Shown: positions 1-64,000 of the stretch, in pieces | Layout of the letters: each line of letters opens with the position of its first letter | Numbering within the stretch: position 1 is the first letter of the stretch | NCBI GenBank assembly: GCA_963725665.1 | Contig: CAVRZA010000006.1 | Location: 160,001 to 224,000, forward strand | Length of the DNA: 64,000 bases | Direction: 5' to 3' | Source: an uncultured Actinomycetes bacterium | GTDB taxonomy: Bacteria; Actinomycetota; Thermoleophilia; UBA2241 | Position numbers and translations under genes: made by a program | The notes under the pieces: model-generated | The model's database searches: none | What the model saw: the letters and a program-made list of their open reading frames with translations, nothing else | Told to the model about the DNA's origin: nothing

Positions 1-573
1 TCAGGAATCGTTGGTGTCGCCGGCAGTCCCGAACGCTTGCAGACGAGCGCAAGGACGTCCGGCGGTCGACATGGCCACGGCAATGACGATCTCGTTTGGC
101 CTCGGCGCGTCGGGGACTCGCACCTCGAACGACTGGTGATGTGAGCGCGTCGTGGCGTCGTAGACGTGCTTCAGCGGTATGTCGAATGAGGACCCGACAG
201 TGCCGCGCTTCTCAAGTGAAGGCAGAAGCGTGGTGGCCTCACCAGCGGCGGTGCGCACCGGATTGCCGAAGCGCAGCGTGTGAATGATGGCAGAGCCATG
301 CTCGATCTCGCCGTCACTCCCCACAAGGGCACCCTTACCGAACGCCTCCGGTGAACTCGGTAGCAGCTCCAGACAGCGACCCGCCAGTAGGACTCCCAAC
401 TTGCGACTGTAGGTTTCGATCAACGGCGTCAGGTCTTCCACATCCTTACCTGCAAAAGGATTCCTGACGACAGCGGCCGCTGCGGCGATCGTTGTGGGCG
501 GCTCGACCGCCCTCTCGCCCTCGAGGTGGACTTCTTCCGCTATCTGGTAGAGCTTCCTGATCACCGCTTCCAA
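1..573 (-). CDS. Amino acid synthesis family protein (AA_synth/DUF1185)
   Basis: AAAVVRNPFAG, EAFGKGALVGSDGEIEHG, DIPL-H and RSH...DAPRPNEI motifs typical of the family. Confidence 0.85.
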   Translation of the reverse strand: MEAVIRKLYQIAEEVHLEGERAVEPPTTIAAAAAVVRNPFAGKDVEDLTPLIETYSRKLGVLLAGRCLELLPSSPEAFGKGALVGSDGEIEHGSAIIHTLRFGNPVRTAAGEATTLLPSLEKRGTVGSSFDIPLKHVYDATTRSHHQSFEVRVPDAPRPNEIVIAVAMSTAGRPCARLQAFGTAGDTNDS

Positions 574-1274
574 TTCGCCTCCTGCGTTCGGTTAACCCCA
601 TAGCTGCGAATCCCGCCTGAGAGAAGGCGGTTACCGACGGCTACGCTCGTGGCTATCTTGCCGTTCTGGACGACAAGCCGCCCCCGCTTTCGAGCAAACT
701 CGCCATGCCCCAGTTCTACCCGCCAGACCAGCGTCGGCCCCAGGAGGACACCCATTCTTGCCGTCCCGAAGCACCCGTTGTGCGGACTGCTTGCCGCCTC
801 TACTGCGCATTGTACTTGCCAGCGGATGAGAGAGACGACGATGACGACTGTGCCTGTGCCCGTTCCCGCGACGAGCGCCCCTGCCGTCCCAGGCCCGCAG
901 CCGTTACACCGCCTCCCCCATGACCCCTTGCCCGGCTCACGCGGCTCGCCGCACATGACGCGGCCGGCCGGGGACCTTCCGCGGAAGCTGCCGATATGTT
1001 GCTGGATCTTGGGGAAACGCGAGGCTCGCACTCGGAGGGGAGGGACCAGTCTCCGCACCAAAAGGACGCCGAATCGTCCTCAAACGACGCCGAATGGCAC
1101 CCTGGGCTGCCCACTTGGGAAGCCTGATTTCTACCACTGGGCTAGGACGGCATTGCGGCGATTTGCAGGAGTTTCTTGTTCCTGCTGGCCGGCCAAGGAT
1201 GACACGCATTGCTGAAGAACTGCGACGATCTGCAGGAATAGGCAGGCTGGCGAATGCCTCGTCTTACGCCCTGT

Positions 1275-2603
1275 TCAGTCCCCGGCCGGCACCGTCTCGC
1301 CATCTTCTGCTCCTGAAGAGACGTGCATCACGTAGCGCCTGAACCGCGGCATGCCACGCGCGATCGCCGTGATGCCCGCTACGCAGCCGATCCCGCCGAT
1401 GACGATCGAAGCCTGGGGTCCGACCAAGGCCGCGAGCGCGCCGGCCTCCAGGTTGCCAATCCGCGGCCCGGCCTGGATCACGGCCGTCTGGATCGAGGTG
1501 AGACGGCCGCGCAGCCGGTCGGGCGCCTCGACCTGCAGGATCGTGTGACGGAACACCGACGAGATCACGTCGGCCCAGCCGGCGATGGCGAGCATGAGCA
1601 GCGCCAGCCACAGCCAGGGCGAGAGCCCGAACGCCGCGATCGCGACGCCCCACATCACGATCGCAAGGATGACGGCGCGACCCAGCCTTGAGACCCGGAC
1701 GGTCCAGCCCGAGAGCAGCGTGCCGATGAGCGCGCCGGCTCCTGGCGCCGCATACATGTAGCCGAGCAACTGGGCATCTCCGTTGAAGTGCGACAGCGCC
1801 ATCGCCGGGAACAACGCCAGGGGCATGCCGAGGATCATGGCGGTCAGGTCGGCCAGGAAGATGCCCTGAATGGCCTGCCGGCCGCGTAGGTAGCGAAAGC
1901 CCTCAACGATCGAGCGGAGGCCGAACCTTGTGCCGGATCCCTCGGGCACGAGCGCGGGCAACCCGATTGACGCGACGATCACGGCGGTGAAGCTCACCGC
2001 GTCGAGCCAGTACGCCGCCGCAATGCTGAAACGCGCCAGCAGCAGCCCGCCGAGGGCGGGGCCGAGCACGAGCGAGGCCTGCCCCCCGAGCTGGCGCAGC
2101 GCGTTGGCCGCGGGGATCTGATCGCGAGGGACGAGGTTGACCAAGATCGCCATACGCGCCGGGCCATCGGCGCCGGCGAAGAAGGCGCCGCACCCGACCA
2201 GCGCGTAGAGCAGCCCGATGCTCGGCGTATCGCCGAGGCTGTTCACCGCGAGCCCGACGCTGCAGAGCGCCAGCGCGACCTGGGTCACGACCAGCATCCT
2301 GCGGCGGTCGATCGCGTCGGCGAGCGAACCACCGAGCAGCGAGCCGACGAGCGCCGGGCCAAGCTGGGCGAGACTCACCAGACCGACGTAGAGCGACGAC
2401 TCGGTGAGCAGGTACACCTGGTAGTAGACGGCAACGAGGGCGAGCTCCGAGCCCATCTGCGATACAACGAGGCCGAGCCACAGACGCCGGAAGTGCGGGA
2501 ACCGCCGCAGCGGTTCGATATTGATGATCGGCAGCCGTCTCATGCCGGCCCGTCGGCCAGGCTGCGCTGGCCTGACACCGGACCGGGAGTCGTGTTCGAG
2601 CAC
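1275..2603 (-). CDS. MFS transporter (EntS-like exporter)
   Basis: About 12 hydrophobic segments; FRRLWLG, GGSLADAIDRRR motif A, APDRLRGR; GGAGG upstream of GTG 2603 (alternative ATG 2543). Confidence 0.85.
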   Translation of the reverse strand: MLEHDSRSGVRPAQPGRRAGMRRLPIINIEPLRRFPHFRRLWLGLVVSQMGSELALVAVYYQVYLLTESSLYVGLVSLAQLGPALVGSLLGGSLADAIDRRRMLVVTQVALALCSVGLAVNSLGDTPSIGLLYALVGCGAFFAGADGPARMAILVNLVPRDQIPAANALRQLGGQASLVLGPALGGLLLARFSIAAAYWLDAVSFTAVIVASIGLPALVPEGSGTRFGLRSIVEGFRYLRGRQAIQGIFLADLTAMILGMPLALFPAMALSHFNGDAQLLGYMYAAPGAGALIGTLLSGWTVRVSRLGRAVILAIVMWGVAIAAFGLSPWLWLALLMLAIAGWADVISSVFRHTILQVEAPDRLRGRLTSIQTAVIQAGPRIGNLEAGALAALVGPQASIVIGGIGCVAGITAIARGMPRFRRYVMHVSSGAEDGETVPAGD

Positions 2604-2723
2604 CAGCGAGCCGCCTCCCAGAGCCGGCGCTCATGCGCTCGTCCGCATTCTCCTTGCCCACCGCGCACCTCGACTTGGATGTCCACAGCCTCCTCGCTTC
2701 ACCCACTCCGCACTGACCACACA

Positions 2724-2738
2724 CGATATCTGATATCG
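2724..2738. promoter_or_regulatory. Palindromic operator-like site (GntR-type)
   Basis: CGATATC-T-GATATCG, a perfect AT-rich inverted repeat about 120 bp upstream of the MFS gene. Confidence 0.45.
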
Positions 2739-2861
2739 CATGCGGCGGTGGCACGACCTCGCGCAGCTGACTCGTGCCACGGTGCGCGTGCCCGATGCCG
2801 TCGAGCTCAAGGGCCTCGACGAGACCGATTCGGCGAGACGGCATACAACCTGACATGAGAC

Positions 2862-2905
2862 GAGTGCGGCGGCGGGCTGCCTCGAGGCGGCCCGCCGCCG
2901 CACTC
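2862..2905 (-). terminator. GC-rich hairpin downstream of the htrA-like gene
   Basis: GAGTGCGGCGGCGGGCTGCC-TCGA-GGCGGCCCGCCGCCGCACTC near-perfect inverted repeat; no clear U tract. Confidence 0.5.
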
Positions 2906-3118
2906 AGAAGGAAGCAGTCAGATCGCCCGCGGCGCGTCGCCTGTCAGAGCGGGACGAGGCGGCAGGGAGTGGTCGGCCGACGCTCCGGCCTGACATGGAA
3001 GGGCGCGGGCCGCGGAACGAGTTCCGCGGCCCGCGCCCGAACGACTCGGGGGCCGGGTGCCGCTGACTCGGCACCCGGCCCTTGCAGGGTCACTGCCACC
3101 GATCCCCATGTTGAACGT

Positions 3119-4027
3119 CTACCAGAGCTGGCTGGGGTCGATCCCTTGGCTGGGGTCGATCTGGCCGTAGCCCTGGCTGGGGTCGATCTGGCCCGACTGG
3201 GCCTGGCTGGGCTGGAACGAGCCCGACTTCATCTGCTCCATGACCTTCACGGCGGTGTCGATCGGCACGGCAAAACCGATGCCCTCGTTGCCGCCCGACT
3301 GCGAGGCGATCTGCTCGTTGATGCCGATCACGGCACCCGACGCGTCGAACAGCGGGCCACCCGAGTTGCCGGGGTTGATCGAGGCGTCGGTCTGGATGGC
3401 GCCGCTGATGGTCGCCCCGTTCGGTGACTGGACCTCGCGGTCGACCGCGGACACCACCCCCGTCGAGAGAGAGAAGTCGAGACCGAGGGGGTTGCCGATG
3501 GCCACGACGGACTCGCCCACCGCGACCTTGGAGGAGTCGCCCAGCTTGACGGGCGTGAGGGTCGGCGACTGACTCGGGTCGACCTTGAGGAGGGCGACGT
3601 CGGTCGTCTCGTCGACGCCGACGATGGTGGCGGCGACGTCGGTCGTCTGATTGCCGCTGCCCTTGAACGTGACTTTGACGTCACTGGCCGTCTGCCCGCT
3701 CTCGCTCACGACGTGGGCGTTGGTGAGGATGTAGCCGTCCTTCGAGACGACGAAGCCGGTGCCGATGCCCTGGCCTCCGCCCGACGACTGGCCGAAGATG
3801 TCCTGCGTGCCGGCGAAGGTACTCGTGATCTCGACGACGCTGCCGGAGTTCTGCTGGTAGATCTGCTGGGGAGTGAGCCCGCTGGTCGAGAACGACGTCT
3901 GCGTGCCGTTGACGACTGTCGTGCCGGCGTCGGCGCGCAGGGGACCGATCCCGACGACTGTGGCGATGCCGAGGAGCAGCGCCGTTCCGGCGATGCCGCC
4001 GACCAAACCCATAAAGAACCTTCTCAT
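3119..4027 (-). CDS. HtrA/DegP-family trypsin-like serine protease without PDZ domain
   Basis: N-terminal membrane anchor; GTGFVV, TNAHVV, DVALLK, IQTDASINPGNSGGPL, GIGFAVP; ends in IDPSQ repeats. Confidence 0.92.
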   Translation of the reverse strand: MRRFFMGLVGGIAGTALLLGIATVVGIGPLRADAGTTVVNGTQTSFSTSGLTPQQIYQQNSGSVVEITSTFAGTQDIFGQSSGGGQGIGTGFVVSKDGYILTNAHVVSESGQTASDVKVTFKGSGNQTTDVAATIVGVDETTDVALLKVDPSQSPTLTPVKLGDSSKVAVGESVVAIGNPLGLDFSLSTGVVSAVDREVQSPNGATISGAIQTDASINPGNSGGPLFDASGAVIGINEQIASQSGGNEGIGFAVPIDTAVKVMEQMKSGSFQPSQAQSGQIDPSQGYGQIDPSQGIDPSQLW

Positions 4028-4214
4028 TTCCTTGGGACCTTTCTCTGCCGAAGGGATGTGAGGGCGGACAGTGAGACACCGTCTCGGCTCGACGGGCCCT
4101 CCGCTCTGCCTTGTGGCCTACTGAGATTGTGCCGCGACGAGATTAAGAGGGCACTGGGAGCCTGTTAGCGCCCCAGCACTTGCTGTTAAGCGCCTGTTAA
4201 TTCCCTAGTGGTTT

Positions 4215-4231
4215 CTGAGAGAAGGCTGAGA
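4215..4231 (-). promoter_or_regulatory. MprA/OmpR-type direct-repeat box
   Basis: Minus strand TCTCAG-CCTTC-TCTCAG; further 11-bp-spaced hexamers (plus strand CTGTTA) at 4183 and 4194. Confidence 0.6.
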
Positions 4232-4397
4232 GGAGGCCGTGCACCGGCCGTGAGGCGCGGGGCGCCGAGGCCGCGGCGCCGGGGCCGCGGCGGCCGCAGG
4301 CGTCGACGCGATGCGCCCGCTACCAGCGGCAACGACGGGCTGCCCGCGCGCGCATCAGCACTTGCCGATGGTGGGCGCCACATGCCATAACCACGAC

Positions 4398-5330
4398 ATG
4401 AGCTGGCCCGCATACCTCGACCTGCTCGCCTCCGGTGAGCTGGCGGAGCGCGCGCGCAGCGCCTCGCTCCTGCTCGTCGGCTGCCGCCTCTGCCCCCGTC
4501 GTTGCGGCGCCGACAGGTGGCGCGGCCGCACCGGTGTGTGCGGCATCGGCGCTCGGGCGCGGGTCGCCAGCTACGGCCCACACCACGGCGAGGAGCGCTG
4601 CCTCAGCGGCCCCAGCGGGTCGGGCACCATCTTCTTCAGCGGCTGCAACCTGGGCTGCGTCTTCTGCCAGAACTGGGAGATCTCGCACGGGCGGCGCGGC
4701 GGACACCTGGAGAGCGAGGAGGTCGCAGCGAGGGAGCTCGCCGGCATGATGCTCGAGCTGCAGGGGCTGGGCTGTCACAACATCAACTTCGTGACGCCCT
4801 CGCACGTCGTGCCGCAGATCCTCGAGGCGCTCGCCGTTGCCGTTCCGGAAGGGCTGCGCCTGCCGCTCGTCTACAACACCAGCGGCTACGACGCCGTCGA
4901 GACGCTGCGCCTGCTCGACGGCGTGGTCGACCTCTACATGCCCGACTTCAAGTACTGGGACAAGGAGGCGGCCGCGCGGGACCTCACGGCCGCCGACTAT
5001 CCCGAGGCGGCGCGCGAGGCCATCGTCGAGATGCACCGCCAGGTCGGCGACCTGGCGCTGGACGGCGACGGCCTCGCGCGCCGCGGCCTGCTCGTGCGCC
5101 ATCTCGTTATGCCCGGGATGCTCGACCAGAGCCGCCAGATCTTCGCCTGGCTCGCCGCACTGAGCCCTGGGACGGCGGTCAACGTCATGGCACAGTACCG
5201 CCCCGAGGGGCTCGCGGCGCGGCAGCAGAACGACTACCCCGAGCTCGCCCGTCAGCTGACGCGCAGCGACTACGCGGCGGCGCTCGACGAGGCCCGCGCA
5301 GCGGGCCTCCGGCGCGCCGCCCGCCTCTAG
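4398..5330 (+). CDS. Radical SAM protein, PflX-like (PFL-activase related)
   Basis: CRLCPRRC, HHGEE..LSG..GSGTIFFSGCNLGCVFCQN, GCHNINFVTPSH, VDLYMPDFKY, LLVRHLVMPG, NVMAQYRP. Confidence 0.9.
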   Translation: MSWPAYLDLLASGELAERARSASLLLVGCRLCPRRCGADRWRGRTGVCGIGARARVASYGPHHGEERCLSGPSGSGTIFFSGCNLGCVFCQNWEISHGRRGGHLESEEVAARELAGMMLELQGLGCHNINFVTPSHVVPQILEALAVAVPEGLRLPLVYNTSGYDAVETLRLLDGVVDLYMPDFKYWDKEAAARDLTAADYPEAAREAIVEMHRQVGDLALDGDGLARRGLLVRHLVMPGMLDQSRQIFAWLAALSPGTAVNVMAQYRPEGLAARQQNDYPELARQLTRSDYAAALDEARAAGLRRAARL

Positions 5331-5343
5331 CTCTCCGACCACA

Positions 5344-5376
5344 CGGGGCCGGGTGTCGTTCCGACACCCGGCCCCG
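5344..5376. terminator. Hairpin between convergent genes
   Basis: CGGGGCCGGGTGTCG-TTC-CGACACCCGGCCCCG perfect stem. Confidence 0.55.
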
Positions 5377-5409
5377 CCGCATCTCCGCCGACCTTCTGCA
5401 ACCCGTGCG

Positions 5410-6810
5410 CTACAGCTGCTTCACGCCCTGGATCAGCTTGGCGGCCATGTCCTGGCCGTCGCCGTAGAGCATGCGCGTGTTGTCGCCGAAGAAGAGCGGG
5501 TTCTCGACGCCGGCAAACCCGGCGCCGCGGCCGCGCTTGATGACGATCACGTTCTTGGCCCGGTCGACGTCGAGCACCGGCATGCCGTAGATGGGGCTCG
5601 TCTTGTCGGTCTTCGCGCCCGGGTTGACCGTGTCGTTGGCGCCAATCACGAGAGCGACGTCGGTCGTCGCGAAATCGGGGTTGATCTCGTCGATGTCGTA
5701 GATCAAGTCGTAGGGCACGCCGGCCTCGGCGAGGAGCACGTTCATGTGTCCCGGCATGCGTCCGGCGACGGGGTGGATGCCGAACTTCACCTGCACCCCG
5801 CGCTCGCGCAACAGCTCGGCGAGCTCCCAAATCTTGTGCTGTGCCTGCGCGACCGCCATGCCGTAGCCGGGAGCGATGACCACCTTGTCGGCGTAGGCCA
5901 TCATGATGGCCGCGTCGTCGGGTTCGATGGGCTTGAGGTTGCCCTCGGCGCCGCCAACCGCCTCGGCGCCCTCGGCGGCGCCGAAGCCGCTGAAGAGCAC
6001 GTGCGCCAGCGAGCGGTTCATCGCTCGCGCCATGAGCTGGGTGAGCAGCGTGCCGGCGGCGCCGACCACCATGCCGGCGATGATCATGGCGGCGTTGCCG
6101 AGCACGTAGCCCTCGAAGGCCACGGCGAGGCCGGTGAGGGCGTTGTAGAGCGAGATGACGACCGGCATGTCGGCGCCGCCGATGGGCAGCGTCATGAGCA
6201 CACCGAAGGCGAGGGCGAGGGCGAAGAAGAGAGCGATCAGAGGGGTGCCGGCGTGCCCCGAGACGCCCGTCTCGCCGAGCACGATGGCGATGCCTAGGGC
6301 CACGGCGGCGCCCAAGACTGCGAGGTTGAGCACGTTCTGCCCGCGGAACTTGAAGGCCCGTTTAACGATCCCCTGCAGCTTGGAGAAGGCGATGAGGCTG
6401 CCGCTGAAGGAGACGGCGCCGATGATCGCACCGAGCACCGCCAGGATGGCGACGTCGGCCGGACGGTGGGCGGCCGACGCCGCGCCGCCCTTCAGAAGCT
6501 CGACGGCGGCGATCGCGCCGGCCGCGCCGCCGCCCATGCCGTTGAAGAGGGCGATCATCTGCGGCATGCCCGTCATCGGCACACGTCGCCCCCACCAGCC
6601 GGCCAGGGCCACACCGGCGACGATGGCGACGACCATCGGCACACGGTTGTGCATCCCGGGCGTGAAGAAAGTCGCCACGACGGCGACCAGCATGCCGACG
6701 CCGGCCCACACGATGCCGTTGCGGGCCGTGACTGGCGAGCTCATGCGCCGCAGGCCGAGGATGAAGAGCACGGCCGCGGCGAAGTAGCTCGCCAGGATGA
6801 CCTGGTCCAT
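5410..6810 (-). CDS. pntB: NAD(P) transhydrogenase subunit beta
   Basis: PIGGADMPVVISLYN, PGYGMAVAQAQH, IHPVAGRMPGHMNVLLAEA, GANDTVNP. Confidence 0.97.
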   Translation of the reverse strand: MDQVILASYFAAAVLFILGLRRMSSPVTARNGIVWAGVGMLVAVVATFFTPGMHNRVPMVVAIVAGVALAGWWGRRVPMTGMPQMIALFNGMGGGAAGAIAAVELLKGGAASAAHRPADVAILAVLGAIIGAVSFSGSLIAFSKLQGIVKRAFKFRGQNVLNLAVLGAAVALGIAIVLGETGVSGHAGTPLIALFFALALAFGVLMTLPIGGADMPVVISLYNALTGLAVAFEGYVLGNAAMIIAGMVVGAAGTLLTQLMARAMNRSLAHVLFSGFGAAEGAEAVGGAEGNLKPIEPDDAAIMMAYADKVVIAPGYGMAVAQAQHKIWELAELLRERGVQVKFGIHPVAGRMPGHMNVLLAEAGVPYDLIYDIDEINPDFATTDVALVIGANDTVNPGAKTDKTSPIYGMPVLDVDRAKNVIVIKRGRGAGFAGVENPLFFGDNTRMLYGDGQDMAAKLIQGVKQL

Positions 6811-6820
6811 CGCCTGCTCC

Positions 6821-7183
6821 TCAGGCCTGCCGGTGACCGTCGCCCGACGCAGCGCCGCCTTCGCCCGAAGCCCCGCCTCCAGCGCCGGCCGCCGGTTTCT
6901 CGCGCTCGCGGCTGCTCTTGAACATGCCCAGCATGCGCACCGTCACCACGTAGCCGCCGACCACGTTCATGGCCGCGAGCACGACGGCGAATACACCGAT
7001 TGTCTGCTCCAGGCCTGTCTGCGCGAAGCCGAGCGCGATCATGGCGCCCACGAGCACGATGCCGTGCACGAAGTTGGACCCGGACATGAGCGGGGTGTGC
7101 AGGATGACCGGCACGGCGCTGATGACGACGTAGCCCGTGAAGGCGGCCAGCATGAAGATGTAGAGGGCGTTCCAGCCGCTCAT
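6821..7183 (-). CDS. pntAB: NAD(P) transhydrogenase subunit alpha, part 2 (membrane)
   Basis: LHTPLMSGSNFVHG, NVVGGYVVTVRMLGMF; ATG 7183 overlaps the upstream stop. Confidence 0.93.
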   Translation of the reverse strand: MSGWNALYIFMLAAFTGYVVISAVPVILHTPLMSGSNFVHGIVLVGAMIALGFAQTGLEQTIGVFAVVLAAMNVVGGYVVTVRMLGMFKSSREREKPAAGAGGGASGEGGAASGDGHRQA

Positions 7184-8379
7184 GCGGCCCCTTCGATCTC
7201 TCCGCCCAGCTCCTCGCTTGGGGTGAACGTCTCCGCGCGAGAGAGCTCGGCCCACTGGATCGACTCGAGCGTCGGCGTGGCGCACACGCGCCCCTCCCGC
7301 GTGAGCACGCTCTCGGCGACGATCTCGTCATCCCAATCGAAGCGCAGCTCGCCGTCCTTGACGATCAGAGTGAGGAAGTTGAGCAGGTTGCGCGCATAGG
7401 TCTCGCTGGCGTGCACGGGTAGCATCGCGGGCACGTTGAGGGGCCCGTAGATCGTGACGTGGCCGTGCACCTTCACCTCTCCCGCGCGCGTGAGCTCGCA
7501 ATTGCCGCCGCCCTCCGCGGCGAGGTCGACGATCACCGAGCCCGGCTTCATGGCTTCGACCATCGCCGCCGTGACCAATAGCGGCGAGGGCTTGCCCGGG
7601 ATGGCCGCCGTCGTGATGACCGCGTCGGACGCCGCCACCCGTTCGGCGATCAGCGCGCGCTCACGATCCTTCTCCTCAGGCGTCAGCTCGCGCGCGTAGC
7701 CGCCTGTGGCCTCCGCCTCGAGCCCGAGGGAGAGGAACTTCGCGCCCAGAGACTCGACCTGCTCGCGCGTCACGGGCCGCACGTCGTAGGCCTCGACCAC
7801 GGCGCCCAGCCGCCGCGAGGTGGCGATGGCCTGCAGGCCTGCCACTCCCGCGCCGAGTATCAGCACCTTCACCGGCCGGATGGTCCCGGCGGGCGTGGTC
7901 AGCATCGGGAAGAAGCGTCCCATGCCGCAGGCGGCCATGAGCGCCGCCTTGTAGCCGGCCACGGAGGCCTGTGAGGTGAGGGCGTCCATCGACTGCGCGC
8001 GCGTGATCCTGGGGATGAGCTCGACGGCGAAGGCGGTCACGCCGCTGTCGCGCAGAGCCGCGACGCGCTCGGGGTAGCGATGCGGCGCCATGAAGCCCAG
8101 CACCGCCTGCCCGTGGCGCAGCCGGGCGATCTCGTCGAGGTCGGGTGGCTGGACCTTGAGCACGACGTCCGACCGCTCGTAGAGCTCGGCGGCCGTGGGC
8201 ACGAGGCGGGCGCCGGCGCCGACGTAGTCGTCGTCGAGGAAGTAGCTGCCGACGCCGGCGCCCGCCTCGACCAGCAGCTCGACGCCGAGAGCGAGAAGCT
8301 TGGGCGCCACTGTGGGCACCATCGCCACGCGCCGTTCGGCGGGGGTGATCTCTTTGGGAACGCCGACGCGAAGCGCCAT
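7180..8379 (-). CDS. pntAA: NAD(P) transhydrogenase subunit alpha, part 1
   Basis: GVPKE...ERRVA, PRITRAQSMDAL, GAGVAGLQAIAT, VIVDLAAEGGGNCELT. Confidence 0.95.
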   Translation of the reverse strand: MALRVGVPKEITPAERRVAMVPTVAPKLLALGVELLVEAGAGVGSYFLDDDYVGAGARLVPTAAELYERSDVVLKVQPPDLDEIARLRHGQAVLGFMAPHRYPERVAALRDSGVTAFAVELIPRITRAQSMDALTSQASVAGYKAALMAACGMGRFFPMLTTPAGTIRPVKVLILGAGVAGLQAIATSRRLGAVVEAYDVRPVTREQVESLGAKFLSLGLEAEATGGYARELTPEEKDRERALIAERVAASDAVITTAAIPGKPSPLLVTAAMVEAMKPGSVIVDLAAEGGGNCELTRAGEVKVHGHVTIYGPLNVPAMLPVHASETYARNLLNFLTLIVKDGELRFDWDDEIVAESVLTREGRVCATPTLESIQWAELSRAETFTPSEELGGEIEGAA

Positions 8380-8719
8380 CGCCTCTGTCCGCCTCCTTCG
8401 CGCACGCCCGCCCCCGCCGCGGCAGCCTCGCTGTCGTCCGGCCGAGCTGCATCGAGCCTCGCAATGGGACCTCAGCGACGGCGGCGGCGCCAAGCGCTTC
8501 GCCACAAGACGCGAGCGGGCGCGGGCCTACGAACTTGATGAAACCTCGTTCCTAGTCATCTCCAGCCCGCGCCCGCCCCAAACGCGCGGCACGGGTCCAG
8601 GACGCCCGGGCCAGAGGGGTGATTCTCAGCGGTGCACCTTGTTCGTTGTGCATGACGATTGTACACTACGAAACGTCAACTCTGATTGTATGTACATCGC
8701 GAAAGGAGGCTGCTACCTT

Positions 8720-9004
8720 TTGGACGACGACCGACGCGCGAGCAACCGCCGCACGACAGGCAGGGAGTCGACGAGAGTGCCCGTCCAGTTCAGGCTGCCC
8801 GATGACATCCGCGAGTTCCTCCGCGAGGAGGCTACAGAGCGCCACACGACGCAGACCGACGTCGTCATCGAGGCGCTGGGGCTGCTCCGCAAGCAGCGGC
8901 TCGATGCGCTCATGGCCGAGGGCTACCGCGAGATGGCCGAGACCGACCTCGCTCTGGCCGAGGAGTTCTGGCCCGTCGACCAGGAGACATGGCCAGAATG
9001 GTAG
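8720..9004 (+). CDS. Ribbon-helix-helix antitoxin (NdoAI/MazE-like)
   Basis: AGGAGG RBS then TTG; VQFRLPDDIREFL strand-helix; C-terminal MAEGYREMA..DLALAEE; overlaps the toxin gene. Confidence 0.75.
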   Translation: MDDDRRASNRRTTGRESTRVPVQFRLPDDIREFLREEATERHTTQTDVVIEALGLLRKQRLDALMAEGYREMAETDLALAEEFWPVDQETWPEW

Positions 9005-9342
9005 AGCGGCCCCGCCGTGGCGAGATCTACTGGGTGCGCCTCGATCCGGTCGTGGGTAGCGAACAGGGCGGGACACGACCAGCGCTCGTCGTGCAGAACG
9101 ACGTCGGCAACGAGCGAGCGCCGACCACAATCGTCGCACCGATCACGTCACGCCTTCCCGCCAGGGAGTATCCCTTCCAGGCCCGGCTGCCCGAGCACTT
9201 GCTGGGGAAGCCCTCCGTGGTCTCCTGCGCACAGATCCGCACCGTCGCCAAGGCCAGGCTCTCCCCCGAGCCGATCGCGGCGCTGCCCCCCAGCCTCATG
9301 CGCCAGGTCGATCGGGCGCTCATGGTCGCCCTCGGCCTCTAG
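8998..9342 (+). CDS. mazF: PemK/MazF-family toxin (mRNA interferase)
   Basis: RRGEIYWVRLDPVVGSEQGGTRPALVVQNDVGN, TIVAPITS, QIRTVAKARL. Confidence 0.95.
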   Translation: MVERPRRGEIYWVRLDPVVGSEQGGTRPALVVQNDVGNERAPTTIVAPITSRLPAREYPFQARLPEHLLGKPSVVSCAQIRTVAKARLSPEPIAALPPSLMRQVDRALMVALGL

Positions 9343-9462
9343 AGCCAGCGCTTCTCGTCCTTGGTCTGGGCGACGCCCCAGAACAGGACGCCGCGCCCGG
9401 CGAGGAACGCCCCCGCGCCGATCGGTCCCGTCCCAGAAGAGCGCGATCCACAGACTGTCCAT
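9339..9462 (-). pseudogene. Possible frameshifted small membrane protein (about 40 aa)
   Basis: GGAGG RBS then ATG 9462 (MDSLWIALFWDGT); a 1-nt shift gives IGAGAFLAGRGVLFWGVAQTKDEKRWL-stop. Confidence 0.35.
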
Positions 9463-9640
9463 GGGTCGTCCCCTCCCGTTGAACCGCACAGACAAGCCTG
9501 AGTTCCGGGTGACTTGCAAGGCTCTGGGGCAAAGCCTGCGCGCCTCTACGTAGGACGTCACCGTCAGCGAAAGCGAGCGGCAGCTCGAGTGGGCGCCGAG
9601 GCCGGGCTGAGTCAGGCGACACGGTGCGGGCCGAGAGAGC

Positions 9641-9716
9641 TGGCTCCTCGGGCAGGACTCGAACCTGCAACCCTCCGGTTAACAGCCGGATGCTCTACCA
9701 ATTGAGCTACCGAGGA
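9641..9716 (-). tRNA. tRNA-Asn (GTT)
   Basis: TCCTCGGTAGCTCAATTGGTAGAGCATCCGGCTGTTAACCGGAGGGTTGCAGGTTCGAGTCCTGCCCGAGGAGCCA; cloverleaf, GTT anticodon, encoded CCA. Confidence 0.97.
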
Positions 9717-9733
9717 GCGCTCGAGGCCGGTCA

Positions 9734-9762
9734 ATTATAGGGGCCGCCCCAGGGGGCGGCAA
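9734..9762 (-). promoter_or_regulatory. Sigma-70-type promoter of tRNA-Asn
   Basis: TTGCCG-17 nt-TATAAT on the minus strand just upstream of the tRNA. Confidence 0.65.
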
Positions 9763-9815
9763 ACGAGGCCGCAGATCGCGACGAGCCGCCGGCGGAGCCG
9801 GCGGCTCACTCTCTC

Positions 9816-11255
9816 CTAGCGCTCCGGATGGTAGAAGCCATGCGGCACGTCGGCCGCGGCCGAGCCTACCGACTCGTGGCTGCGCGCGTAGCGTCGCGCC
9901 TCGGCCGTGAGCTTGGCCTCGAGCTCGGCGGCGACCTCTTCGAAGCCCGCCCGCCAGTAGCCGTCGTCGCCCGGCTCGAGATCACTCAGCGATGCGCTGG
10001 GCCGCACCGCCGTCGCCACCGTGAAGCTCGACGTAGCCTCCTTCCACCACTCCGGGTGGGCGATGAAGGTGCCGAAGCGGCGCTCGGCGGCGTCGATCTC
10101 GACGCCGGGAGCGCCGCCGGGAAAGTACGCCCAGGGCTCGCCGCGGAGGACCGTCGAGGCGTTGGGCAGCGAAGCCGACAGCTCGCCCAAGACGCCGATC
10201 GTCTCGGCCGCGGTCTCGCGCGTTTCGCCGGGCTGGCCGAACACCAGCCGCATCTCGCCGGGGATCCCCTTGGCGTTCGCGTAGCGCAGCACGTCGAGGG
10301 TGTGCGCCACGTGCTCCGAGGGTCGCGGGTCGATGCCCAGCGCTTCGACGAGCGGGCGCGCCAGCGTCTCGACGTCGAAGCGCACGCGCAGCATGCCGGC
10401 GTAGAGCCGGTCGAGATCGTCTCGCGTCACGTGGTCGGGGCGCGCGGTGACGACTAGCGGCACCGCGCGCCGATACTCCTTGGCGAGCTCCTCGAGCACT
10501 GAAGCCCGCCAGAGATTGTCGTATCCGAAGGTGGTGTCAACGACGTCGATCTCCCGCGGCTTGAGCTCAGCGAGCTGCGCGAGCAGGCGCAGCGCCACCT
10601 CGGGCGGGTAGGAGCGCCACCCGGCCTGGCCCGGCTGCGTCACGCACGAGGCGCAGTGGAAGGGACAGCCCCGGCTCAGGCTCACCGGGAGTGCGGGCAG
10701 ACCCTCCTCGATGTAGGGATACAAGGCGTAGTCGGGGGCCGTGTCCTCAGCCAGGGGAAACGGCGCGCACTCCGAAAAGCGGCAGCTCGTGGTGTCGCGA
10801 TCGCCCTCGCCCACGGCCCACGAGAGAGCCAGGAGCCCGTCCTCGGCCTCTCCGCCGAGCACCCAGTTGAACGGCGTCCCATCGAACGTGAACTCCTCAG
10901 GGCGAGACGAGGGGTGATAGCCGCCGACGGCGAGGACGGCGTCGGGGTGCAGCCTGCGTGCGAGCTCAGCCACGGCCAGCGTCGCGGAGTATTGCAGGCT
11001 CGACCAGCAGGAGACGGCGATGATGTCAGCGCTGCGCTCGCCCAGGAGCGCCTCGGCCTTCTCGAGGAAGGAGGTCTGTTCGCCTTCCTTGCAGGTTCCC
11101 AGCTCGACCCCGAGGTCGAGCACCTCGGTCTCCACGCCGTTCTTGCGCAGCCACGTGTGGATCGAGACCAGCTCGGGCTTGACGCGCGGGCGCACCGCCC
11201 AGGCGCCGCCCCAGAGCGAGGCCGGGTACACGAGCAGAACGCTTGCCGTCTTCAT
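9816..11255 (-). CDS. B12-binding-domain radical SAM protein
   Basis: N-terminal DIIAVSCWS...VLAVGGYHPS cobalamin-binding fold; SRGCPFHCASC; GQPGET. Confidence 0.85.
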   Translation of the reverse strand: MKTASVLLVYPASLWGGAWAVRPRVKPELVSIHTWLRKNGVETEVLDLGVELGTCKEGEQTSFLEKAEALLGERSADIIAVSCWSSLQYSATLAVAELARRLHPDAVLAVGGYHPSSRPEEFTFDGTPFNWVLGGEAEDGLLALSWAVGEGDRDTTSCRFSECAPFPLAEDTAPDYALYPYIEEGLPALPVSLSRGCPFHCASCVTQPGQAGWRSYPPEVALRLLAQLAELKPREIDVVDTTFGYDNLWRASVLEELAKEYRRAVPLVVTARPDHVTRDDLDRLYAGMLRVRFDVETLARPLVEALGIDPRPSEHVAHTLDVLRYANAKGIPGEMRLVFGQPGETRETAAETIGVLGELSASLPNASTVLRGEPWAYFPGGAPGVEIDAAERRFGTFIAHPEWWKEATSSFTVATAVRPSASLSDLEPGDDGYWRAGFEEVAAELEAKLTAEARRYARSHESVGSAAADVPHGFYHPER

Positions 11256-11356
11256 GCCTTCGTCACCTCTCAAAGGGGAGCCAGCCGGAGTCCCAGGACC
11301 CCACCTGCGCGGATCCTGCCGGGGCCGGTCGGCCACGACCCGGCAGACCTATTCTG

Positions 11357-11989
11357 TCACGGCGCCCACGGCGGCGGCCCAGCTCCGCGAAGGTTGTCTC
11401 CGTGACCGAGGAGCTCGAGGGCGGTCGGGTCGGTGGCGAGGAGCGAGAAGACGACGTTGTCGCCGCGCCTGCCCTTGATCAGCGTGTTGGCGCGCAGGAT
11501 GCCCTCCTCGCGAAAACCGCAGGCCCGTGCGACGGCGAGCGACGCCTCGTTCTCGACGTCGGGCACGATCTCGAGCCGGAACAGCCCCAGCTCGGCGAAG
11601 GCCCAGCGGGCGAGAAGGCGCACGGCTCGGGTGGCCACTCCGGTGCGGCGCGCCGAGGCGGCGACCCAGTAGCCGATCTCGGCGCGCTCGTCCTCCCACT
11701 CGATCGAGACCAGGCCGATTGCACCCACCAGTTCGCCGGTGCGCGCCTCGACGACCGCCAAGCCCGCCTGCTCGCCCGCCTGCCACGCAACCTCTTGGCG
11801 CGCCACGTGCTCGCGCGCGTCTTGCCCGGCGTAGGGAGTGGGAACGCGCGTCCAGCGGGGTATCTCGGGGTCCTGCACGCAAGCGCTGATGGCCGGCACG
11901 TCGGCCTCGGTCAAGCGCCGCAGCGTCACGACGCCGTCGCTCAACGGCCGGAAGTGCAGCGGCAGGCGGTGCCCGGCGGCGTGCGACAT
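11357..11989 (-). CDS. GNAT N-acetyltransferase, RimJ/RimL family
   Basis: LVGAIGL, AEIGYWVAASARRTGVATRA, ENEASLAVARACGFREEG. Confidence 0.9.
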   Translation of the reverse strand: MSHAAGHRLPLHFRPLSDGVVTLRRLTEADVPAISACVQDPEIPRWTRVPTPYAGQDAREHVARQEVAWQAGEQAGLAVVEARTGELVGAIGLVSIEWEDERAEIGYWVAASARRTGVATRAVRLLARWAFAELGLFRLEIVPDVENEASLAVARACGFREEGILRANTLIKGRRGDNVVFSLLATDPTALELLGHGDNLRGAGPPPWAP

Positions 11990-11994
11990 GGAGA

Positions 11995-12348
11995 CTAGGC
12001 CAGCACGTGCAGCGCCGCCGTCACGACGGCGAGCGTGACGGCGGCGAAGAGCGTCGCCTCTCCGAGTGCGCCCGCGGCGCGCGAGATCGACGCCTTCCTG
12101 CGGTCGGCGTCGATCTCGCGCGCCCCGAACCCCTCGGTGAACAGGCCGAACTGAATCACACCGAGGATGCCGATCACGGCGCCGCCAGCGGCGAAGCCGA
12201 GCGCCACGGCGCAGAGCAGAAGTAGCGCCCACCAGGGCAGCGACCCGCTCACCAGCAAGATTATGACGAGGACGACGAGGAAGGCCGCCGCGAGGGCCAA
12301 GGCGAGGCCGACTCTAGGATGGTTGGCTTCTCGTTCGCGCGACGACAC
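11995..12348 (-). CDS. Hypothetical membrane protein
   Basis: Three hydrophobic segments; fills the gap between rpoD and the GNAT gene. Confidence 0.6.
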   Translation of the reverse strand: MSSREREANHPRVGLALALAAAFLVVLVIILLVSGSLPWWALLLLCAVALGFAAGGAVIGILGVIQFGLFTEGFGAREIDADRRKASISRAAGALGEATLFAAVTLAVVTAALHVLA

Positions 12349-12396
12349 GGCGCTACATCCTACCCTTGATGGACGGCTGGCACGACGAGCGTGCCG

Positions 12397-13506
12397 CTAG
12401 TCGAGGAAGTCGCGTAAGCGCTGCGAGTCGCGGTAGCTCTTGAGCTTGGCGAGGGTCTTGGCCTCGATCTGCCGTATACGCTCGCGGGTGACGCCGAACT
12501 TCTGCCCGACCTCCTCGAGGGTGCGCGGGTGCTCGCCCTTGAGCCCGAAGCGCAGCTCGATGACCTTGCGTTCACGGTGCGTCAGCGTGCCCAGCACGTT
12601 GTTGAGCTCTTCCTTCTGCATGATCTCGCTGACGGCCTCGACCGGCATGGTCGCGTCCTCGTCCTCGATGAAGTCACCGAGCTGCGAGTCCTCTTCCTCG
12701 CCGATCGGCGTCTCGAGGCTCACCGGCTCCTGGCTGATCTTGAGGATCTCGCGCACCTTCGCCGGCGTCGTGCCCATCTCGGTGGCGATCTCTTCGGGCG
12801 TTGGCTCGCGACCCATGTCCTGCAGGAGCTGGCGCTGCACGCGGATCAGCTTGTTGATCGTCTCGACCATGTGCACCGGTATGCGGATGGTGCGCGCCTG
12901 GTCGGCGATGGCGCGGGTGATCGCCTGCCTGATCCACCAGGTGGCGTAGGTCGAGAACTTGTAGCCCTTGCGGTAGTCGAACTTCTCGACCGCGCGGATG
13001 AGGCCCAGGTTGCCCTCCTGGATGAGGTCGAGGAAGAGCATGCCGCGGCCCACGTAACGCTTGGCGATGGAGACGACGAGGCGCAGGTTCGCCTCGATCA
13101 GCTTGCGCTTGGCCTCCATGTCGCGGCGCTCGATGCGCTTCGCCAGCGAGACCTCTTCTTCGGCCGTGAGCAGCGGCACCTTGCCGATCTCCTTGAGGTA
13201 CATGCGCACCGGGTCGTTGGTCGGCGTCTTCACCGAGAGGTCGAGCTTGGGGATGACCTCCTCTTCGGCCTTGGCCTCCTGGCCGTCCTGCCCCGGCGTC
13301 TCGTCGCCCTCGAGGATGTCGATCCCGAGGTCGTTGAAGAGGATGAAGATGTTATCGATCTGGTCGGTCGTCAGATCGACGTCTTGCAGCGTGTCGTGCA
13401 CGTGGTCGGCGTTCAGGTAGCCCTGTTCGCGCCCCTCGGCCACGAGGTCTCTCACCTCTTCGATGGCCAGCTCCGGTGCGTCGGTCGGCTGGCGCTCTTC
13501 TGACAT
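12397..13506 (-). CDS. rpoD: RNA polymerase primary sigma factor
   Basis: [79 protein letters not shown]. Confidence 0.98.
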
Positions 13507-13524
13507 GTCACTCACTGCGCCCAT

Positions 13525-15339
13525 CTACTCCTCTACAGGGATGAGTCGAATCGCCTCGCGAACCTCGCGTCGCATGCTCTCGAGCTCTACGAGCTTCGCC
13601 TCCTCCACCTCAGTCTCGTCAGCCGATAGCGATATCTTGAGCCTCGCTATCAGCCGTCCGAGGTGCGCCTCTTGGATGCGCAGCGCGAGCTCCTCGAGGA
13701 CGCGCGCGCTGAACACCTCTTGCCCGGACCGCAGCACGACTTCGGGCAGCAGCGACTCGCGGGCTTCCTCCTCTTCCCTCTCGGGCTCCGGTATCTTCTT
13801 CCCGAGGGCAGACGGGTTCAACCGTGAAACCACCTGCTCGTACGCCTGTCTTGTGAGGCGCGACGAGAAGAAGGAGGCGTCGGTCGCCGCCAGGTAGATC
13901 CGACCCTGCTCAGGCAGTGCGAGGCAGCCCGCCAGGAAACGGATCTCGAGCTCGTGCGTGCCCGTCAAGACGCGGCCTTCACGCGTCGCGCCCGTCGCCG
14001 TCGCCCGCGCTGCCCGGCCGGCCAGCCCCCGCTCGCGCGCCGCGGCCTCGGGCGCGCTCAGCAGGTAGCGGATGTTCTCCTCAGAGAGCCGCAGCCTGTC
14101 GGCGACGTAGCGCACCTCCTCGTCCAGCTCCAGCGGGCTCGCCGCCTCAGCGAGGACGCCCTTCAAGGAGGTGAACGCTGCGATGCGTCCCTCGGGCGTC
14201 GCCAGGTCGCGAGAGGCGAGGACGGTGCGAATTTTGAACTTTAACAACGTCTCCGCCTCGGCCGCAAGGGCTTTGAAAGCGCCCCCATCGCCCCCTGAGA
14301 GGATGAAGTCGGCGGGGTCGAGCCCGTCGGGCACGCGCACGACGCGCAGCGTGATGCCCAGGGAACGGCCGACGCTGAGAGCGCGGCTCATGGCGCCCTG
14401 GCCGGCCGCGTCGGCGTCGAAGCACAGGTAGAGGTTGCGGGTGAGCCTCACCATGCGCTTGAGCTGCTCCTCGGTGAGAGCGGTGCCCATCGAGGCGACC
14501 ACGTTGCGGATGCCGGCCTGCGCCAGCGCTAGCACGTCGGTGTAGCCCTCGACCACGAAGAGCGCATCCTCTCGCGACGCCGCCTGCTTAGCCTTGTCGA
14601 GCCCGAAGAGCGCCTCGCTCTTGTGGTAGAGCGGCGTCTCGGGCGAGTTCAGGTACTTGGGCTTCTCGTCACCCAGCGTGCGCGCCCCGAAGCCGAGCAC
14701 GCGCCCGCGCTCGTCGGTGAGGGGGAACATGATTCGACCGCGGAAGCGGTCGTAGCCCGTGCCGCGCTTGCCCGGCACGGTGAGACCGGCGTCGAGGAGC
14801 TCGCGCTCGCTGAACCCCTTCGCGAGGGCCGCGTCGCGCAGCTTCGACCAGGTGGCGAAGGAGAAGCCGAGCCGGTACTCCTTCGCCGCCTCCTCCGCGA
14901 GCCCGCGCTGTGCGAGGTAGGCGCGCGCGGCCTCGGCCGCGCGTGCCTCCCAGAGCACGCGCTCGTAGTAGGCGCAGGCCTGCTCGAGCAGATTGCGCAA
15001 GCGCTCGCGTCGGCGGCGGTCGGCGTCGGTTGCGCCGCTCTCCTCGTAGCGCAGACTGATGCCGTAGCGGTCGGCGAGGGTCTCGACGGCTTCGGCGAAG
15101 GTCAGGCTCTCGACCTTCTGCACGAAGCCGAGCAGATCGCCGCCCTCGCCGCAGCCGAAGCAGTAGTAGAGCTTCTCCACGGGGTCGACCGAGAACGAGG
15201 GCGTCTTCTCCTGGTGGAAGGGGCACAGGCCGGTGTAGTTGGCGCCGGCCTTCTTGAGCTGCGTGTGCAGACCCACGACCTCGAGCATGTCGGCGGTCTG
15301 GACCACCTCCTCAACGCTTGCCTTCTCGATGCGCGCCAT
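13525..15339 (-). CDS. dnaG: DNA primase
   Basis: CPFHQEKTPSF...CFGC zinc finger, DRFRGRIMFP, KYLNSPET, VEGYTDV, FDADAAG. Confidence 0.97.
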   Translation of the reverse strand: MARIEKASVEEVVQTADMLEVVGLHTQLKKAGANYTGLCPFHQEKTPSFSVDPVEKLYYCFGCGEGGDLLGFVQKVESLTFAEAVETLADRYGISLRYEESGATDADRRRRERLRNLLEQACAYYERVLWEARAAEAARAYLAQRGLAEEAAKEYRLGFSFATWSKLRDAALAKGFSERELLDAGLTVPGKRGTGYDRFRGRIMFPLTDERGRVLGFGARTLGDEKPKYLNSPETPLYHKSEALFGLDKAKQAASREDALFVVEGYTDVLALAQAGIRNVVASMGTALTEEQLKRMVRLTRNLYLCFDADAAGQGAMSRALSVGRSLGITLRVVRVPDGLDPADFILSGGDGGAFKALAAEAETLLKFKIRTVLASRDLATPEGRIAAFTSLKGVLAEAASPLELDEEVRYVADRLRLSEENIRYLLSAPEAAARERGLAGRAARATATGATREGRVLTGTHELEIRFLAGCLALPEQGRIYLAATDASFFSSRLTRQAYEQVVSRLNPSALGKKIPEPEREEEEARESLLPEVVLRSGQEVFSARVLEELALRIQEAHLGRLIARLKISLSADETEVEEAKLVELESMRREVREAIRLIPVEE

Positions 15340-15347
15340 CCTCCCCG

Positions 15348-15848
15348 TCACCCGGCCTTTGGACGCCGCCGGCCTTCGCCCGCTTCGGAGTCGCGGTCGG
15401 CCGCCGGGGGCTCAGTGCCAGGAGTCTCGTCCGGCTGATCCGACGCGGCGTCTTTGGCGGCGGCTCGTGGCCGGCGCGCGGCGCGCGAGCGTTCACGCTC
15501 GCGCGCCGCGCGCTGCGCCGCGAGCTGAGCGGACTCCTCCGCGGCCATGGCGTTCGCGGTGGCGCGACGACGCAGCTCCTCGCGCCGCCGCGGCCGCTTG
15601 GGCGCGCGATCCATCGCCCGGTAGTGCAGGCCCAGGCGATCGTAGACGAAGACGAGGCCGACGACCGTCGCCGGCAGCCACACGACGTAGACGAGCACGA
15701 GAATGACGTAGATGCCGGCGCCTTTGCCCAGCATGCTGGCGAGGAAGTCGGTCTGGTACCAGCCCAGCGCGACGGTGAGGATGATCGGCAGCGCCGCGAT
15801 CACCACCGCCACGGCAGTCACCACGATGAGCAAACGACGGCGGCCCAT
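15348..15848 (-). CDS. Hypothetical membrane protein
   Basis: Two N-terminal TM segments and a charged tail; start overlaps the upstream GNAT stop. Confidence 0.55.
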   Translation of the reverse strand: MGRRRLLIVVTAVAVVIAALPIILTVALGWYQTDFLASMLGKGAGIYVILVLVYVVWLPATVVGLVFVYDRLGLHYRAMDRAPKRPRRREELRRRATANAMAAEESAQLAAQRAARERERSRAARRPRAAAKDAASDQPDETPGTEPPAADRDSEAGEGRRRPKAG

Positions 15849-16435
15849 CAGCGACCCTCAGTCGGGGGCGATGTCCAGACGAAGCTCTCGTCGAGCAGGC
15901 GCCCCATGAGCACCTCGTCGAGCCGCCTGCCGGCGCGCACGAACTGGTCTCGCCGAAGCCCCTCGCGCACGAAGCCCTTGGCCTCGTAGAAGCGGATCGC
16001 CGCGGCGTTGTGAGGAAAGACGCTCAGGGTGATCTTGCGGCAACCGTGGCGGTGCGCCCAGTCGGCGGCGATCTCGAAGAGTGAGCCGCCCACGCCGAGT
16101 GCGCGCCACGACCGGCCGACCGACATGCCTATCGTGGAGACGTGCGCGGAGCAGGGGTGAGGATCGGGACGCAGACCGAGGTTGCCGACGAGCCTCTGGC
16201 CAACCTCGGCCACGAGCAGCAGCGAGTGCGGATCGGCGGCGGCGTCGGTGATGCGACGCCGCCAGGCGCCCACCCCGAACTGCCCGGGCAGCACCAGGAG
16301 CGCCACATCGGGCTCCGCCGCCACGGCGTCGATGAGCCGGCGCAGCCGGCCGGCGTCGGCGGGCACGGCGGAGCGCACGACGGCCTCGCGGCCGTCGCGC
16401 AGCGTGACGTGCCGGGCTCGCCGCAGCACCGCCAC
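15848..16435 (-). CDS. GNAT N-acetyltransferase
   Basis: IGMSVGRSWRALGVGGSL, LSVFPHNAAAIRFYEAKGFVREG. Confidence 0.88.
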   Translation of the reverse strand: MAVLRRARHVTLRDGREAVVRSAVPADAGRLRRLIDAVAAEPDVALLVLPGQFGVGAWRRRITDAAADPHSLLLVAEVGQRLVGNLGLRPDPHPCSAHVSTIGMSVGRSWRALGVGGSLFEIAADWAHRHGCRKITLSVFPHNAAAIRFYEAKGFVREGLRRDQFVRAGRRLDEVLMGRLLDESFVWTSPPTEGR

Positions 16436-16535
16436 GCGCCTGCACCTCCTCGACGTCGCTTGCCCTACGGACCTCGGCCCGCGGGGATGAGGCGCCGGTC
16501 CGGCGACTCGTCCCCGCGGCCCCTTCTTCGGCCGG

Positions 16536-19253
<2,718 letters not shown>

Positions 19254-19350
19254 GCCATCCTCCTGGTCTAGAGCGACCCCGGACGGGATCGCGCCAGCTT
19301 GTGTCGCATCTGTCTGTCTCGGCCCGCGGTGCTCTAAGGTCGCCAGCGTC

Positions 19351-21539
19351 CTAGGTCGCCTGCACCGGCAGTCGGCCGAAGTCGCCGATCACGCGCAGCA
19401 CCGCCGTCGTCTCGGCGAGCTGCGCGAGGCGGTTCTCGCGCAGGTCTTGCTCGGGAGCCATCACGAGGACGTCGTCGAAGTAGCGGTCGACGACGGGTCG
19501 CAGGCGCGCCGCGGCTGCGACCGCCTCGTCGACCGCGAGGTCGGCCAGCGCCTGCGCGGCGCTCTCGGCCACCGCCTTGGTCGTCTCCTCCAGCTCGCCC
19601 TCGACGGGGTCCATGAAGAGCGCCGCGTCGACCGCTCGCGCCTGCGCGGCGCCCTTGGCGGCCAGCGAGGCGCAGCGGTTGAAGGCCACCACCACGTCCT
19701 CGAAGGTATCGCCCCCGGCGAGCGCGGCGAAACGCCGCGCTCGCGCGGCCTTTGCCGGTGCGTCGCCGACCGTCGCGCCCATGGCCGCCTCGACGAGCGG
19801 GAAGGGCAACCCCTCGTCGAGGAGGAGGCCCTCGAGGCGCTCCCAGACGAAGGCGGCTGAATCGGCGACGATGGCCTCGTCGGGCTGCGGGCGCGACACG
19901 CCTTGCTCGTCGTAGGCAGCCAGCGCAGCGGCTAGCAGCCGCTCGACGCCGAACCTCAAGCGGTACTCGAGCGCGATGCGCACGATGCCCATGGCGGCCC
20001 GACGCAGCCCGTAGGGGTCGCGCGAGCCCGAGGGCTTCTCGCCGGCGACCCAGGCGCCGACGATGTTGTCGGCCTTGTCGGCCACGGCGAGCAGCGCCCC
20101 CTGCAGGGTCGCCGGCAGCGGCGCCACCGCCGAGAGCGGCAGGTAGTGCTGAGAGATCGCCTGCGCGACGGCCGGCGGCAAGCCGGCGGCCGTCGCGTAG
20201 ATGCCTCCCATCGTCCCCTGCAGCGTGGGGAACTCCTGCACCATCTGGCTCACGAGGTCGGCTTTGGCCAGGGCGGCGGCCTCCTCGAGCGCGAACTTGT
20301 CCGCCTGCGCGCGCTCGGCGAGCCAGCTCGCCAGCGCGCGCAGGCGGACGGCCTTGTCGGCGAGCGAGCCGAGCTTCTCGTGGAAGGTCACATCCTCCAG
20401 CCCGCTGGCCATCTCGAGCAGGCCACGGTCGAGGTCGCGGTCGTACGAGAACTCGGCGTCGTCGAGACGTCCCTCGAGAACGCGCTCGTTGCCCTTGGTG
20501 ATGAGCTCGGCCGCCGAGGGGTCGGCGTTGGAGACGTAGAGGAACGCCGGCAACAGGTCTCGGTCTTCGCGGCGCACGGGGAAGTAGCGCTGATGGCTCT
20601 GCATGGCGGTGATGAGCACCTCGGCCGGCAGGCGCAGGTGGCGCGCGTCGAACGCGCCGGACAGCACCGTCGGCCACTCGGCCAGGTAGACGTTCTCGGC
20701 CAGCACATCGCCGGGGTCGAACCACGCGCCGCCGACCCGCGCCGCCTGCTCCTCGAGGCCCGCGATGATGGCCGCCCGGCGTTCATCCTGGTCGACCACG
20801 ACCTTCTGCTCGCGCAGGTGCTCCTCGTAGTGCTCGGCGCGGTCGATGATCACCGGGGCGCCGAGCACGCGGTGCCCCTGCGTGACATCGCCGGCGAGGA
20901 GCCCATAGAAGCGAAACGAGAGCGTGTCGTCCCCGAGCTTGCACAGGAGCCAGCGGATGGGACGCGAGAAGCGCAGGTACTCGTCGGCGTCGGCGGGTCT
21001 TCTGTCCCAGCGCATGCCGCGTGGCATCTGCAGGCCGGCGATGAGGCGGCCGGCGAGCTCCGGCAGGACCTCCGCCGCCGGCCGCCGCTCGGCCTCGACC
21101 TCGGCGACGGCGAACTCGGTGCCGTCGATGACCTCGCGACGCAGCGCGCCGGGCTCGATGCCGCGCGAGCGCGCGAAGCCGAGCCCGGCCTTGGTCGGCG
21201 CGCCGGCGTCGTCGAAGGCCACGGCGGCGCGCGGGCCACGGTAGAGCGTCGTCTCGGGCGTCTGGTCGTCGGGCACCTCGCGCAGCAGCACGGCGATGCG
21301 CCGCGGGGCCACCATCACGCGCAGGGCGTCGCCGGCGAAGCCTTCGCACGGCGCCCCGTCCGTATCGGTGACGTCGTACTCGCGCGGGCGCACGACCTCG
21401 GGGGCGAGGAGCCGGGCCTCCTGGAAGAGCTTGAAGACGAGGCCCGGCTCCTCGCCCGACCCGCGCAGCTGCTTCAGGACCGACTCGCAGACCGTAGCCG
21501 GCAGCTCCTCGCAGCCGATCTCGAATAGGAAGGGCGGCA

Positions 21540-21543
<4 letters not shown>
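19351..21543 (-). CDS. glyS: Glycine-tRNA ligase beta subunit
   Basis: [59 protein letters not shown]. Confidence 0.95.
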
Positions 21544-22493
<950 letters not shown>

Positions 22494-22602
22494 CGGGCAC
22501 TCCGCATGCAAAACGGGGATTGTATCAAGCGCGCTCGGACACCAACAAGGCGGCCGCCGATCAGGCGTCTCTCCAACGGCCGCTGATCGCCTGGCCGGAA
22601 GG

Positions 22603-23748
22603 CTACGCCGGGCGGCCCCACTCCCTCGCCACGGTGGCCCAAGCCCTGTCGTAGACGGCGCCGAACGAGCCGAGATCAGCCAGCCACTGGCCGTGGGCGA
22701 GCTGCAGGTCGCTGCGCGCGAAGGAGCGCTCGAGCGTCGGCAGGTACTTCCAGGCCTCAGGTTCGGCCGACTGAGTCCCGAGACGCTCGGCGACTCCACG
22801 TTGCACGCCGGGCCGCAGACAGAAGTCGAGGAAGGCATGAGCAGCGAGGGGGTTGGCCGTCGCGCGTGCCACGCACAGGACACGGGTGTCGATCTCGAAC
22901 CCGTCGGCCGGCAGGACGAAGTGCACACCGCCGCCGGGTGCACTCCTTGCTGCCCTCAGCGCCTGGGAACTCCAGCAGACGGCGACCGGCGCGCCGCCCC
23001 TGTCCGGGCCGGGCTCTCGCAGATTCGTCTTGAGAGCGATCAGGCGTCCCACAGCGCGATCGATCTGGCGCCTGTCGGTCGAATCGAGGGGGAGCCCCAG
23101 GGAGAGGAGCCCGATACCGATGACCGAACGCCCGCGGGCGTCGACTCGCACACCTCCTCGGAACCGCGGCTGCCAGAGGTCGGCCCAGGTGCGCGCCGGC
23201 GCACCGCCGAGCGCTCCCGGCTGCACGGCCAGACCGAGTGTCTCGAACTGGAACGGGACCGAGTACCTCGCCGGGTCACCGCGATCGTACGGCGGCGCAC
23301 GGAACGCTCCCTGCACGTAGTCGAAGTTGCCCACGAGTGTCATGTCGAGCGGCAGGAGCAGGCCCTCGCCGGCGAGACCGGGGACGAGACCGTCGGCCAT
23401 CACGAGGACGTCGTACGAGGCGACGCCCCTCAAAGACTCGGGCAACGCCACACCGTCGGCCGGCGCGGCCGCGCGAACGGCCACACCGGTGCGCCGCGAA
23501 AAGGCCTTCAGGACTACGGCGTCGATAGGGGCGGCTGGCGCGAGGAGCCGCACCGCACCGGTCGGGGAAGGTGTCGGCGACGGCGGCAGCGTCGAGCCCG
23601 ACGGCGCGAAGGTGGCTCTGCTGCAAGCGCTCGGCCAGTCGGCCAGGATAGTCGCTGAGAGGCCGGCGAAAACGAGCCGACGTACGAACGCCGCACGCGT
23701 CAGAGTGACGCCGTCGTCTTGCGCCCCGCTCTGAGATCCAGAGGCCAC
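22603..23748 (-). CDS. PotD/PotF-like ABC substrate-binding protein (divergent)
   Basis: [46 protein letters not shown]; Tat-like TRAAFVRR leader; own -10 TACAAT at 23780-23785. Confidence 0.75.
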
Positions 23749-23865
23749 GTCCCTCCCCCCTGATTGCGTACCTGATCCGATTGTACGCGGGGTTGACGCC
23801 TCTACACGGAGAGGATCACGAAGCGCACGCACGATCAACACGGTGCCTCAGGGTGTCTGAAACGC

Positions 23866-25884
23866 TCAGAGCGTGATGGGCCGCGCCAGTCGCGGACTCC
23901 CCATGTGATTGAACGCGCACAGGTGCTTCCGGCGGCGACCCACGACCAGGCCGGGAGCCACCAGCAGCGCACCGATCGCCACAGCCGCAAGCCCACCGGT
24001 GAGCCACAGGGGCCGGCGGGGCGAGCCGCCTGCGGCGCTCCCCCCGCCGGCCCCCGTCGTGCCACCGCTCGGTACCGAGCCCACGCGCACGCCGACCACG
24101 GCCACGGCCCCCGACGACGCCTGCCCGGTCGCGCTGCCGGTTGGCGGACCCGAAAGACTCTGAGTGGCACCTTGGCCGCCGGCCGCGGTCCCACCGCCTG
24201 AGGTCTGCCCTGCCCCCGACCCGGCCCCGGTGCCGGTACCGGATCCCCCACCGGAACCCGATCCCGACCCGGATCCCGCACCCGAGCCACCGATGCCGCC
24301 GACGTCGAGCGAGCCGCTTCCCGGCGTGTTACCCGTCCCTGTCGCTGCCCCGCCGTGGCCGTCCTTTCCCTTAGCGGTCGCCGACCGGTAGGTGATGGTG
24401 AGGTCGTACAGGGTCGGGGTCAACCCACGATCGCTCGTCGTGAGCGAGACCGTGTACTTAAGCTTCGTGTCCGTGAAACCCGTGGGGAACTTGTAGACTC
24501 CCGCACCGCCACTGAGGGCCACTCCGGAGGCGCCCTGCGGACGCCAGACGCCGTCGGATCCCGCGTACCAGAGCCTCAGGCTCGTGCCCGCCGGCACGTC
24601 GGCGTTCCAGTGCAGCGCGAGGAACCGCTTACCTTGCTTGGGACGCCCGCAGTCGATCCAGCGCGAGTCCATCTTGGCGCCGCCGTTGTTGCCGAGCAGC
24701 GCCACCGTGCGTGTGGCCCGGTCGCAGAGCAGGAGCGCACCGTCGGCCGCTCGCGGCGTACCACTCGCATCGGGCGCCTTGCCGCTGATGGCCTCGGCGG
24801 CGCTCGGGTCGTCGAGGCTGCCGCCTACCGGCGGGTACTCCCAGAGGATGCTCGAGGCTGTCCAGCCGTGCAGGTCGCCGTTGATACGGTAGTCGCCGCT
24901 GCGTACGGCGATGACCCTGTGGTTGCCGCCGTCGACGATGAGCGTCCGGTCGTTCGACAGCCGGACGGCGCCCGCGGGTGTGTCGAGGTAGCCCGGCGCC
25001 GAGCCGGGGCTGCCGGCGACGCCGTACTGCCAGCGGAGCGCTCCGGCGGAGTCCACCGCGAATACGCGATGCTGGCCGGCGTCGGTGATGAGAGTGACGC
25101 CGCCGGCGTGCCGCTGCGCCTGGACGGGCCGCAGCAGCCCGCCCGGCGCCGAGTCGGCGGACAATTCCCAGACGACGCCGCCGCCCGAGCCGCCCGTGAC
25201 GAGGTTCGCCGACCAGCTCACCTCGACGACGCGCGGCGCCCCCGCGGCGGCGTCGGCGATGAGGACCGTCGGCGCCCCGCCGGTGCCCTGGGGCACGTAC
25301 TCTGCGCACACGGGCTGGAGCAGATGACCGGGTGAGGCACCAGGCTCGCCGGTCACCCCGTACTGCCAGACGATCTCCTTGGTCTCGTAGGACACGGCAA
25401 AGACGCGATCAGCGCCAGGGTCGGCGATGAGGACGTAAGAGCTCGAGCCGACGACGATCCGCCGCGCCCAGCAGGGAGCGCTCAAGCCGGGGCCCGCGTA
25501 CGACCAGACGACCCGTGTGAGGGTCTGCGACGAGCCGTCCTCGCCCAGGACCAGCACGCTGGCGCCGCACGTGAGCAGCACGTCTCCGACGCCGGCCCAG
25601 GCGACCGAGCGTACCGCGCCGGCGCTCGCGCCCTCGGACGGCACCTGCGCCGACCAGATGGGCCCGCGTTCGCCGATTCGCAGCGACTGGTCGGCGGCGT
25701 CGGCGCGGTACTGGGTGACGACATCGAGACCGGATGCTTCGTCCCTCGAGCGATGGGCGAAGTCAAAGGAGTGGCCGGGCACGCCGAGCCTGTAGGAGAC
25801 GAGGTCGGCGGCCCCAGCCACCGAGACGCAGGTCAGCGCGAGGACGACCGCAAGGAGGAGACACGTGAGGACCCGTACCCTCAC
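23866..25884 (-). CDS. Exported beta-propeller (NHL-like repeat) protein with Gly/Ser linker and C-terminal membrane anchor
   Basis: Signal peptide; repeats LIAD...RV(F)AV...WQYGV-G-PG--PG-L--P; GSGSGSG linker; C-terminal TM then RRRK. Confidence 0.75.
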   Translation of the reverse strand: MRVRVLTCLLLAVVLALTCVSVAGAADLVSYRLGVPGHSFDFAHRSRDEASGLDVVTQYRADAADQSLRIGERGPIWSAQVPSEGASAGAVRSVAWAGVGDVLLTCGASVLVLGEDGSSQTLTRVVWSYAGPGLSAPCWARRIVVGSSSYVLIADPGADRVFAVSYETKEIVWQYGVTGEPGASPGHLLQPVCAEYVPQGTGGAPTVLIADAAAGAPRVVEVSWSANLVTGGSGGGVVWELSADSAPGGLLRPVQAQRHAGGVTLITDAGQHRVFAVDSAGALRWQYGVAGSPGSAPGYLDTPAGAVRLSNDRTLIVDGGNHRVIAVRSGDYRINGDLHGWTASSILWEYPPVGGSLDDPSAAEAISGKAPDASGTPRAADGALLLCDRATRTVALLGNNGGAKMDSRWIDCGRPKQGKRFLALHWNADVPAGTSLRLWYAGSDGVWRPQGASGVALSGGAGVYKFPTGFTDTKLKYTVSLTTSDRGLTPTLYDLTITYRSATAKGKDGHGGAATGTGNTPGSGSLDVGGIGGSGAGSGSGSGSGGGSGTGTGAGSGAGQTSGGGTAAGGQGATQSLSGPPTGSATGQASSGAVAVVGVRVGSVPSGGTTGAGGGSAAGGSPRRPLWLTGGLAAVAIGALLVAPGLVVGRRRKHLCAFNHMGSPRLARPITL

Positions 25885-26969
25885 GGCCTCTCCTCTATCA
25901 CATGGACCGCCTCGACCGGGATCTCGAGCGTCACCGGCGCCCCTACCGACAGCGCGCTGTCGGCCGCGTAGGCCCGCGGTAGAAACGCCACGAGGCCGGC
26001 GGCGTCAAGCTCCACAAGCCAGCCCGTGGAGGTGGAGCGCAGGCCGGCGACGCGAGCGCTTACGAGGTTCCTACTCGAGACGTCCGCCGCCTCCGATGCC
26101 CTCACTACGATGCGGTCGGCGCGCACGACGACCGTCACCGGCCCGCGTGCTGGACACGCGGCGTCGAGCGTGAGCCCACCCGTCAGCCTCACCCGGCAGC
26201 CGCCGCCGTTGGCCTCCGCCACCGCCGGGAGGACGTTGCGCGCTCCCGTGAGACGGGCCACGGCAGCGCTGGCCGGACGGTCGAGAATGTCGTCTGCGGT
26301 ACCCGACTGGGCGACGAGGCCGTCGACGAGCGCGACGCAGCGCGGCGCGACGGCGACGGCCTCGTCGAGACTGTGTGTCACGTGAAGCACGGTGAGACCG
26401 AAGCGCTGGTGGACGGAGCGCAGCTCGTCCTGAAGCTCCTCGCGCGCCCGCTGGTCGAGGGCGCTCAGGGGCTCGTCGAGCAGCAACGCGTGCGGCTGCA
26501 CGGCGAGCGCCCTTGCCAGCGCGACGCGCTGCCGCTCGCCGCCCGACAGCGTCTGCGGCTTGCGCGTCAGGGACTGATCGATCCCCAGAGCCTCGGCCAA
26601 GGCGCGCACGGCGGCGCTGTCGCGCCGCCGTCTGGACCAGGGTAGGAAGCGCCTGAGACCACGATCGCGACGCACTTCGCCGCCGAAGGCGATGTTGCCG
26701 GCGATGTCGAGGTGCGGAAAGAGCAGGGCATCCTGCCCGACGAGACCGACGCCGCGCCGCTCGGGCGGCAGCGACGTGACCTCACGGCCAGCGATCGTCA
26801 ACCGGCCCGCAGCGACGCCGCGCAGGCCGGCGATCGTCTCGAGGAGCACGCTCTTGCCGGCGCCGCTGCGCCCCACAACGGCCACGTACTCGCCGTCGCC
26901 GACCTCGAGGTCGAGGGGACCCAGCGTGAAACCCCCCGCAGAGACCACGACTGCCTCGGCGCGGATCAC
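25881..26969 (-). CDS. wtpC: Tungstate/molybdate ABC transporter ATPase (WtpC/ModC-like)
   Basis: GRSGAGKS, LPPERRGVG, LSGGERQRVALARAL, LLLDEP, HVTH; C-terminal TOBE-like region. Confidence 0.85.
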   Translation of the reverse strand: MIRAEAVVVSAGGFTLGPLDLEVGDGEYVAVVGRSGAGKSVLLETIAGLRGVAAGRLTIAGREVTSLPPERRGVGLVGQDALLFPHLDIAGNIAFGGEVRRDRGLRRFLPWSRRRRDSAAVRALAEALGIDQSLTRKPQTLSGGERQRVALARALAVQPHALLLDEPLSALDQRAREELQDELRSVHQRFGLTVLHVTHSLDEAVAVAPRCVALVDGLVAQSGTADDILDRPASAAVARLTGARNVLPAVAEANGGGCRVRLTGGLTLDAACPARGPVTVVVRADRIVVRASEAADVSSRNLVSARVAGLRSTSTGWLVELDAAGLVAFLPRAYAADSALSVGAPVTLEIPVEAVHVIEERP

Positions 26970-27808
26970 GGCGAGCTCCTATTCCCCAGCACCAGGCGCA
27001 CCGCGATGAAGACGGCCAACGCGACGAGAACAATGAGCAGCGCCACCGGTTGGGCCGCCTCGAGGCCGAAACCTTCGAAGCGCTCGAACACGAGCACCGG
27101 CACGGTCTTCGGGTTGTAGGCCAGGATCACGACCGCGCCGAACTCACTCATTCCTCGTGCCCACATGAGCAGCGCCCCGGCCAGCACGCCGCGACCGGCC
27201 AGCGGCAGCGCCACGCGCGCGAAGGCGACGCCCTGGGAGGCGCCCAGCGTACGCGCGAGTTGCTCGTAGCGCGGATCAACCAGCGCGAACGCCTCGCGCG
27301 CGGTGTCGACCAGGAACGGGAGGCTGACGAAGAGCATGGCGACCGCGATGCCGGCCAGGGTATCGGTGAACGTCACGCCGAGATGCGCGAAACCCCTCCC
27401 CAGCACTCCCGTACGGCCGAACACCAGCAGAAGGGCGATGCCGGCCGCCGTGTGCGGGAACACGATCGGCAGGTCGATGATGGCCTCGACGAGACGCTTG
27501 CCGGCGAACGAGCGCCGCGCCAGCACATAAGCGAGGGGCACGCCGCCGATCGTCGCCAGCCCGGTCGCGATCAGAGCCGCCTCCAGCGTGACGATGAGTG
27601 CGTCTCGCACGTCGGCCTCGCGCGCCGCCTGCATCAGGTCGCCGAAGCCGGTGCGGGCTACGAGCGAGACGAGCGGCGCGGCCAGGAACACGAGCACGAC
27701 GAGGCCGAGCGCCCAGGCGACGATGGTGAAGACGGCGGGACGCCGGCGGGGCCGGCCGGCCCCGCCGGCGTCCCGCGCCTGCATGGTCCGCGTCTCGTTC
27801 CCCCTCAC
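26966..27808 (-). CDS. wtpB: Tungstate/molybdate ABC transporter permease (WtpB/ModB-like)
   Basis: GVPLAYVLAR, IIDLPIVFPHTAAGIALL, MLFVSLPF, ARTLGAS, WARGMSEFGAV..AYNP. Confidence 0.88.
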   Translation of the reverse strand: MRGNETRTMQARDAGGAGRPRRRPAVFTIVAWALGLVVLVFLAAPLVSLVARTGFGDLMQAAREADVRDALIVTLEAALIATGLATIGGVPLAYVLARRSFAGKRLVEAIIDLPIVFPHTAAGIALLLVFGRTGVLGRGFAHLGVTFTDTLAGIAVAMLFVSLPFLVDTAREAFALVDPRYEQLARTLGASQGVAFARVALPLAGRGVLAGALLMWARGMSEFGAVVILAYNPKTVPVLVFERFEGFGLEAAQPVALLIVLVALAVFIAVRLVLGNRSSP

Positions 27809-28929
27809 GGCGTGGCTCCCACCCGCAGCGGAGCACACAACGGCCGCAGCATGGCCGGCAGCTTGTCCATGTGGTCCACGCGCGCCGGTGTCACCGATGG
27901 CTGGTAGGCCTCGGCGAGGATCCGGCGCCCCTCAGGTCCGAGCAGAAACGCAACGAAACGCTCAGCCTCGGCGTGGTCGGGCGCGTTACGCGGGATCGTC
28001 ACCGCGTAGGCGATCGGCGCGCCGCCGAACACGGGCTTGACACTCGCGAACCGCTGGAACGCGATGGCGACTGCCACGCGCGCATACGCAGCCGCGTAGC
28101 GTGGCGAACCCAGGTCGATCTGCGCTGGCAGGCGGACGAAAGGCAGCTCGTGCTGACGCACGACGCTCTCGTACTCGAATGCGCAGTCGAGGTCGCCCGA
28201 TTCCAGCAGGGCCACAAGCTGGATGCTCGCCCCGCGGAGCACGAGTCCCGAGCCGGCGACCCCCTGCAGCAACTCGGGCACGTCGATCACGTTGACGCCG
28301 TCCTTGCCCGTTACCGTCACCGGCGGAGTGAAACGTCCGACGGTGAGATCCTCGAAGAGATGGTCGTCGCGGTACTGTCGCTCGGCAAGCTGCAGGACCA
28401 TCAAAGCACGGTAGCCGGCGGCGTCGAAGCGCGGGTCGGCCAAGCCGAAGCGCACGCCCTGCGTGGTGACAGCCTTGACCCAGTCGCCCGAGCGGAAGAG
28501 CGGCGCGAAGCGGCTGGCCGGCGAGTAGGCGAGTACCATGCGGTTCGTCGCGAACACGGCATACCAGTCAGCCGTCGGTGTCGCCCCACCGCTACCCGCC
28601 GGGTCCTCCATCAGCACCGTGATCAGGGCCGCGTCGGCCGAGGCCAGCACGTCGAAGCGCCGATGCAGGTCCGTCACCTGACGGATAACCTGGATGCTGC
28701 CGTGACTCTCGGTCTGCACCTCGGCGCCGGGATGCGCCTTCTCGTACGCTGTGGCCAGGCGGTCGAAGGGGATGATCAGGCTGCCGGCGTCGATGACCGC
28801 GAGCTTGTCGGCCGACGAGGAGCCGCAGCCGCTCGCGACGCTGGCCGCGGCAACCACGGCTGCTGCGGCCAGCGCCGCGAGCGCCGTGAACAGCACTGCA
28901 CGATGGAACGGCCCAGCGACCCGGCTCAC
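27805..28929 (-). CDS. wtpA: WtpA-family tungstate/molybdate-binding lipoprotein
   Basis: Lipobox ASGC; AGSLIIPF, ESHGSIQVIRQVTDL, DVLASAD, FATNRMVLAYS, DAAGYR, LLESGDLD.AFEYESV..QH; start uncertain (ORF open to 29040). Confidence 0.85.
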   Translation of the reverse strand: MSRVAGPFHRAVLFTALAALAAAAVVAAASVASGCGSSSADKLAVIDAGSLIIPFDRLATAYEKAHPGAEVQTESHGSIQVIRQVTDLHRRFDVLASADAALITVLMEDPAGSGGATPTADWYAVFATNRMVLAYSPASRFAPLFRSGDWVKAVTTQGVRFGLADPRFDAAGYRALMVLQLAERQYRDDHLFEDLTVGRFTPPVTVTGKDGVNVIDVPELLQGVAGSGLVLRGASIQLVALLESGDLDCAFEYESVVRQHELPFVRLPAQIDLGSPRYAAAYARVAVAIAFQRFASVKPVFGGAPIAYAVTIPRNAPDHAEAERFVAFLLGPEGRRILAEAYQPSVTPARVDHMDKLPAMLRPLCAPLRVGATP

Positions 28930-28951
28930 GACCGGCGGGATGCCACGCGGC

Positions 28952-29007
28952 GCCGACCCGACGGCGCGTGCCGACCCGACGGCGCGTGCCGACCCGACGG
29001 CGCGTGC
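28952..29007. repeat. 18-bp tandem repeat x3
   Basis: GCCGACCCGACGGCGCGT, three exact copies. Confidence 0.9.
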
Positions 29008-29047
29008 ACATCCTCTGCGGCGTCTGCCCCAAGGGCCCACGGCGGCC

Positions 29048-30061
29048 TCACTCGATCCTCAGCAGAACCTTTGTGATACGGCCGATCGCCAGGTCGTCGG
29101 TCAGCCCGGGCCCCACGAGCCGCAGCGGGAAGTCCTGTGGGGGAAGCTCGCCGCCGTCGACCTTGCCGGCAAGCAGAACATCCTTGTGCTTCATGACGAA
29201 GCGGGAGCTCAGGAACGCCTTGGCCCCGGTGGAGCCGATCAGCTCGATGGTGTAGTCGCGTGCCGCCAGCTTGCGGTTGAACGCGCCGGCCCCGTGGGTG
29301 TGGCCGTCGTCAACCGAGCCCACGACGAGCCAAAGAGGGATGCCCTCCCAACGCTGGCCCTCGGAGTCGACCCACCCCGAGCCGTGGCAGCCGGGCGACG
29401 CGCAAGAGACGTACGAGGCACGCGTGATGGTAGAACGCGTCTTGCCTTCGATCGAGGCGCTCCACTCGCCCATGGCGCGCTTGACCTCGATGCGATCGAC
29501 CAGCTTGACCGACCAATGGCCGTCGACCACGACGTCAGGCCCCTTCTCGGCCAGAACGAGGCGCAGCGGACCCTCGTCGGGTGATAGTGGCTTGCCCTCG
29601 TGCGCGTAGGCGATGAGCAGCGTGAGCTCGTCGACCGGCGGACGTTCGGCGCTCGTGGCGGGATCGAACGTGGTGAACCCGGCCCCTGCCACCTGACCGT
29701 TGGAGAACGTCATCCCGTAGCCGTCCTTGGCCAGGACGGTGACACCCTCAGCGGAGCCGACCCCGCCGACCGCCTCCACGAGCGACTGAAGGGGGACGCC
29801 GGTGTACTCCTGTGGCGCGGTGATAACCCCCACACTGCTCTTCATGCCGGCGTACCCGGTGAACGAGGGCAGCTGCCGCAACTGAGCCATGGAGTAGGTC
29901 ATGGTGCGCTCGCCGCCCACGACCGTGAGCGCGGTCGGCCCGGCGACGCTGGTCGCGCTGCTCCCGGGGCTCGACTGTCCGGACGCGCAACCGATGACTC
30001 CCAGCACAGTGAGGACGATCACGACGGCGAGACCGCCGAAAGTGTACCTGCGAGCAAGCAT
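29048..30061 (-). CDS. Lipoprotein with two sulfite-oxidase-like molybdopterin-binding (Oxidored_molyb-like) domains
   Basis: Lipobox VIGC; YTGVPL..L, V.AKDGY...F, AYAHEGKPL...GPLRL, WSVKLVDRIEV; second domain WEGIPLW...LAGKVDG..L...FPLRLVG. Confidence 0.7.
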   Translation of the reverse strand: MLARRYTFGGLAVVIVLTVLGVIGCASGQSSPGSSATSVAGPTALTVVGGERTMTYSMAQLRQLPSFTGYAGMKSSVGVITAPQEYTGVPLQSLVEAVGGVGSAEGVTVLAKDGYGMTFSNGQVAGAGFTTFDPATSAERPPVDELTLLIAYAHEGKPLSPDEGPLRLVLAEKGPDVVVDGHWSVKLVDRIEVKRAMGEWSASIEGKTRSTITRASYVSCASPGCHGSGWVDSEGQRWEGIPLWLVVGSVDDGHTHGAGAFNRKLAARDYTIELIGSTGAKAFLSSRFVMKHKDVLLAGKVDGGELPPQDFPLRLVGPGLTDDLAIGRITKVLLRIE

Positions 30062-30163
30062 CGCCGACCCCTCCTCGGCAGCCATCTTGCGGCGGCTTCG
30101 GGCGGGCGGCGCCTCCCGGCGCCGCCCGCCCGCCGCACCTACCATCCCGGAGACCGGGATCTC

Positions 30164-31222
30164 TCAGAGACGGGGCAGAAGCTGGATCTTGGTGACGCGA
30201 CCGATCCACTGCGAGCTAGACAGTTTCGGTCCGACCAACTTCAATGGGTAGCTGGAGGTCAGCTCCTTGCCGTCGAGCTTGTTGGCCAGGATGAGGCGCT
30301 CCTTGTTGATGATGAAGCGCGACTTCATGATCACCGAGCGGCCGACGGCGTTGGCGACCTTGATGCGGTAGCCGCGCAGGGCGAGCGCCTCGTTGAAGGC
30401 GCCGTAGCCGCCGTGACCCTTGCCCCCGTCGACCTTGCCGATGCAGAGGAAGAACGGCACGCCGGTCCAGACGCGCCCCTTGGCGTCCTTGTAGCTCGCG
30501 CCGTGGCAGCCTGGCGCGGCACACGACAGGAACGACTCGCGGTCGAGCGTGTAGGTCTGCCGTGTGTGGTTCTTGCGCCACAGGCCGTACATGCGCACCT
30601 TCCAGTCGGGAAGCTGCTGACCGATCTGGATGCTGCCAACCCACTTCACGAGCAGGTGGCCGTCGACAACCTGACCCGACGACGTCTGCGCGACGAAGAT
30701 GCGCAGAGGGCCGTCGCCGCTGGGCGGCCCGGGGATGGGCAGATAGCCAGGGCCCTGCCCGTAACCGACCACCATGGTAAACGGCTGGGTCGGCGTGACT
30801 TGGTCGCCGGTTGCCGGATCGTAAGCCGTCCAGGCGCCGTTCACGGCCTGGTCGTGCGTGTAGGTCATACCGTAGTTGTCGGTGCCCAGGACGGTGACCC
30901 CGTCGGTAGGTCCGATCCCGCCGACGAGCGTGGCCAGGTCGCCGATCGAGACGCCCTTGATGGGGTCGGGCCCGAATATGTTGCCGGCGCTGTTCTTGAA
31001 GCCGGCGAAGCCCTCGTAGGGCGTGAGGGCCTGGAGCTGCGTCATGGTGAGCTGCACCTGCGTGCCGGTCGGACCGGTCACGGTGAGGACCGGAGCCTCG
31101 TCGGCCCGGGCGACGGCGGGGTGGACGGGCGCAGCCGTCCACCCCGCCGCCACGACCACCGCCAGGAACAGGATCAGGGCGAGGATGGGCGCTGCGGCCT
31201 GCGGCCGTAGCGCCCATCGCAC
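30164..31222 (-). CDS. Exported protein with two molybdopterin-binding-like domains (paralog of 29048-30061)
   Basis: Signal peptide ending ARA; LTMTQLQAL, KGVSIGDL, DNYGMTY, DGPLRI, VVDGHLLVKWVGSI, CAAPGCH, LANKLDG..L..SYPLKLVG; AGGAGG before GTG. Confidence 0.7.
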   Translation of the reverse strand: MRWALRPQAAAPILALILFLAVVVAAGWTAAPVHPAVARADEAPVLTVTGPTGTQVQLTMTQLQALTPYEGFAGFKNSAGNIFGPDPIKGVSIGDLATLVGGIGPTDGVTVLGTDNYGMTYTHDQAVNGAWTAYDPATGDQVTPTQPFTMVVGYGQGPGYLPIPGPPSGDGPLRIFVAQTSSGQVVDGHLLVKWVGSIQIGQQLPDWKVRMYGLWRKNHTRQTYTLDRESFLSCAAPGCHGASYKDAKGRVWTGVPFFLCIGKVDGGKGHGGYGAFNEALALRGYRIKVANAVGRSVIMKSRFIINKERLILANKLDGKELTSSYPLKLVGPKLSSSQWIGRVTKIQLLPRL

Positions 31223-31261
31223 CACCCTCCTTGTGCGTTTCTCAGCCATCACGACCACCGC

Positions 31262-32843
31262 CTAGAAGATGAGTTTGATGGTCACGACCTGAGAGGCCGA
31301 GAGCTTGCCGAAGAACGGCTTGATGAACGACCCCACATAGCGGTACGGGCCCTCGTCGGTCGAGAGCATCGCGCCCCCCTTGAGGCAGGCCACTATCCAG
31401 CCCTTCTTGCCGACGATCGTCTTGCTGCTGATCGTCACCTTGTAGCCGTCACGGGCGATGAACTGGATCTTGTAGCCCTTGAGGGCCCGCGCCTTGTTGA
31501 AGGTGCTCGGGAACTTGTCGTCGACCAGGCCGACCAGCTTGTAGAGCGACTGCCCGCGGTAGACCGCCTTCAGCGTCGGGTTGATGTCGCCGGCCTTGGT
31601 GCCGTCCCAGACCACCCCGCTTGGGAACTTGGCGTAGGTGATCGTGCGCTTCAACTTGCCGTTGAGGGTGAGTTTTGTGGTGTAGTCGGGATAGACCGGC
31701 TTGCCGAGCTCGATGCGCAGCACGCCGGCGGGCTTCTGCTTGCCCGTCAGATTGTCGCTGCAGATCTTGGCCGGCCAGGCCGGCTTCCACGAGTAGGTGC
31801 CGTCGCCGTTGTCGGTGATCGAGGGAATCGGTGCGAGCTGCCCGCCGTCAACGCGATCGGCCAGGACGATGTCGTTCTTGTAGGCCACCTGCATCGACGT
31901 GAGCGCGGCGGTGAAACCGTCGCAACCGACGATCGTCACCGGGTAGTCCATGCCGGCGAGGTTGCGGTTGAAGGTGGCCGCGTCGGAGTCATCGGCCAGC
32001 GCGAGCAGACGCCAGAGCGCCACCCCGGTGTAGGTGTGGTCGTCGCTCGGGTCGTCGGGCGTCTTGTTGTTGTCGACCCAGGAGACCGGGTACTTGGTGG
32101 CCAGCGTGCGCGATCTGCGTGCCGGATTCGTCGACCGACCGCGCCCCGCGGAGCTGCAGCATCCAGGCCCACGGCGATGTGGGCGGCGTGCTCGGCGGCG
32201 TGACGCCGACCGCGTAGACGACGACGCGCGCGATGCCGGCGGGTTTCTGGTTGCCGGGCAGGCTGGCGCTGCACAGCTTGATCGGCCAGGCCGGCTTCCA
32301 CGACGGGAGAGTCGGCGGTGGCCCCGGTGTCCCCGCCTTGATCGTGCCCATCGGCAGCGGCAGTCCGTTGGCGAGATCAGCCACGATGATGTCGTCCTTG
32401 CGTGCGAGTTGGCTGCTCGTGAAGGTGGCCGTGAACCCGTCGAGCCCGATCACCTGGACGGCGTAATCCTTGGCCGCCAGAGTGTCGTTGAACGAGCCCG
32501 GTGTCGCGTCATCGATCCGCGCGATGAGGCGCCAGAGCGGCACGCCGCTGTAGACGACGTCGTCGCTGGGATCGTCCGGCGTCTTGTTGTCGTCGGTCCA
32601 GCTCGCCGGGTGCAGGGCCGCCAGCGCGCGCAGCTGCTCGTAGGTCATGCCCTCGCTGCGGGCCGCCCCGCGCAGCTGGACGATCCAGCCGAACCCTTCG
32701 TCGGCGACAGCGCCCGGCGCAGGGCCGGCCGCTGTCGCCACGCGAGGCGCCGCCCCGGCCCCGGCGACGACGATGAGCAGCGTGACGAGCAGCGCCGCCA
32801 GGCAGACGAGGACCAGCCCCGTCCGTGTCTTGTGGTTCCCCAT
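31262..32843 (-). pseudogene. Exported protein with three molybdopterin-binding-like domains, split by a 1-nt frameshift near 32110
   Basis: Domain 1 SWTDDNKTPDDPSDDVVYSGVPLWRL is repeated as SWVDNNKTPDDPSDDHTYTGVALWRL only after a frame change at ATC-G-CGC-ACG; may be a sequencing error. Confidence 0.75.
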
Positions 32844-33075
32844 GGCTCCAGTTCCTCCTTGCTAGCTCGAGAGGACGTGGTGTCGTCCCCCCCTCCCCTC
32901 TGCGTTCTCAGAGGCGCCCGGGCAAGAGCTCCAGTCGAAAGCGTGACGACGCCGAGAGGGGTGCTCCCCGTGCGGAGAAGACGGAGCCGGCCCGAGTCGG
33001 CCGGGCGCGCCGACGCTCTGGCCGGCTGCGGAGGGGACGAAGAGACCCGCTCCACAGGCGGCAGCGGGCCGTGAC

Positions 33076-33190
33076 GGCGCTGCTCTCCTTTCCGCACTGG
33101 GAGACACGGCGCTTTCGCGCTGTACCCTGCCGGCGCAAGCTCCATGGGCCTACCAGGCCTTTAGGACTCAAGCGCTCGGAGAACGACGCC
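33076..33190 (-). ncRNA. Moco RNA motif riboswitch, P3-less (Tuco-type) variant
   Basis: Minus strand GTTCTCCGAGC...CCTAAA-GGCCT-GGT-AGGCC-CATGG...GCCGG-CAGGGT-ACAGCGC-GAAA-GCGCCGT-GTCTCCC-AGTGC-GGAAAGGAGAGC; P1 pairs GTTCTCC/GGAGAGC; lies upstream of Mo/W transport genes. Confidence 0.85.
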
Positions 33191-33220
33191 ATTCTACGTG
33201 CAATGAGTCACAAGGTGCAA
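33191..33220 (-). promoter_or_regulatory. Sigma-70-type promoter for the riboswitch operon
   Basis: TTGCAC-18 nt-TAGAAT immediately upstream of the aptamer. Confidence 0.55.
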
Positions 33221-33379
33221 TTCTTTGCCATCGTCACAGTGGCAGAAGGGCGTGCGGATGCTTTGGCCGTTCAGGCAGAGGCATCCAACGCCTGGATGGC
33301 CCGAGCCCGGGACGGACGAGCGGGGCGGCGAGGGTCGCGCCCGGCGCCGTCGCCGGTGCCGGGCGCGACGCTCGCCGCC

Positions 33380-34114
33380 TCAGGCCCGGGCGAAGCGCAG
33401 CGAGCGGAGCTGCGCGCCCGTGTGGTAGGCGTAGAGGTCGCGGAGGTGGCGGAAGGCCTCCTCCACGCCCTCGTCGCCCGGCAGGGCGCGCAGCTCCGCG
33501 AGAGGCAGACCGAGGGCGCGCCGCAACGCCGCGACGGCGTCGGGCGTGATGGGCGCGCCCTCGTGCAGGCAGCGCTCGCAGACGAGGCCGCCGCGGGCGG
33601 CCGAGAAGGCGAGCGCCATGCCGTCGGTGGCGCCGCAGACGGCACACTGGTCGAGCACCGGCAGGTAGCCGGCCTCACTCAGGAGCTTGACGAAGGCGCC
33701 GAGCACGAGCGGCGCCCGCAGCGCGGAGCCGGCGAAGCCGGCGTCGATCTCGCGTAACGCGCGCGCCAGGAGATTGAAGGCCCGCTCCTCCGGCTCGCCC
33801 TCGGCGAACAACCCAGCCGCCGCCTCGCACAGCAGCCCCGCCGCAACCATAGCTTCGCGGTCCTCGTGCAGACGCAGGTTGGTGCGCGCAAGCTGCGCCG
33901 AGGTGACGGTGAAGAGGCTGCGCCCGCGGAAGAGGACGAGATCGACCAGGCCGAAGGGCTCCAGACGACCTCCCCAGCGCGACTTCGTGCGCCGCACGCC
34001 CTTGACGACCGCATCGACACGCCCGAGCTCCTTCGTGAAGAGCGTGACGATGCGGTCGGCCTCGCCGAGGGGGCGCGAGCTCAGAACGACGGCGCGGACG
34101 GTCTCGTAGCGCAT
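33380..34114 (-). CDS. recO: DNA repair protein RecO
   Basis: LGEADRIVTLFT..LG....VKGVRRTKSR.GGRLEPF; CAVCG...GGLVCERC zinc finger. Confidence 0.95.
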   Translation of the reverse strand: MRYETVRAVVLSSRPLGEADRIVTLFTKELGRVDAVVKGVRRTKSRWGGRLEPFGLVDLVLFRGRSLFTVTSAQLARTNLRLHEDREAMVAAGLLCEAAAGLFAEGEPEERAFNLLARALREIDAGFAGSALRAPLVLGAFVKLLSEAGYLPVLDQCAVCGATDGMALAFSAARGGLVCERCLHEGAPITPDAVAALRRALGLPLAELRALPGDEGVEEAFRHLRDLYAYHTGAQLRSLRFARA

Positions 34115-34125
34115 GCGCTCGAGCC

Positions 34126-34407
34126 TTAGGCCGTCGCTTCGTCCACGAGGTAGGCGAGCGACTCGTAGGCGCGTCCCGTGCGGTCGGAGAGCACGATCTC
34201 GCAGGTCTTGGCGAGCGAGTAGGCGCCGTCGAAGGCCCGCCCCGCGACCTCAAGCGCTTCTTCGTGCACGGCCGCGTCGGCCAGCTCAGGGTAGAGGAAG
34301 CCGCGGTCGCCGCCGGCGCCGCAGCAGCCGAGGGCGTACGGAACGACGACCTCGTCGGCGCACGCGGCGGCGACCGCCGCGACCTTGTCGTAGCCCATGA
34401 CGTTCAC
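34126..34407 (-). CDS. Stand-alone CCG-type Fe-S domain (resembles the C-terminus of FAD/Fe-S lactate dehydrogenases)
   Basis: GCCGAGGDRGFLYPEL...YS...TCEI.LS..TG..YES..YLVDE; start overlaps the prmC stop. Confidence 0.65.
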   Translation of the reverse strand: MNVMGYDKVAAVAAACADEVVVPYALGCCGAGGDRGFLYPELADAAVHEEALEVAGRAFDGAYSLAKTCEIVLSDRTGRAYESLAYLVDEATA

Positions 34408-35324
34408 GCCTTCTCCCGCCCGAGCACGACCCGCGGCGAGCCGCCGAGATCGTTGCGCACGTCGATGTCCTCGAAGCGTCGCGCCTCGACGAAGAGCGAG
34501 AGCACCTCGACCAGCTTGGTCTCCGGGATCTCGACGGCGAGCAGGCCCCCGGGCTCGAGGAAGGGCGGCGCGCCCGGGATGATCCGTTCGTAGAAGTCCA
34601 TCCCGTGCGCGCCGCCCAGAAGCGCCACGTGCGGCTCGTAGCCGCGCACGTCGACGGAGAGCCGCCGCAACGCCTGCGTGGTCACGTAGGGCGGGTTCGA
34701 CACGATGAGATCGAAGCGCGCCCCCGGCGGCAGGTCCTCGTAGACGTCGCTCACGGCGAAGCTGATCCGCCGCTGCAGCCCCAGCCGCACCGCGTTGAGC
34801 CGTGCCATCTCGAGCGGCGCCGGGTGCACCTCGGTAGCCACGATGCGCGCCGTCGGGTGCTCGGCGGCGATGGCCAGCGCGATGGCGCCCGAGCCCGTGC
34901 CCACGTCGAGCACCCTCGGCTCTTCCTCGCCCGAGCGCGCGAGCTCCTCGAGCGCGACCTCGACCAGCGTCTCGGTCTCGGGCCGCGGGATGAGGGTGTT
35001 CTCGTTGAGCTGCAGGTCGATGGTGCGAAAGCCGCGGTGGCCGACGATATAGGCCACCGGTTCGCGCTTCTTGCGCCGCTCAACGAAGCCCTGGAAGCGC
35101 TCCCACTCCTGAGCGGTGAGCACGCGCTCGGACTCGCCGTAGAGGTGTTCGCGCGTGCACCCGAGCGTCTCGGCGAGCAGGATCTCAACGTCGAGACGGG
35201 GAGAGGGGATGCCCGCGGCGCCCAATCGGCGCGTCGCACGCGAGAGCGCCTGCTTGACCGATACGGGCGGGCTTTTCTGGGCCCGGCCCTCCTCCCCCAC
35301 GGCCGCCCTCTTCTCCTCCGCCAC
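34404..35324 (-). CDS. prmC: Release factor glutamine methyltransferase
   Basis: REPVAYIVG, LIPRPETETLVE, VLDVGTGSGAIA, DLIVSNPPY. Confidence 0.95.
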   Translation of the reverse strand: MAEEKRAAVGEEGRAQKSPPVSVKQALSRATRRLGAAGIPSPRLDVEILLAETLGCTREHLYGESERVLTAQEWERFQGFVERRKKREPVAYIVGHRGFRTIDLQLNENTLIPRPETETLVEVALEELARSGEEEPRVLDVGTGSGAIALAIAAEHPTARIVATEVHPAPLEMARLNAVRLGLQRRISFAVSDVYEDLPPGARFDLIVSNPPYVTTQALRRLSVDVRGYEPHVALLGGAHGMDFYERIIPGAPPFLEPGGLLAVEIPETKLVEVLSLFVEARRFEDIDVRNDLGGSPRVVLGREKA

Positions 35325-35340
35325 CGGCCGCTGCGTCCCT

Positions 35341-36423
35341 CTACTCGTCGCCGACCGCGGCGAGCTGCTTGCGCCTGTCCTCGGCCGCCAGCGCCTCGGT
35401 GAACTCGTCGATGTCGCCCTCGAGGATCTGGTCGATGCGGTGCGAGGTGAGCCCGATACGGTGGTCGGTGACCCGCGCCTGGGAGAAGTTGTAGGTGCGT
35501 ATCTTCTGCGAGCGGTCGCCGGTGCCGACCATGCCGCGCCGCGCCTCGGCCACCTCGCTCTGCTGTCGCTCGAGCTCCATCTCGTAGAGCCGCGCGCGCA
35601 GGATGCGCAAGGCGCGCTCCTTGTTCTGCAACTGGCTCTTCTCGTCCTGGCAGCTCACCACGAGCCCCGTCGGCAGGTGTGTGATGCGCACGGCCGAGTC
35701 GGTGGTGTTGACCGACTGGCCGCCGGGCCCGCTGGAGCGGAAGATGTCGACGCGGATGTCGCCGGGATCGATCTCGACCTCGACGTCTTCGGCCTCGGGC
35801 AGCACCGCCACTGTGGCCGTCGAGGTGTGGATGCGTCCCTGCGACTCGGTCACCGGCACGCGCTGCACACGGTGCACTCCGCCCTCGTACTTGAAGGCGG
35901 AGTAGGCGCCCTGCCCGCGCACCTCGACGATGACCTCCTTGAAGCCACCGTTCTCGGACTCGCTCTGCGAGAGCAGCTCGGTCTCGAAGCCCTTCTTCTC
36001 CGCGTAGCGCAGGTACATGCGCAGCAGCTCGCCGGCGAAGAGCGCGGCCTCGTCGCCGCCGGCGCCGGCGCGGATCTCGAGGATCACGTCCTTGGCGTCG
36101 TTGGGGTCGCGCGTGAGCATCTGCGTGCGGATCTCGTCGCTCAGCTCGTCGAGCAGGCGCCGGTTGGTGAGCAGCTCCTCCTGCAGGAACTCGCGCATCT
36201 CGGGCTCGAGGCCGTCGCCGTCGGCGAGCAGCTCCTCGGCGTCGGCGACGGCCTTCTCGGCCTCGCGGTAACGGAGCGTGAGGTCGTACGCGGCGGCGAG
36301 CTCGGCGTGCCGCCGCGCCGCCGCCGCGTACTGTTTGCGGTCGGCAAGCACGGCCGGGTCGCTGAGCAGCCCGGTCACTTCCTCATACGTGCGTTCGATC
36401 TCTTCGACGAGTCTGTCGGCCAT
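35341..36423 (-). CDS. prfA: Peptide chain release factor 1
   Basis: [32 protein letters not shown] (PxT motif), [13 protein letters not shown]. Confidence 0.98.
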
Positions 36424-36848
36424 CTGCGACACCGGTCGGTCCCTGCGAGCCTGCCGGACTGTCCATCGGGGGGAGACGCGACGGCAAGCACAGCGGGACG
36501 GCCCTCCGAGGCTCCCCCGGTCGCGCCTGCGCCAAGGCGAAGCCTCGATCGATTATACCCCGGCCCCTTCGCGTGCTCTGCCGGCGCGGTGGCGAGACGC
36601 GCACCGCCGATACGACAGCGGGGAGCGCGACCCGGCGGCCGGGAGACGCGAGCGCCGGGGAGGACACGCGTGGGCGCAAGGAGGCACAAAGGCGCGGCCA
36701 GACGTCACGGCGGCAGGAGAGCTCCCCCGACCGTTGAATTCTGCCCGTACAGCGACCGGCGACCGGCGCCGACACGGCGCCCGCGAAGAGGAGTCCGACC
36801 CTGGAACAGGAGCGAACGTCCGACTCGAGCTTCTTTGCCTCGCCCACC

Positions 36849-37892
36849 GTGCGAGCCCTCGTCATCATCGCGTCCTTCGGCGTGGTGATCCTGTTCCTGA
36901 ACCAGTTCAGTGGAGTGATCAGCCAGGCCGTGCTCGCCTACGTGATCACGCTTGCCTTCACGCCCCTGCTGCGTTGGCTGCGCCGGCACGTGCCGACCTG
37001 GCTCGCCATCACCCTGATCATGGCGCTGGTGCTCGTCGTCGTCGGCGGCTTCCTCATCCTCACCGCGGTCACACTCGGCAACGCGACCACGCAGATCTCC
37101 GACTATCGCGCGCAGTACGGCCAGCAGCTCGACTCGGTCGTCAACTGGCTCGCCGACAAGGGCATCGACGTCAGTGGCGCCTCGAGCGTCATCTCCGGCG
37201 AGAAGGTCTTCTCCCTGGTGACGAAGATCCTCAGCTGGGTGGCCTCAGGACTCACCTTCTCGTTCCTGCTCTTCTTCATCTTCGTCTACATGCTCGTCGA
37301 CTCGATGCATCTGCCGGCCAGCCTGCGCAGGCACCTGCCGGGCGCGAGCTACGACCGTCTGATGCTCTTCCAGAGCGACGTGCGGCGCTACTGGGTCATC
37401 CAGACCATCACCGGACTGATCGCGGCGGTGCTCGACGTCGCCATGCTCCTCGTGCTCGGCATCCCCTTCGCCTTCTTCCTGGGGGTGCTCTCGTTCATCA
37501 CCAACTACATCCCGAACATCGGCTACTTCATCGCCCTCGTGCCGGCCCTGCTGTTCGCCTTCGTCACACTCGGAGCGAAGGGGGTCGTGATCGTCTTCGT
37601 CGGCTACTGGGCCTTCAACACCGTCGCCGGGAGCATCGTGGCGCCGAAGCTGAACGCCGAGCGGCTGAGCATCGGCTTCACCACTTCCATGGTCGGCGTC
37701 GTCTTCTGGGGCACGGTCCTCGGCCCCGTCGGCGGTCTCGTCGCCGTGCCCCTCATCCTCTTCGTGCGCGAGATCGTGCTCGGCGACCGCCCCGAGAACC
37801 AGTGGCTGGTCGACCTGCTGAGCAGCGCCCCCGCCAAGCCGAAGCGCAAGGGGAGAGCGTCGGGCACCGAAGGGGAGCCGCAGGAGGCGTAG
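36849..37892 (+). CDS. AI-2E family transporter
   Basis: Multiple TM segments; LSFITNYIPNIG, VVFWGTVLGPVGGLVAVPL; true start may be CTG 36801. Confidence 0.88.
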   Translation: MRALVIIASFGVVILFLNQFSGVISQAVLAYVITLAFTPLLRWLRRHVPTWLAITLIMALVLVVVGGFLILTAVTLGNATTQISDYRAQYGQQLDSVVNWLADKGIDVSGASSVISGEKVFSLVTKILSWVASGLTFSFLLFFIFVYMLVDSMHLPASLRRHLPGASYDRLMLFQSDVRRYWVIQTITGLIAAVLDVAMLLVLGIPFAFFLGVLSFITNYIPNIGYFIALVPALLFAFVTLGAKGVVIVFVGYWAFNTVAGSIVAPKLNAERLSIGFTTSMVGVVFWGTVLGPVGGLVAVPLILFVREIVLGDRPENQWLVDLLSSAPAKPKRKGRASGTEGEPQEA

Positions 37893-37920
37893 TCGGGGCG
37901 CGGCGGTGGCGTGGTTCGAG

Positions 37921-37956
37921 TGAGGCGGGCGGCGCCGTCAGGCGCCGCCCGCCTCA
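37921..37956. terminator. Hairpin between convergent genes
   Basis: TGAGGCGGGCGGCGCC-GTCA-GGCGCCGCCCGCCTCA perfect stem. Confidence 0.55.
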
Positions 37957-38941
37957 CTCGAACGTGAACGGCTTGAGGCTCGGATAACCTCGCCTCATAT
38001 CGACCGCGCTGCCGAACCCCCAAAGCTCTCGCAAGAACAGAGGGTGCAACCGGTCGAGGATAGGTGGCGGCGGCGGCACGTCGCTGATGCCGTAGTCGTG
38101 CGGCAGCCCAGTGTCGGCATCGACGGTGAACGTGACCCAGCCGCCCCGAGGTGCTGCGGCGCCGCTGGGACGGCTGAACGCTTGCTCGTCGACGAACCGT
38201 CCGCGCAGCACGACGAGGTAGACCATGGTGTCGTCGTCGACGCTCGGATCGCTGCTCGTGAGCCCCACGGCAGTCGCCGCCTGCTTCGTCGTCATCAGAC
38301 CCCACGCGGCCCAGAGCGGACGAGGGTCCTGGTCGCTGCGCGCGCTACCTCAAGGCTCGCTCGCGGAGCCAAGCGGGCGGCGTAGGCCACGCGCCCCCAG
38401 CGTCCGGCGGTGGCGCCGAGAGGTCGAGTGGCCTTAGATGAGGATAGGGCGAGGGGTCGAACTCACCCCAGCCGGCGCCGAACACGCCGCCCGGTTCGTG
38501 GGTGGCCTCTGTGTACGTGTACTCAACGATAGTCACCGGGCCAGGAGGAAGGCTGGCCCCCGGCGCAATCCTGAGTTGATTGACGATGTCAAAGCGGCCG
38601 ATGAGCACGAGCACCCACACCTTCGGGTGCGAGGGGTCGCGTGGACCGCTGTCCATCAGCTCGCCGTACTCAGGGTCGCCGAGCAGGCCCCAGTAGCCCC
38701 CGTCTACCGGCCCATCGGCCTCGGCCGCCTTGCGCCAAGCCTCCTTCCACAACCACGCCGGTGGTTGGTCGGCGGAGGTCGAAGCCAGCGGCGACGAGGG
38801 AGAGCTCCCTTCGGCCGCCCCGGTCGCGGTGCCGCATGAGCCGAGCAGGACGGCGGCTGTCAGAACGGCCATCGCGACGACCACCACGACCAGCAATCTG
38901 CGCACCGCCCACCTCCTCGTGGTGTATGCGATTCTCAGCAT
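37954..38941 (-). pseudogene. Two-domain hypothetical lipoprotein split by a frameshift near 38347
   Basis: Lipobox LGSC; domain PPAWL...V(W/Y)L.VL.GRF...P.GA..P.G occurs twice; the second copy is continuous only if one base is added at AGG-TA-GCG. Confidence 0.6.
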
Positions 38942-38978
38942 ACTCCTGAGAGACGAACGGGGAGCCGAGCAGGTTCGC

Positions 38979-39959
38979 CTACGCCATCACCTCGACGCCC
39001 TTCACCGGAGGGGCGTCGACGGGCTCGAGCTCGATGATGCGGTCGAGGGCGCTGATGGCCACCTCGATCTGGCTCGCATCGGGCTTCTTCGTCGTCATCC
39101 ACTGCAGCGCCAACCCCGGCGCCATGATCACGCGCACGAACGGGTTGTTTTCGTGTCGCCCGGCCAACCTGATGATCTCGTAGGAGATGCCGGCGATCAG
39201 TGGGATGAGGATCACGCGCGAGAGGATCAACCAGTACCACGCCGGCCAGCGCACGACGGCGAAGACCAGGATCGAGACCACCATGACGATGAGCAGGAAC
39301 GACGTGCCGCAGCGCAGGTGCAGCGTCTTGTACTTCTCGACGTTGGCGACCTCGAGAGGCTCGCCGTGCTCGAGAGCGTGGATCGACATGTGCTCGGCGC
39401 CGTGGTACTCGAAGACGCGCCGCAGCTCGCGGAACTGAGTGACGACGGCGAGATAGGCGACGAAGATGCCGACGCGGATGAAGCCCTCGACGAGCCAGAA
39501 CCAGAAACCGGTGCCGAGCTCGGTCTTGAAGATGCGCGCGATGCCGAGGGGCGCGAGAAAGAAGAGGGCGACGGCGAAACCCAGCGCCACGACCAGGGTG
39601 AGGCCGATCTCCTTCTTGGTGAGCTCCCTCTCGTCTTCGCCGAGCGACTGGTTGGCCGAGATGGTGATGGCCTTCATGCCGATGACGAGCGATTCGACGA
39701 GAGCGGTGACGCCGCGCAAGATGGGCAGCTTGAGCACGGGGTAGCGCTTCATGAACGAGACCAGCGGCCAGGAGTCGAGATGGATCGTCTGGTCGGGGCG
39801 ACGCACGGCGAGTGACCAGTGCGCGACGCCGCGCATCATGACGCCCTCGATGACGGCCTGACCGCCGACCTGCAGGCGCTTGGCGAGGAGCGCCGGCGCC
39901 AGCACGGCGCAGCCGGCGAGGCGCCGGCGCAGTGGATCGATCATCTGGGGACCAGCCAT
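38979..39959 (-). CDS. DUF1385 (YqhQ-like) membrane protein
   Basis: VGGQAVIEGVMMR, RRVFEYHGAEH, HLRCGTSF, PGLALQWMTTKKPD..QIEVAI. Confidence 0.92.
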   Translation of the reverse strand: MAGPQMIDPLRRRLAGCAVLAPALLAKRLQVGGQAVIEGVMMRGVAHWSLAVRRPDQTIHLDSWPLVSFMKRYPVLKLPILRGVTALVESLVIGMKAITISANQSLGEDERELTKKEIGLTLVVALGFAVALFFLAPLGIARIFKTELGTGFWFWLVEGFIRVGIFVAYLAVVTQFRELRRVFEYHGAEHMSIHALEHGEPLEVANVEKYKTLHLRCGTSFLLIVMVVSILVFAVVRWPAWYWLILSRVILIPLIAGISYEIIRLAGRHENNPFVRVIMAPGLALQWMTTKKPDASQIEVAISALDRIIELEPVDAPPVKGVEVMA

Positions 39960-39994
39960 CGCGCTACCCTATCGGCACGCACGCCGGGAGTGCC

Positions 39995-40732
39995 TTAGGC
40001 AGATGCGGCGGCGACGCCGTCGACCTCCTCGGCCTTGTACGGCTTGCCGCAGGTCATCTTGCCCTCGGGACAGCTGCCGTAGAGGCAGCCGGGGCCGCTG
40101 CCCTCGAAGAGCGCGGGGGCGATGGCCTTGACCATGCTGCGCATCTCCCAGGCCATCGCTCGTATCTCCCACTGCGCCCGGTTGCAGCAGCGCACGCGGA
40201 AGAAGTGACGCAGCTCGCGGGCGTTCATCGTGACGACGATCTTGGTCTCGGCGGCGTTGGGCAGCACGAAGCGGGCGTCCTCCTGCACCGACTCCTTGCC
40301 GCGCCCCTCGGCCAGCCCGATATCGACCAGCCGGTCGTAGGCGTCGCGGGCCCGAGTCATCGCCTCGAGGAAGATCGCCTTCGCCTCGGCGTTGGCGTCG
40401 ATAGACGGCGGCACGACGAAGCTGTCTGCTGCCGAGAAGTTGACGTAGCGCTGCGACTGCTGGTTGTAGCTCGCCACGCGATGGCGCACGAGCTGGTGGG
40501 TGCAGGCGCGCGAGACGCCGTCGACGGCGAAGCTGAAGACGGCGTGCTCGAGCGCCGAATGGTGACCCGACTTGACCATGCCGCGCACGAGCTTGCCCAC
40601 GGCCTCGTCGCCCATCGTCTCCTTGAGCTCGGCAGCCGAGACGGGCGCGTAGCAGAGCCTGCCGGCGGCGGCCACGGCACGATCGGGATCGGGCGTGTTG
40701 TAGAGGAGGGTGACCCGGAGCTGCGCTGCCAC
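39995..40732 (-). CDS. thyX: FAD-dependent thymidylate synthase
   Basis: [50 protein letters not shown]. Confidence 0.96.
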
Positions 40733-40739
40733 GACGGCG

Positions 40740-40958
40740 TCAGCCGACCTTGTCGGCGGCCTTCTTGCCGTACTTGCGCTGGAAGCGCTCGACGCGTCCG
40801 CCCGAGTCGACGAGCTTCTGCTTGCCGGTGTAGAAGGGATGGCACTGCGAGCAGATCTCGACGTGCAGCTCGGGCTGGGTCGAACGAGTCGTGAACGTGT
40901 TACCGCAGGAGCACTTCACGACCGTCTCCATGTACGGGGGATGGATGTCTTTCTTCAT
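40740..40958 (-). CDS. rpmE: 50S ribosomal protein L31 (Zn-binding type)
   Basis: MKKDIHP..CSCG...[26 protein letters not shown]. Confidence 0.97.
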
Positions 40959-41196
40959 GGGATCAAGTCCTTCGCTCTTCTGGGGGACACGGTATGGTAG
41001 CACGACGGGCACGGAGCCGCGAGGTCCACGGCGCCCCGCTGCGAGCGTCGCGACACGCCCTCAGCCGTCATCTGAGATGGTACCCAGCGACAAACCGGGG
41101 TGTGCCGCTGCGAGGGTCGCGGATCATCCTCCTGATGCCGGCGCGATCGCCGCTGGGCGACGCCACACGGATCGCGAGTGAGAGATACTTGTCCTC

Positions 41197-42798
41197 ATGC
41201 TCGACCTGCTGATCAGCGGCGCGCTGGTGATCGACGGCAGCGGCGCCCCCGCCTACGCTGCCGACGTCGGTGTGGCCGGCGACCGCGTCGCCCTCGTGCG
41301 TCGCGGCGGCGAAGCCGCGGCGGGCGCTGACCGCGACGGCGCCGCCCGCGACCGGCCGGCGGCAGCCCGCGTCGTGCCCGCCGCCGGGCGCGTCCTGGCG
41401 CCGGGCTTCATCGACGTCCACACCCACTCCGACCTGGCGCCCTTCACGGACCCGTGGATGGACAGCGCCTTGCGGCAGGGCGTGACCACCGTCGTGGTGG
41501 GCAACTGCGGAGCTTCGGCGTGGCCGAGAGCGAGCCTGGCCGATCTCGCGACGTCCCTCGAGACCTCCGTCGACGAGCTCGCCGGCGGCTGGGACTCGGC
41601 GGCGGAGTACCTCGCCGCCGTCGGCGCCGCCGGCCCCGCCTGCAACGTCGCCGCGCTGACCGGGTTCGGCAGCCTGCGCAGTGAGGTCATGGGCCACGAA
41701 CGCCGCGCCGCGACGCCGGCCGAGGTCGACGCCATGCGCCGGCTGCTCGCCGAGGCGATGCGGGCCGGCGCCCTCGGCCTCTCCACGGGCCTCATCTACG
41801 TGCCCGACATGTACGCCTCGACCGACGAGGTGGCGGCCGTGGCGGCGGCCGTGGTCCCCTTCGGCGGGATCTACACCACGCACATGAGGGCTGAGGGCAA
41901 GCTGCTCTTTAAGGCCGTGCGCGAGACACTCGAGATCGGACGGCGAGCCGGGGTCCACGCCCACATCAGCCATCTCAAGCTGGAGGGTCGCTTGGCCGGA
42001 GGTCGCGCCGAGGAGCTGCTCGAGCTCGTCTTCGCCGGCGACGCTTCGGCCGACCAGTACCCGTACACGGCGTGGGAGACCGACCTCTCCTCGTTCCTCC
42101 CGCCCTGGGCGTCGGTCGACCAGCTTCAGGAGGTGGTCGCCGTCGCGGACACCAGGCGCCGGCTGGTGAAGGCGATCGAGGAGGGCGAGGAAGACTGGGA
42201 GAGCTCGATCGCCGGCGCCGGCTGGAACCTGATCGTGCTCGAGGATGACGTCGACGGCGCCGCCGGACGCAGCATCGCGCAGGTCGCGGGCGAGCGCCAG
42301 AGGGAGCCGGTCGACCTCGTCCTCGACCTCCTGCAGCGGCACCCCAGCGTCAGGGTGAGCGGTCACACGATGCGTGAGGACGACGTGCGCAAGATCTTGG
42401 CGCGCTCCGAGGTCATGGTGGGCTCCGACGGGATGGCGGTGTCGCCCGAGGGAGCCCTGCACGCGTCGCTGCTCCACCCGAGAAGCTACGGGACCTTCCC
42501 CCGCGTGCTGGGACGCTACGCGCGCGACGAGGGAATCCTCAGCCTCGAGACCGCGGTGAACAAGATGACGGGGCTGCCCGCCCGCGTCTTCGGCCTGGCC
42601 GGACGCGGGGCGATCGCCGAGGGAGCCTGCGCCGACCTGGTCCTATTCGACCCGACAGGCGTCGCCGACACCGCCACGTTCACCCAGCCGCACTCCTACC
42701 CGACCGGCATCGACCTCGTGGTCGTGAACGGGCGCGTGGCGTGGGACGGCGCTCGCGGCGAGCGCGCGGGGCGCGCGCTGCGGCGGGCGAGCGGCTGA
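41197..42798 (+). CDS. N-acyl-D-amino-acid deacylase (D-aminoacylase)
   Basis: VIDGSG, APGFIDVHTHSD, GVTTVVVGNCG, GLSTGLIY, HISHLK, HPRSYGTFPRVLG. Confidence 0.93.
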   Translation: MLDLLISGALVIDGSGAPAYAADVGVAGDRVALVRRGGEAAAGADRDGAARDRPAAARVVPAAGRVLAPGFIDVHTHSDLAPFTDPWMDSALRQGVTTVVVGNCGASAWPRASLADLATSLETSVDELAGGWDSAAEYLAAVGAAGPACNVAALTGFGSLRSEVMGHERRAATPAEVDAMRRLLAEAMRAGALGLSTGLIYVPDMYASTDEVAAVAAAVVPFGGIYTTHMRAEGKLLFKAVRETLEIGRRAGVHAHISHLKLEGRLAGGRAEELLELVFAGDASADQYPYTAWETDLSSFLPPWASVDQLQEVVAVADTRRRLVKAIEEGEEDWESSIAGAGWNLIVLEDDVDGAAGRSIAQVAGERQREPVDLVLDLLQRHPSVRVSGHTMREDDVRKILARSEVMVGSDGMAVSPEGALHASLLHPRSYGTFPRVLGRYARDEGILSLETAVNKMTGLPARVFGLAGRGAIAEGACADLVLFDPTGVADTATFTQPHSYPTGIDLVVVNGRVAWDGARGERAGRALRRASG

Positions 42799-42834
42799 CC
42801 CCCAGAGGCACACTGAGACCGTAACGACGAAGAC

Positions 42835-42892
42835 GCGCGGCCGCGGGCCGCCGGGCAGTGGACACGGGCTGCCCGGACACCCGCGGCCGCGC
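42835..42892. terminator. Long imperfect hairpin between the convergent deacylase gene and rho
   Basis: GCGCGGCCGCGGG..CCGGGCAG...CTGCCCGG..CCCGCGGCCGCGC. Confidence 0.45.
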
Positions 42893-42909
42893 GCCGCGGA
42901 CGTTCGCTT

Positions 42910-44427
<1,518 letters not shown>

Positions 44428-44840
44428 AGCTGCTTTCTGGTTGAACCTCTCTACAGCGGGCCTAGAAGCCCATCGTGTCTCGAACCCCGGGGCTTGCCTG
44501 AAGCCCGCGGTCCCTGCCTGTCTGCTCCGCTCCTCGACCGCCTCCCGCTACAGCCTGATCTCGCAGTTACGTTCCGTCATGAGGAGGTGGTCCGTCTCGA
44601 CGAAGCGCACGTGGGGATCACTCGTGACGACCTCACCACCTCAGCCGATGCGAAGATCGGGCGGACGTTCGCGGACGCCCCGGAGTCCTTCGCGCTCAGC
44701 ACGTGCTGCAGCCGGGGGACGTAGGGTGGGACGCTGGCTGTATCGGCAGCGAGCGCCCGTTCTTGAGGTGGCGACGTCCCTTGCGACCCCGGTGATCCCA
44801 TCCCTGGCGCCGCTTCTCTCCTGTCGACGGAGCCTGGCAC

Positions 44841-45770
44841 TCATCCTCCCACACGTACGGCTGTCTGGGCCGGATACAGGCTCACCGCCTGCAGGATCTC
44901 GCCCATCACGGCCTTCACGGTCAGATCGATGCTGACGTTGTCGAACACCGGCACGCCGTACTGGGCCGCGCGGGCGAGGATGTACTTCTGGACGGAGCGG
45001 ATCTGAGAGAAGCTGTGGATGTAGCGCCGCAGGGGGCGGATGCCGTCGGTCTGCCATTCGCGCACGTAGAAGTGGCTGCGGTGGGCGTCGGCGTCGGCGA
45101 CCTTGAGGATGAACTGCAGGATGAGCGCGTCGCGGTAGTCGACGGTTTCCAGGAACCCGGGCACGACGTGCACGCCTTCGACGATGGTGCTCTGCGCCTC
45201 CTCCACGGCGCGGCGCACGATGGCGTTCAGCCCCACCGCTACGCTCTTGGTCTGTTCGATGAAGCCCGCGCGCGTGAGGTCGGCGTCGCCTGGCACCGGC
45301 CCGCGCCCTGCGTCGGCGGCGGCGAACGACGAGTAGTGGATCGCCGGCATCAGCTCGGGCGCGAAGAAGGCACGCATCACCTGGCGCACCGCGTCGGTGC
45401 CGACCACGCGCGTGATGCCCAACCTGTGCGCCAGCTGGGTTGCCAAAGTGCTCTTGCCGACGCCCGTGGTGCCGCCGATGAGGATGACCAGCGGGCGTTC
45501 GAAGTGCGAGAGTCGCTCTCGCTGCACGAAGCGAGCGATGAGGCCCTCTCCTTCAGTGGTGCCCAGGGTGACGCAGGCAGCCTCGCGCAGCCCCGCCAGT
45601 GTCACCGTCTTTGTGCCTGCTTCGCTCAACATGCGCTCCAAGGCTGCCGCCACGGCATAGGCCCGCTCGGGGGAGACCCCCGTAGCCATCAAGGCCTGGG
45701 CCATCAAGCCCTTCGAATAGGGCAGACCCTCCTCCTGGTTGATAACGACCAGATCGCCGTCGTCCGCCAT
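44841..45770 (-). CDS. pgk2: 2-phosphoglycerate kinase (ATP-cone plus P-loop kinase)
   Basis: PYSKGLMAQAL.A.G (ATP cone), PLVILIGGTTGVGKST.A..LAHRLGI.RV..TD.VRQVMR, P.IHYSSF, IVEGVHVVPG, HRSHFY.R. Confidence 0.85.
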   Translation of the reverse strand: MADDGDLVVINQEEGLPYSKGLMAQALMATGVSPERAYAVAAALERMLSEAGTKTVTLAGLREAACVTLGTTEGEGLIARFVQRERLSHFERPLVILIGGTTGVGKSTLATQLAHRLGITRVVGTDAVRQVMRAFFAPELMPAIHYSSFAAADAGRGPVPGDADLTRAGFIEQTKSVAVGLNAIVRRAVEEAQSTIVEGVHVVPGFLETVDYRDALILQFILKVADADAHRSHFYVREWQTDGIRPLRRYIHSFSQIRSVQKYILARAAQYGVPVFDNVSIDLTVKAVMGEILQAVSLYPAQTAVRVGG

Positions 45771-45778
45771 CGTCCCCC

Positions 45779-47224
45779 CTAGACCCCGCCCTCGCGTTGC
45801 CTAGCGTCGAACCGCGTCTCACAGCGGCCGGCGAGCGCCTCGATCTCGGTCGCCAGGTCGCTGCCGTCGACCGCCAGCGGCTCGTTGTCGCAGAACACGA
45901 GGCGCTTGCCGGCCGCCTGAGCCGCCTCGGCCACCACGTCGATGGCGGCCGCCTTGATCTCGGTCACGAAGACGTCGGTATCACGCGCCGCCTTCGTCAC
46001 CGCCTCCTTGAGCGCCGGCCTGCGTGCCAGGTCCGTGCACACCGTCACCACCTCGGCCCCGTGCTCGGTCTCGAGGTGTGCCCGTAGCCCGGCGGCGGCC
46101 TCGCGCGTCGCCGTCGTGAAGAACGCCACGCGCTCCCCGGCGACCGCCTCTTGGGGGCGCGGGCGGAACACCGTGGGGACGACCTTCAGCGCCGGCTTCA
46201 CGGCCTCGATCTCCTCACGCAACGCCGCAACGCGGGCCGCATCGGAGAAAGGCTCCTCGCACATCGTGAGGACGACAAGGTCGGAGATGAGTAACCGGTA
46301 CGTACCCAGATAGCCAACGATGTATTCTGTCGGTTGCCCTGCGCCACTGACGCAGACCACCCCCTCGGTGCTCACGGGCGGCAGCACCGCTCCGCTGCCC
46401 TCGAACACAACCAGCGACGCCGGCAGACTCTGCGCCAGCGTCACGCCCTCGGCGACGTTCGAGTCGAACGGGCTCCCCGCCATGCCGCCGCCACAGCGGC
46501 GGCAGCCGACCGTCGTCACGCCCGCGAGCACCGCGTCCTCGTAGTGATCGGAGGCCGCGTGCCGCCCGGCGCGCGAGGCGGCCAGCAGGTCGCCTTGGCC
46601 CAGCCTCTCCTCGCCCGACAGGAGCTCGGGCTCAGCCGGTCCGCCGCGGCCCATGGCCACGACGACCACCCCCGGCCCGCGCGCGTAGCGGCGCGCCAGG
46701 ACGCGGGCGATGAACCCACTCACTGCGGTCTTACCGACCCTCTTGCCGGTTCCGATGACGGCCAGCGAGGGAGCGGTGGAGAGTCGTTGCAAAGATGGTG
46801 GCGAGAACTCGAAGTCGGCTCCGACGTAGCGCGCGCCTCTCGCCAAGGCCACGCTTATGAGGTGGAACCGCTCGCGGTAGCCTAGCACCGGCTCGTCGGA
46901 CAAGTCAACGACGATGCTCGCACCCGTATCGCGCAGCAGGGCGTCGAGGGCGGCGCCGGCGGCGGCCCCCGGACGGCGGCCGCCGGCGCCGCCCTCCCGC
47001 GCCCTGCGCAGCGGCAGACCGTAGAGCGCGGCCAGCTCCTCATCGCCGACCGGGTCGCGCAGCTTCTCCTCGCCGCCGAGGAAGACCGCGCCGACGAGGC
47101 GGTAGCGCCCGCGCAGGCGAGCCAGCGTGTCGAGCACCACGGGCGGGTAGTGCTCGCCGTCGATGAGCGCCACCGCCACCGGCGGCTCGTTCGTTCCTGG
47201 AGATGTCGTCCCTGGAGGCGTCAT
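45779..47224 (-). CDS. cpgS: Cyclic 2,3-diphosphoglycerate synthetase
   Basis: ALIDGEHYPPV, FLGGEEKL, DLSDEPVL, IGTGKRVGKTAVS, AMGRGGP.EP, HAASDHYEDA, GCRRCGGGMAG, EGSGA, EIKAAAIDVV. Confidence 0.93.
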   Translation of the reverse strand: MTPPGTTSPGTNEPPVAVALIDGEHYPPVVLDTLARLRGRYRLVGAVFLGGEEKLRDPVGDEELAALYGLPLRRAREGGAGGRRPGAAAGAALDALLRDTGASIVVDLSDEPVLGYRERFHLISVALARGARYVGADFEFSPPSLQRLSTAPSLAVIGTGKRVGKTAVSGFIARVLARRYARGPGVVVVAMGRGGPAEPELLSGEERLGQGDLLAASRAGRHAASDHYEDAVLAGVTTVGCRRCGGGMAGSPFDSNVAEGVTLAQSLPASLVVFEGSGAVLPPVSTEGVVCVSGAGQPTEYIVGYLGTYRLLISDLVVLTMCEEPFSDAARVAALREEIEAVKPALKVVPTVFRPRPQEAVAGERVAFFTTATREAAAGLRAHLETEHGAEVVTVCTDLARRPALKEAVTKAARDTDVFVTEIKAAAIDVVAEAAQAAGKRLVFCDNEPLAVDGSDLATEIEALAGRCETRFDARQREGGV

Positions 47225-47321
47225 CGTCCTCCTCCGCTCGGACTCGACAGGGCCCGACCGCGTCCCTTCTCACAGGCAACGCGCATGCGAGCGGGGATGT
47301 CCGGCCCCGCGACCGGCCGGC

Positions 47322-48152
47322 TCACGTGCCGGGGTGGTGAGCGGCGTCGCGAACGGGCGGCTTCTCGAAGGCCAGGGTAGAGGGCGAGAACTCGATGATG
47401 ACCTCGGAGCCGTGGAAGGGGTACTTGCGCTCGACGGTCACCAGGTCTTCCCCGATGGTGACGATGTTGTAGCAGGGCCGCGTGTTGCCGCGCAGGCGCA
47501 GGGAGCTCACCGTCCCCGCGTTGACGACGAACAGGTTCTCGAGACGCCAGGCGTACGGCACGTGCTTGTGGCCGCAAAGCACCAGGTTCACACCGCAGCG
47601 CTGCAGGACCTCGAGGGTATCGCCGGCGTCGTAGACCATGTTGCGCTCCCGTCCCGTCCCCGGCACGGGCAGCAGGTGGTGGTGCAGCAGGAAGATGCGC
47701 AGGTCGGCCGGCTCCGAGAACTCCTCGTCAAGCCAGCGGTAGCGCGCGCGGCCGATCGTGCCGTAATCGAGGTCGGGCTCCGTCGAGTCGACCCCGACGA
47801 TGCTTATGCCCTCCTTGAGGAAGTGACAGCTACGCGGTCCGAAGAGCTCCTCGAAGTGCACGTAGCCGACGTTGCGCGAATCGTGGTTGCCCGGTATGAC
47901 GAGGAGGTCGGGACACTCGAGCCGGTCGATGTAGGACTTCGCCAGCAGGTACTCTTGGCGGAACCCGTCGTTGGTGAGGTCGCCCGTGACGACGACCACG
48001 TCGGGCTTGAGCTCGTTGACCTCCACGATCGCCCTCTCCATGAGGTTGGCGACGAAGAACGGCGACCCAGTGTGCAGGTCGGAGATCTGCGCGATGGTGA
48101 AGGGACGTCGGCCGTTGGCGGGCCCCGACGTGGCGTGAGTTGGTGAGGTCAT
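47322..48152 (-). CDS. Calcineurin-like metallophosphoesterase (CpdA/Icc-like)
   Basis: QISDLH, VTGDLT, PGNHD, HHH, LCGHKH. Confidence 0.93.
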   Translation of the reverse strand: MTSPTHATSGPANGRRPFTIAQISDLHTGSPFFVANLMERAIVEVNELKPDVVVVTGDLTNDGFRQEYLLAKSYIDRLECPDLLVIPGNHDSRNVGYVHFEELFGPRSCHFLKEGISIVGVDSTEPDLDYGTIGRARYRWLDEEFSEPADLRIFLLHHHLLPVPGTGRERNMVYDAGDTLEVLQRCGVNLVLCGHKHVPYAWRLENLFVVNAGTVSSLRLRGNTRPCYNIVTIGEDLVTVERKYPFHGSEVIIEFSPSTLAFEKPPVRDAAHHPGT

Positions 48153-48253
48153 CGGCGCTTGTGGGTCAGGGGTCGCTCTCAGGGGTGACTCGTGCTCATC
48201 GTATCATCTCCCGCCATGGCGTCGCCTACTCCGGTCCGTGCACCACCCGGCTG

Positions 48254-48330
48254 CGCCTACGCCGGACGCGCGTCGTGAAACAGCGGTCGCCTACGCCGGA
48301 CGCACGTCGTGACACAGCAGTCGCCGACGC
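48254..48330. repeat. Imperfect 34-bp tandem repeat (about 2.3 copies)
   Basis: CGCCTACGCCGGACGC(G/A)CGTCGTGA(A/C)ACAGC(G/A)GT twice plus a partial copy. Confidence 0.7.
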
Positions 48331-48358
48331 GCTCCACAGGCTGCTCGACCCGGGAGCG

Positions 48359-50581
48359 CTACTCGACCACTACCACGCGCACGGCCCCCTGCTTGTCACG
48401 CACCGAGAACGAGGTCTTGCTGCCCTCACGCCTGAAGCGCAGGCTCAGCTTCGAACGCCCGACGCTCAAGTTGTTCACGTCGACTTCGCTCAGCCACGCT
48501 GGGAGCACGGGGTTGTGCACGTAGAGGATGTTCTCCTCGGCGTTCGCGTAGATCCCCAGGATCTCCTGCAGGATCATGTACATCGCCCCGGCCGAGCCCG
48601 CCTCGGGGCTGCAGGCCATGGGGTACGAGACGGGCCTGTTGACCGCCTGCTTGGTGAAGCCGCAGAAGACCTCCGGCAGACGGTAGTACTCCTGCTGCAG
48701 CGCCGCCTCGAAGAGGCCCGTGGCGATCTTGTTGGCCTCGGCCGCGTAGCCGAGCTTCTTGAGCCCCCGCGCGATGATGGCGTTGTCGAGCGGCCACACG
48801 CTGCCGTTGAAGTAGCTCATGGGGTTGTAGGCCGGCGCGACCTTGGAGATCGTGCGTACACCCCAGCCCGAGAACATGTCGGGGCTCAGGAGGCGCTGGG
48901 CGACGGCCTGCACGTGCTCGTCGGCGACGATGCGCGACCAGAGGCAGTGGCCGGCGCTCGAAGCGATGGTCTTCACCTGCCGCTTCTGGCCGTCGAGGGC
49001 CATCGCCACGTACTGCTCGTCCTCCATCCAGAACTGCTCGTTGAAGCGCACCTTGAGCGCCTGCGCCTCCGCCTGCAGGCGCTCGGCGAGCTCGATGTCG
49101 CCGAGCACCCCGAAGAGCTCCGCCAGGCGCCGCTTGGCGTAGTACACGTAGGCCTGCACCTCGGCCAGCGCGATGGGTCCCTCAGCGACCGACCCGTCGG
49201 CGTGCACGACGGCGTTGTGCGAGTCGCGCCACCCCTGGTTCGTGAGCCCGTGGCGCGAGCGCCGGCGGTACTCGACGAAGCCGTCACCGTCGAAGTCGCC
49301 GTAGTGGTCGATCCAGTTCAGGGCGGCGTCGATGGGATCGCGGAGCAGCTCGAAGAAGTCGAGGTCGCCGGTCCACATGACGGTCTCGCAGAGGAGCAGC
49401 AGGTAGAGCGGCGTCGTGTCGATGGCGCCGTAGTAGGGCGTGTGCGGGATCGCCCTCAAGGCCGCGAGCTCGCCCTGGCGTATCTCGTGCATGATCTTGC
49501 CGGGCTCCTCCTCGCGGAAGAGGTTGTCGGCCTTGCCCTGCAGCTTCGTCAGCGCCTGCAGCGTCTCGACCGCCGGGCGCGGGTCGAGCATCAGCGTCTC
49601 GAGGCTGGCGAGAAGCGCATCGCGCCCCATCGGCGCCACGAACCACGGTACCCCGGCCATGACCAGGCGCCCGTAACGCGTGCGTGCGAGCAGCATGCGC
49701 ATGTCGCGCTCGGCACGGCGCAGCACCGCCGTGAACTGCTCGTTGTCGGTGAAGATATCGCTCGACTCGGCGAACCAGCGCTCGTAGTCGCGCCGGACCT
49801 CGCCCAGCTTCGTGTTGAAGTCGGCGTCGGGCGCCGCCTCCGGCACGCCCGGCGCCTGCACCTCGACGGAGAACCTGATCACCTTGCGCTCGCGTGGCTC
49901 CAGGCGCACACGGAACACGACGTGCGTACCCTCGATGCGCGCCGGCGCCGCGGCGAACGAGACCACGGTCTTGCGCAGCACGTCGTCGAGCCCCAGGTAG
50001 GCGAGCACGATGCTCTTTGGCGTCGTCTTGGGCGCCAGACGCGTGCCGCGGCGGCGCCGGCGCGTGCCGCGCACCTCGAACATGTCGGCGAAGTCGGCGC
50101 CCACAGCGATCTCGATCGACACCTCGACCGGCTCGGGGTTGAAGTTCTTGATGCGCAGGAGCTCGTAAAGACGGTCAGAGACGAGCCGCGTGCGGCGCAC
50201 GTGCACCGTCGCCTGCGGGATCGTCTTGCCGTCGATGCCCTTGATCTGCAGGTTGGCGAACTCCATCGAGCAGACGAAGTCGCGCTCCGCCGTGGACGAC
50301 AGAAGGACAGGCGGACGACCGCCGATGGTCATCTCCAGCCGGCTCAAGTAGCGCGTGTCGCGGAAGTAGAGGCCGAGCGGCGAGATCTCCGCAGCGGGGA
50401 TGTGACCCTCGAGGTCGGTGTAGAGGAAGAGCTCGCCCTCCTTGATCACCAGACGCTGCTCCAGCGGCTCGCTCATCACGTACCGCTCGGCACTGATAGT
50501 GATGCGCTCGGTGTCGTCGAGGCGCTCGAAGCGCTCCTCGCCGATGACGATCTCGTCGCGTCTGTTGGATGCCCTGCTCAC
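48359..50581 (-). CDS. Amylo-alpha-1,6-glucosidase / glycogen-debranching-type glycoside hydrolase
   Basis: GLYFRDTRYLS, ADFADMFEVRG, AGVPWF...GRD, EEPGKIMHE.R, YYG.IDTTPL, NQGW.DS, YFNGSVWP.DN, RLPEVFCG, YP.ACSP. Confidence 0.9.
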   Translation of the reverse strand: MSRASNRRDEIVIGEERFERLDDTERITISAERYVMSEPLEQRLVIKEGELFLYTDLEGHIPAAEISPLGLYFRDTRYLSRLEMTIGGRPPVLLSSTAERDFVCSMEFANLQIKGIDGKTIPQATVHVRRTRLVSDRLYELLRIKNFNPEPVEVSIEIAVGADFADMFEVRGTRRRRRGTRLAPKTTPKSIVLAYLGLDDVLRKTVVSFAAAPARIEGTHVVFRVRLEPRERKVIRFSVEVQAPGVPEAAPDADFNTKLGEVRRDYERWFAESSDIFTDNEQFTAVLRRAERDMRMLLARTRYGRLVMAGVPWFVAPMGRDALLASLETLMLDPRPAVETLQALTKLQGKADNLFREEEPGKIMHEIRQGELAALRAIPHTPYYGAIDTTPLYLLLLCETVMWTGDLDFFELLRDPIDAALNWIDHYGDFDGDGFVEYRRRSRHGLTNQGWRDSHNAVVHADGSVAEGPIALAEVQAYVYYAKRRLAELFGVLGDIELAERLQAEAQALKVRFNEQFWMEDEQYVAMALDGQKRQVKTIASSAGHCLWSRIVADEHVQAVAQRLLSPDMFSGWGVRTISKVAPAYNPMSYFNGSVWPLDNAIIARGLKKLGYAAEANKIATGLFEAALQQEYYRLPEVFCGFTKQAVNRPVSYPMACSPEAGSAGAMYMILQEILGIYANAEENILYVHNPVLPAWLSEVDVNNLSVGRSKLSLRFRREGSKTSFSVRDKQGAVRVVVVE

Positions 50582-50877
50582 TACCCCTTCCAGGTCGCTG
50601 CCCCCGACGCCGCCGCACGCTCGCTGCGACTATGCCCGACGGGCTGCTTCGCGAAGGCCTCTCCTTTCCACAGCCCCACCGCGTTCCCTTTCGCTCACGG
50701 CACACGCGAGCGAGCGATAGAAGGGCGAGCGGTAGGGTCGACGCGGGAGACGACCACGGGCCGGGACGGCCTCGCACGACTGTAGCACCCGCCGGTCCGG
50801 CGCGGCAACGGCGAGGCTGTCTCGAGCGCCCGAAGCGCGCCTCGCGACCCGCTGCGGCGGCCCAGAGGAGGGGTCCG

Positions 50878-52089
50878 TCAAGTGGCGGCGGGCTCTGATT
50901 CCAGGAAAAGCGTCATCAGCTCGCGGCCGCTCTCCAGACGCAGACCGCTCGCGGCGGCCTCACGCTCCCCGAAGGCCGCCGCCGACCCGCCGACGTCCGC
51001 GCCCGGTGAGCGGCCCCGCTCGCTCCCGCGTCGCCAGAGCACGAACGGCACTGGGTCGGCGACGTGCGTGCGCACGCGCACCGGCGTGGGGTGGTCGGGC
51101 AGGACGAGCAGCGCGTCGACGAGCGGCGAGGCGGCGAGGCGCCCGACGATCTCGCGGTCGACGGCCTCGATGGCCTTGACCTTCTCCTCGATGTCGCCCA
51201 TGTGACCGGCCTCGTCGGGCGCCTCGACATGCACGTAGACGAAGTCGACGCGCGCCAGCGCGTCGAGCGCCACGCGAGCCTTCGACGCGTAGTCGGTGTC
51301 GAGGAACGCCGTCGCACCGGGCACGTCGGGCGCCTCGAGCCCGGCAAGCACGCTGATGCCCTTGATGAGGTCGGCGGCGGCTACAGCGGCGCCGCTCACG
51401 CCCCAGACGTCGCGGAAGAGCGGCAACGAGGGGGTCCTGCCCTGGCCCCAGAGCCAGATGTCGGTCACCTTGGTAGGGTTGGCCGCGCCGTCGGCGAGCA
51501 CGTCGTGGGCGCGGGCCATGAGCCCGCGCAGCGGGCCCGCGCCCGCACCCGAGGGCAGGTGCTCGCCGACGGCGCGGCCGATGATGTCGTGTGGCGGGGT
51601 GGTCGCGACGTCGTCGCGACCACCCCGCCACACGAGCAGGTTGCGGTAGCTCACCCCCGCGTGGAAATCGACCGCGCCGTCGTCGGCGAACGCCGCGGCG
51701 ACCCGTTCGTTGAGCAGGGCCACAAGTCGCGCCGCACGGTCGCCGGCGACGTGCCCGGCGGTGAAGTCGTCCATCACACCGTCGGCGATGGTGACCAGGT
51801 TGCAGCGGTAGGCGACGTCGCCGCGACCGAGCCCGACGCCGATGCTCGCCGCCTCGAGCGGCGCGCGCCCGGTGTAGACGGCGCGCGGGTCGTACCCGAG
51901 GACTCCCAGGTTGGCCACGTCGCTGCCAGCCGCCATGCCCTCCGGCACGGTGCGCACGAGGCCGACGAGCCCTTCACGAGCGAGAGCGTCGAGGTGCGGC
52001 GTGCGCGCCGCCTCGAGCGGAGTGGCGCCGCCGAGCTCGTCCAGCGGCTCGTCGGCCATCCCGTCGGGAACGACGATCACGCGCTTCAC
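50878..52089 (-). CDS. apgM: Cofactor-independent phosphoglycerate mutase family protein (ApgM-like; proposed homoserine kinase subfamily)
   Basis: DGMADEP...[51 protein letters not shown]...RTH..DPVPF. Confidence 0.88.
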
Positions 52090-53216
52090 GCGGGCACCCC
52101 ATCGAGCACTGCCTCGATCTCGCGCAGCGGGTCCTCGGTGAAGACGGGCTCCTCGGCCGTGCGCACCGCTGTGTCGGGGTCCTTCAGGCCATGGCCGGTA
52201 AGGACGCACACGACGCGTGCGCCGGCGGGCACACGCCCGTCGGCGCGCGCCTTCGTCACCCCGGCGATCGAGGCGGCCGAGGCGGGCTCGCACATCACGC
52301 CCTCGGCGCGCGCCACGAGCTTGTAGGCGGCGATGATCTCTTCGTCGGTGACGATGTCGATGAAGCCGCCCGAGTCGCGCGCGGCGGCCAGGGCCTCCTC
52401 GCCGCGCGCCGGGTTGCCGATGCGGATGGCCGTGGCGATCGTCTCCGGGTTCTCGACACGGTGTCCCAGCACGAGCGGGGCCGCGCCGGCCGCTTGAAAG
52501 CCGATCATCTTCGGCAGGCGGCCGGCGACACCCGCCTCGTGGTACTCGCGGTAGCCCTTCCAGTAGCTCGTGATGTTGCCCGCGTTGCCGACCGGGATGG
52601 CGTGGTAGTCGGGCGCCTCGCCAAGCACGTCGACGATCTCGAAGGCGCCTGTCTTCTGCCCCTCGATGCGGTACGGGTTGACCGAGTTCACGAGGGCGAT
52701 GGCAAAGCGCTTGGCCGCTTCACGCACGACGTCGAGGGCGACGTCGAAGTTGCCCGGGATCGAGATCACGTGGGCGCCGTAGGCGACCGCCTGGGCGAGC
52801 TTGCCCATGGCGATCTTGCCCTCCGGGATGACGACGACGGCGCGCATGCCCGCCTTGGCTGCGTAGGCGGCGGCGGAGGCGCTCGTGTTGCCCGTCGAGG
52901 CGCAGATGACGGCGCCGATCCCCTCCTCGGCCACCTTCGAGATGGCCATCGTCATGCCCCGGTCCTTGAAGGAGGCGGTCGGGTTGAGGCCCTCCAGCTT
53001 GAGGTACAGCTCGACGCCGAGCTCCTCACCGAGGCGTCGTGCCGCCACAAGGGGCGTGTCGCCCTCGCCCAGGGTCACGACGGGGGTGCGATCGGTCACC
53101 GGCAGCCAGTCGCGGTAGTGGGCGATCACGCCGCGGCCGGGGATGCCCGTCTTGCCCCAAGCCTCGTAGCTCGCGCTCCCACCGAGGCCCTGCCCGTCAG
53201 GCGCGTCAGCCGGCAT
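52086..53216 (-). CDS. thrC: Threonine synthase
   Basis: [68 protein letters not shown]. Confidence 0.96.
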
Positions 53217-54489
53217 AGTCGCCCTCCACCCTGACGACGCTCGGCGTGCCGCGCACGACCGAGAGCGCCTTGATCTCCTCAAGGGCGGCATGGAAGCTCG
53301 CCTCGCGCACGGGATGTAGCACCAACACGAGCTGGGCGGTCTCACCCTCGCCGGTCTGCTGCATCGACTGGATGCTCACGCCCTCGTCGCCGAAGAGCTT
53401 GGCGAGCTGTGCCAGGACGCCGGGCTGGTCGACGACGTGCAGCCGCAAATAGAAGCGCGACACGACCTCGTCGTTGGGGAAGAAGGCGAGGTCCTTGTAG
53501 CAGACGCAGTTGCGCACGTAGCCGCCGGGGGCCGTGTTGACGATGGAGATGATGTCGCCGATGACGGCCGACGCCGTCGGCGTGCCGCCGGCGCCGGGAC
53601 CGAAGAGCATGATCTTGTCGAAGGAATCGCTCTCGAGGAAGACGGCGTTGTAAGCGCCCGAGACGCCGGCCAGGGGGTGAGCGGTGGGGATGAAGCAGGG
53701 ATAGACGCGCACGTTGACGCGTCCGTCGATGAGCTTCGCGACGCCGAGCAGCTTGGGCACCAGGCCGAGGGCCTTGCCGTGGGCGACGTCGGCGTCGGCG
53801 AGCCCCTCGATGCCCTCGTGCTCGACGTCGCCCAGCCGCACGCGGCTGTGGAAGGCGATCGACGAGAGGATGGCCATCTTCGCCGCCGCGTCCTTGCCGG
53901 TAACGTCCTCCGTCGGGTCGGCCTCGGCGAACCCGAGCTCCTGAGCCTTCTTCAGCGTTGGCCCGTACTCGGCTCCGGTGTCGGTCATGGCCGAGAGGAT
54001 GTAGTTGGTCGTCCCGTTGACGATGCCCATGACGCCGGTCACCTCGGCCGCGGCGAGCGACTCGCGCAGCACCTTGATCACCGGCACCGCCCCGACCGAG
54101 CTCGCCTCGAAACGCAAGAAGACGCCGGCGTCCTCTGCGGCCTGCAGGAGCTCGGCGCCATGCTGCGAGAGGAGCTGCTTGTTGGCCGTGACGACGGACT
54201 TACCGGCCGCCAGCGCCTCGAGCTGGAAGCTGCGCGCCGGTTCGAGGCCGCCGATGAGCTCGACGACGATATCGATGCCGGGGTCGCCGACGATCTCGGC
54301 GAAGTCCGCCGAAACGGGGACGCCCTCCGGGACCAGCTTCGCCCGCTCGGGGATCCTCTCGAGGACGCGGCGCAGCTCGACGTCCCTGCCCGTGGCGAGC
54401 TTGATCTCGCCGGCCTGTTCGACGAGCAGGCGCCCGACGCCGGAGCCGACCGTGCCGTAGCCCAGCAAGCCGATCCCTACCTTGTCCAT
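53206..54489 (-). CDS. hom: Homoserine dehydrogenase with ACT domain
   Basis: [63 protein letters not shown]. Confidence 0.97.
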
Positions 54490-54513
54490 CGCCAGAACCT
54501 CCCGCCCCTCGCG

Positions 54514-55848
54514 TCAGAGGGTGGATGCCGGCGCCGCGAGCGGCCGCTGCAGGCGCACGACGTCCTCCCAGGTCTCTCGCTCGATCACGACACGCGCCGC
54601 GCCGTCCTTCACGAAGACGACGGCGGGGCGCGGCTGCCCGTTGTAGTTGTTGGCCATGGCGTAGCCGTAGGCGCCGGTGCACGGTGTCACCAGCACGTCG
54701 CCGGGCTCGGGCGGCGCGACGGCCACGTCGCGCACCAGCACGTCGCCGGACTCGCAGTGCTTGCCGGCGACGGTCACCTCGACCGTCGCCGGCACGTCGG
54801 CCTTGCTCGCCAGCATGGCCTCGTAGCGCTGCCCGTAGAGCATGGGCCGGAGGTTGTCGGACATGCCGCCGTCGACGGCGACGTAGGTGCGCACGCCGGG
54901 CACCTCCTTGACGACGCCGACGCGATAGGCGGTGACGGCCGCCTTGCCGGCGATCGAGCGTCCCGGCTCGACGAGGAGCGTGGGCATCGGCAGCCCGTGG
55001 CGCACGGCCTCGCGGCTCGCGGCCTCGACTGCGACCTGCGCGAACTCGGCGATCGACGACGGGTGGTCGCGCGGCGTGTAGCGGATGCCGAGGCCGCCGC
55101 CGAGGTTGACGACCGCGCAGGCGAAGCCGAAGCGGTCGCGCCACTCGGCGGCGGCGGCGAAGAGCACCTCGATCGCGGCCGCGTACGAGGAGAGGTCGAA
55201 GATCTGCGAGCCGAGATGGGCGTGCACGCCCACGAGCTCGAGGTGCGGCGCCGCGAGACAGGCGGCGACGGCTTCGGCCGCGACACCTCCGGCGAGGCCG
55301 AAGCCGAACTTCGAGTCCTGTTGACCGGTCTGGATGTGACTGTGCGTGGACGGCGCGATACCGGGGGTGAGGCGCAACAGCACTGTCTCCCGCCGGCCCC
55401 GAGCGGCCGCGAGCCTGTCGAGCAGGGCGATCTCCTCGAACGAGTCGACGACGAAGGTGCCGATCCCCACGTCGAGACCGAGCTCGATCTCGGCCGTCGA
55501 CTTGTCGTTGCCGTGGAAGTAGATGCGCTCCGGCGGGAAGCCGGCCACCCTAGCTGTGTAAAGCTCGCCGCCGGAGGCGACGTCGAGCGAGAGGCCCTCC
55601 TCGGCGACGAGTTGGCACATGGCGACACACGTGAAGGCTTTGCTCGCGTAGACGACCGCGAAGGACCCTACCTTGCCCTCGAAGGCGGCCACGTAAGCGC
55701 GGCACTGGTCGCGCAACGCCTGCTCGTCGTAGATGAAGAGCGGCGTGCCGTAGGCGTCGGCCAGTGAGACGACGTCGCAGCCCCCGATCTCGAGGTGGCC
55801 GGCGGCGTTGTGGCGGGTCGACTGCGGATAGATGAGGGTGTGGGTCAC
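54514..55848 (-). CDS. lysA: Diaminopimelate decarboxylase
   Basis: YGTPL, YASKA, DVASGGEL, HGNDK, SKFG, HLGSQI, EPGRS, GKHCESGD, TGAYGY.MANNYN. Confidence 0.96.
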   Translation of the reverse strand: MTHTLIYPQSTRHNAAGHLEIGGCDVVSLADAYGTPLFIYDEQALRDQCRAYVAAFEGKVGSFAVVYASKAFTCVAMCQLVAEEGLSLDVASGGELYTARVAGFPPERIYFHGNDKSTAEIELGLDVGIGTFVVDSFEEIALLDRLAAARGRRETVLLRLTPGIAPSTHSHIQTGQQDSKFGFGLAGGVAAEAVAACLAAPHLELVGVHAHLGSQIFDLSSYAAAIEVLFAAAAEWRDRFGFACAVVNLGGGLGIRYTPRDHPSSIAEFAQVAVEAASREAVRHGLPMPTLLVEPGRSIAGKAAVTAYRVGVVKEVPGVRTYVAVDGGMSDNLRPMLYGQRYEAMLASKADVPATVEVTVAGKHCESGDVLVRDVAVAPPEPGDVLVTPCTGAYGYAMANNYNGQPRPAVVFVKDGAARVVIERETWEDVVRLQRPLAAPASTL

Positions 55849-55987
55849 TGTCAAAGGATTCTACCAACAGGCGCAGGCCAAACCGCGCAGCGCGCAGCGT
55901 CGCGAAGAGTCGCTATGGCGGCGCCGGCAACGCGTCAACGGACTGCGGCCGCCCGGCGGCGGCAGGCCGGACCACGCCGCTCCCCTG

Positions 55988-56515
55988 CTAGTACTCGATG
56001 CCCTCGCGCGCCGGCACGCCGGCGTCGTAGTAGTGCTTCACCGCGCGCATCTCGGTGACGAGGTCGGCGGCCGCCACGACTTCGTCGGGCGCCCGCCGTC
56101 CCGTCACCACCAGCTCCACCTGGGCCGGCTTCTCCTCGAAGAGGCGCAGCACGTTGGCCAGCGGGACAAGCTCGAAGTAGAGCGCCGTGAGCAGCTCGTC
56201 GAGGATGACTAGGTCGAAGGCGCCGCCCAGGACGATCTCGCGCGCCCCGGCGAAGCCCTCCGCGGCCGCTCGCCGGTCGTCGTCGGTCGCCTCGCCCTTG
56301 CGCACCCAGTGGTCGGGGCCGACCTGCCGCACGTCGAGGCCGATCCGTCGCGCCATGACGATCTCGCCCCACGACGGATCGGCCTTCATGAACTGCACCA
56401 CGACGACGCGCAGGTCGTGGCCCAGAGCGCGCAGCCCAAGGCCGAGGGCGGCTGTCGTCTTGCCCTTGCCGTCCCCGGTGTAGACCTGCACATAACCCCG
56501 CCTCTGTGGGCTCAC
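55988..56515 (-). CDS. cobO: Cob(I)yrinic acid a,c-diamide adenosyltransferase
   Basis: VYTGDGKGKTTAALG, QFMK, DLVILDE, ELVVTGR, ADLVTEM..VKHYY..G..AREGIEY. Confidence 0.93.
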   Translation of the reverse strand: MSPQRRGYVQVYTGDGKGKTTAALGLGLRALGHDLRVVVVQFMKADPSWGEIVMARRIGLDVRQVGPDHWVRKGEATDDDRRAAAEGFAGAREIVLGGAFDLVILDELLTALYFELVPLANVLRLFEEKPAQVELVVTGRRAPDEVVAAADLVTEMRAVKHYYDAGVPAREGIEY

Positions 56516-56624
56516 CGCACGCGACCCCCCCACTCTCCGCTCACCGCGCGGCGTCCCCAAGCCCGCCGACCGCGCCGACCGCGCACCATGCCCACGCCCA
56601 GCCCCTCGCGCATCGGCGCTCCAA

Positions 56625-57479
56625 TCAGCCGCCGTACTCGTAGAAGCCCGAGCCGGTCTTGCGGCCCAGCCTCCCCGCGGCCACGTAGCGACGCAGCAGC
56701 GGGCAGGGACGATACTTGGGATCGCCCAGGTCGCGATAGAGCGTCTCGATGATGGCCAGCGTCGTGTCGAGGCCGACGAGGTCGGCAAGCGCCAGTGGGC
56801 CCATGGGATGGTTGGCCCCCAGCTTCATGCCGGCATCGATCTCCGCGGCGCTCGCCACCCCCTCGTAGAGCGCGAACACCGCCTCGTTGATCATCGGGAA
56901 GAGGATGCGATTGGCCACGAATCCCGGCGAGTCGGCGACGGTGATCGGCGTCTTGCCCACGGTCTCCGCGAAGGCGCGCGCGGCCGCCACCGTCTCTTCG
57001 CTCGTCTCGAGGCCGCGCACGATCTCGACCAGGGCCATGGCCGGCACGGGGTTGAAGAAGTGGATGCCCACGAAGCGGTCGGGACGCCTGGTGAAGGTAG
57101 CCAGCTTGGTGACCGAGAGGCTCGATGTGTTGGTGGCGATGATCGCCTCCTCACGGAGGAGCGCGTCGGCGGCCTCGAAGAGACCCTGCTTGATGTCGAG
57201 GACCTCGGGCGCCGCCTCGATAAAGAGGTTGGCGTCGCGGCCGGCGTCGAGGGTCAGCGACGTGGTGATACTTGCCAATGCCTGCTCGCGCGCCGCGAGT
57301 TCGAGCTTGCCCTTCTCGACCTGCCGCCCGAGGTTCTTCTCGATCGCGGCGATGCCGCGTGCGATGAACTCGTCGGCGACGTCCGTCAGGACTACCCGCA
57401 TGCCCGCCTGAGCGGCGACCTGGGCGATGCCTGCCCCCATCTGGCCGGCTCCTGCCACCAGCAGCTTCTCCACCTTCAC
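56625..57479 (-). CDS. hbd: 3-hydroxybutyryl-CoA dehydrogenase
   Basis: GAGQMGAGIAQV, IEAAPE, ATNTSSLS, GIHFFNP, PGFVANR, GANHPMGPL.LADLVGLD. Confidence 0.92.
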   Translation of the reverse strand: MKVEKLLVAGAGQMGAGIAQVAAQAGMRVVLTDVADEFIARGIAAIEKNLGRQVEKGKLELAAREQALASITTSLTLDAGRDANLFIEAAPEVLDIKQGLFEAADALLREEAIIATNTSSLSVTKLATFTRRPDRFVGIHFFNPVPAMALVEIVRGLETSEETVAAARAFAETVGKTPITVADSPGFVANRILFPMINEAVFALYEGVASAAEIDAGMKLGANHPMGPLALADLVGLDTTLAIIETLYRDLGDPKYRPCPLLRRYVAAGRLGRKTGSGFYEYGG

Positions 57480-57762
57480 CTCGTGCCTCCTCCGGCCAAA
57501 TCTCTCCGCTGCGCCGACTTGACGCGGCGCGACACCCCTGCGCGCCCGGACGGCACCCAAGGAGCGGCCTTCCTCGTGTCTCCGCACAAGGGGCCGACGA
57601 AGCCGTTCCCGACGGCTTCGTGAGGCAACACTACTATAGGTCGAGGAATGGACCGCAAGCTCCTCGCCGCAGCCATGCACGCCCGGCCGCGACGACACCC
57701 GCAGACCGCGGCGACCTGCCCCGTAAGCTGACTGCGGCCGTTTCCACTGGTACCATGTGGCA

Positions 57763-58434
57763 ATGAGCCTGAGCGATCCCCCCAAGATCATCGCCTGCAA
57801 AGCGCTGCACGACGAGATCCTCTCCATCGCCGACGGCCTCGACGTTGAGTTCGTCGAGGCGCGCCTGCACGACGTGCCCGACAAGTTGCGCACAACGGTT
57901 CAGGAGGCGATAACGAACACCCCCGGCGAGCGCACCATCCTGCTGCTCTACGGGCGCTGCAGCAACGGCACCGCCGGACTCGAGGCCGGGCCGCACCGTC
58001 TCATCCTGCCGGCGGTCGACGACTGCATCTCGCTGCTCCTCGGCTCCCGGGCCAGGTACCTCGAAGAGCACGCGAAGCACCCTGGGACCTACTACTACAC
58101 GCGCGGCTGGATCGAGTACATCGACGACCCCTACGCGGAGTACAAGCAGATCGTGCCCAAGTATGGCGAGGAGAAGGCACGCCGCATCGCCCTCATGATC
58201 ATGGAGGGCTACACACGCGTCGCCCTCATCGACACCGGCAGCTACCCGCTCGACGAGTACGAGCCCTACGTCAACGAGGTGAGCGAGTTCTACGACCTTC
58301 ACGTGGAGCACCTCGCCGGCTCCCTGCGCTACATCGAGAAGCTCGTCAAAGGGCCCCACGATGGGGAGTTCATCGTCATCGAGCCAGGGGGTGTGCTCGA
58401 GGAGCGCATCTTCTGGGAGCTCGACTCGGGCTAG
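57763..58434 (+). CDS. DUF1638 domain protein
   Basis: IIAC, LHDVPDKL, LLYGRC..G..GL, VDDCISLLLGS, GTYYYTRGW, YTRVALIDTG. Confidence 0.85.
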   Translation: MSLSDPPKIIACKALHDEILSIADGLDVEFVEARLHDVPDKLRTTVQEAITNTPGERTILLLYGRCSNGTAGLEAGPHRLILPAVDDCISLLLGSRARYLEEHAKHPGTYYYTRGWIEYIDDPYAEYKQIVPKYGEEKARRIALMIMEGYTRVALIDTGSYPLDEYEPYVNEVSEFYDLHVEHLAGSLRYIEKLVKGPHDGEFIVIEPGGVLEERIFWELDSG

Positions 58435-58437
58435 CAG

Positions 58438-59262
58438 GTGCGCCTGGCCGTCGTCCAGCTTCGCGACGAGCCTCACGACGTCGCCGCGAACCTCGCCACC
58501 AGCCTGCGGCTCCTCCAGGAGGCGCGCGACGGCGGCGCCGAGCTGGCCGTCTTCCCCGAGCTGGCGCTGACGGGCTACTACCTCGACCAGGAGACGGCGC
58601 GCGGCGCCGCCGTCGCGGACCGTGCACTCGCGCGGCTCCAGGCGGCCGTCGACGAGCTGGGGCTGCCCACCGTCTACGGCCTGCCGCTCCTCGAGGGGCA
58701 GGCGCTCCTCAACGCCGTCGCCGTGCTGCGCCCGTCGCTCGAGCCGCAGTTCTACGTGAAGACGCACCTGTTCCGGCGCGAGAAGGACTGGTTCACCCCG
58801 GGCATGACGTTGTGGAGCGGCGACCTGGCCGGCTGGCGCTGCGGCATCCTGCACTGCTACGAAGTGGGCTTTCCCGAGATCGCGCGCGCCCTCGTCCTGC
58901 AGGGCGCGCGCCTGTTGCTCGTGCCGGCCGCCTTCGGCCGGCAGCGGCATCACATCTGGACGACGATGACGGTGGCGCGGGCGATCGAGAACGGCGCCTA
59001 CCTCGCGGCCGCCGCGCAGGCGGGCTCAAACGGCAAGGTGGACTTCGAGGGCCACAGCCGCATTGTGGACCCCATCGGGCGCGTCATCGCCGAGGCACCG
59101 GGCGAGCAGGGGATCATCTACGCCGACCTCGACGCCTCGCTCATCGCCTCGATCCGCGAGGGGCGCGACGACGCCAACTACTACCTCGGCGATCGCCGCC
59201 CTGAGCTGTACGGCCCCGTGACCGGCCGCGAGGGCGTCCCCGGGCTCGAGGAACCCGCCTAA
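58438..59262 (+). CDS. Carbon-nitrogen hydrolase (nitrilase superfamily)
   Basis: Glu-Lys-Cys triad in VFPEL, YVKTHLF, HCYEVGFPE; ARAIENG, GHSRIVDP.G, DRRPELY. Confidence 0.92.
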   Translation: MRLAVVQLRDEPHDVAANLATSLRLLQEARDGGAELAVFPELALTGYYLDQETARGAAVADRALARLQAAVDELGLPTVYGLPLLEGQALLNAVAVLRPSLEPQFYVKTHLFRREKDWFTPGMTLWSGDLAGWRCGILHCYEVGFPEIARALVLQGARLLLVPAAFGRQRHHIWTTMTVARAIENGAYLAAAAQAGSNGKVDFEGHSRIVDPIGRVIAEAPGEQGIIYADLDASLIASIREGRDDANYYLGDRRPELYGPVTGREGVPGLEEPA

Positions 59263-59299
59263 GAGCCAGGGAGACGAAGGCGACCGGGGGTTCGCGGCA

Positions 59300-59785
59300 C
59301 TAGGTCGACTTCTTCTTGCCTCGGGCGCCGGGAGGCACCCAGAGCTTCTCGGCTGCCTGGGAGGCGTCGTCGCTCCCGGGTGGGCTCGCTTCGCCGCCCG
59401 TCGACGCTGGCTCGTCCTCGCCGGCCGCCGAAGCCTCCACGCGCTCGCCGCCGGGCAGCTCGCCCTCTGGCAGGGCGGCGACACGTGCGTACTGGAGCTG
59501 CATGGCCGCCAGGGTCGACCGGAAGGCTTGCACGTCTCCCGCCTGCTCGCGTTCGAGCGTCGCGATCATGCCGCGCAGGAGCTCGATGGCGAGGCGGGCA
59601 TCGGGCAGATGCCGCAACTCCAGCGTCTCGGGGGTCAGCCCGAGCTTCTGGTAGCCAAGAGTCACCAGCGTGACCATCACCTCGCCGGCCACGTCGGCGA
59701 CGCGCAAACGCTTGATCTCTTCCCTAAGCTGGGCCTCGAGCTCCTCGTCGGTCGGCTGCCGGTGCTCGTCGTTCATCTTCGTCAC
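59300..59785 (-). CDS. DUF1844-like hypothetical protein
   Basis: LGYQKLGL....DARLAIELL...L..MQLQYA; C-terminal KLWVP. Confidence 0.65.
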   Translation of the reverse strand: MTKMNDEHRQPTDEELEAQLREEIKRLRVADVAGEVMVTLVTLGYQKLGLTPETLELRHLPDARLAIELLRGMIATLEREQAGDVQAFRSTLAAMQLQYARVAALPEGELPGGERVEASAAGEDEPASTGGEASPPGSDDASQAAEKLWVPPGARGKKKST

Positions 59786-60978
59786 ACCCCCAGCTCAGAA
59801 GTAGCCACGGGCACACCGGCGTCGGCGTGAGCCCGCAGCACCGTCTCGCGATACACATCGACCAAGGACTTGCCCTCGTGGAAGGCGCGCACCTGCCGCT
59901 GTGTGCCGTTGCCCTCCTCGAGCAGTCGTCCGACCCCGGCCAGGTGCTGCGCGCAGCCGAGCCGCTCCGCCTCCGGAGCGGCAAGCTCGACGAGCGCGCG
60001 CACGGCGTCGGGCGCCGGCACTTCGCGCAGCTCCGGCCAGGCCACGAGCTTGCCGTCGAGGCCGTAGCGGATGGCACGCCAGAGGTTCTCCTCGACGTAA
60101 CGGGTAGGGAGCACGAGAAGCGGCTCCCCCTCGTCGTAGCGCCGCAGCAAGACCGCCACGAGCAAGTACACCAGAGCTGCGAGCGCCAGGCTCTGCCAGA
60201 GCTCCGTCTGCGCGTCGCAGATACGCACCTCGACGGTGCCGAACTTGTGGTGCGGACGCACGCTCCACCAGATCTGCGTGAAGTCGCGAATGCAGTTGGT
60301 CGCCAGAAGCTCGGCGACGAAGCGCCGGTGCTCGGTCCAATCGCCGAACACATCGGGGACGCCACAACGCGGGAACATGCGCACGAAGGTCTGCACGCGG
60401 GCCGAGGCGAGCTCCGTCCAGATGCTCTCGATGAAGGGCGAATCGGCCGACAGCGCCAGCAGGTGCGGAAGGTAGGTGCGCATGGCGTCGCTCACCGCGA
60501 TCGCCCGGTCCCCGCCGCGCACGCCCACGTGCACGTGCACGCTCCACGTGTTGTTCCGCCACGCCACGTACTTCAGGGAGTCCTCCACCAGCCTGTAGTG
60601 CGGCGTGTCGATGATGCCCTGGTCCCTCCAGCTCGAGAACGGATGCGTCGCGGTGGCGCCGAGCACCAGCCCGTGTTCGCGCGCGAGGGTGAAGAGACCG
60701 CGACGCCGCGCCGACAGCCGAGCGGCAGCCGTGGCGAAGTCGGGGCACTTCTCGGTGGTGATCTCGATCTCCGAGGTGAGCAGCTCGCCGCGGATGTCGA
60801 GCTCGGTCGGCGCGGCGTCGCGCAGCTCCACGAAATGCTGAGCCAGGGCGAGGGTGTCGGGGTCGAGGATCTGGAACTCCTCCTCGATGGCAACCGTCAG
60901 GTCATCACTCTGAGCGAAGCGCGCCTCGACCTCCTCGAGGTAGGCCTCGTGCTCCTGTGTGGGAGGTGACCCGCTCAT
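59782..60978 (-). CDS. YbdK-family carboxylate-amine ligase (glutamate-cysteine ligase 2)
   Basis: TVAIEEEFQILD, EIEITT, THPFS.W, HVHVGV, LALSADSPF, WWSVRPH.KFGTVEVRICD. Confidence 0.92.
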   Translation of the reverse strand: MSGSPPTQEHEAYLEEVEARFAQSDDLTVAIEEEFQILDPDTLALAQHFVELRDAAPTELDIRGELLTSEIEITTEKCPDFATAAARLSARRRGLFTLAREHGLVLGATATHPFSSWRDQGIIDTPHYRLVEDSLKYVAWRNNTWSVHVHVGVRGGDRAIAVSDAMRTYLPHLLALSADSPFIESIWTELASARVQTFVRMFPRCGVPDVFGDWTEHRRFVAELLATNCIRDFTQIWWSVRPHHKFGTVEVRICDAQTELWQSLALAALVYLLVAVLLRRYDEGEPLLVLPTRYVEENLWRAIRYGLDGKLVAWPELREVPAPDAVRALVELAAPEAERLGCAQHLAGVGRLLEEGNGTQRQVRAFHEGKSLVDVYRETVLRAHADAGVPVATSELGV

Positions 60979-61084
60979 GACGCGCGACAGTATACCGGAG
61001 GCATGCGGGCCCCGGCGCGCGCGACGGGGGGTGGCAGGCAACCCCAGCGTGGTGGAGGTACGCGCGACGCGGGCGGCTCGCCCG

Positions 61085-61735
61085 TCAGGCGGCGCCGACC
61101 AGCTTCTTGGCGGCAACCACGGCCTCGATGGCGTCCTCGGCGTAGCCGTCGGCGCCGATCTCGTCGGCCCAGGCGCGCGTCGTGGGGGCGCCGCCGATCA
61201 TCACCTTGACGCCCGCGCGCAGACCGGCGTCCTTTAAGGCCTGGATGGTCTTCTGCTGGTTGGGCATGGTGGTCGTTAGAAGAGCGGAGAGCAGCAGCAG
61301 GTCGGGCTGCTTCTCGCGCACCTGCGTGATGAAGGTCTCCACGGCCACGTCGCAGCCGGCGTCGTAGACCTCGAAGCCGGCCGCGGAGAGCATCGAGCAG
61401 ACGATCGTCTTGCCGATCTCGTGGATGTCGCCGGCCACCGTGCCGGCGACGGCCACGCCGGTGACCTTGCGGCCCACCTTGCTTCTGTCGAACTCGGGTT
61501 GCAGGACACCCACGGCGGCCTTCATGGCCTCGGCCCCCTGCACCAGCTCGGGGAGGAAGAACTCGCCCTTGCCGAAGAGGTCACCGACCTCCTCGATGCC
61601 CTTGACGAAACCCTGGTCGAGGATGTCGGTGGGCGAGAGGCCGGCGTCGAGGCCTTGCTGCGCCAGGGCGGCCGCTTCCTCGACCTCGCCGTCGATCACG
61701 GTCTGCTTCATCTTCGCGAACAGATCCTCTGACAC
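61085..61735 (-). CDS. Corrinoid methyl-carrier protein (MttC/MtbC-like)
   Basis: FFLPELV..AEAM, GTVAGDIHEIGK (DxHxxG), SALLTTTM, KVMIGGAP...WA..IGADGY. Confidence 0.93.
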   Translation of the reverse strand: MSEDLFAKMKQTVIDGEVEEAAALAQQGLDAGLSPTDILDQGFVKGIEEVGDLFGKGEFFLPELVQGAEAMKAAVGVLQPEFDRSKVGRKVTGVAVAGTVAGDIHEIGKTIVCSMLSAAGFEVYDAGCDVAVETFITQVREKQPDLLLLSALLTTTMPNQQKTIQALKDAGLRAGVKVMIGGAPTTRAWADEIGADGYAEDAIEAVVAAKKLVGAA

Positions 61736-61969
61736 TGCGACCTCCTGAGCTGTCCACCGTCGTCTGCGAGAACCTACGTCGAACGCTGCGCGAGGCCGGC
61801 GTCGCCGGCGCGCGGCGGGACTGACCAGGGATGAACATGGCTCCTGCCGGTCGGCTAGAGGCTACCGGAACGCGAATGGACTTGGCAAGCTGCGCGCCGG
61901 CGACGCCCAAAGCCTGCCGCGAGCTTCGCAGGACCGCTGGGAACGCCGTCCCCCGGCCCTTCTCGCCCC

Positions 61970-62914
61970 CTAGATGATGTCCTTCGAGACGCGTGCCTTG
62001 AGCTCGAGCACGATGATGATGGTGGCGCTGAAGGCGACCATGAACGTCGAGATGGCGTTGATCTCGGGCGTGATGCCCATGCGCACGCGCGACCAGATCA
62101 GCAGCGGGAGCGTGGTGATCGAGGCGCCGGCGGTGAAGAAGGTCGTCACGAAGTCGTCGAAGGAGAGCGTGAAACACAGCAAAGAGGCAGCCAAGATACC
62201 GGGGAAGATGATCGGTAGGGTGACCCTGAAGAAGACGGTCATGGGGCGGCCATACAAGTCGGCTCCCGCCTCCTCGATCGCCCGGTCGAAGCCCTTCAAG
62301 CGGGCCCTGATGATGACGATGGCGAAGGGGATGTTCCAGGCCACGTGGGCGATGAGCACCGTCCAGAACCCGGGGACGAAGATCCCGCCGAAGTTGAACC
62401 CGAGGTACTTTCCCATGAAGGCGTCGAGTTGTACGAAGAAGAGCAGCGTCGACACGCCGGCGACCACCTCGGCGATGATGATCTTGGTGTAGTTCAGCCC
62501 ATCCCACATCATCTTGGTGCGGAACTCGAAGCGCTCGAGGGCAAAGGCGCCCGCCGTCGCGATCACCACGGCGATGATCGTCGAGAGGATGGCGAGCTGG
62601 ATGCTCGTAGAGAAGGCGTTGATGACATCGGGATCGTGGAGCACCGACTTGCCGCCGTCGATGTTCTGCGCCCAGTACCACTTCGTCGTGAAGTGCGTCC
62701 AGTACACGTTCAGCTTCTGGTCGTTGAACGAGAAGATGACGAGGACGACGATGGGCAGGTACAGGAAGATGAACATCAGTGTCGACCAGACCCCGAGGCC
62801 GATGTCGCTGAAGCGCATCGCACGGTCCCAGATAGAGAAGTGGACCCTGGCCCGGCGGGCGGGAGCCGGCGCCGTCGCCGGAGTCTGCGGAGGAGCGGTC
62901 ATCGTGTCGGCCAT
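61970..62914 (-). CDS. Polyamine-type ABC transporter permease (PotC-like)
   Basis: FLYLPIVVLVIFSFN, LIAHV, EEAGADL, FTLSFDDF, TTLPL.I...R.GITPEINA. Confidence 0.9.
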   Translation of the reverse strand: MADTMTAPPQTPATAPAPARRARVHFSIWDRAMRFSDIGLGVWSTLMFIFLYLPIVVLVIFSFNDQKLNVYWTHFTTKWYWAQNIDGGKSVLHDPDVINAFSTSIQLAILSTIIAVVIATAGAFALERFEFRTKMMWDGLNYTKIIIAEVVAGVSTLLFFVQLDAFMGKYLGFNFGGIFVPGFWTVLIAHVAWNIPFAIVIIRARLKGFDRAIEEAGADLYGRPMTVFFRVTLPIIFPGILAASLLCFTLSFDDFVTTFFTAGASITTLPLLIWSRVRMGITPEINAISTFMVAFSATIIIVLELKARVSKDII

Positions 62915-63858
62915 CAGAACTCCTCCGTGCCCACGGACCTGACATAGAGCGCCACCACGATGAGCATGACCGCGAGCAAGAGGGTCGACAATGCGGCCCC
63001 CAGAGGCCACATCCCCGGCCGCGTGAAGTTGGTGTAGACCAGCCACCCCCAGACCACGACCTTGTCGCCGCCGGCGATGGCCGGGATGACGAACTCACCG
63101 GTGGTCGGGATGGAGACGAGCATGCTGCCGGCAATGATGCCCGGCAGGCTGAGCGGCAGCGTCACGCGCCGGAACGTGGTCCACTTGCCGGCGCCGAGGT
63201 CCTTCGACGCCTCGAACAGCGAACGGTCGATCTTCTCGATGGAGACGAAGAGGGGCAACACCATGAAGGGCAGGTAGTCGTAGATCAAGGCGATCCACAC
63301 CGCCGTACTCGAGGGCCACAGGTGCAGCGGGTTCGACGCCGACACCAAGCCCAGCTTCTCGAGGAACGAGTTCAGCAGCCCCTGGTCGCTCAGGACGGTG
63401 CTCCACGAGTACGTCCTGATGAGAAAGCTCGTCCAGAAGGGGATCATCACCATCAGCAAGAACAGCGTCTTTCGCCGCCCGGTCTTGCGCGAGATGAAGT
63501 ACGCCAGCGGGAACCCGAGCAACAGGCAGCCCACGGTGTTGCCAAAGACCATGACGGCCGTGCGCCAGAAGGCCTTCCAGTAGATGCTGTTGGTGAGGAT
63601 CTCCCGATACCAGTGGAAGCTCTGCACCGAGTAGGCGATCTTCTCCGTGCTGACGACCGTCTGCAACGTCAGATTGACGTTCTTGTCGTACACGCCCTGG
63701 TAGCCGAAGCTGAAGACGACAATCAGGATCAGGGGCACGAGGAAGAACGCGAGCATCCAGAAGGCCATCGGCGCCACGAGGACAGGGCCGCCCCATCTGC
63801 CGAGCCTCACCCTCTGCACGCCCGCGGCCTTGGCCCGCACCGTTGCCACTTCAGCCAC
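62914..63858 (-). CDS. Polyamine-type ABC transporter permease (PotB-like)
   Basis: IPFWTSFLIRTYSW, YLPFMVLPL, EASKDLGA, WPLGAALS. Confidence 0.9.
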   Translation of the reverse strand: MAEVATVRAKAAGVQRVRLGRWGGPVLVAPMAFWMLAFFLVPLILIVVFSFGYQGVYDKNVNLTLQTVVSTEKIAYSVQSFHWYREILTNSIYWKAFWRTAVMVFGNTVGCLLLGFPLAYFISRKTGRRKTLFLLMVMIPFWTSFLIRTYSWSTVLSDQGLLNSFLEKLGLVSASNPLHLWPSSTAVWIALIYDYLPFMVLPLFVSIEKIDRSLFEASKDLGAGKWTTFRRVTLPLSLPGIIAGSMLVSIPTTGEFVIPAIAGGDKVVVWGWLVYTNFTRPGMWPLGAALSTLLLAVMLIVVALYVRSVGTEEF

Positions 63859-63958
63859 TCTGCGCTACCTCCACCATGCTCAGTCCCGGGCCACTTCAGC
63901 CGGCGCTCGCCCGGGGCGCGCCACGTCGCCGGCGGAGAACGCCGCCCCGAAGCCCAAC

Positions 63959-64000
63959 TCAAGCAGGCTGATTCTTGTACGTCGAGAAGCGCGGTGCAAC
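63959..64000 (-). CDS. Probable 3' end of an upstream gene (partial)
   Basis: Open frame VAPRFSTYKNQPA-stop entering from the window edge; too short to identify. Confidence 0.3.
   Translation of the reverse strand, partial: VAPRFSTYKNQPA

Follow-up and report, generated by a model that had tools for sequence, protein, structure and literature searches.

Why would a bacterial importer for tungstate be encoded together with three exported proteins built from the fold of sulfite oxidase? This question is raised by a unit on the minus strand of a 64,000-nucleotide stretch of DNA (the window) from an organism known from metagenomes only. An earlier note had described a riboswitch, three exported proteins, WtpABC and an anchored propeller protein on one strand, an arrangement that is borne out by RF01055, family searches and open reading frames (ORFs). 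The order is a P3-less Moco riboswitch, the genes for P1, P2 and P3, wtpA-wtpB-wtpC and the gene for the propeller protein (Prop), as listed below. SUOX denotes the sulfite-oxidase fold.

33191..33196, minus strand: -10-like hexamer TAGAAT, 5' of the aptamer and overlapping its first bases; a lead only
33069..33193, minus strand: Moco RNA motif aptamer, P3-less subtype (RF01055, 61.5 bits)
32109..32843, minus strand: 5' part of P1 (frame A), with signal peptide, SUOX-like repeat r1 and the start of r2
31262..32107, minus strand: 3' part of P1 (frame B), with the remainder of r2 and repeat r3
30164..31225, minus strand: P2, exported two-domain SUOX-like protein (PF00174 below cut-off; paralogy with P3)
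29048..30061, minus strand: P3, lipoprotein with two SUOX-fold domains (PF00174, fold searches)
28952..29007, no strand: perfect tandem repeat, 18 bp x 3.1 (Tandem Repeats Finder)
27805..28929, minus strand: wtpA, lipoprotein substrate-binding protein (TIGR03730)
26966..27808, minus strand: wtpB, permease (best NCBIfam match NF040839; GTGA overlap with wtpA)
25881..26969, minus strand: wtpC, ATPase (best NCBIfam match NF040840; GTGA overlap)
23866..25884, minus strand: Prop, with signal peptide, NHL-type propeller region, Gly/Ser-rich linker and C-terminal membrane helix

The last four genes are joined by three GTGA overlaps, as had been claimed: WtpA/WtpB at 27808, WtpB/WtpC at 26969 and WtpC/Prop at 25884. 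The exported SUOX-like proteins, which regularly partner a riboswitch-controlled importer, probably help the cell to obtain scarce tungsten.

The importer and its control

WtpABC is the tungstate/molybdate importer of archaea such as Pyrococcus furiosus. In the window, WtpA (ORF 27805-29040; lipobox ASGC) passes the equivalog cut-off of TIGR03730 (270.3 bits vs 242.75), while WtpB (ORF 26966-27838) scores 275 bits with NF040839, below the cut-off of 340, and WtpC (25881-26969) scores 278 bits with NF040840, below that of 440. The perfect repeat (100% matches, score 112) lies in the gap that separates the stop codon of P3 from the likely start of WtpA. Prop itself has no match in Pfam, but its relatives at 28-39% identity belong to the NHL, PQQ_2 or Arylsulfotran_2 families, and the genome's own paralog (C7) matches NHL at E 1e-9. 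It is only in the closest loci (L007-L010 and L068) that this gene comes after wtpC, and Prop may be a lineage-specific accessory.

The aptamer reaches 61.5 bits, where the gathering score is 36 (E 2.4e-12), and is of the P3-less type, since the P3 hairpin positions of the RF01055 model are gapped. Searches downstream of it yielded neither an intrinsic terminator nor a clear expression platform. The promoter that had been proposed fared less well: a consensus scan upstream of the unit returned no site, and what is kept across 24 aligned riboswitch leaders is a TAnnnT hexamer (TAGAAT, 33196-33191) with nearly invariant positions, which is a lead. In the available part of Regulski 2008 (PMC2408646), the cofactor itself is the ligand sensed by the Moco riboswitch, and tungsten-cofactor sensing by P3-less aptamers is an inference, not an experiment. 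The host's P3-less aptamers include those ahead of wtp and of tup, the latter in a second riboswitch-controlled operon (tupABC-moa); its sole P3-stem aptamer stands before genes for a mod-like transporter and a Mo-bisPGD-type enzyme. The 3.7-Mb genome has 13 AFOR_N matches, with about 12 genes of the AOR family (AOR-type tungstoenzyme), a sign of demand for the metal.

Control of this kind recurs among relatives. A P3-less Moco riboswitch stands ahead of the unit, before P1, in 21 of 22 testable genome loci. Among close metagenome loci it does so in 8 of 10, and the aptamer is absent upstream in L082 and L083. A 146-nt Moco RNA immediately precedes a distant P3-like gene in L101. Two loci from other lineages (L099, G399) have ArsR- or GntR-HTH regulators carrying an oxyanion-binding-type PBP_like domain (PF12727); the best NCBIfam match of these regulators is to a molybdopterin-biosynthesis protein, namely its C-terminal domain. 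P3-like units are thus under W/Mo-type control via three different devices.

Synteny with wtpA

The earlier note had named homologs unlinked to wtp/mod genes or Moco RNA as grounds for dropping its proposal. Instead, the homologs are tightly linked to wtp, occasionally to tup, and linkage to Moco RNA or other W/Mo-type regulators is seen in many genomes. In all 23 testable genome loci (26 fetched), wtpA is found at most 1.5 kb downstream from the P3-like gene, as it is in 20 of the 22 testable metagenome loci (53 fetched) and in G399. Two metagenome loci depart from this. In L103, the place of wtpA is taken by a TupA-type binding protein (PBP_like_2, E 2e-44); L097 shows no wtpA within 1.4 kb downstream, and its P3 ORF runs into methyltransferase-like sequence. 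The association still holds where identity has dropped to 35-40%, and it extends to a Chloroflexota MAG (L027). L104 encodes a fusion of a SUOX-like domain with the C-terminal portion of a TupA-like binding protein, and a P3-like gene comes next. In the genomes sampled by family, carriers fall into two families that share a class, with 39 carriers among 79 genomes in one and 24 among 61 in the other; no other sampled family yielded any. Since most loci come from these two families, much of the synteny reflects inheritance, not independent evolution.

Seven SUOX-fold domains

P1, P2 and P3 are composed of SUOX-fold domains only. P3 (ORF 29048-30145, likely start ATG 30061, lipobox VIGC) matches PF00174 at E 1.2e-13. 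A structure search with its domain 1 returned PruR (7kp2, Z 15.3) and SoxC (2xts, Z 15.1). Domain 2, modelled alone at pLDDT 93.8, returned SoxC (Z 16.1, 122 aa aligned, 2.4 A), PruR (Z 15.1) and YedY (Z 11.3), with the next unrelated row at only Z 4.7. P2 (ORF 30164-31258, likely start GTG 31225 or 31222 behind AAGGAGG) falls below the PF00174 cut-off (E 0.0032) but is a paralog of P3, with 37% identity over 338 aa, and aligns with the P3 family in alignment A1. P1 starts at ATG 32843, preceded by AAGGAGG; against P3 domain 2, its repeats r1/r2 reach an hhalign probability of 99.2 (E 3e-19) and r3 one of 98.9. Structure searches, hhalign and the P2/P3 paralogy together uphold the claimed count of seven SUOX-like domains. 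The claimed secreted, lipoprotein and anchored components also hold, as far as signals read from sequence can tell, including the signal peptide and membrane helix of Prop and both lipoboxes.

P1 is split over two frames (32109-32843 and 31262-32107) that meet at 32107-32109, with one extra base at about 32108. Related-strain contigs (runs X1 and X2) have one letter fewer at 32111, and P1 is therefore a single ORF in those strains; it is likewise one ORF of 530-563 aa in L008, L010, L020 and L022. Given the frameshift of P1 in this assembly, the module may have undergone partial decay at this locus.

Domain 1 of P2 and of P3 has no Cys at all, whereas domain 2 has SCAAPGCHG in P2 and SCASPGCHG in P3. 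The Mo-ligand Cys is missing from five of the seven domains, namely P1 r1-r3 and the first domain of P2 and of P3. Domain 2 keeps it in a conserved Cys-His site: in an hhalign comparison (probability 93.7), its second Cys pairs with the Mo-ligand Cys of a YuiH-like enzyme from the same genome. The Cys-His dyad and a later His of domain 2 are retained in distant relatives. Domain 1 has an invariant D-G-Y, whereas domain 2 lacks the aromatic D-G-Y position; P1 r1-r3 have D-G-Y or D-G-F and neither the Cys-His motif nor the later His.

These features can be used to judge whether P1-P3 are ordinary exported Moco- or Tuco-dependent oxidoreductases that merely share the regulon of the transporter. 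The PF00174 match of P3, homolog annotations such as 'molybdopterin-dependent oxidoreductase' and 'YedY', the Cys column of domain 2 and the Moco-using enzyme genes listed behind Moco RNAs in the available part of Regulski 2008 (PMC2408646) would all fit. However, P1-P3 and most P3 homologs carry Sec or lipoprotein signals without a Tat motif, whereas the genome's own SUOX enzymes have RRxFL Tat motifs; this, together with the five domains that lack the Mo-ligand Cys, makes ordinary Moco enzymes very unlikely. In addition, the domains are PruR-sized (140-175 aa) and lack the enzymes' N-terminal segment, the genes are constantly adjacent to a binding-protein gene, with one fusion, and there would be little point in shutting down an enzyme that needs the cofactor just when the cofactor abounds. 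Lipoboxes recur in homologs of P3 and of WtpA, and G399 encodes an SLH-anchored two-domain relative, both in keeping with display at the surface.

Pterin, heme or metal

PruR is a periplasmic pterin-binding SUOX-fold protein of Proteobacteria, solved with bound pterin (PMC11194511, as far as its available text goes). Its place among the best structural matches, on a fold that binds Moco, suggests pterin cofactor salvage, in which the SUOX-like domains would bind extracellular molybdopterin, Moco, Tuco or breakdown products and either recover the metal for WtpABC or pass the cofactor on. The PruR 'N-x-Y' pterin-stacking motif aligns with the D-G-Y of domain 1, which has its counterparts in P1; the Mo-ligand Cys column persists in domain 2, and the riboswitch senses the cofactor itself. 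Even so, salvage seems rather unlikely. The free cofactor is very labile, the Cys-bearing domain 2 is the one without the aromatic position, and the sole transporter of the unit is an oxyanion importer. The truncated pocket of PruR, according to the same source (PMC11194511), probably cannot hold Moco. Of the two options in the earlier note, W/Mo capture and intact-cofactor capture, the latter is the less likely because WtpA is bona fide and regulators elsewhere carry oxyanion-type PBP_like domains.

PruR also works by attaching to the periplasmic part of a membrane protein (PMC11194511, available part). The domains here could similarly detect a pterin or other small compound outside the cell and tune the transporter or a different partner in the membrane. 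Both P3 domains have PruR near the head of their structural matches, but the unit holds no DcpA-like cyclase/phosphodiesterase or other signalling gene, the P-W motif of PruR is absent, and seven domains over three proteins are excessive for a sensor. Such signalling is highly improbable.

Alternatively, P2 and P3 may be monoheme c-type cytochromes, with heme at C-Xn-C-H in the former Moco pocket, the later His as distal ligand and redox chemistry at the surface. Across loci the Cys-Cys spacer varies while C-H is kept (X4 n=101, X2 n=8, X3 n=1), and the later His is restricted to domains having the motif. The genome has a complete Ccm system and many multiheme cytochromes, and these proteins have the SUOX core in common with the NCBIfam model for a 'GEGP motif-containing diheme protein'. 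Against this, Gly replaces the first Cys in many relatives, including the wtp-linked P3-like protein of G399 (G-X4-C-H), which is unusual for bacterial heme c attachment; no cytochrome c family matches, and scores with the diheme model stay far under its cut-off. The nearness of Ccm to moa genes is not specific, since the genome has no other system for cytochrome c maturation. We regard a monoheme as possible but doubtful; if it helped to mobilise W/Mo, it would count as a sub-form of the explanation favoured below. The CXnCH signature occurs in only 31 of the best 148 representatives of the wider family, many members of which are giant multi-domain proteins. The SUOX-like fold is not tied to W/Mo uptake everywhere.

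A proposed accessory module for tungsten acquisition

We favour, with a little better than even confidence, a reading of P1-P3 as an accessory module outside the cytoplasm that would capture or process W/Mo on behalf of the importer. The interpretation of the earlier note is thus partly supported. Anatomy, folds, export signals, synteny and W/Mo-type regulation are observed; the binding, relay, ligand and switch logic that we infer would run as follows. The unit would be a cofactor-repressed operon for acquiring tungsten, and possibly also molybdenum, with the WtpABC oxyanion importer at its core. The conserved module (P1 secreted, P2 secreted or signal-anchored, P3 a lipoprotein) would sit at the cell surface beside the lipoprotein WtpA, bind or chemically process W/Mo forms of peat or sediment, and hand the oxyanion to WtpA. 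The five Cys-less domains may be binding modules of the PruR kind, while domain 2 of P2 and P3, with the Cys of the former Mo site and the later His, may be a reactive or metal-holding site for bare metal, oxo-metal or covalently bound heme c. Plentiful tungsten or molybdenum cofactor would turn the unit off through the riboswitch.

Comparison with known systems

We know of no Mod, Tup or Wtp system with conserved accessory exported proteins, and no published description of such an importer with a SUOX-like module was found in the literature. Like the mod, tup, wtp and moa operons under Moco/Tuco riboswitches, the unit pairs the same RNA family, in its P3-less subtype, with a downstream tungstate-type ABC importer; unlike those in the available part of Regulski 2008 (PMC2408646), it has three genes with seven SUOX-fold domains between aptamer and wtpA. 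An earlier hint is given there by two P3-less Moco RNAs ahead of putative sulphite oxidase genes in S. wolfei, treated in that part as a possible exception and without a link to transport.

The importer resembles archaeal WtpABC in its WtpA score, in the best models of WtpB and WtpC and in the order A-B-C, but its host is bacterial (Thermoleophilia-type), its WtpA is a lipoprotein, and WtpB and WtpC fall below the equivalog cut-offs. PruR, too, is small, exported and of the SUOX fold, and it lacks the Mo-ligand Cys; it matches both P3 domains at Z 14.5-15.3, and its pterin-sandwich Tyr aligns with the invariant Tyr of D-G-Y. However, PruR is a single domain that pairs with the c-di-GMP enzyme DcpA (PMC11194511, available part), whereas here tandem domains pair with an ABC binding protein and domain 2 keeps Cys-His at the metal position. 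With the SUOX-family enzymes (sulfite oxidase, SorA, SoxC, YedY/MsrP and the YuiH type), P1-P3 share the fold (Z 11-16), the (D/G)EGPLRLV motif and, in domain 2, the Cys column, but they lack the Tat signal, the dimerisation domain and the N-terminal cofactor-binding segment. Finally, the window proteins are not members of NF041762, the diheme model (25-68 bits vs a cut-off of 300; at most one CXnCH each), but they share its SUOX core around G-V-P-L, D-G-Y and (G/D)EGP (E 4e-8 to 1e-18), a likeness which suggests that heme-bearing SUOX-like proteins exist.

Gene organization and the riboswitch

The unit is a riboswitch-controlled Mo/W ABC uptake operon that carries a conserved extracytoplasmic module of sulfite-oxidase (SUOX) fold, made up of the exported proteins P1, P2 and P3. 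It is a co-oriented unit on the minus strand, flanked by recO (33380-34114) and glyQS (from about 22450 downward). The features with defined boundaries, including one tRNA gene elsewhere in the window, are as follows.

33196-33191, minus strand: TAnnnT hexamer (TAGAAT)
33069-33193, minus strand: Moco RNA motif (RF01055), 61.5 bits (gathering score 36), full model 1-135
30164-31225, minus strand: P2
29048-30061, minus strand: P3, with lipobox VIGC
28952-29007: perfect 18-bp tandem repeat in 3.1 copies, unit GCCGACCCGACGGCGCGT on the plus strand, lying between the P3 stop and the likely wtpA start
9644-9716, minus strand: tRNA gene, 73.5 bits

An earlier note on this DNA had proposed a Moco-motif riboswitch of the Tuco type, and the RF01055 match bears this out. 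The columns of the P3 hairpin are gapped in the cmscan alignment, so the aptamer belongs to the P3-less ('Tuco') subtype; its match is 125 nt long, compared with 159 nt for the single P3-bearing copy of the genome. The tungsten-cofactor selectivity of P3-less aptamers is only a correlation in the available text of Regulski 2008 (PMC2408646), and P3-less copies in the host genome also stand before xanthine-dehydrogenase-type genes. The TAnnnT hexamer marks the 5' edge of the leaders and is almost invariant in 24 that were aligned. Consensus scans gave no promoter-like site and no convincing terminator behind the aptamer, and the minimum-free-energy fold of the leader (z -2.06) has no clear expression platform. 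P1 starts about 225 nt downstream of the aptamer with AAGGAGG in front. At some other loci this gap holds extra genes, such as a 307-314-aa ORF (L008:5836-6780, L010:5890-6813; the L008 copy, which was scanned, has no Pfam match) or a 492-aa TIG/Big_1 protein (L026:6487-7965).

The importer and the putative propeller protein

P3 is followed, in order, by the tandem repeat, wtpA, wtpB, wtpC and Prop, the gene for a membrane-anchored protein that is probably an NHL-type propeller. Within the longest wtpA ORF, the repeat reads as ARAVGS three times. WtpA, which has a lipobox (ASGC), passes the cut-off of the TIGR03730 equivalog (270.3 bits vs 242.75) and scores 275.6 bits on NF003196, under the cut-off of 355. 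The best matches of WtpB and WtpC, NF040839 (275.2 bits vs 340) and NF040840 (278.1 bits vs 440), are likewise under their cut-offs. Three GTGA overlaps join wtpA, wtpB, wtpC and Prop, as the earlier note had read the linkage of the last four genes.

Prop itself has no Pfam match. Its tentative placement with NHL/PQQ-type beta-propellers comes from an atlas score of 0.77 to NHL clusters, from a paralog (L055:6360-8624) that matches NHL at E 1e-9, and from several relatives that carry PF01436, PF13360 or PF14269. Prop follows wtpC in the closest loci only (L007-L010, L068). The paralog, on contig C7 of the host, adjoins a mod-like binding-protein gene, and a Prop-like ORF follows an aptamer in L029. 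In the paralog's region (L055, C7:30000-42647), two Moco RNAs are divergent and separated by 360 nt (3838-3962, minus; 4322-4442, plus), and the NHL-bearing gene (6360-8624, minus) is divergent from one for a ModA-like binding protein with a C-terminal IPT/TIG domain (8563-9771, plus).

Only 25 nt after Prop lies a lone gene for a PotD-like solute-binding protein (22603-23841, minus strand), with no permease or ATPase adjoining. It has about nine paralogs in the host genome and is not kept after Prop in L007-L010. The rest of the window is housekeeping: sigma-70, primase, PPDK, glyQS, recO, prmC, RF-1, thyX and rho.

P1 and its frameshift

In the window, P1 occupies two frames that join at 32107-32109 through one extra base, with no residue lost when repeat 1 is taken as the guide. 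In two sequencing runs (X1, X2), short-read contigs from related strains lack exactly one letter, at 32111; for instance, record 7 of X1 spans 30118-32506 in 2385 nt, with 197 letters different. P1 is also a single ORF of 530-563 aa in L008, L010, L020 and L022. The break thus reflects either a fault of the assembly or a lesion peculiar to this strain, and contigs from relatives do not decide between the two. The sequencing runs listed for the region were DNA contig runs with small shares (0.07-0.12), with no RNA run among them. A natural split is seen in L016, L017, L028 and L011, where a gene of about 380-440 aa (repeats r1 and r2) is accompanied by a separate gene of 123-157 aa (r3). In the orthologs L020:314-2005, L022:7054-8718 and L028:7062-8309, r1 and r2 are near-identical, through either recent tandem duplication or assembly collapse/expansion.

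Seven SUOX-like domains

P3 exceeds the PF00174 cut-off of 24 (51.5 bits, E 1.2e-13), whereas P2 remains below it (17.5 bits) and the P1 pieces have no Pfam match. The AlphaFold model of P3 (pLDDT 82) places domain 1 close to PruR (7kp2, Z 15.3), SoxC (Z 15.1) and SorA (Z 14.8). Folded alone, domain 2 is predicted to form a complete SUOX fold (pLDDT 93.8) and matches SoxC (Z 16.1 over 122 aa, 2.4 A), PruR (Z 15.1 and 14.7) and YedY (Z 11.3), the next unrelated row standing at Z 4.7. The P3 family profile finds only weak matches among the sequences of solved structures (best E 0.03), so the homology stands on fold and profile comparisons. For P1, the SUOX fold is inferred from hhalign, in which r1/r2 align with domain 2 at probability 99.2 (E 3e-19) and r3 at 98.9 (E 1e-17). 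Taken together, the fold matches of P3 and the profile comparisons of P1 uphold the seven SUOX-like domains counted in the earlier note: three repeats in P1 and two domains each in P2 and P3.

These domains bear little of what marks a molybdenum cofactor (Moco) enzyme. The column of the Mo-ligand cysteine holds a Cys in two of the seven, namely domain 2 of P2 and of P3. Domain 1 of both proteins is free of cysteine and has a serine in that column (hhalign probability 72), and the P1 repeats have no Cys within the aligned segment. The canonical, YuiH-like SUOX proteins of the same genome have Tat motifs (RRWFL, RRTFL) and the signature Cys (TMECAGNGR; FHCVEGW). P1-P3 and most P3 homologs, in contrast, have Sec-type or lipoprotein signals with no conserved twin arginine before the hydrophobic core, as read from the sequence. 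That P1-P3 are ordinary Moco enzymes is very unlikely in our view. Domain 1 and the P1 repeats keep D-G-Y or D-G-F, and in domain 1 this aligns weakly with the pterin-stacking N-x-Y motif of PruR (ALNDY vs AKDGY, E 0.03).

A Cys-His site at the former metal position

Domain 2 of P2 and P3 contains an invariant C-A-(S/A)-P-G-C-H-G, the second Cys of which falls on the Mo-ligand Cys of the host's YuiH-like enzyme (hhalign probability 93.7, E 1.9e-7). The two cysteines are separated by X4 in 101 cases, by X2 in 8 and by X3 in 1 when all fetched loci are counted; His always comes next, and a later His (VDDxxxH) is restricted to motif-bearing domains. In the wider family, 31 of the best 148 representatives have the CXnCH motif. 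A G-X4-C-H form with a single Cys is present in the wtp-linked P3-like protein of another genome, G399, and in many distant relatives. Since the first Cys is often absent, the conserved core is a Cys-His dyad plus the later His at the old metal position.

The CXnCH pattern with its later His resembles a heme c attachment site, and domain 2 may hold heme c, a reading that is compatible with a role in metal uptake and that we consider possible but rather unlikely. The host has a single Ccm system, and P2 and P3 match no cytochrome family. The ccmE/ccmF genes found after wtp-moa in L012, L018, L028 and L030 were considered as a heme lyase dedicated to P2/P3. This idea was dropped because there is a single CcmF, no ResB and many multiheme cytochromes, and because the same moa-ccm order stands behind the host's tup operon.

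Conservation in other genomes

Scanning the genome collection with P3 returned 26 loci, mainly from Thermoleophilia and Actinomycetota MAGs, with one labelled Deltaproteobacteria and one Chloroflexota. The order P1-P2-P3-wtpA-wtpB-wtpC recurs among them, and wtpA follows P3 in every one of the 23 loci that extend 1.3 kb or more downstream. An RF01055 match on the same strand precedes the genes in 21 of the 26; four loci start inside the operon, and the Chloroflexota locus (L027, wtpA-P3-wtpABC) has no RF01055 upstream. A metagenome scan with the family alignment added 53 loci at 35-68% identity. Here, wtpA follows the P3-like gene in 20 of 22 testable loci, one exception (L103) having a TupA-type protein instead. 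In the other (L097:170-2188), the P3-like ORF continues into methyltransferase-like sequence, which may reflect a rearrangement or a chimeric contig. Of ten close metagenome loci that extend far enough upstream, eight carry the aptamer (absent in L082 and L083).

Among the distant loci, P3-like proteins are three-domain proteins and the upstream devices vary. Our custom covariance model (R1), narrow at an effective number of 2.65, gave only a weak match in these loci, so Rfam was used there. L101 has a 146-nt Moco RNA before the P3-like gene, L099 has an ArsR-HTH/PBP_like regulator, and G399 has a GntR-HTH/PBP_like regulator followed by P3-like-wtpABC, with no aptamer. G399 also carries a divergent gene for an SLH-anchored two-domain relative; surface display of the proteins is by lipid, SLH or membrane anchors. 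In L104 (294-1013), an ORF fuses the last third of a TupA-like binding protein (PBP_like_2) to a short SUOX-like domain, and a P3-like gene follows; the N-terminal part of the binding protein is either in a different frame or truncated where the contig begins.

In an even phylum sample of 401 genomes, 14 match at E<=1e-8, with full-length matches in the host and G399 only. In a class sample, also of 401 genomes, at least 64 match at E<=1e-30, all in two families (39/79 and 24/61); the other sampled families of the class gave no match, these counts being lower bounds. A world-wide profile search returned 338 cluster representatives at E<=1e-30, rising to 1386 at E<=0.001; many are 800-3100 aa long with up to nine matched stretches. 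A separate family of membrane-anchored proteins of about 510 aa with SUOX-like domains occurs in other Actinomycetota (L036-L047, e.g., L037:775-2310, which scores 67.8 bits on NF041762).

Metal demand of the host

The host genome (3.7 Mb, about 70% GC) has 13 AFOR_N matches corresponding to about 12 AOR-family genes, one of which is split by a TGA on contig C3; its tungsten demand should therefore be high. Multiheme cytochromes are also numerous: single ORFs have 21, 18, 13, 12 and 11 CXXCH motifs, and several lie together at C2:35-46 kb. Only one of the six Moco RNAs has the P3 stem, and it stands before genes for a mod-like transporter and a Mo-bisPGD-type enzyme. The five without the stem stand before the present unit, tupABC-unknown-moaA-moaC, two xanthine-dehydrogenase-type sets and an aldehyde-dehydrogenase/mod-like set. 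The second P3-less operon among these (L120, C6:504000-519700) encodes a TupA-like protein, TupB, TupC with a TOBE domain, a 365-aa exported protein with no Pfam match, MoaA, MoaC and CcmE-CcmF-CcmA-CcmB-CcmC. In other genomes, P1-P3-wtpABC replaces tupABC in an operon of this type.

Proposed role

We lean towards P1-P3 being accessory proteins that would capture or process W/Mo for the importer. Constant adjacency to a binding-protein gene down to 35% identity, three unrelated control devices of W/Mo type, the fusion, the surface anchors and the absence of Tat signals all argue that the SUOX-like proteins would act extracellularly with the importer, not as independent Moco enzymes. The domains would bind W or Mo as their putative ligand and relay it to WtpA, and the riboswitch would presumably work by OFF logic. 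Complex predictions for mature P3 with mature WtpA, using two alignments (A1, A2), scored 0.00 and 0.26, below the mark of 0.32, and are evidence in neither direction.

The earlier note had also suggested that the unit may form a surface capture-and-relay system for W/Mo or for intact metal-pterin cofactor. Its observation is confirmed, and its interpretation is supported in part only. Capture of intact cofactor by the SUOX-like domains would be consistent with the fold and with the PruR precedent, as far as the available text of PMC11194511 goes; an oxyanion importer and PBP_like regulators do not fit it, and we regard it as distinctly improbable. Returning to capture or processing of W/Mo, a more specific version can be put forward as speculation. 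The former Moco pocket of domain 2 might have been repurposed for metal through Cys(-Cys)-His or heme, and the seven-domain array might mobilize W from thio-, organic- or mineral-bound forms, or strip it from scavenged W-pterin, and feed WtpA. If true, no protein-based extracellular W-mobilizing system would have been known before it, nor any accessory component of a Mo/W ABC importer.

In peat and sediment, under sulfidic or organic-rich conditions, much W and Mo is not free oxyanion. To our knowledge, the sole current explanation for how microbes acquire W/Mo at picomolar to nanomolar levels is binding by high-affinity oxyanion-binding proteins. A conserved, regulated surface set on a tungstate importer in AOR-rich organisms is a testable candidate for the missing step, and the Cys-His site where Mo was once bound is a defined biochemical target. 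Many proteins that carry the annotation 'molybdopterin-dependent oxidoreductase' or 'YedY' are probably not Moco enzymes.

Comparison with known systems

In the literature covered, which takes in few subscription journals, no SUOX-like exported partners of Wtp, Tup or Mod importers are described. Both the aptamer and WtpA belong to known families. The exported module differs from SUOX enzymes in its cysteines and its lack of Tat signals. It differs from the GEGP diheme protein (NF041762) in scoring 32.9 bits against a cut-off of 300. Set beside the CXXCH-type heme attachment motif of c-type cytochromes, P2 and P3 have CX4CH, relatives have a spacer of 2 to 4, and many relatives have no first Cys, while Ccm maturation genes are present in the host. 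In the accessible portion of Regulski 2008 (PMC2408646), two P3-less RNAs of S. wolfei that stand upstream of genes for putative sulphite oxidases are left as an unexplained exception, and this association may be the one described here. Burroughs et al. 2007 (PMC1949818), in the part available, place the fold in secreted multi-domain proteins and in a ligand- and metal-binding clade. A 2026 pterin-signalling review (PMC13259868) names, in the text available, no riboswitches or transporters for SUOX-like binders. A PruR-like sensor would share the fold seen in P3. The module lacks the P-W motif in which Trp takes the place of Cys, and its neighbours are wtpABC and Prop in place of a DcpA-type cyclase/phosphodiesterase, which makes such a sensor highly improbable; both this and the ordinary-enzyme reading are less likely. 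What the unit shares with PruR is the idea of the SUOX fold as an exported binding module, which would here be extended beyond Proteobacteria.
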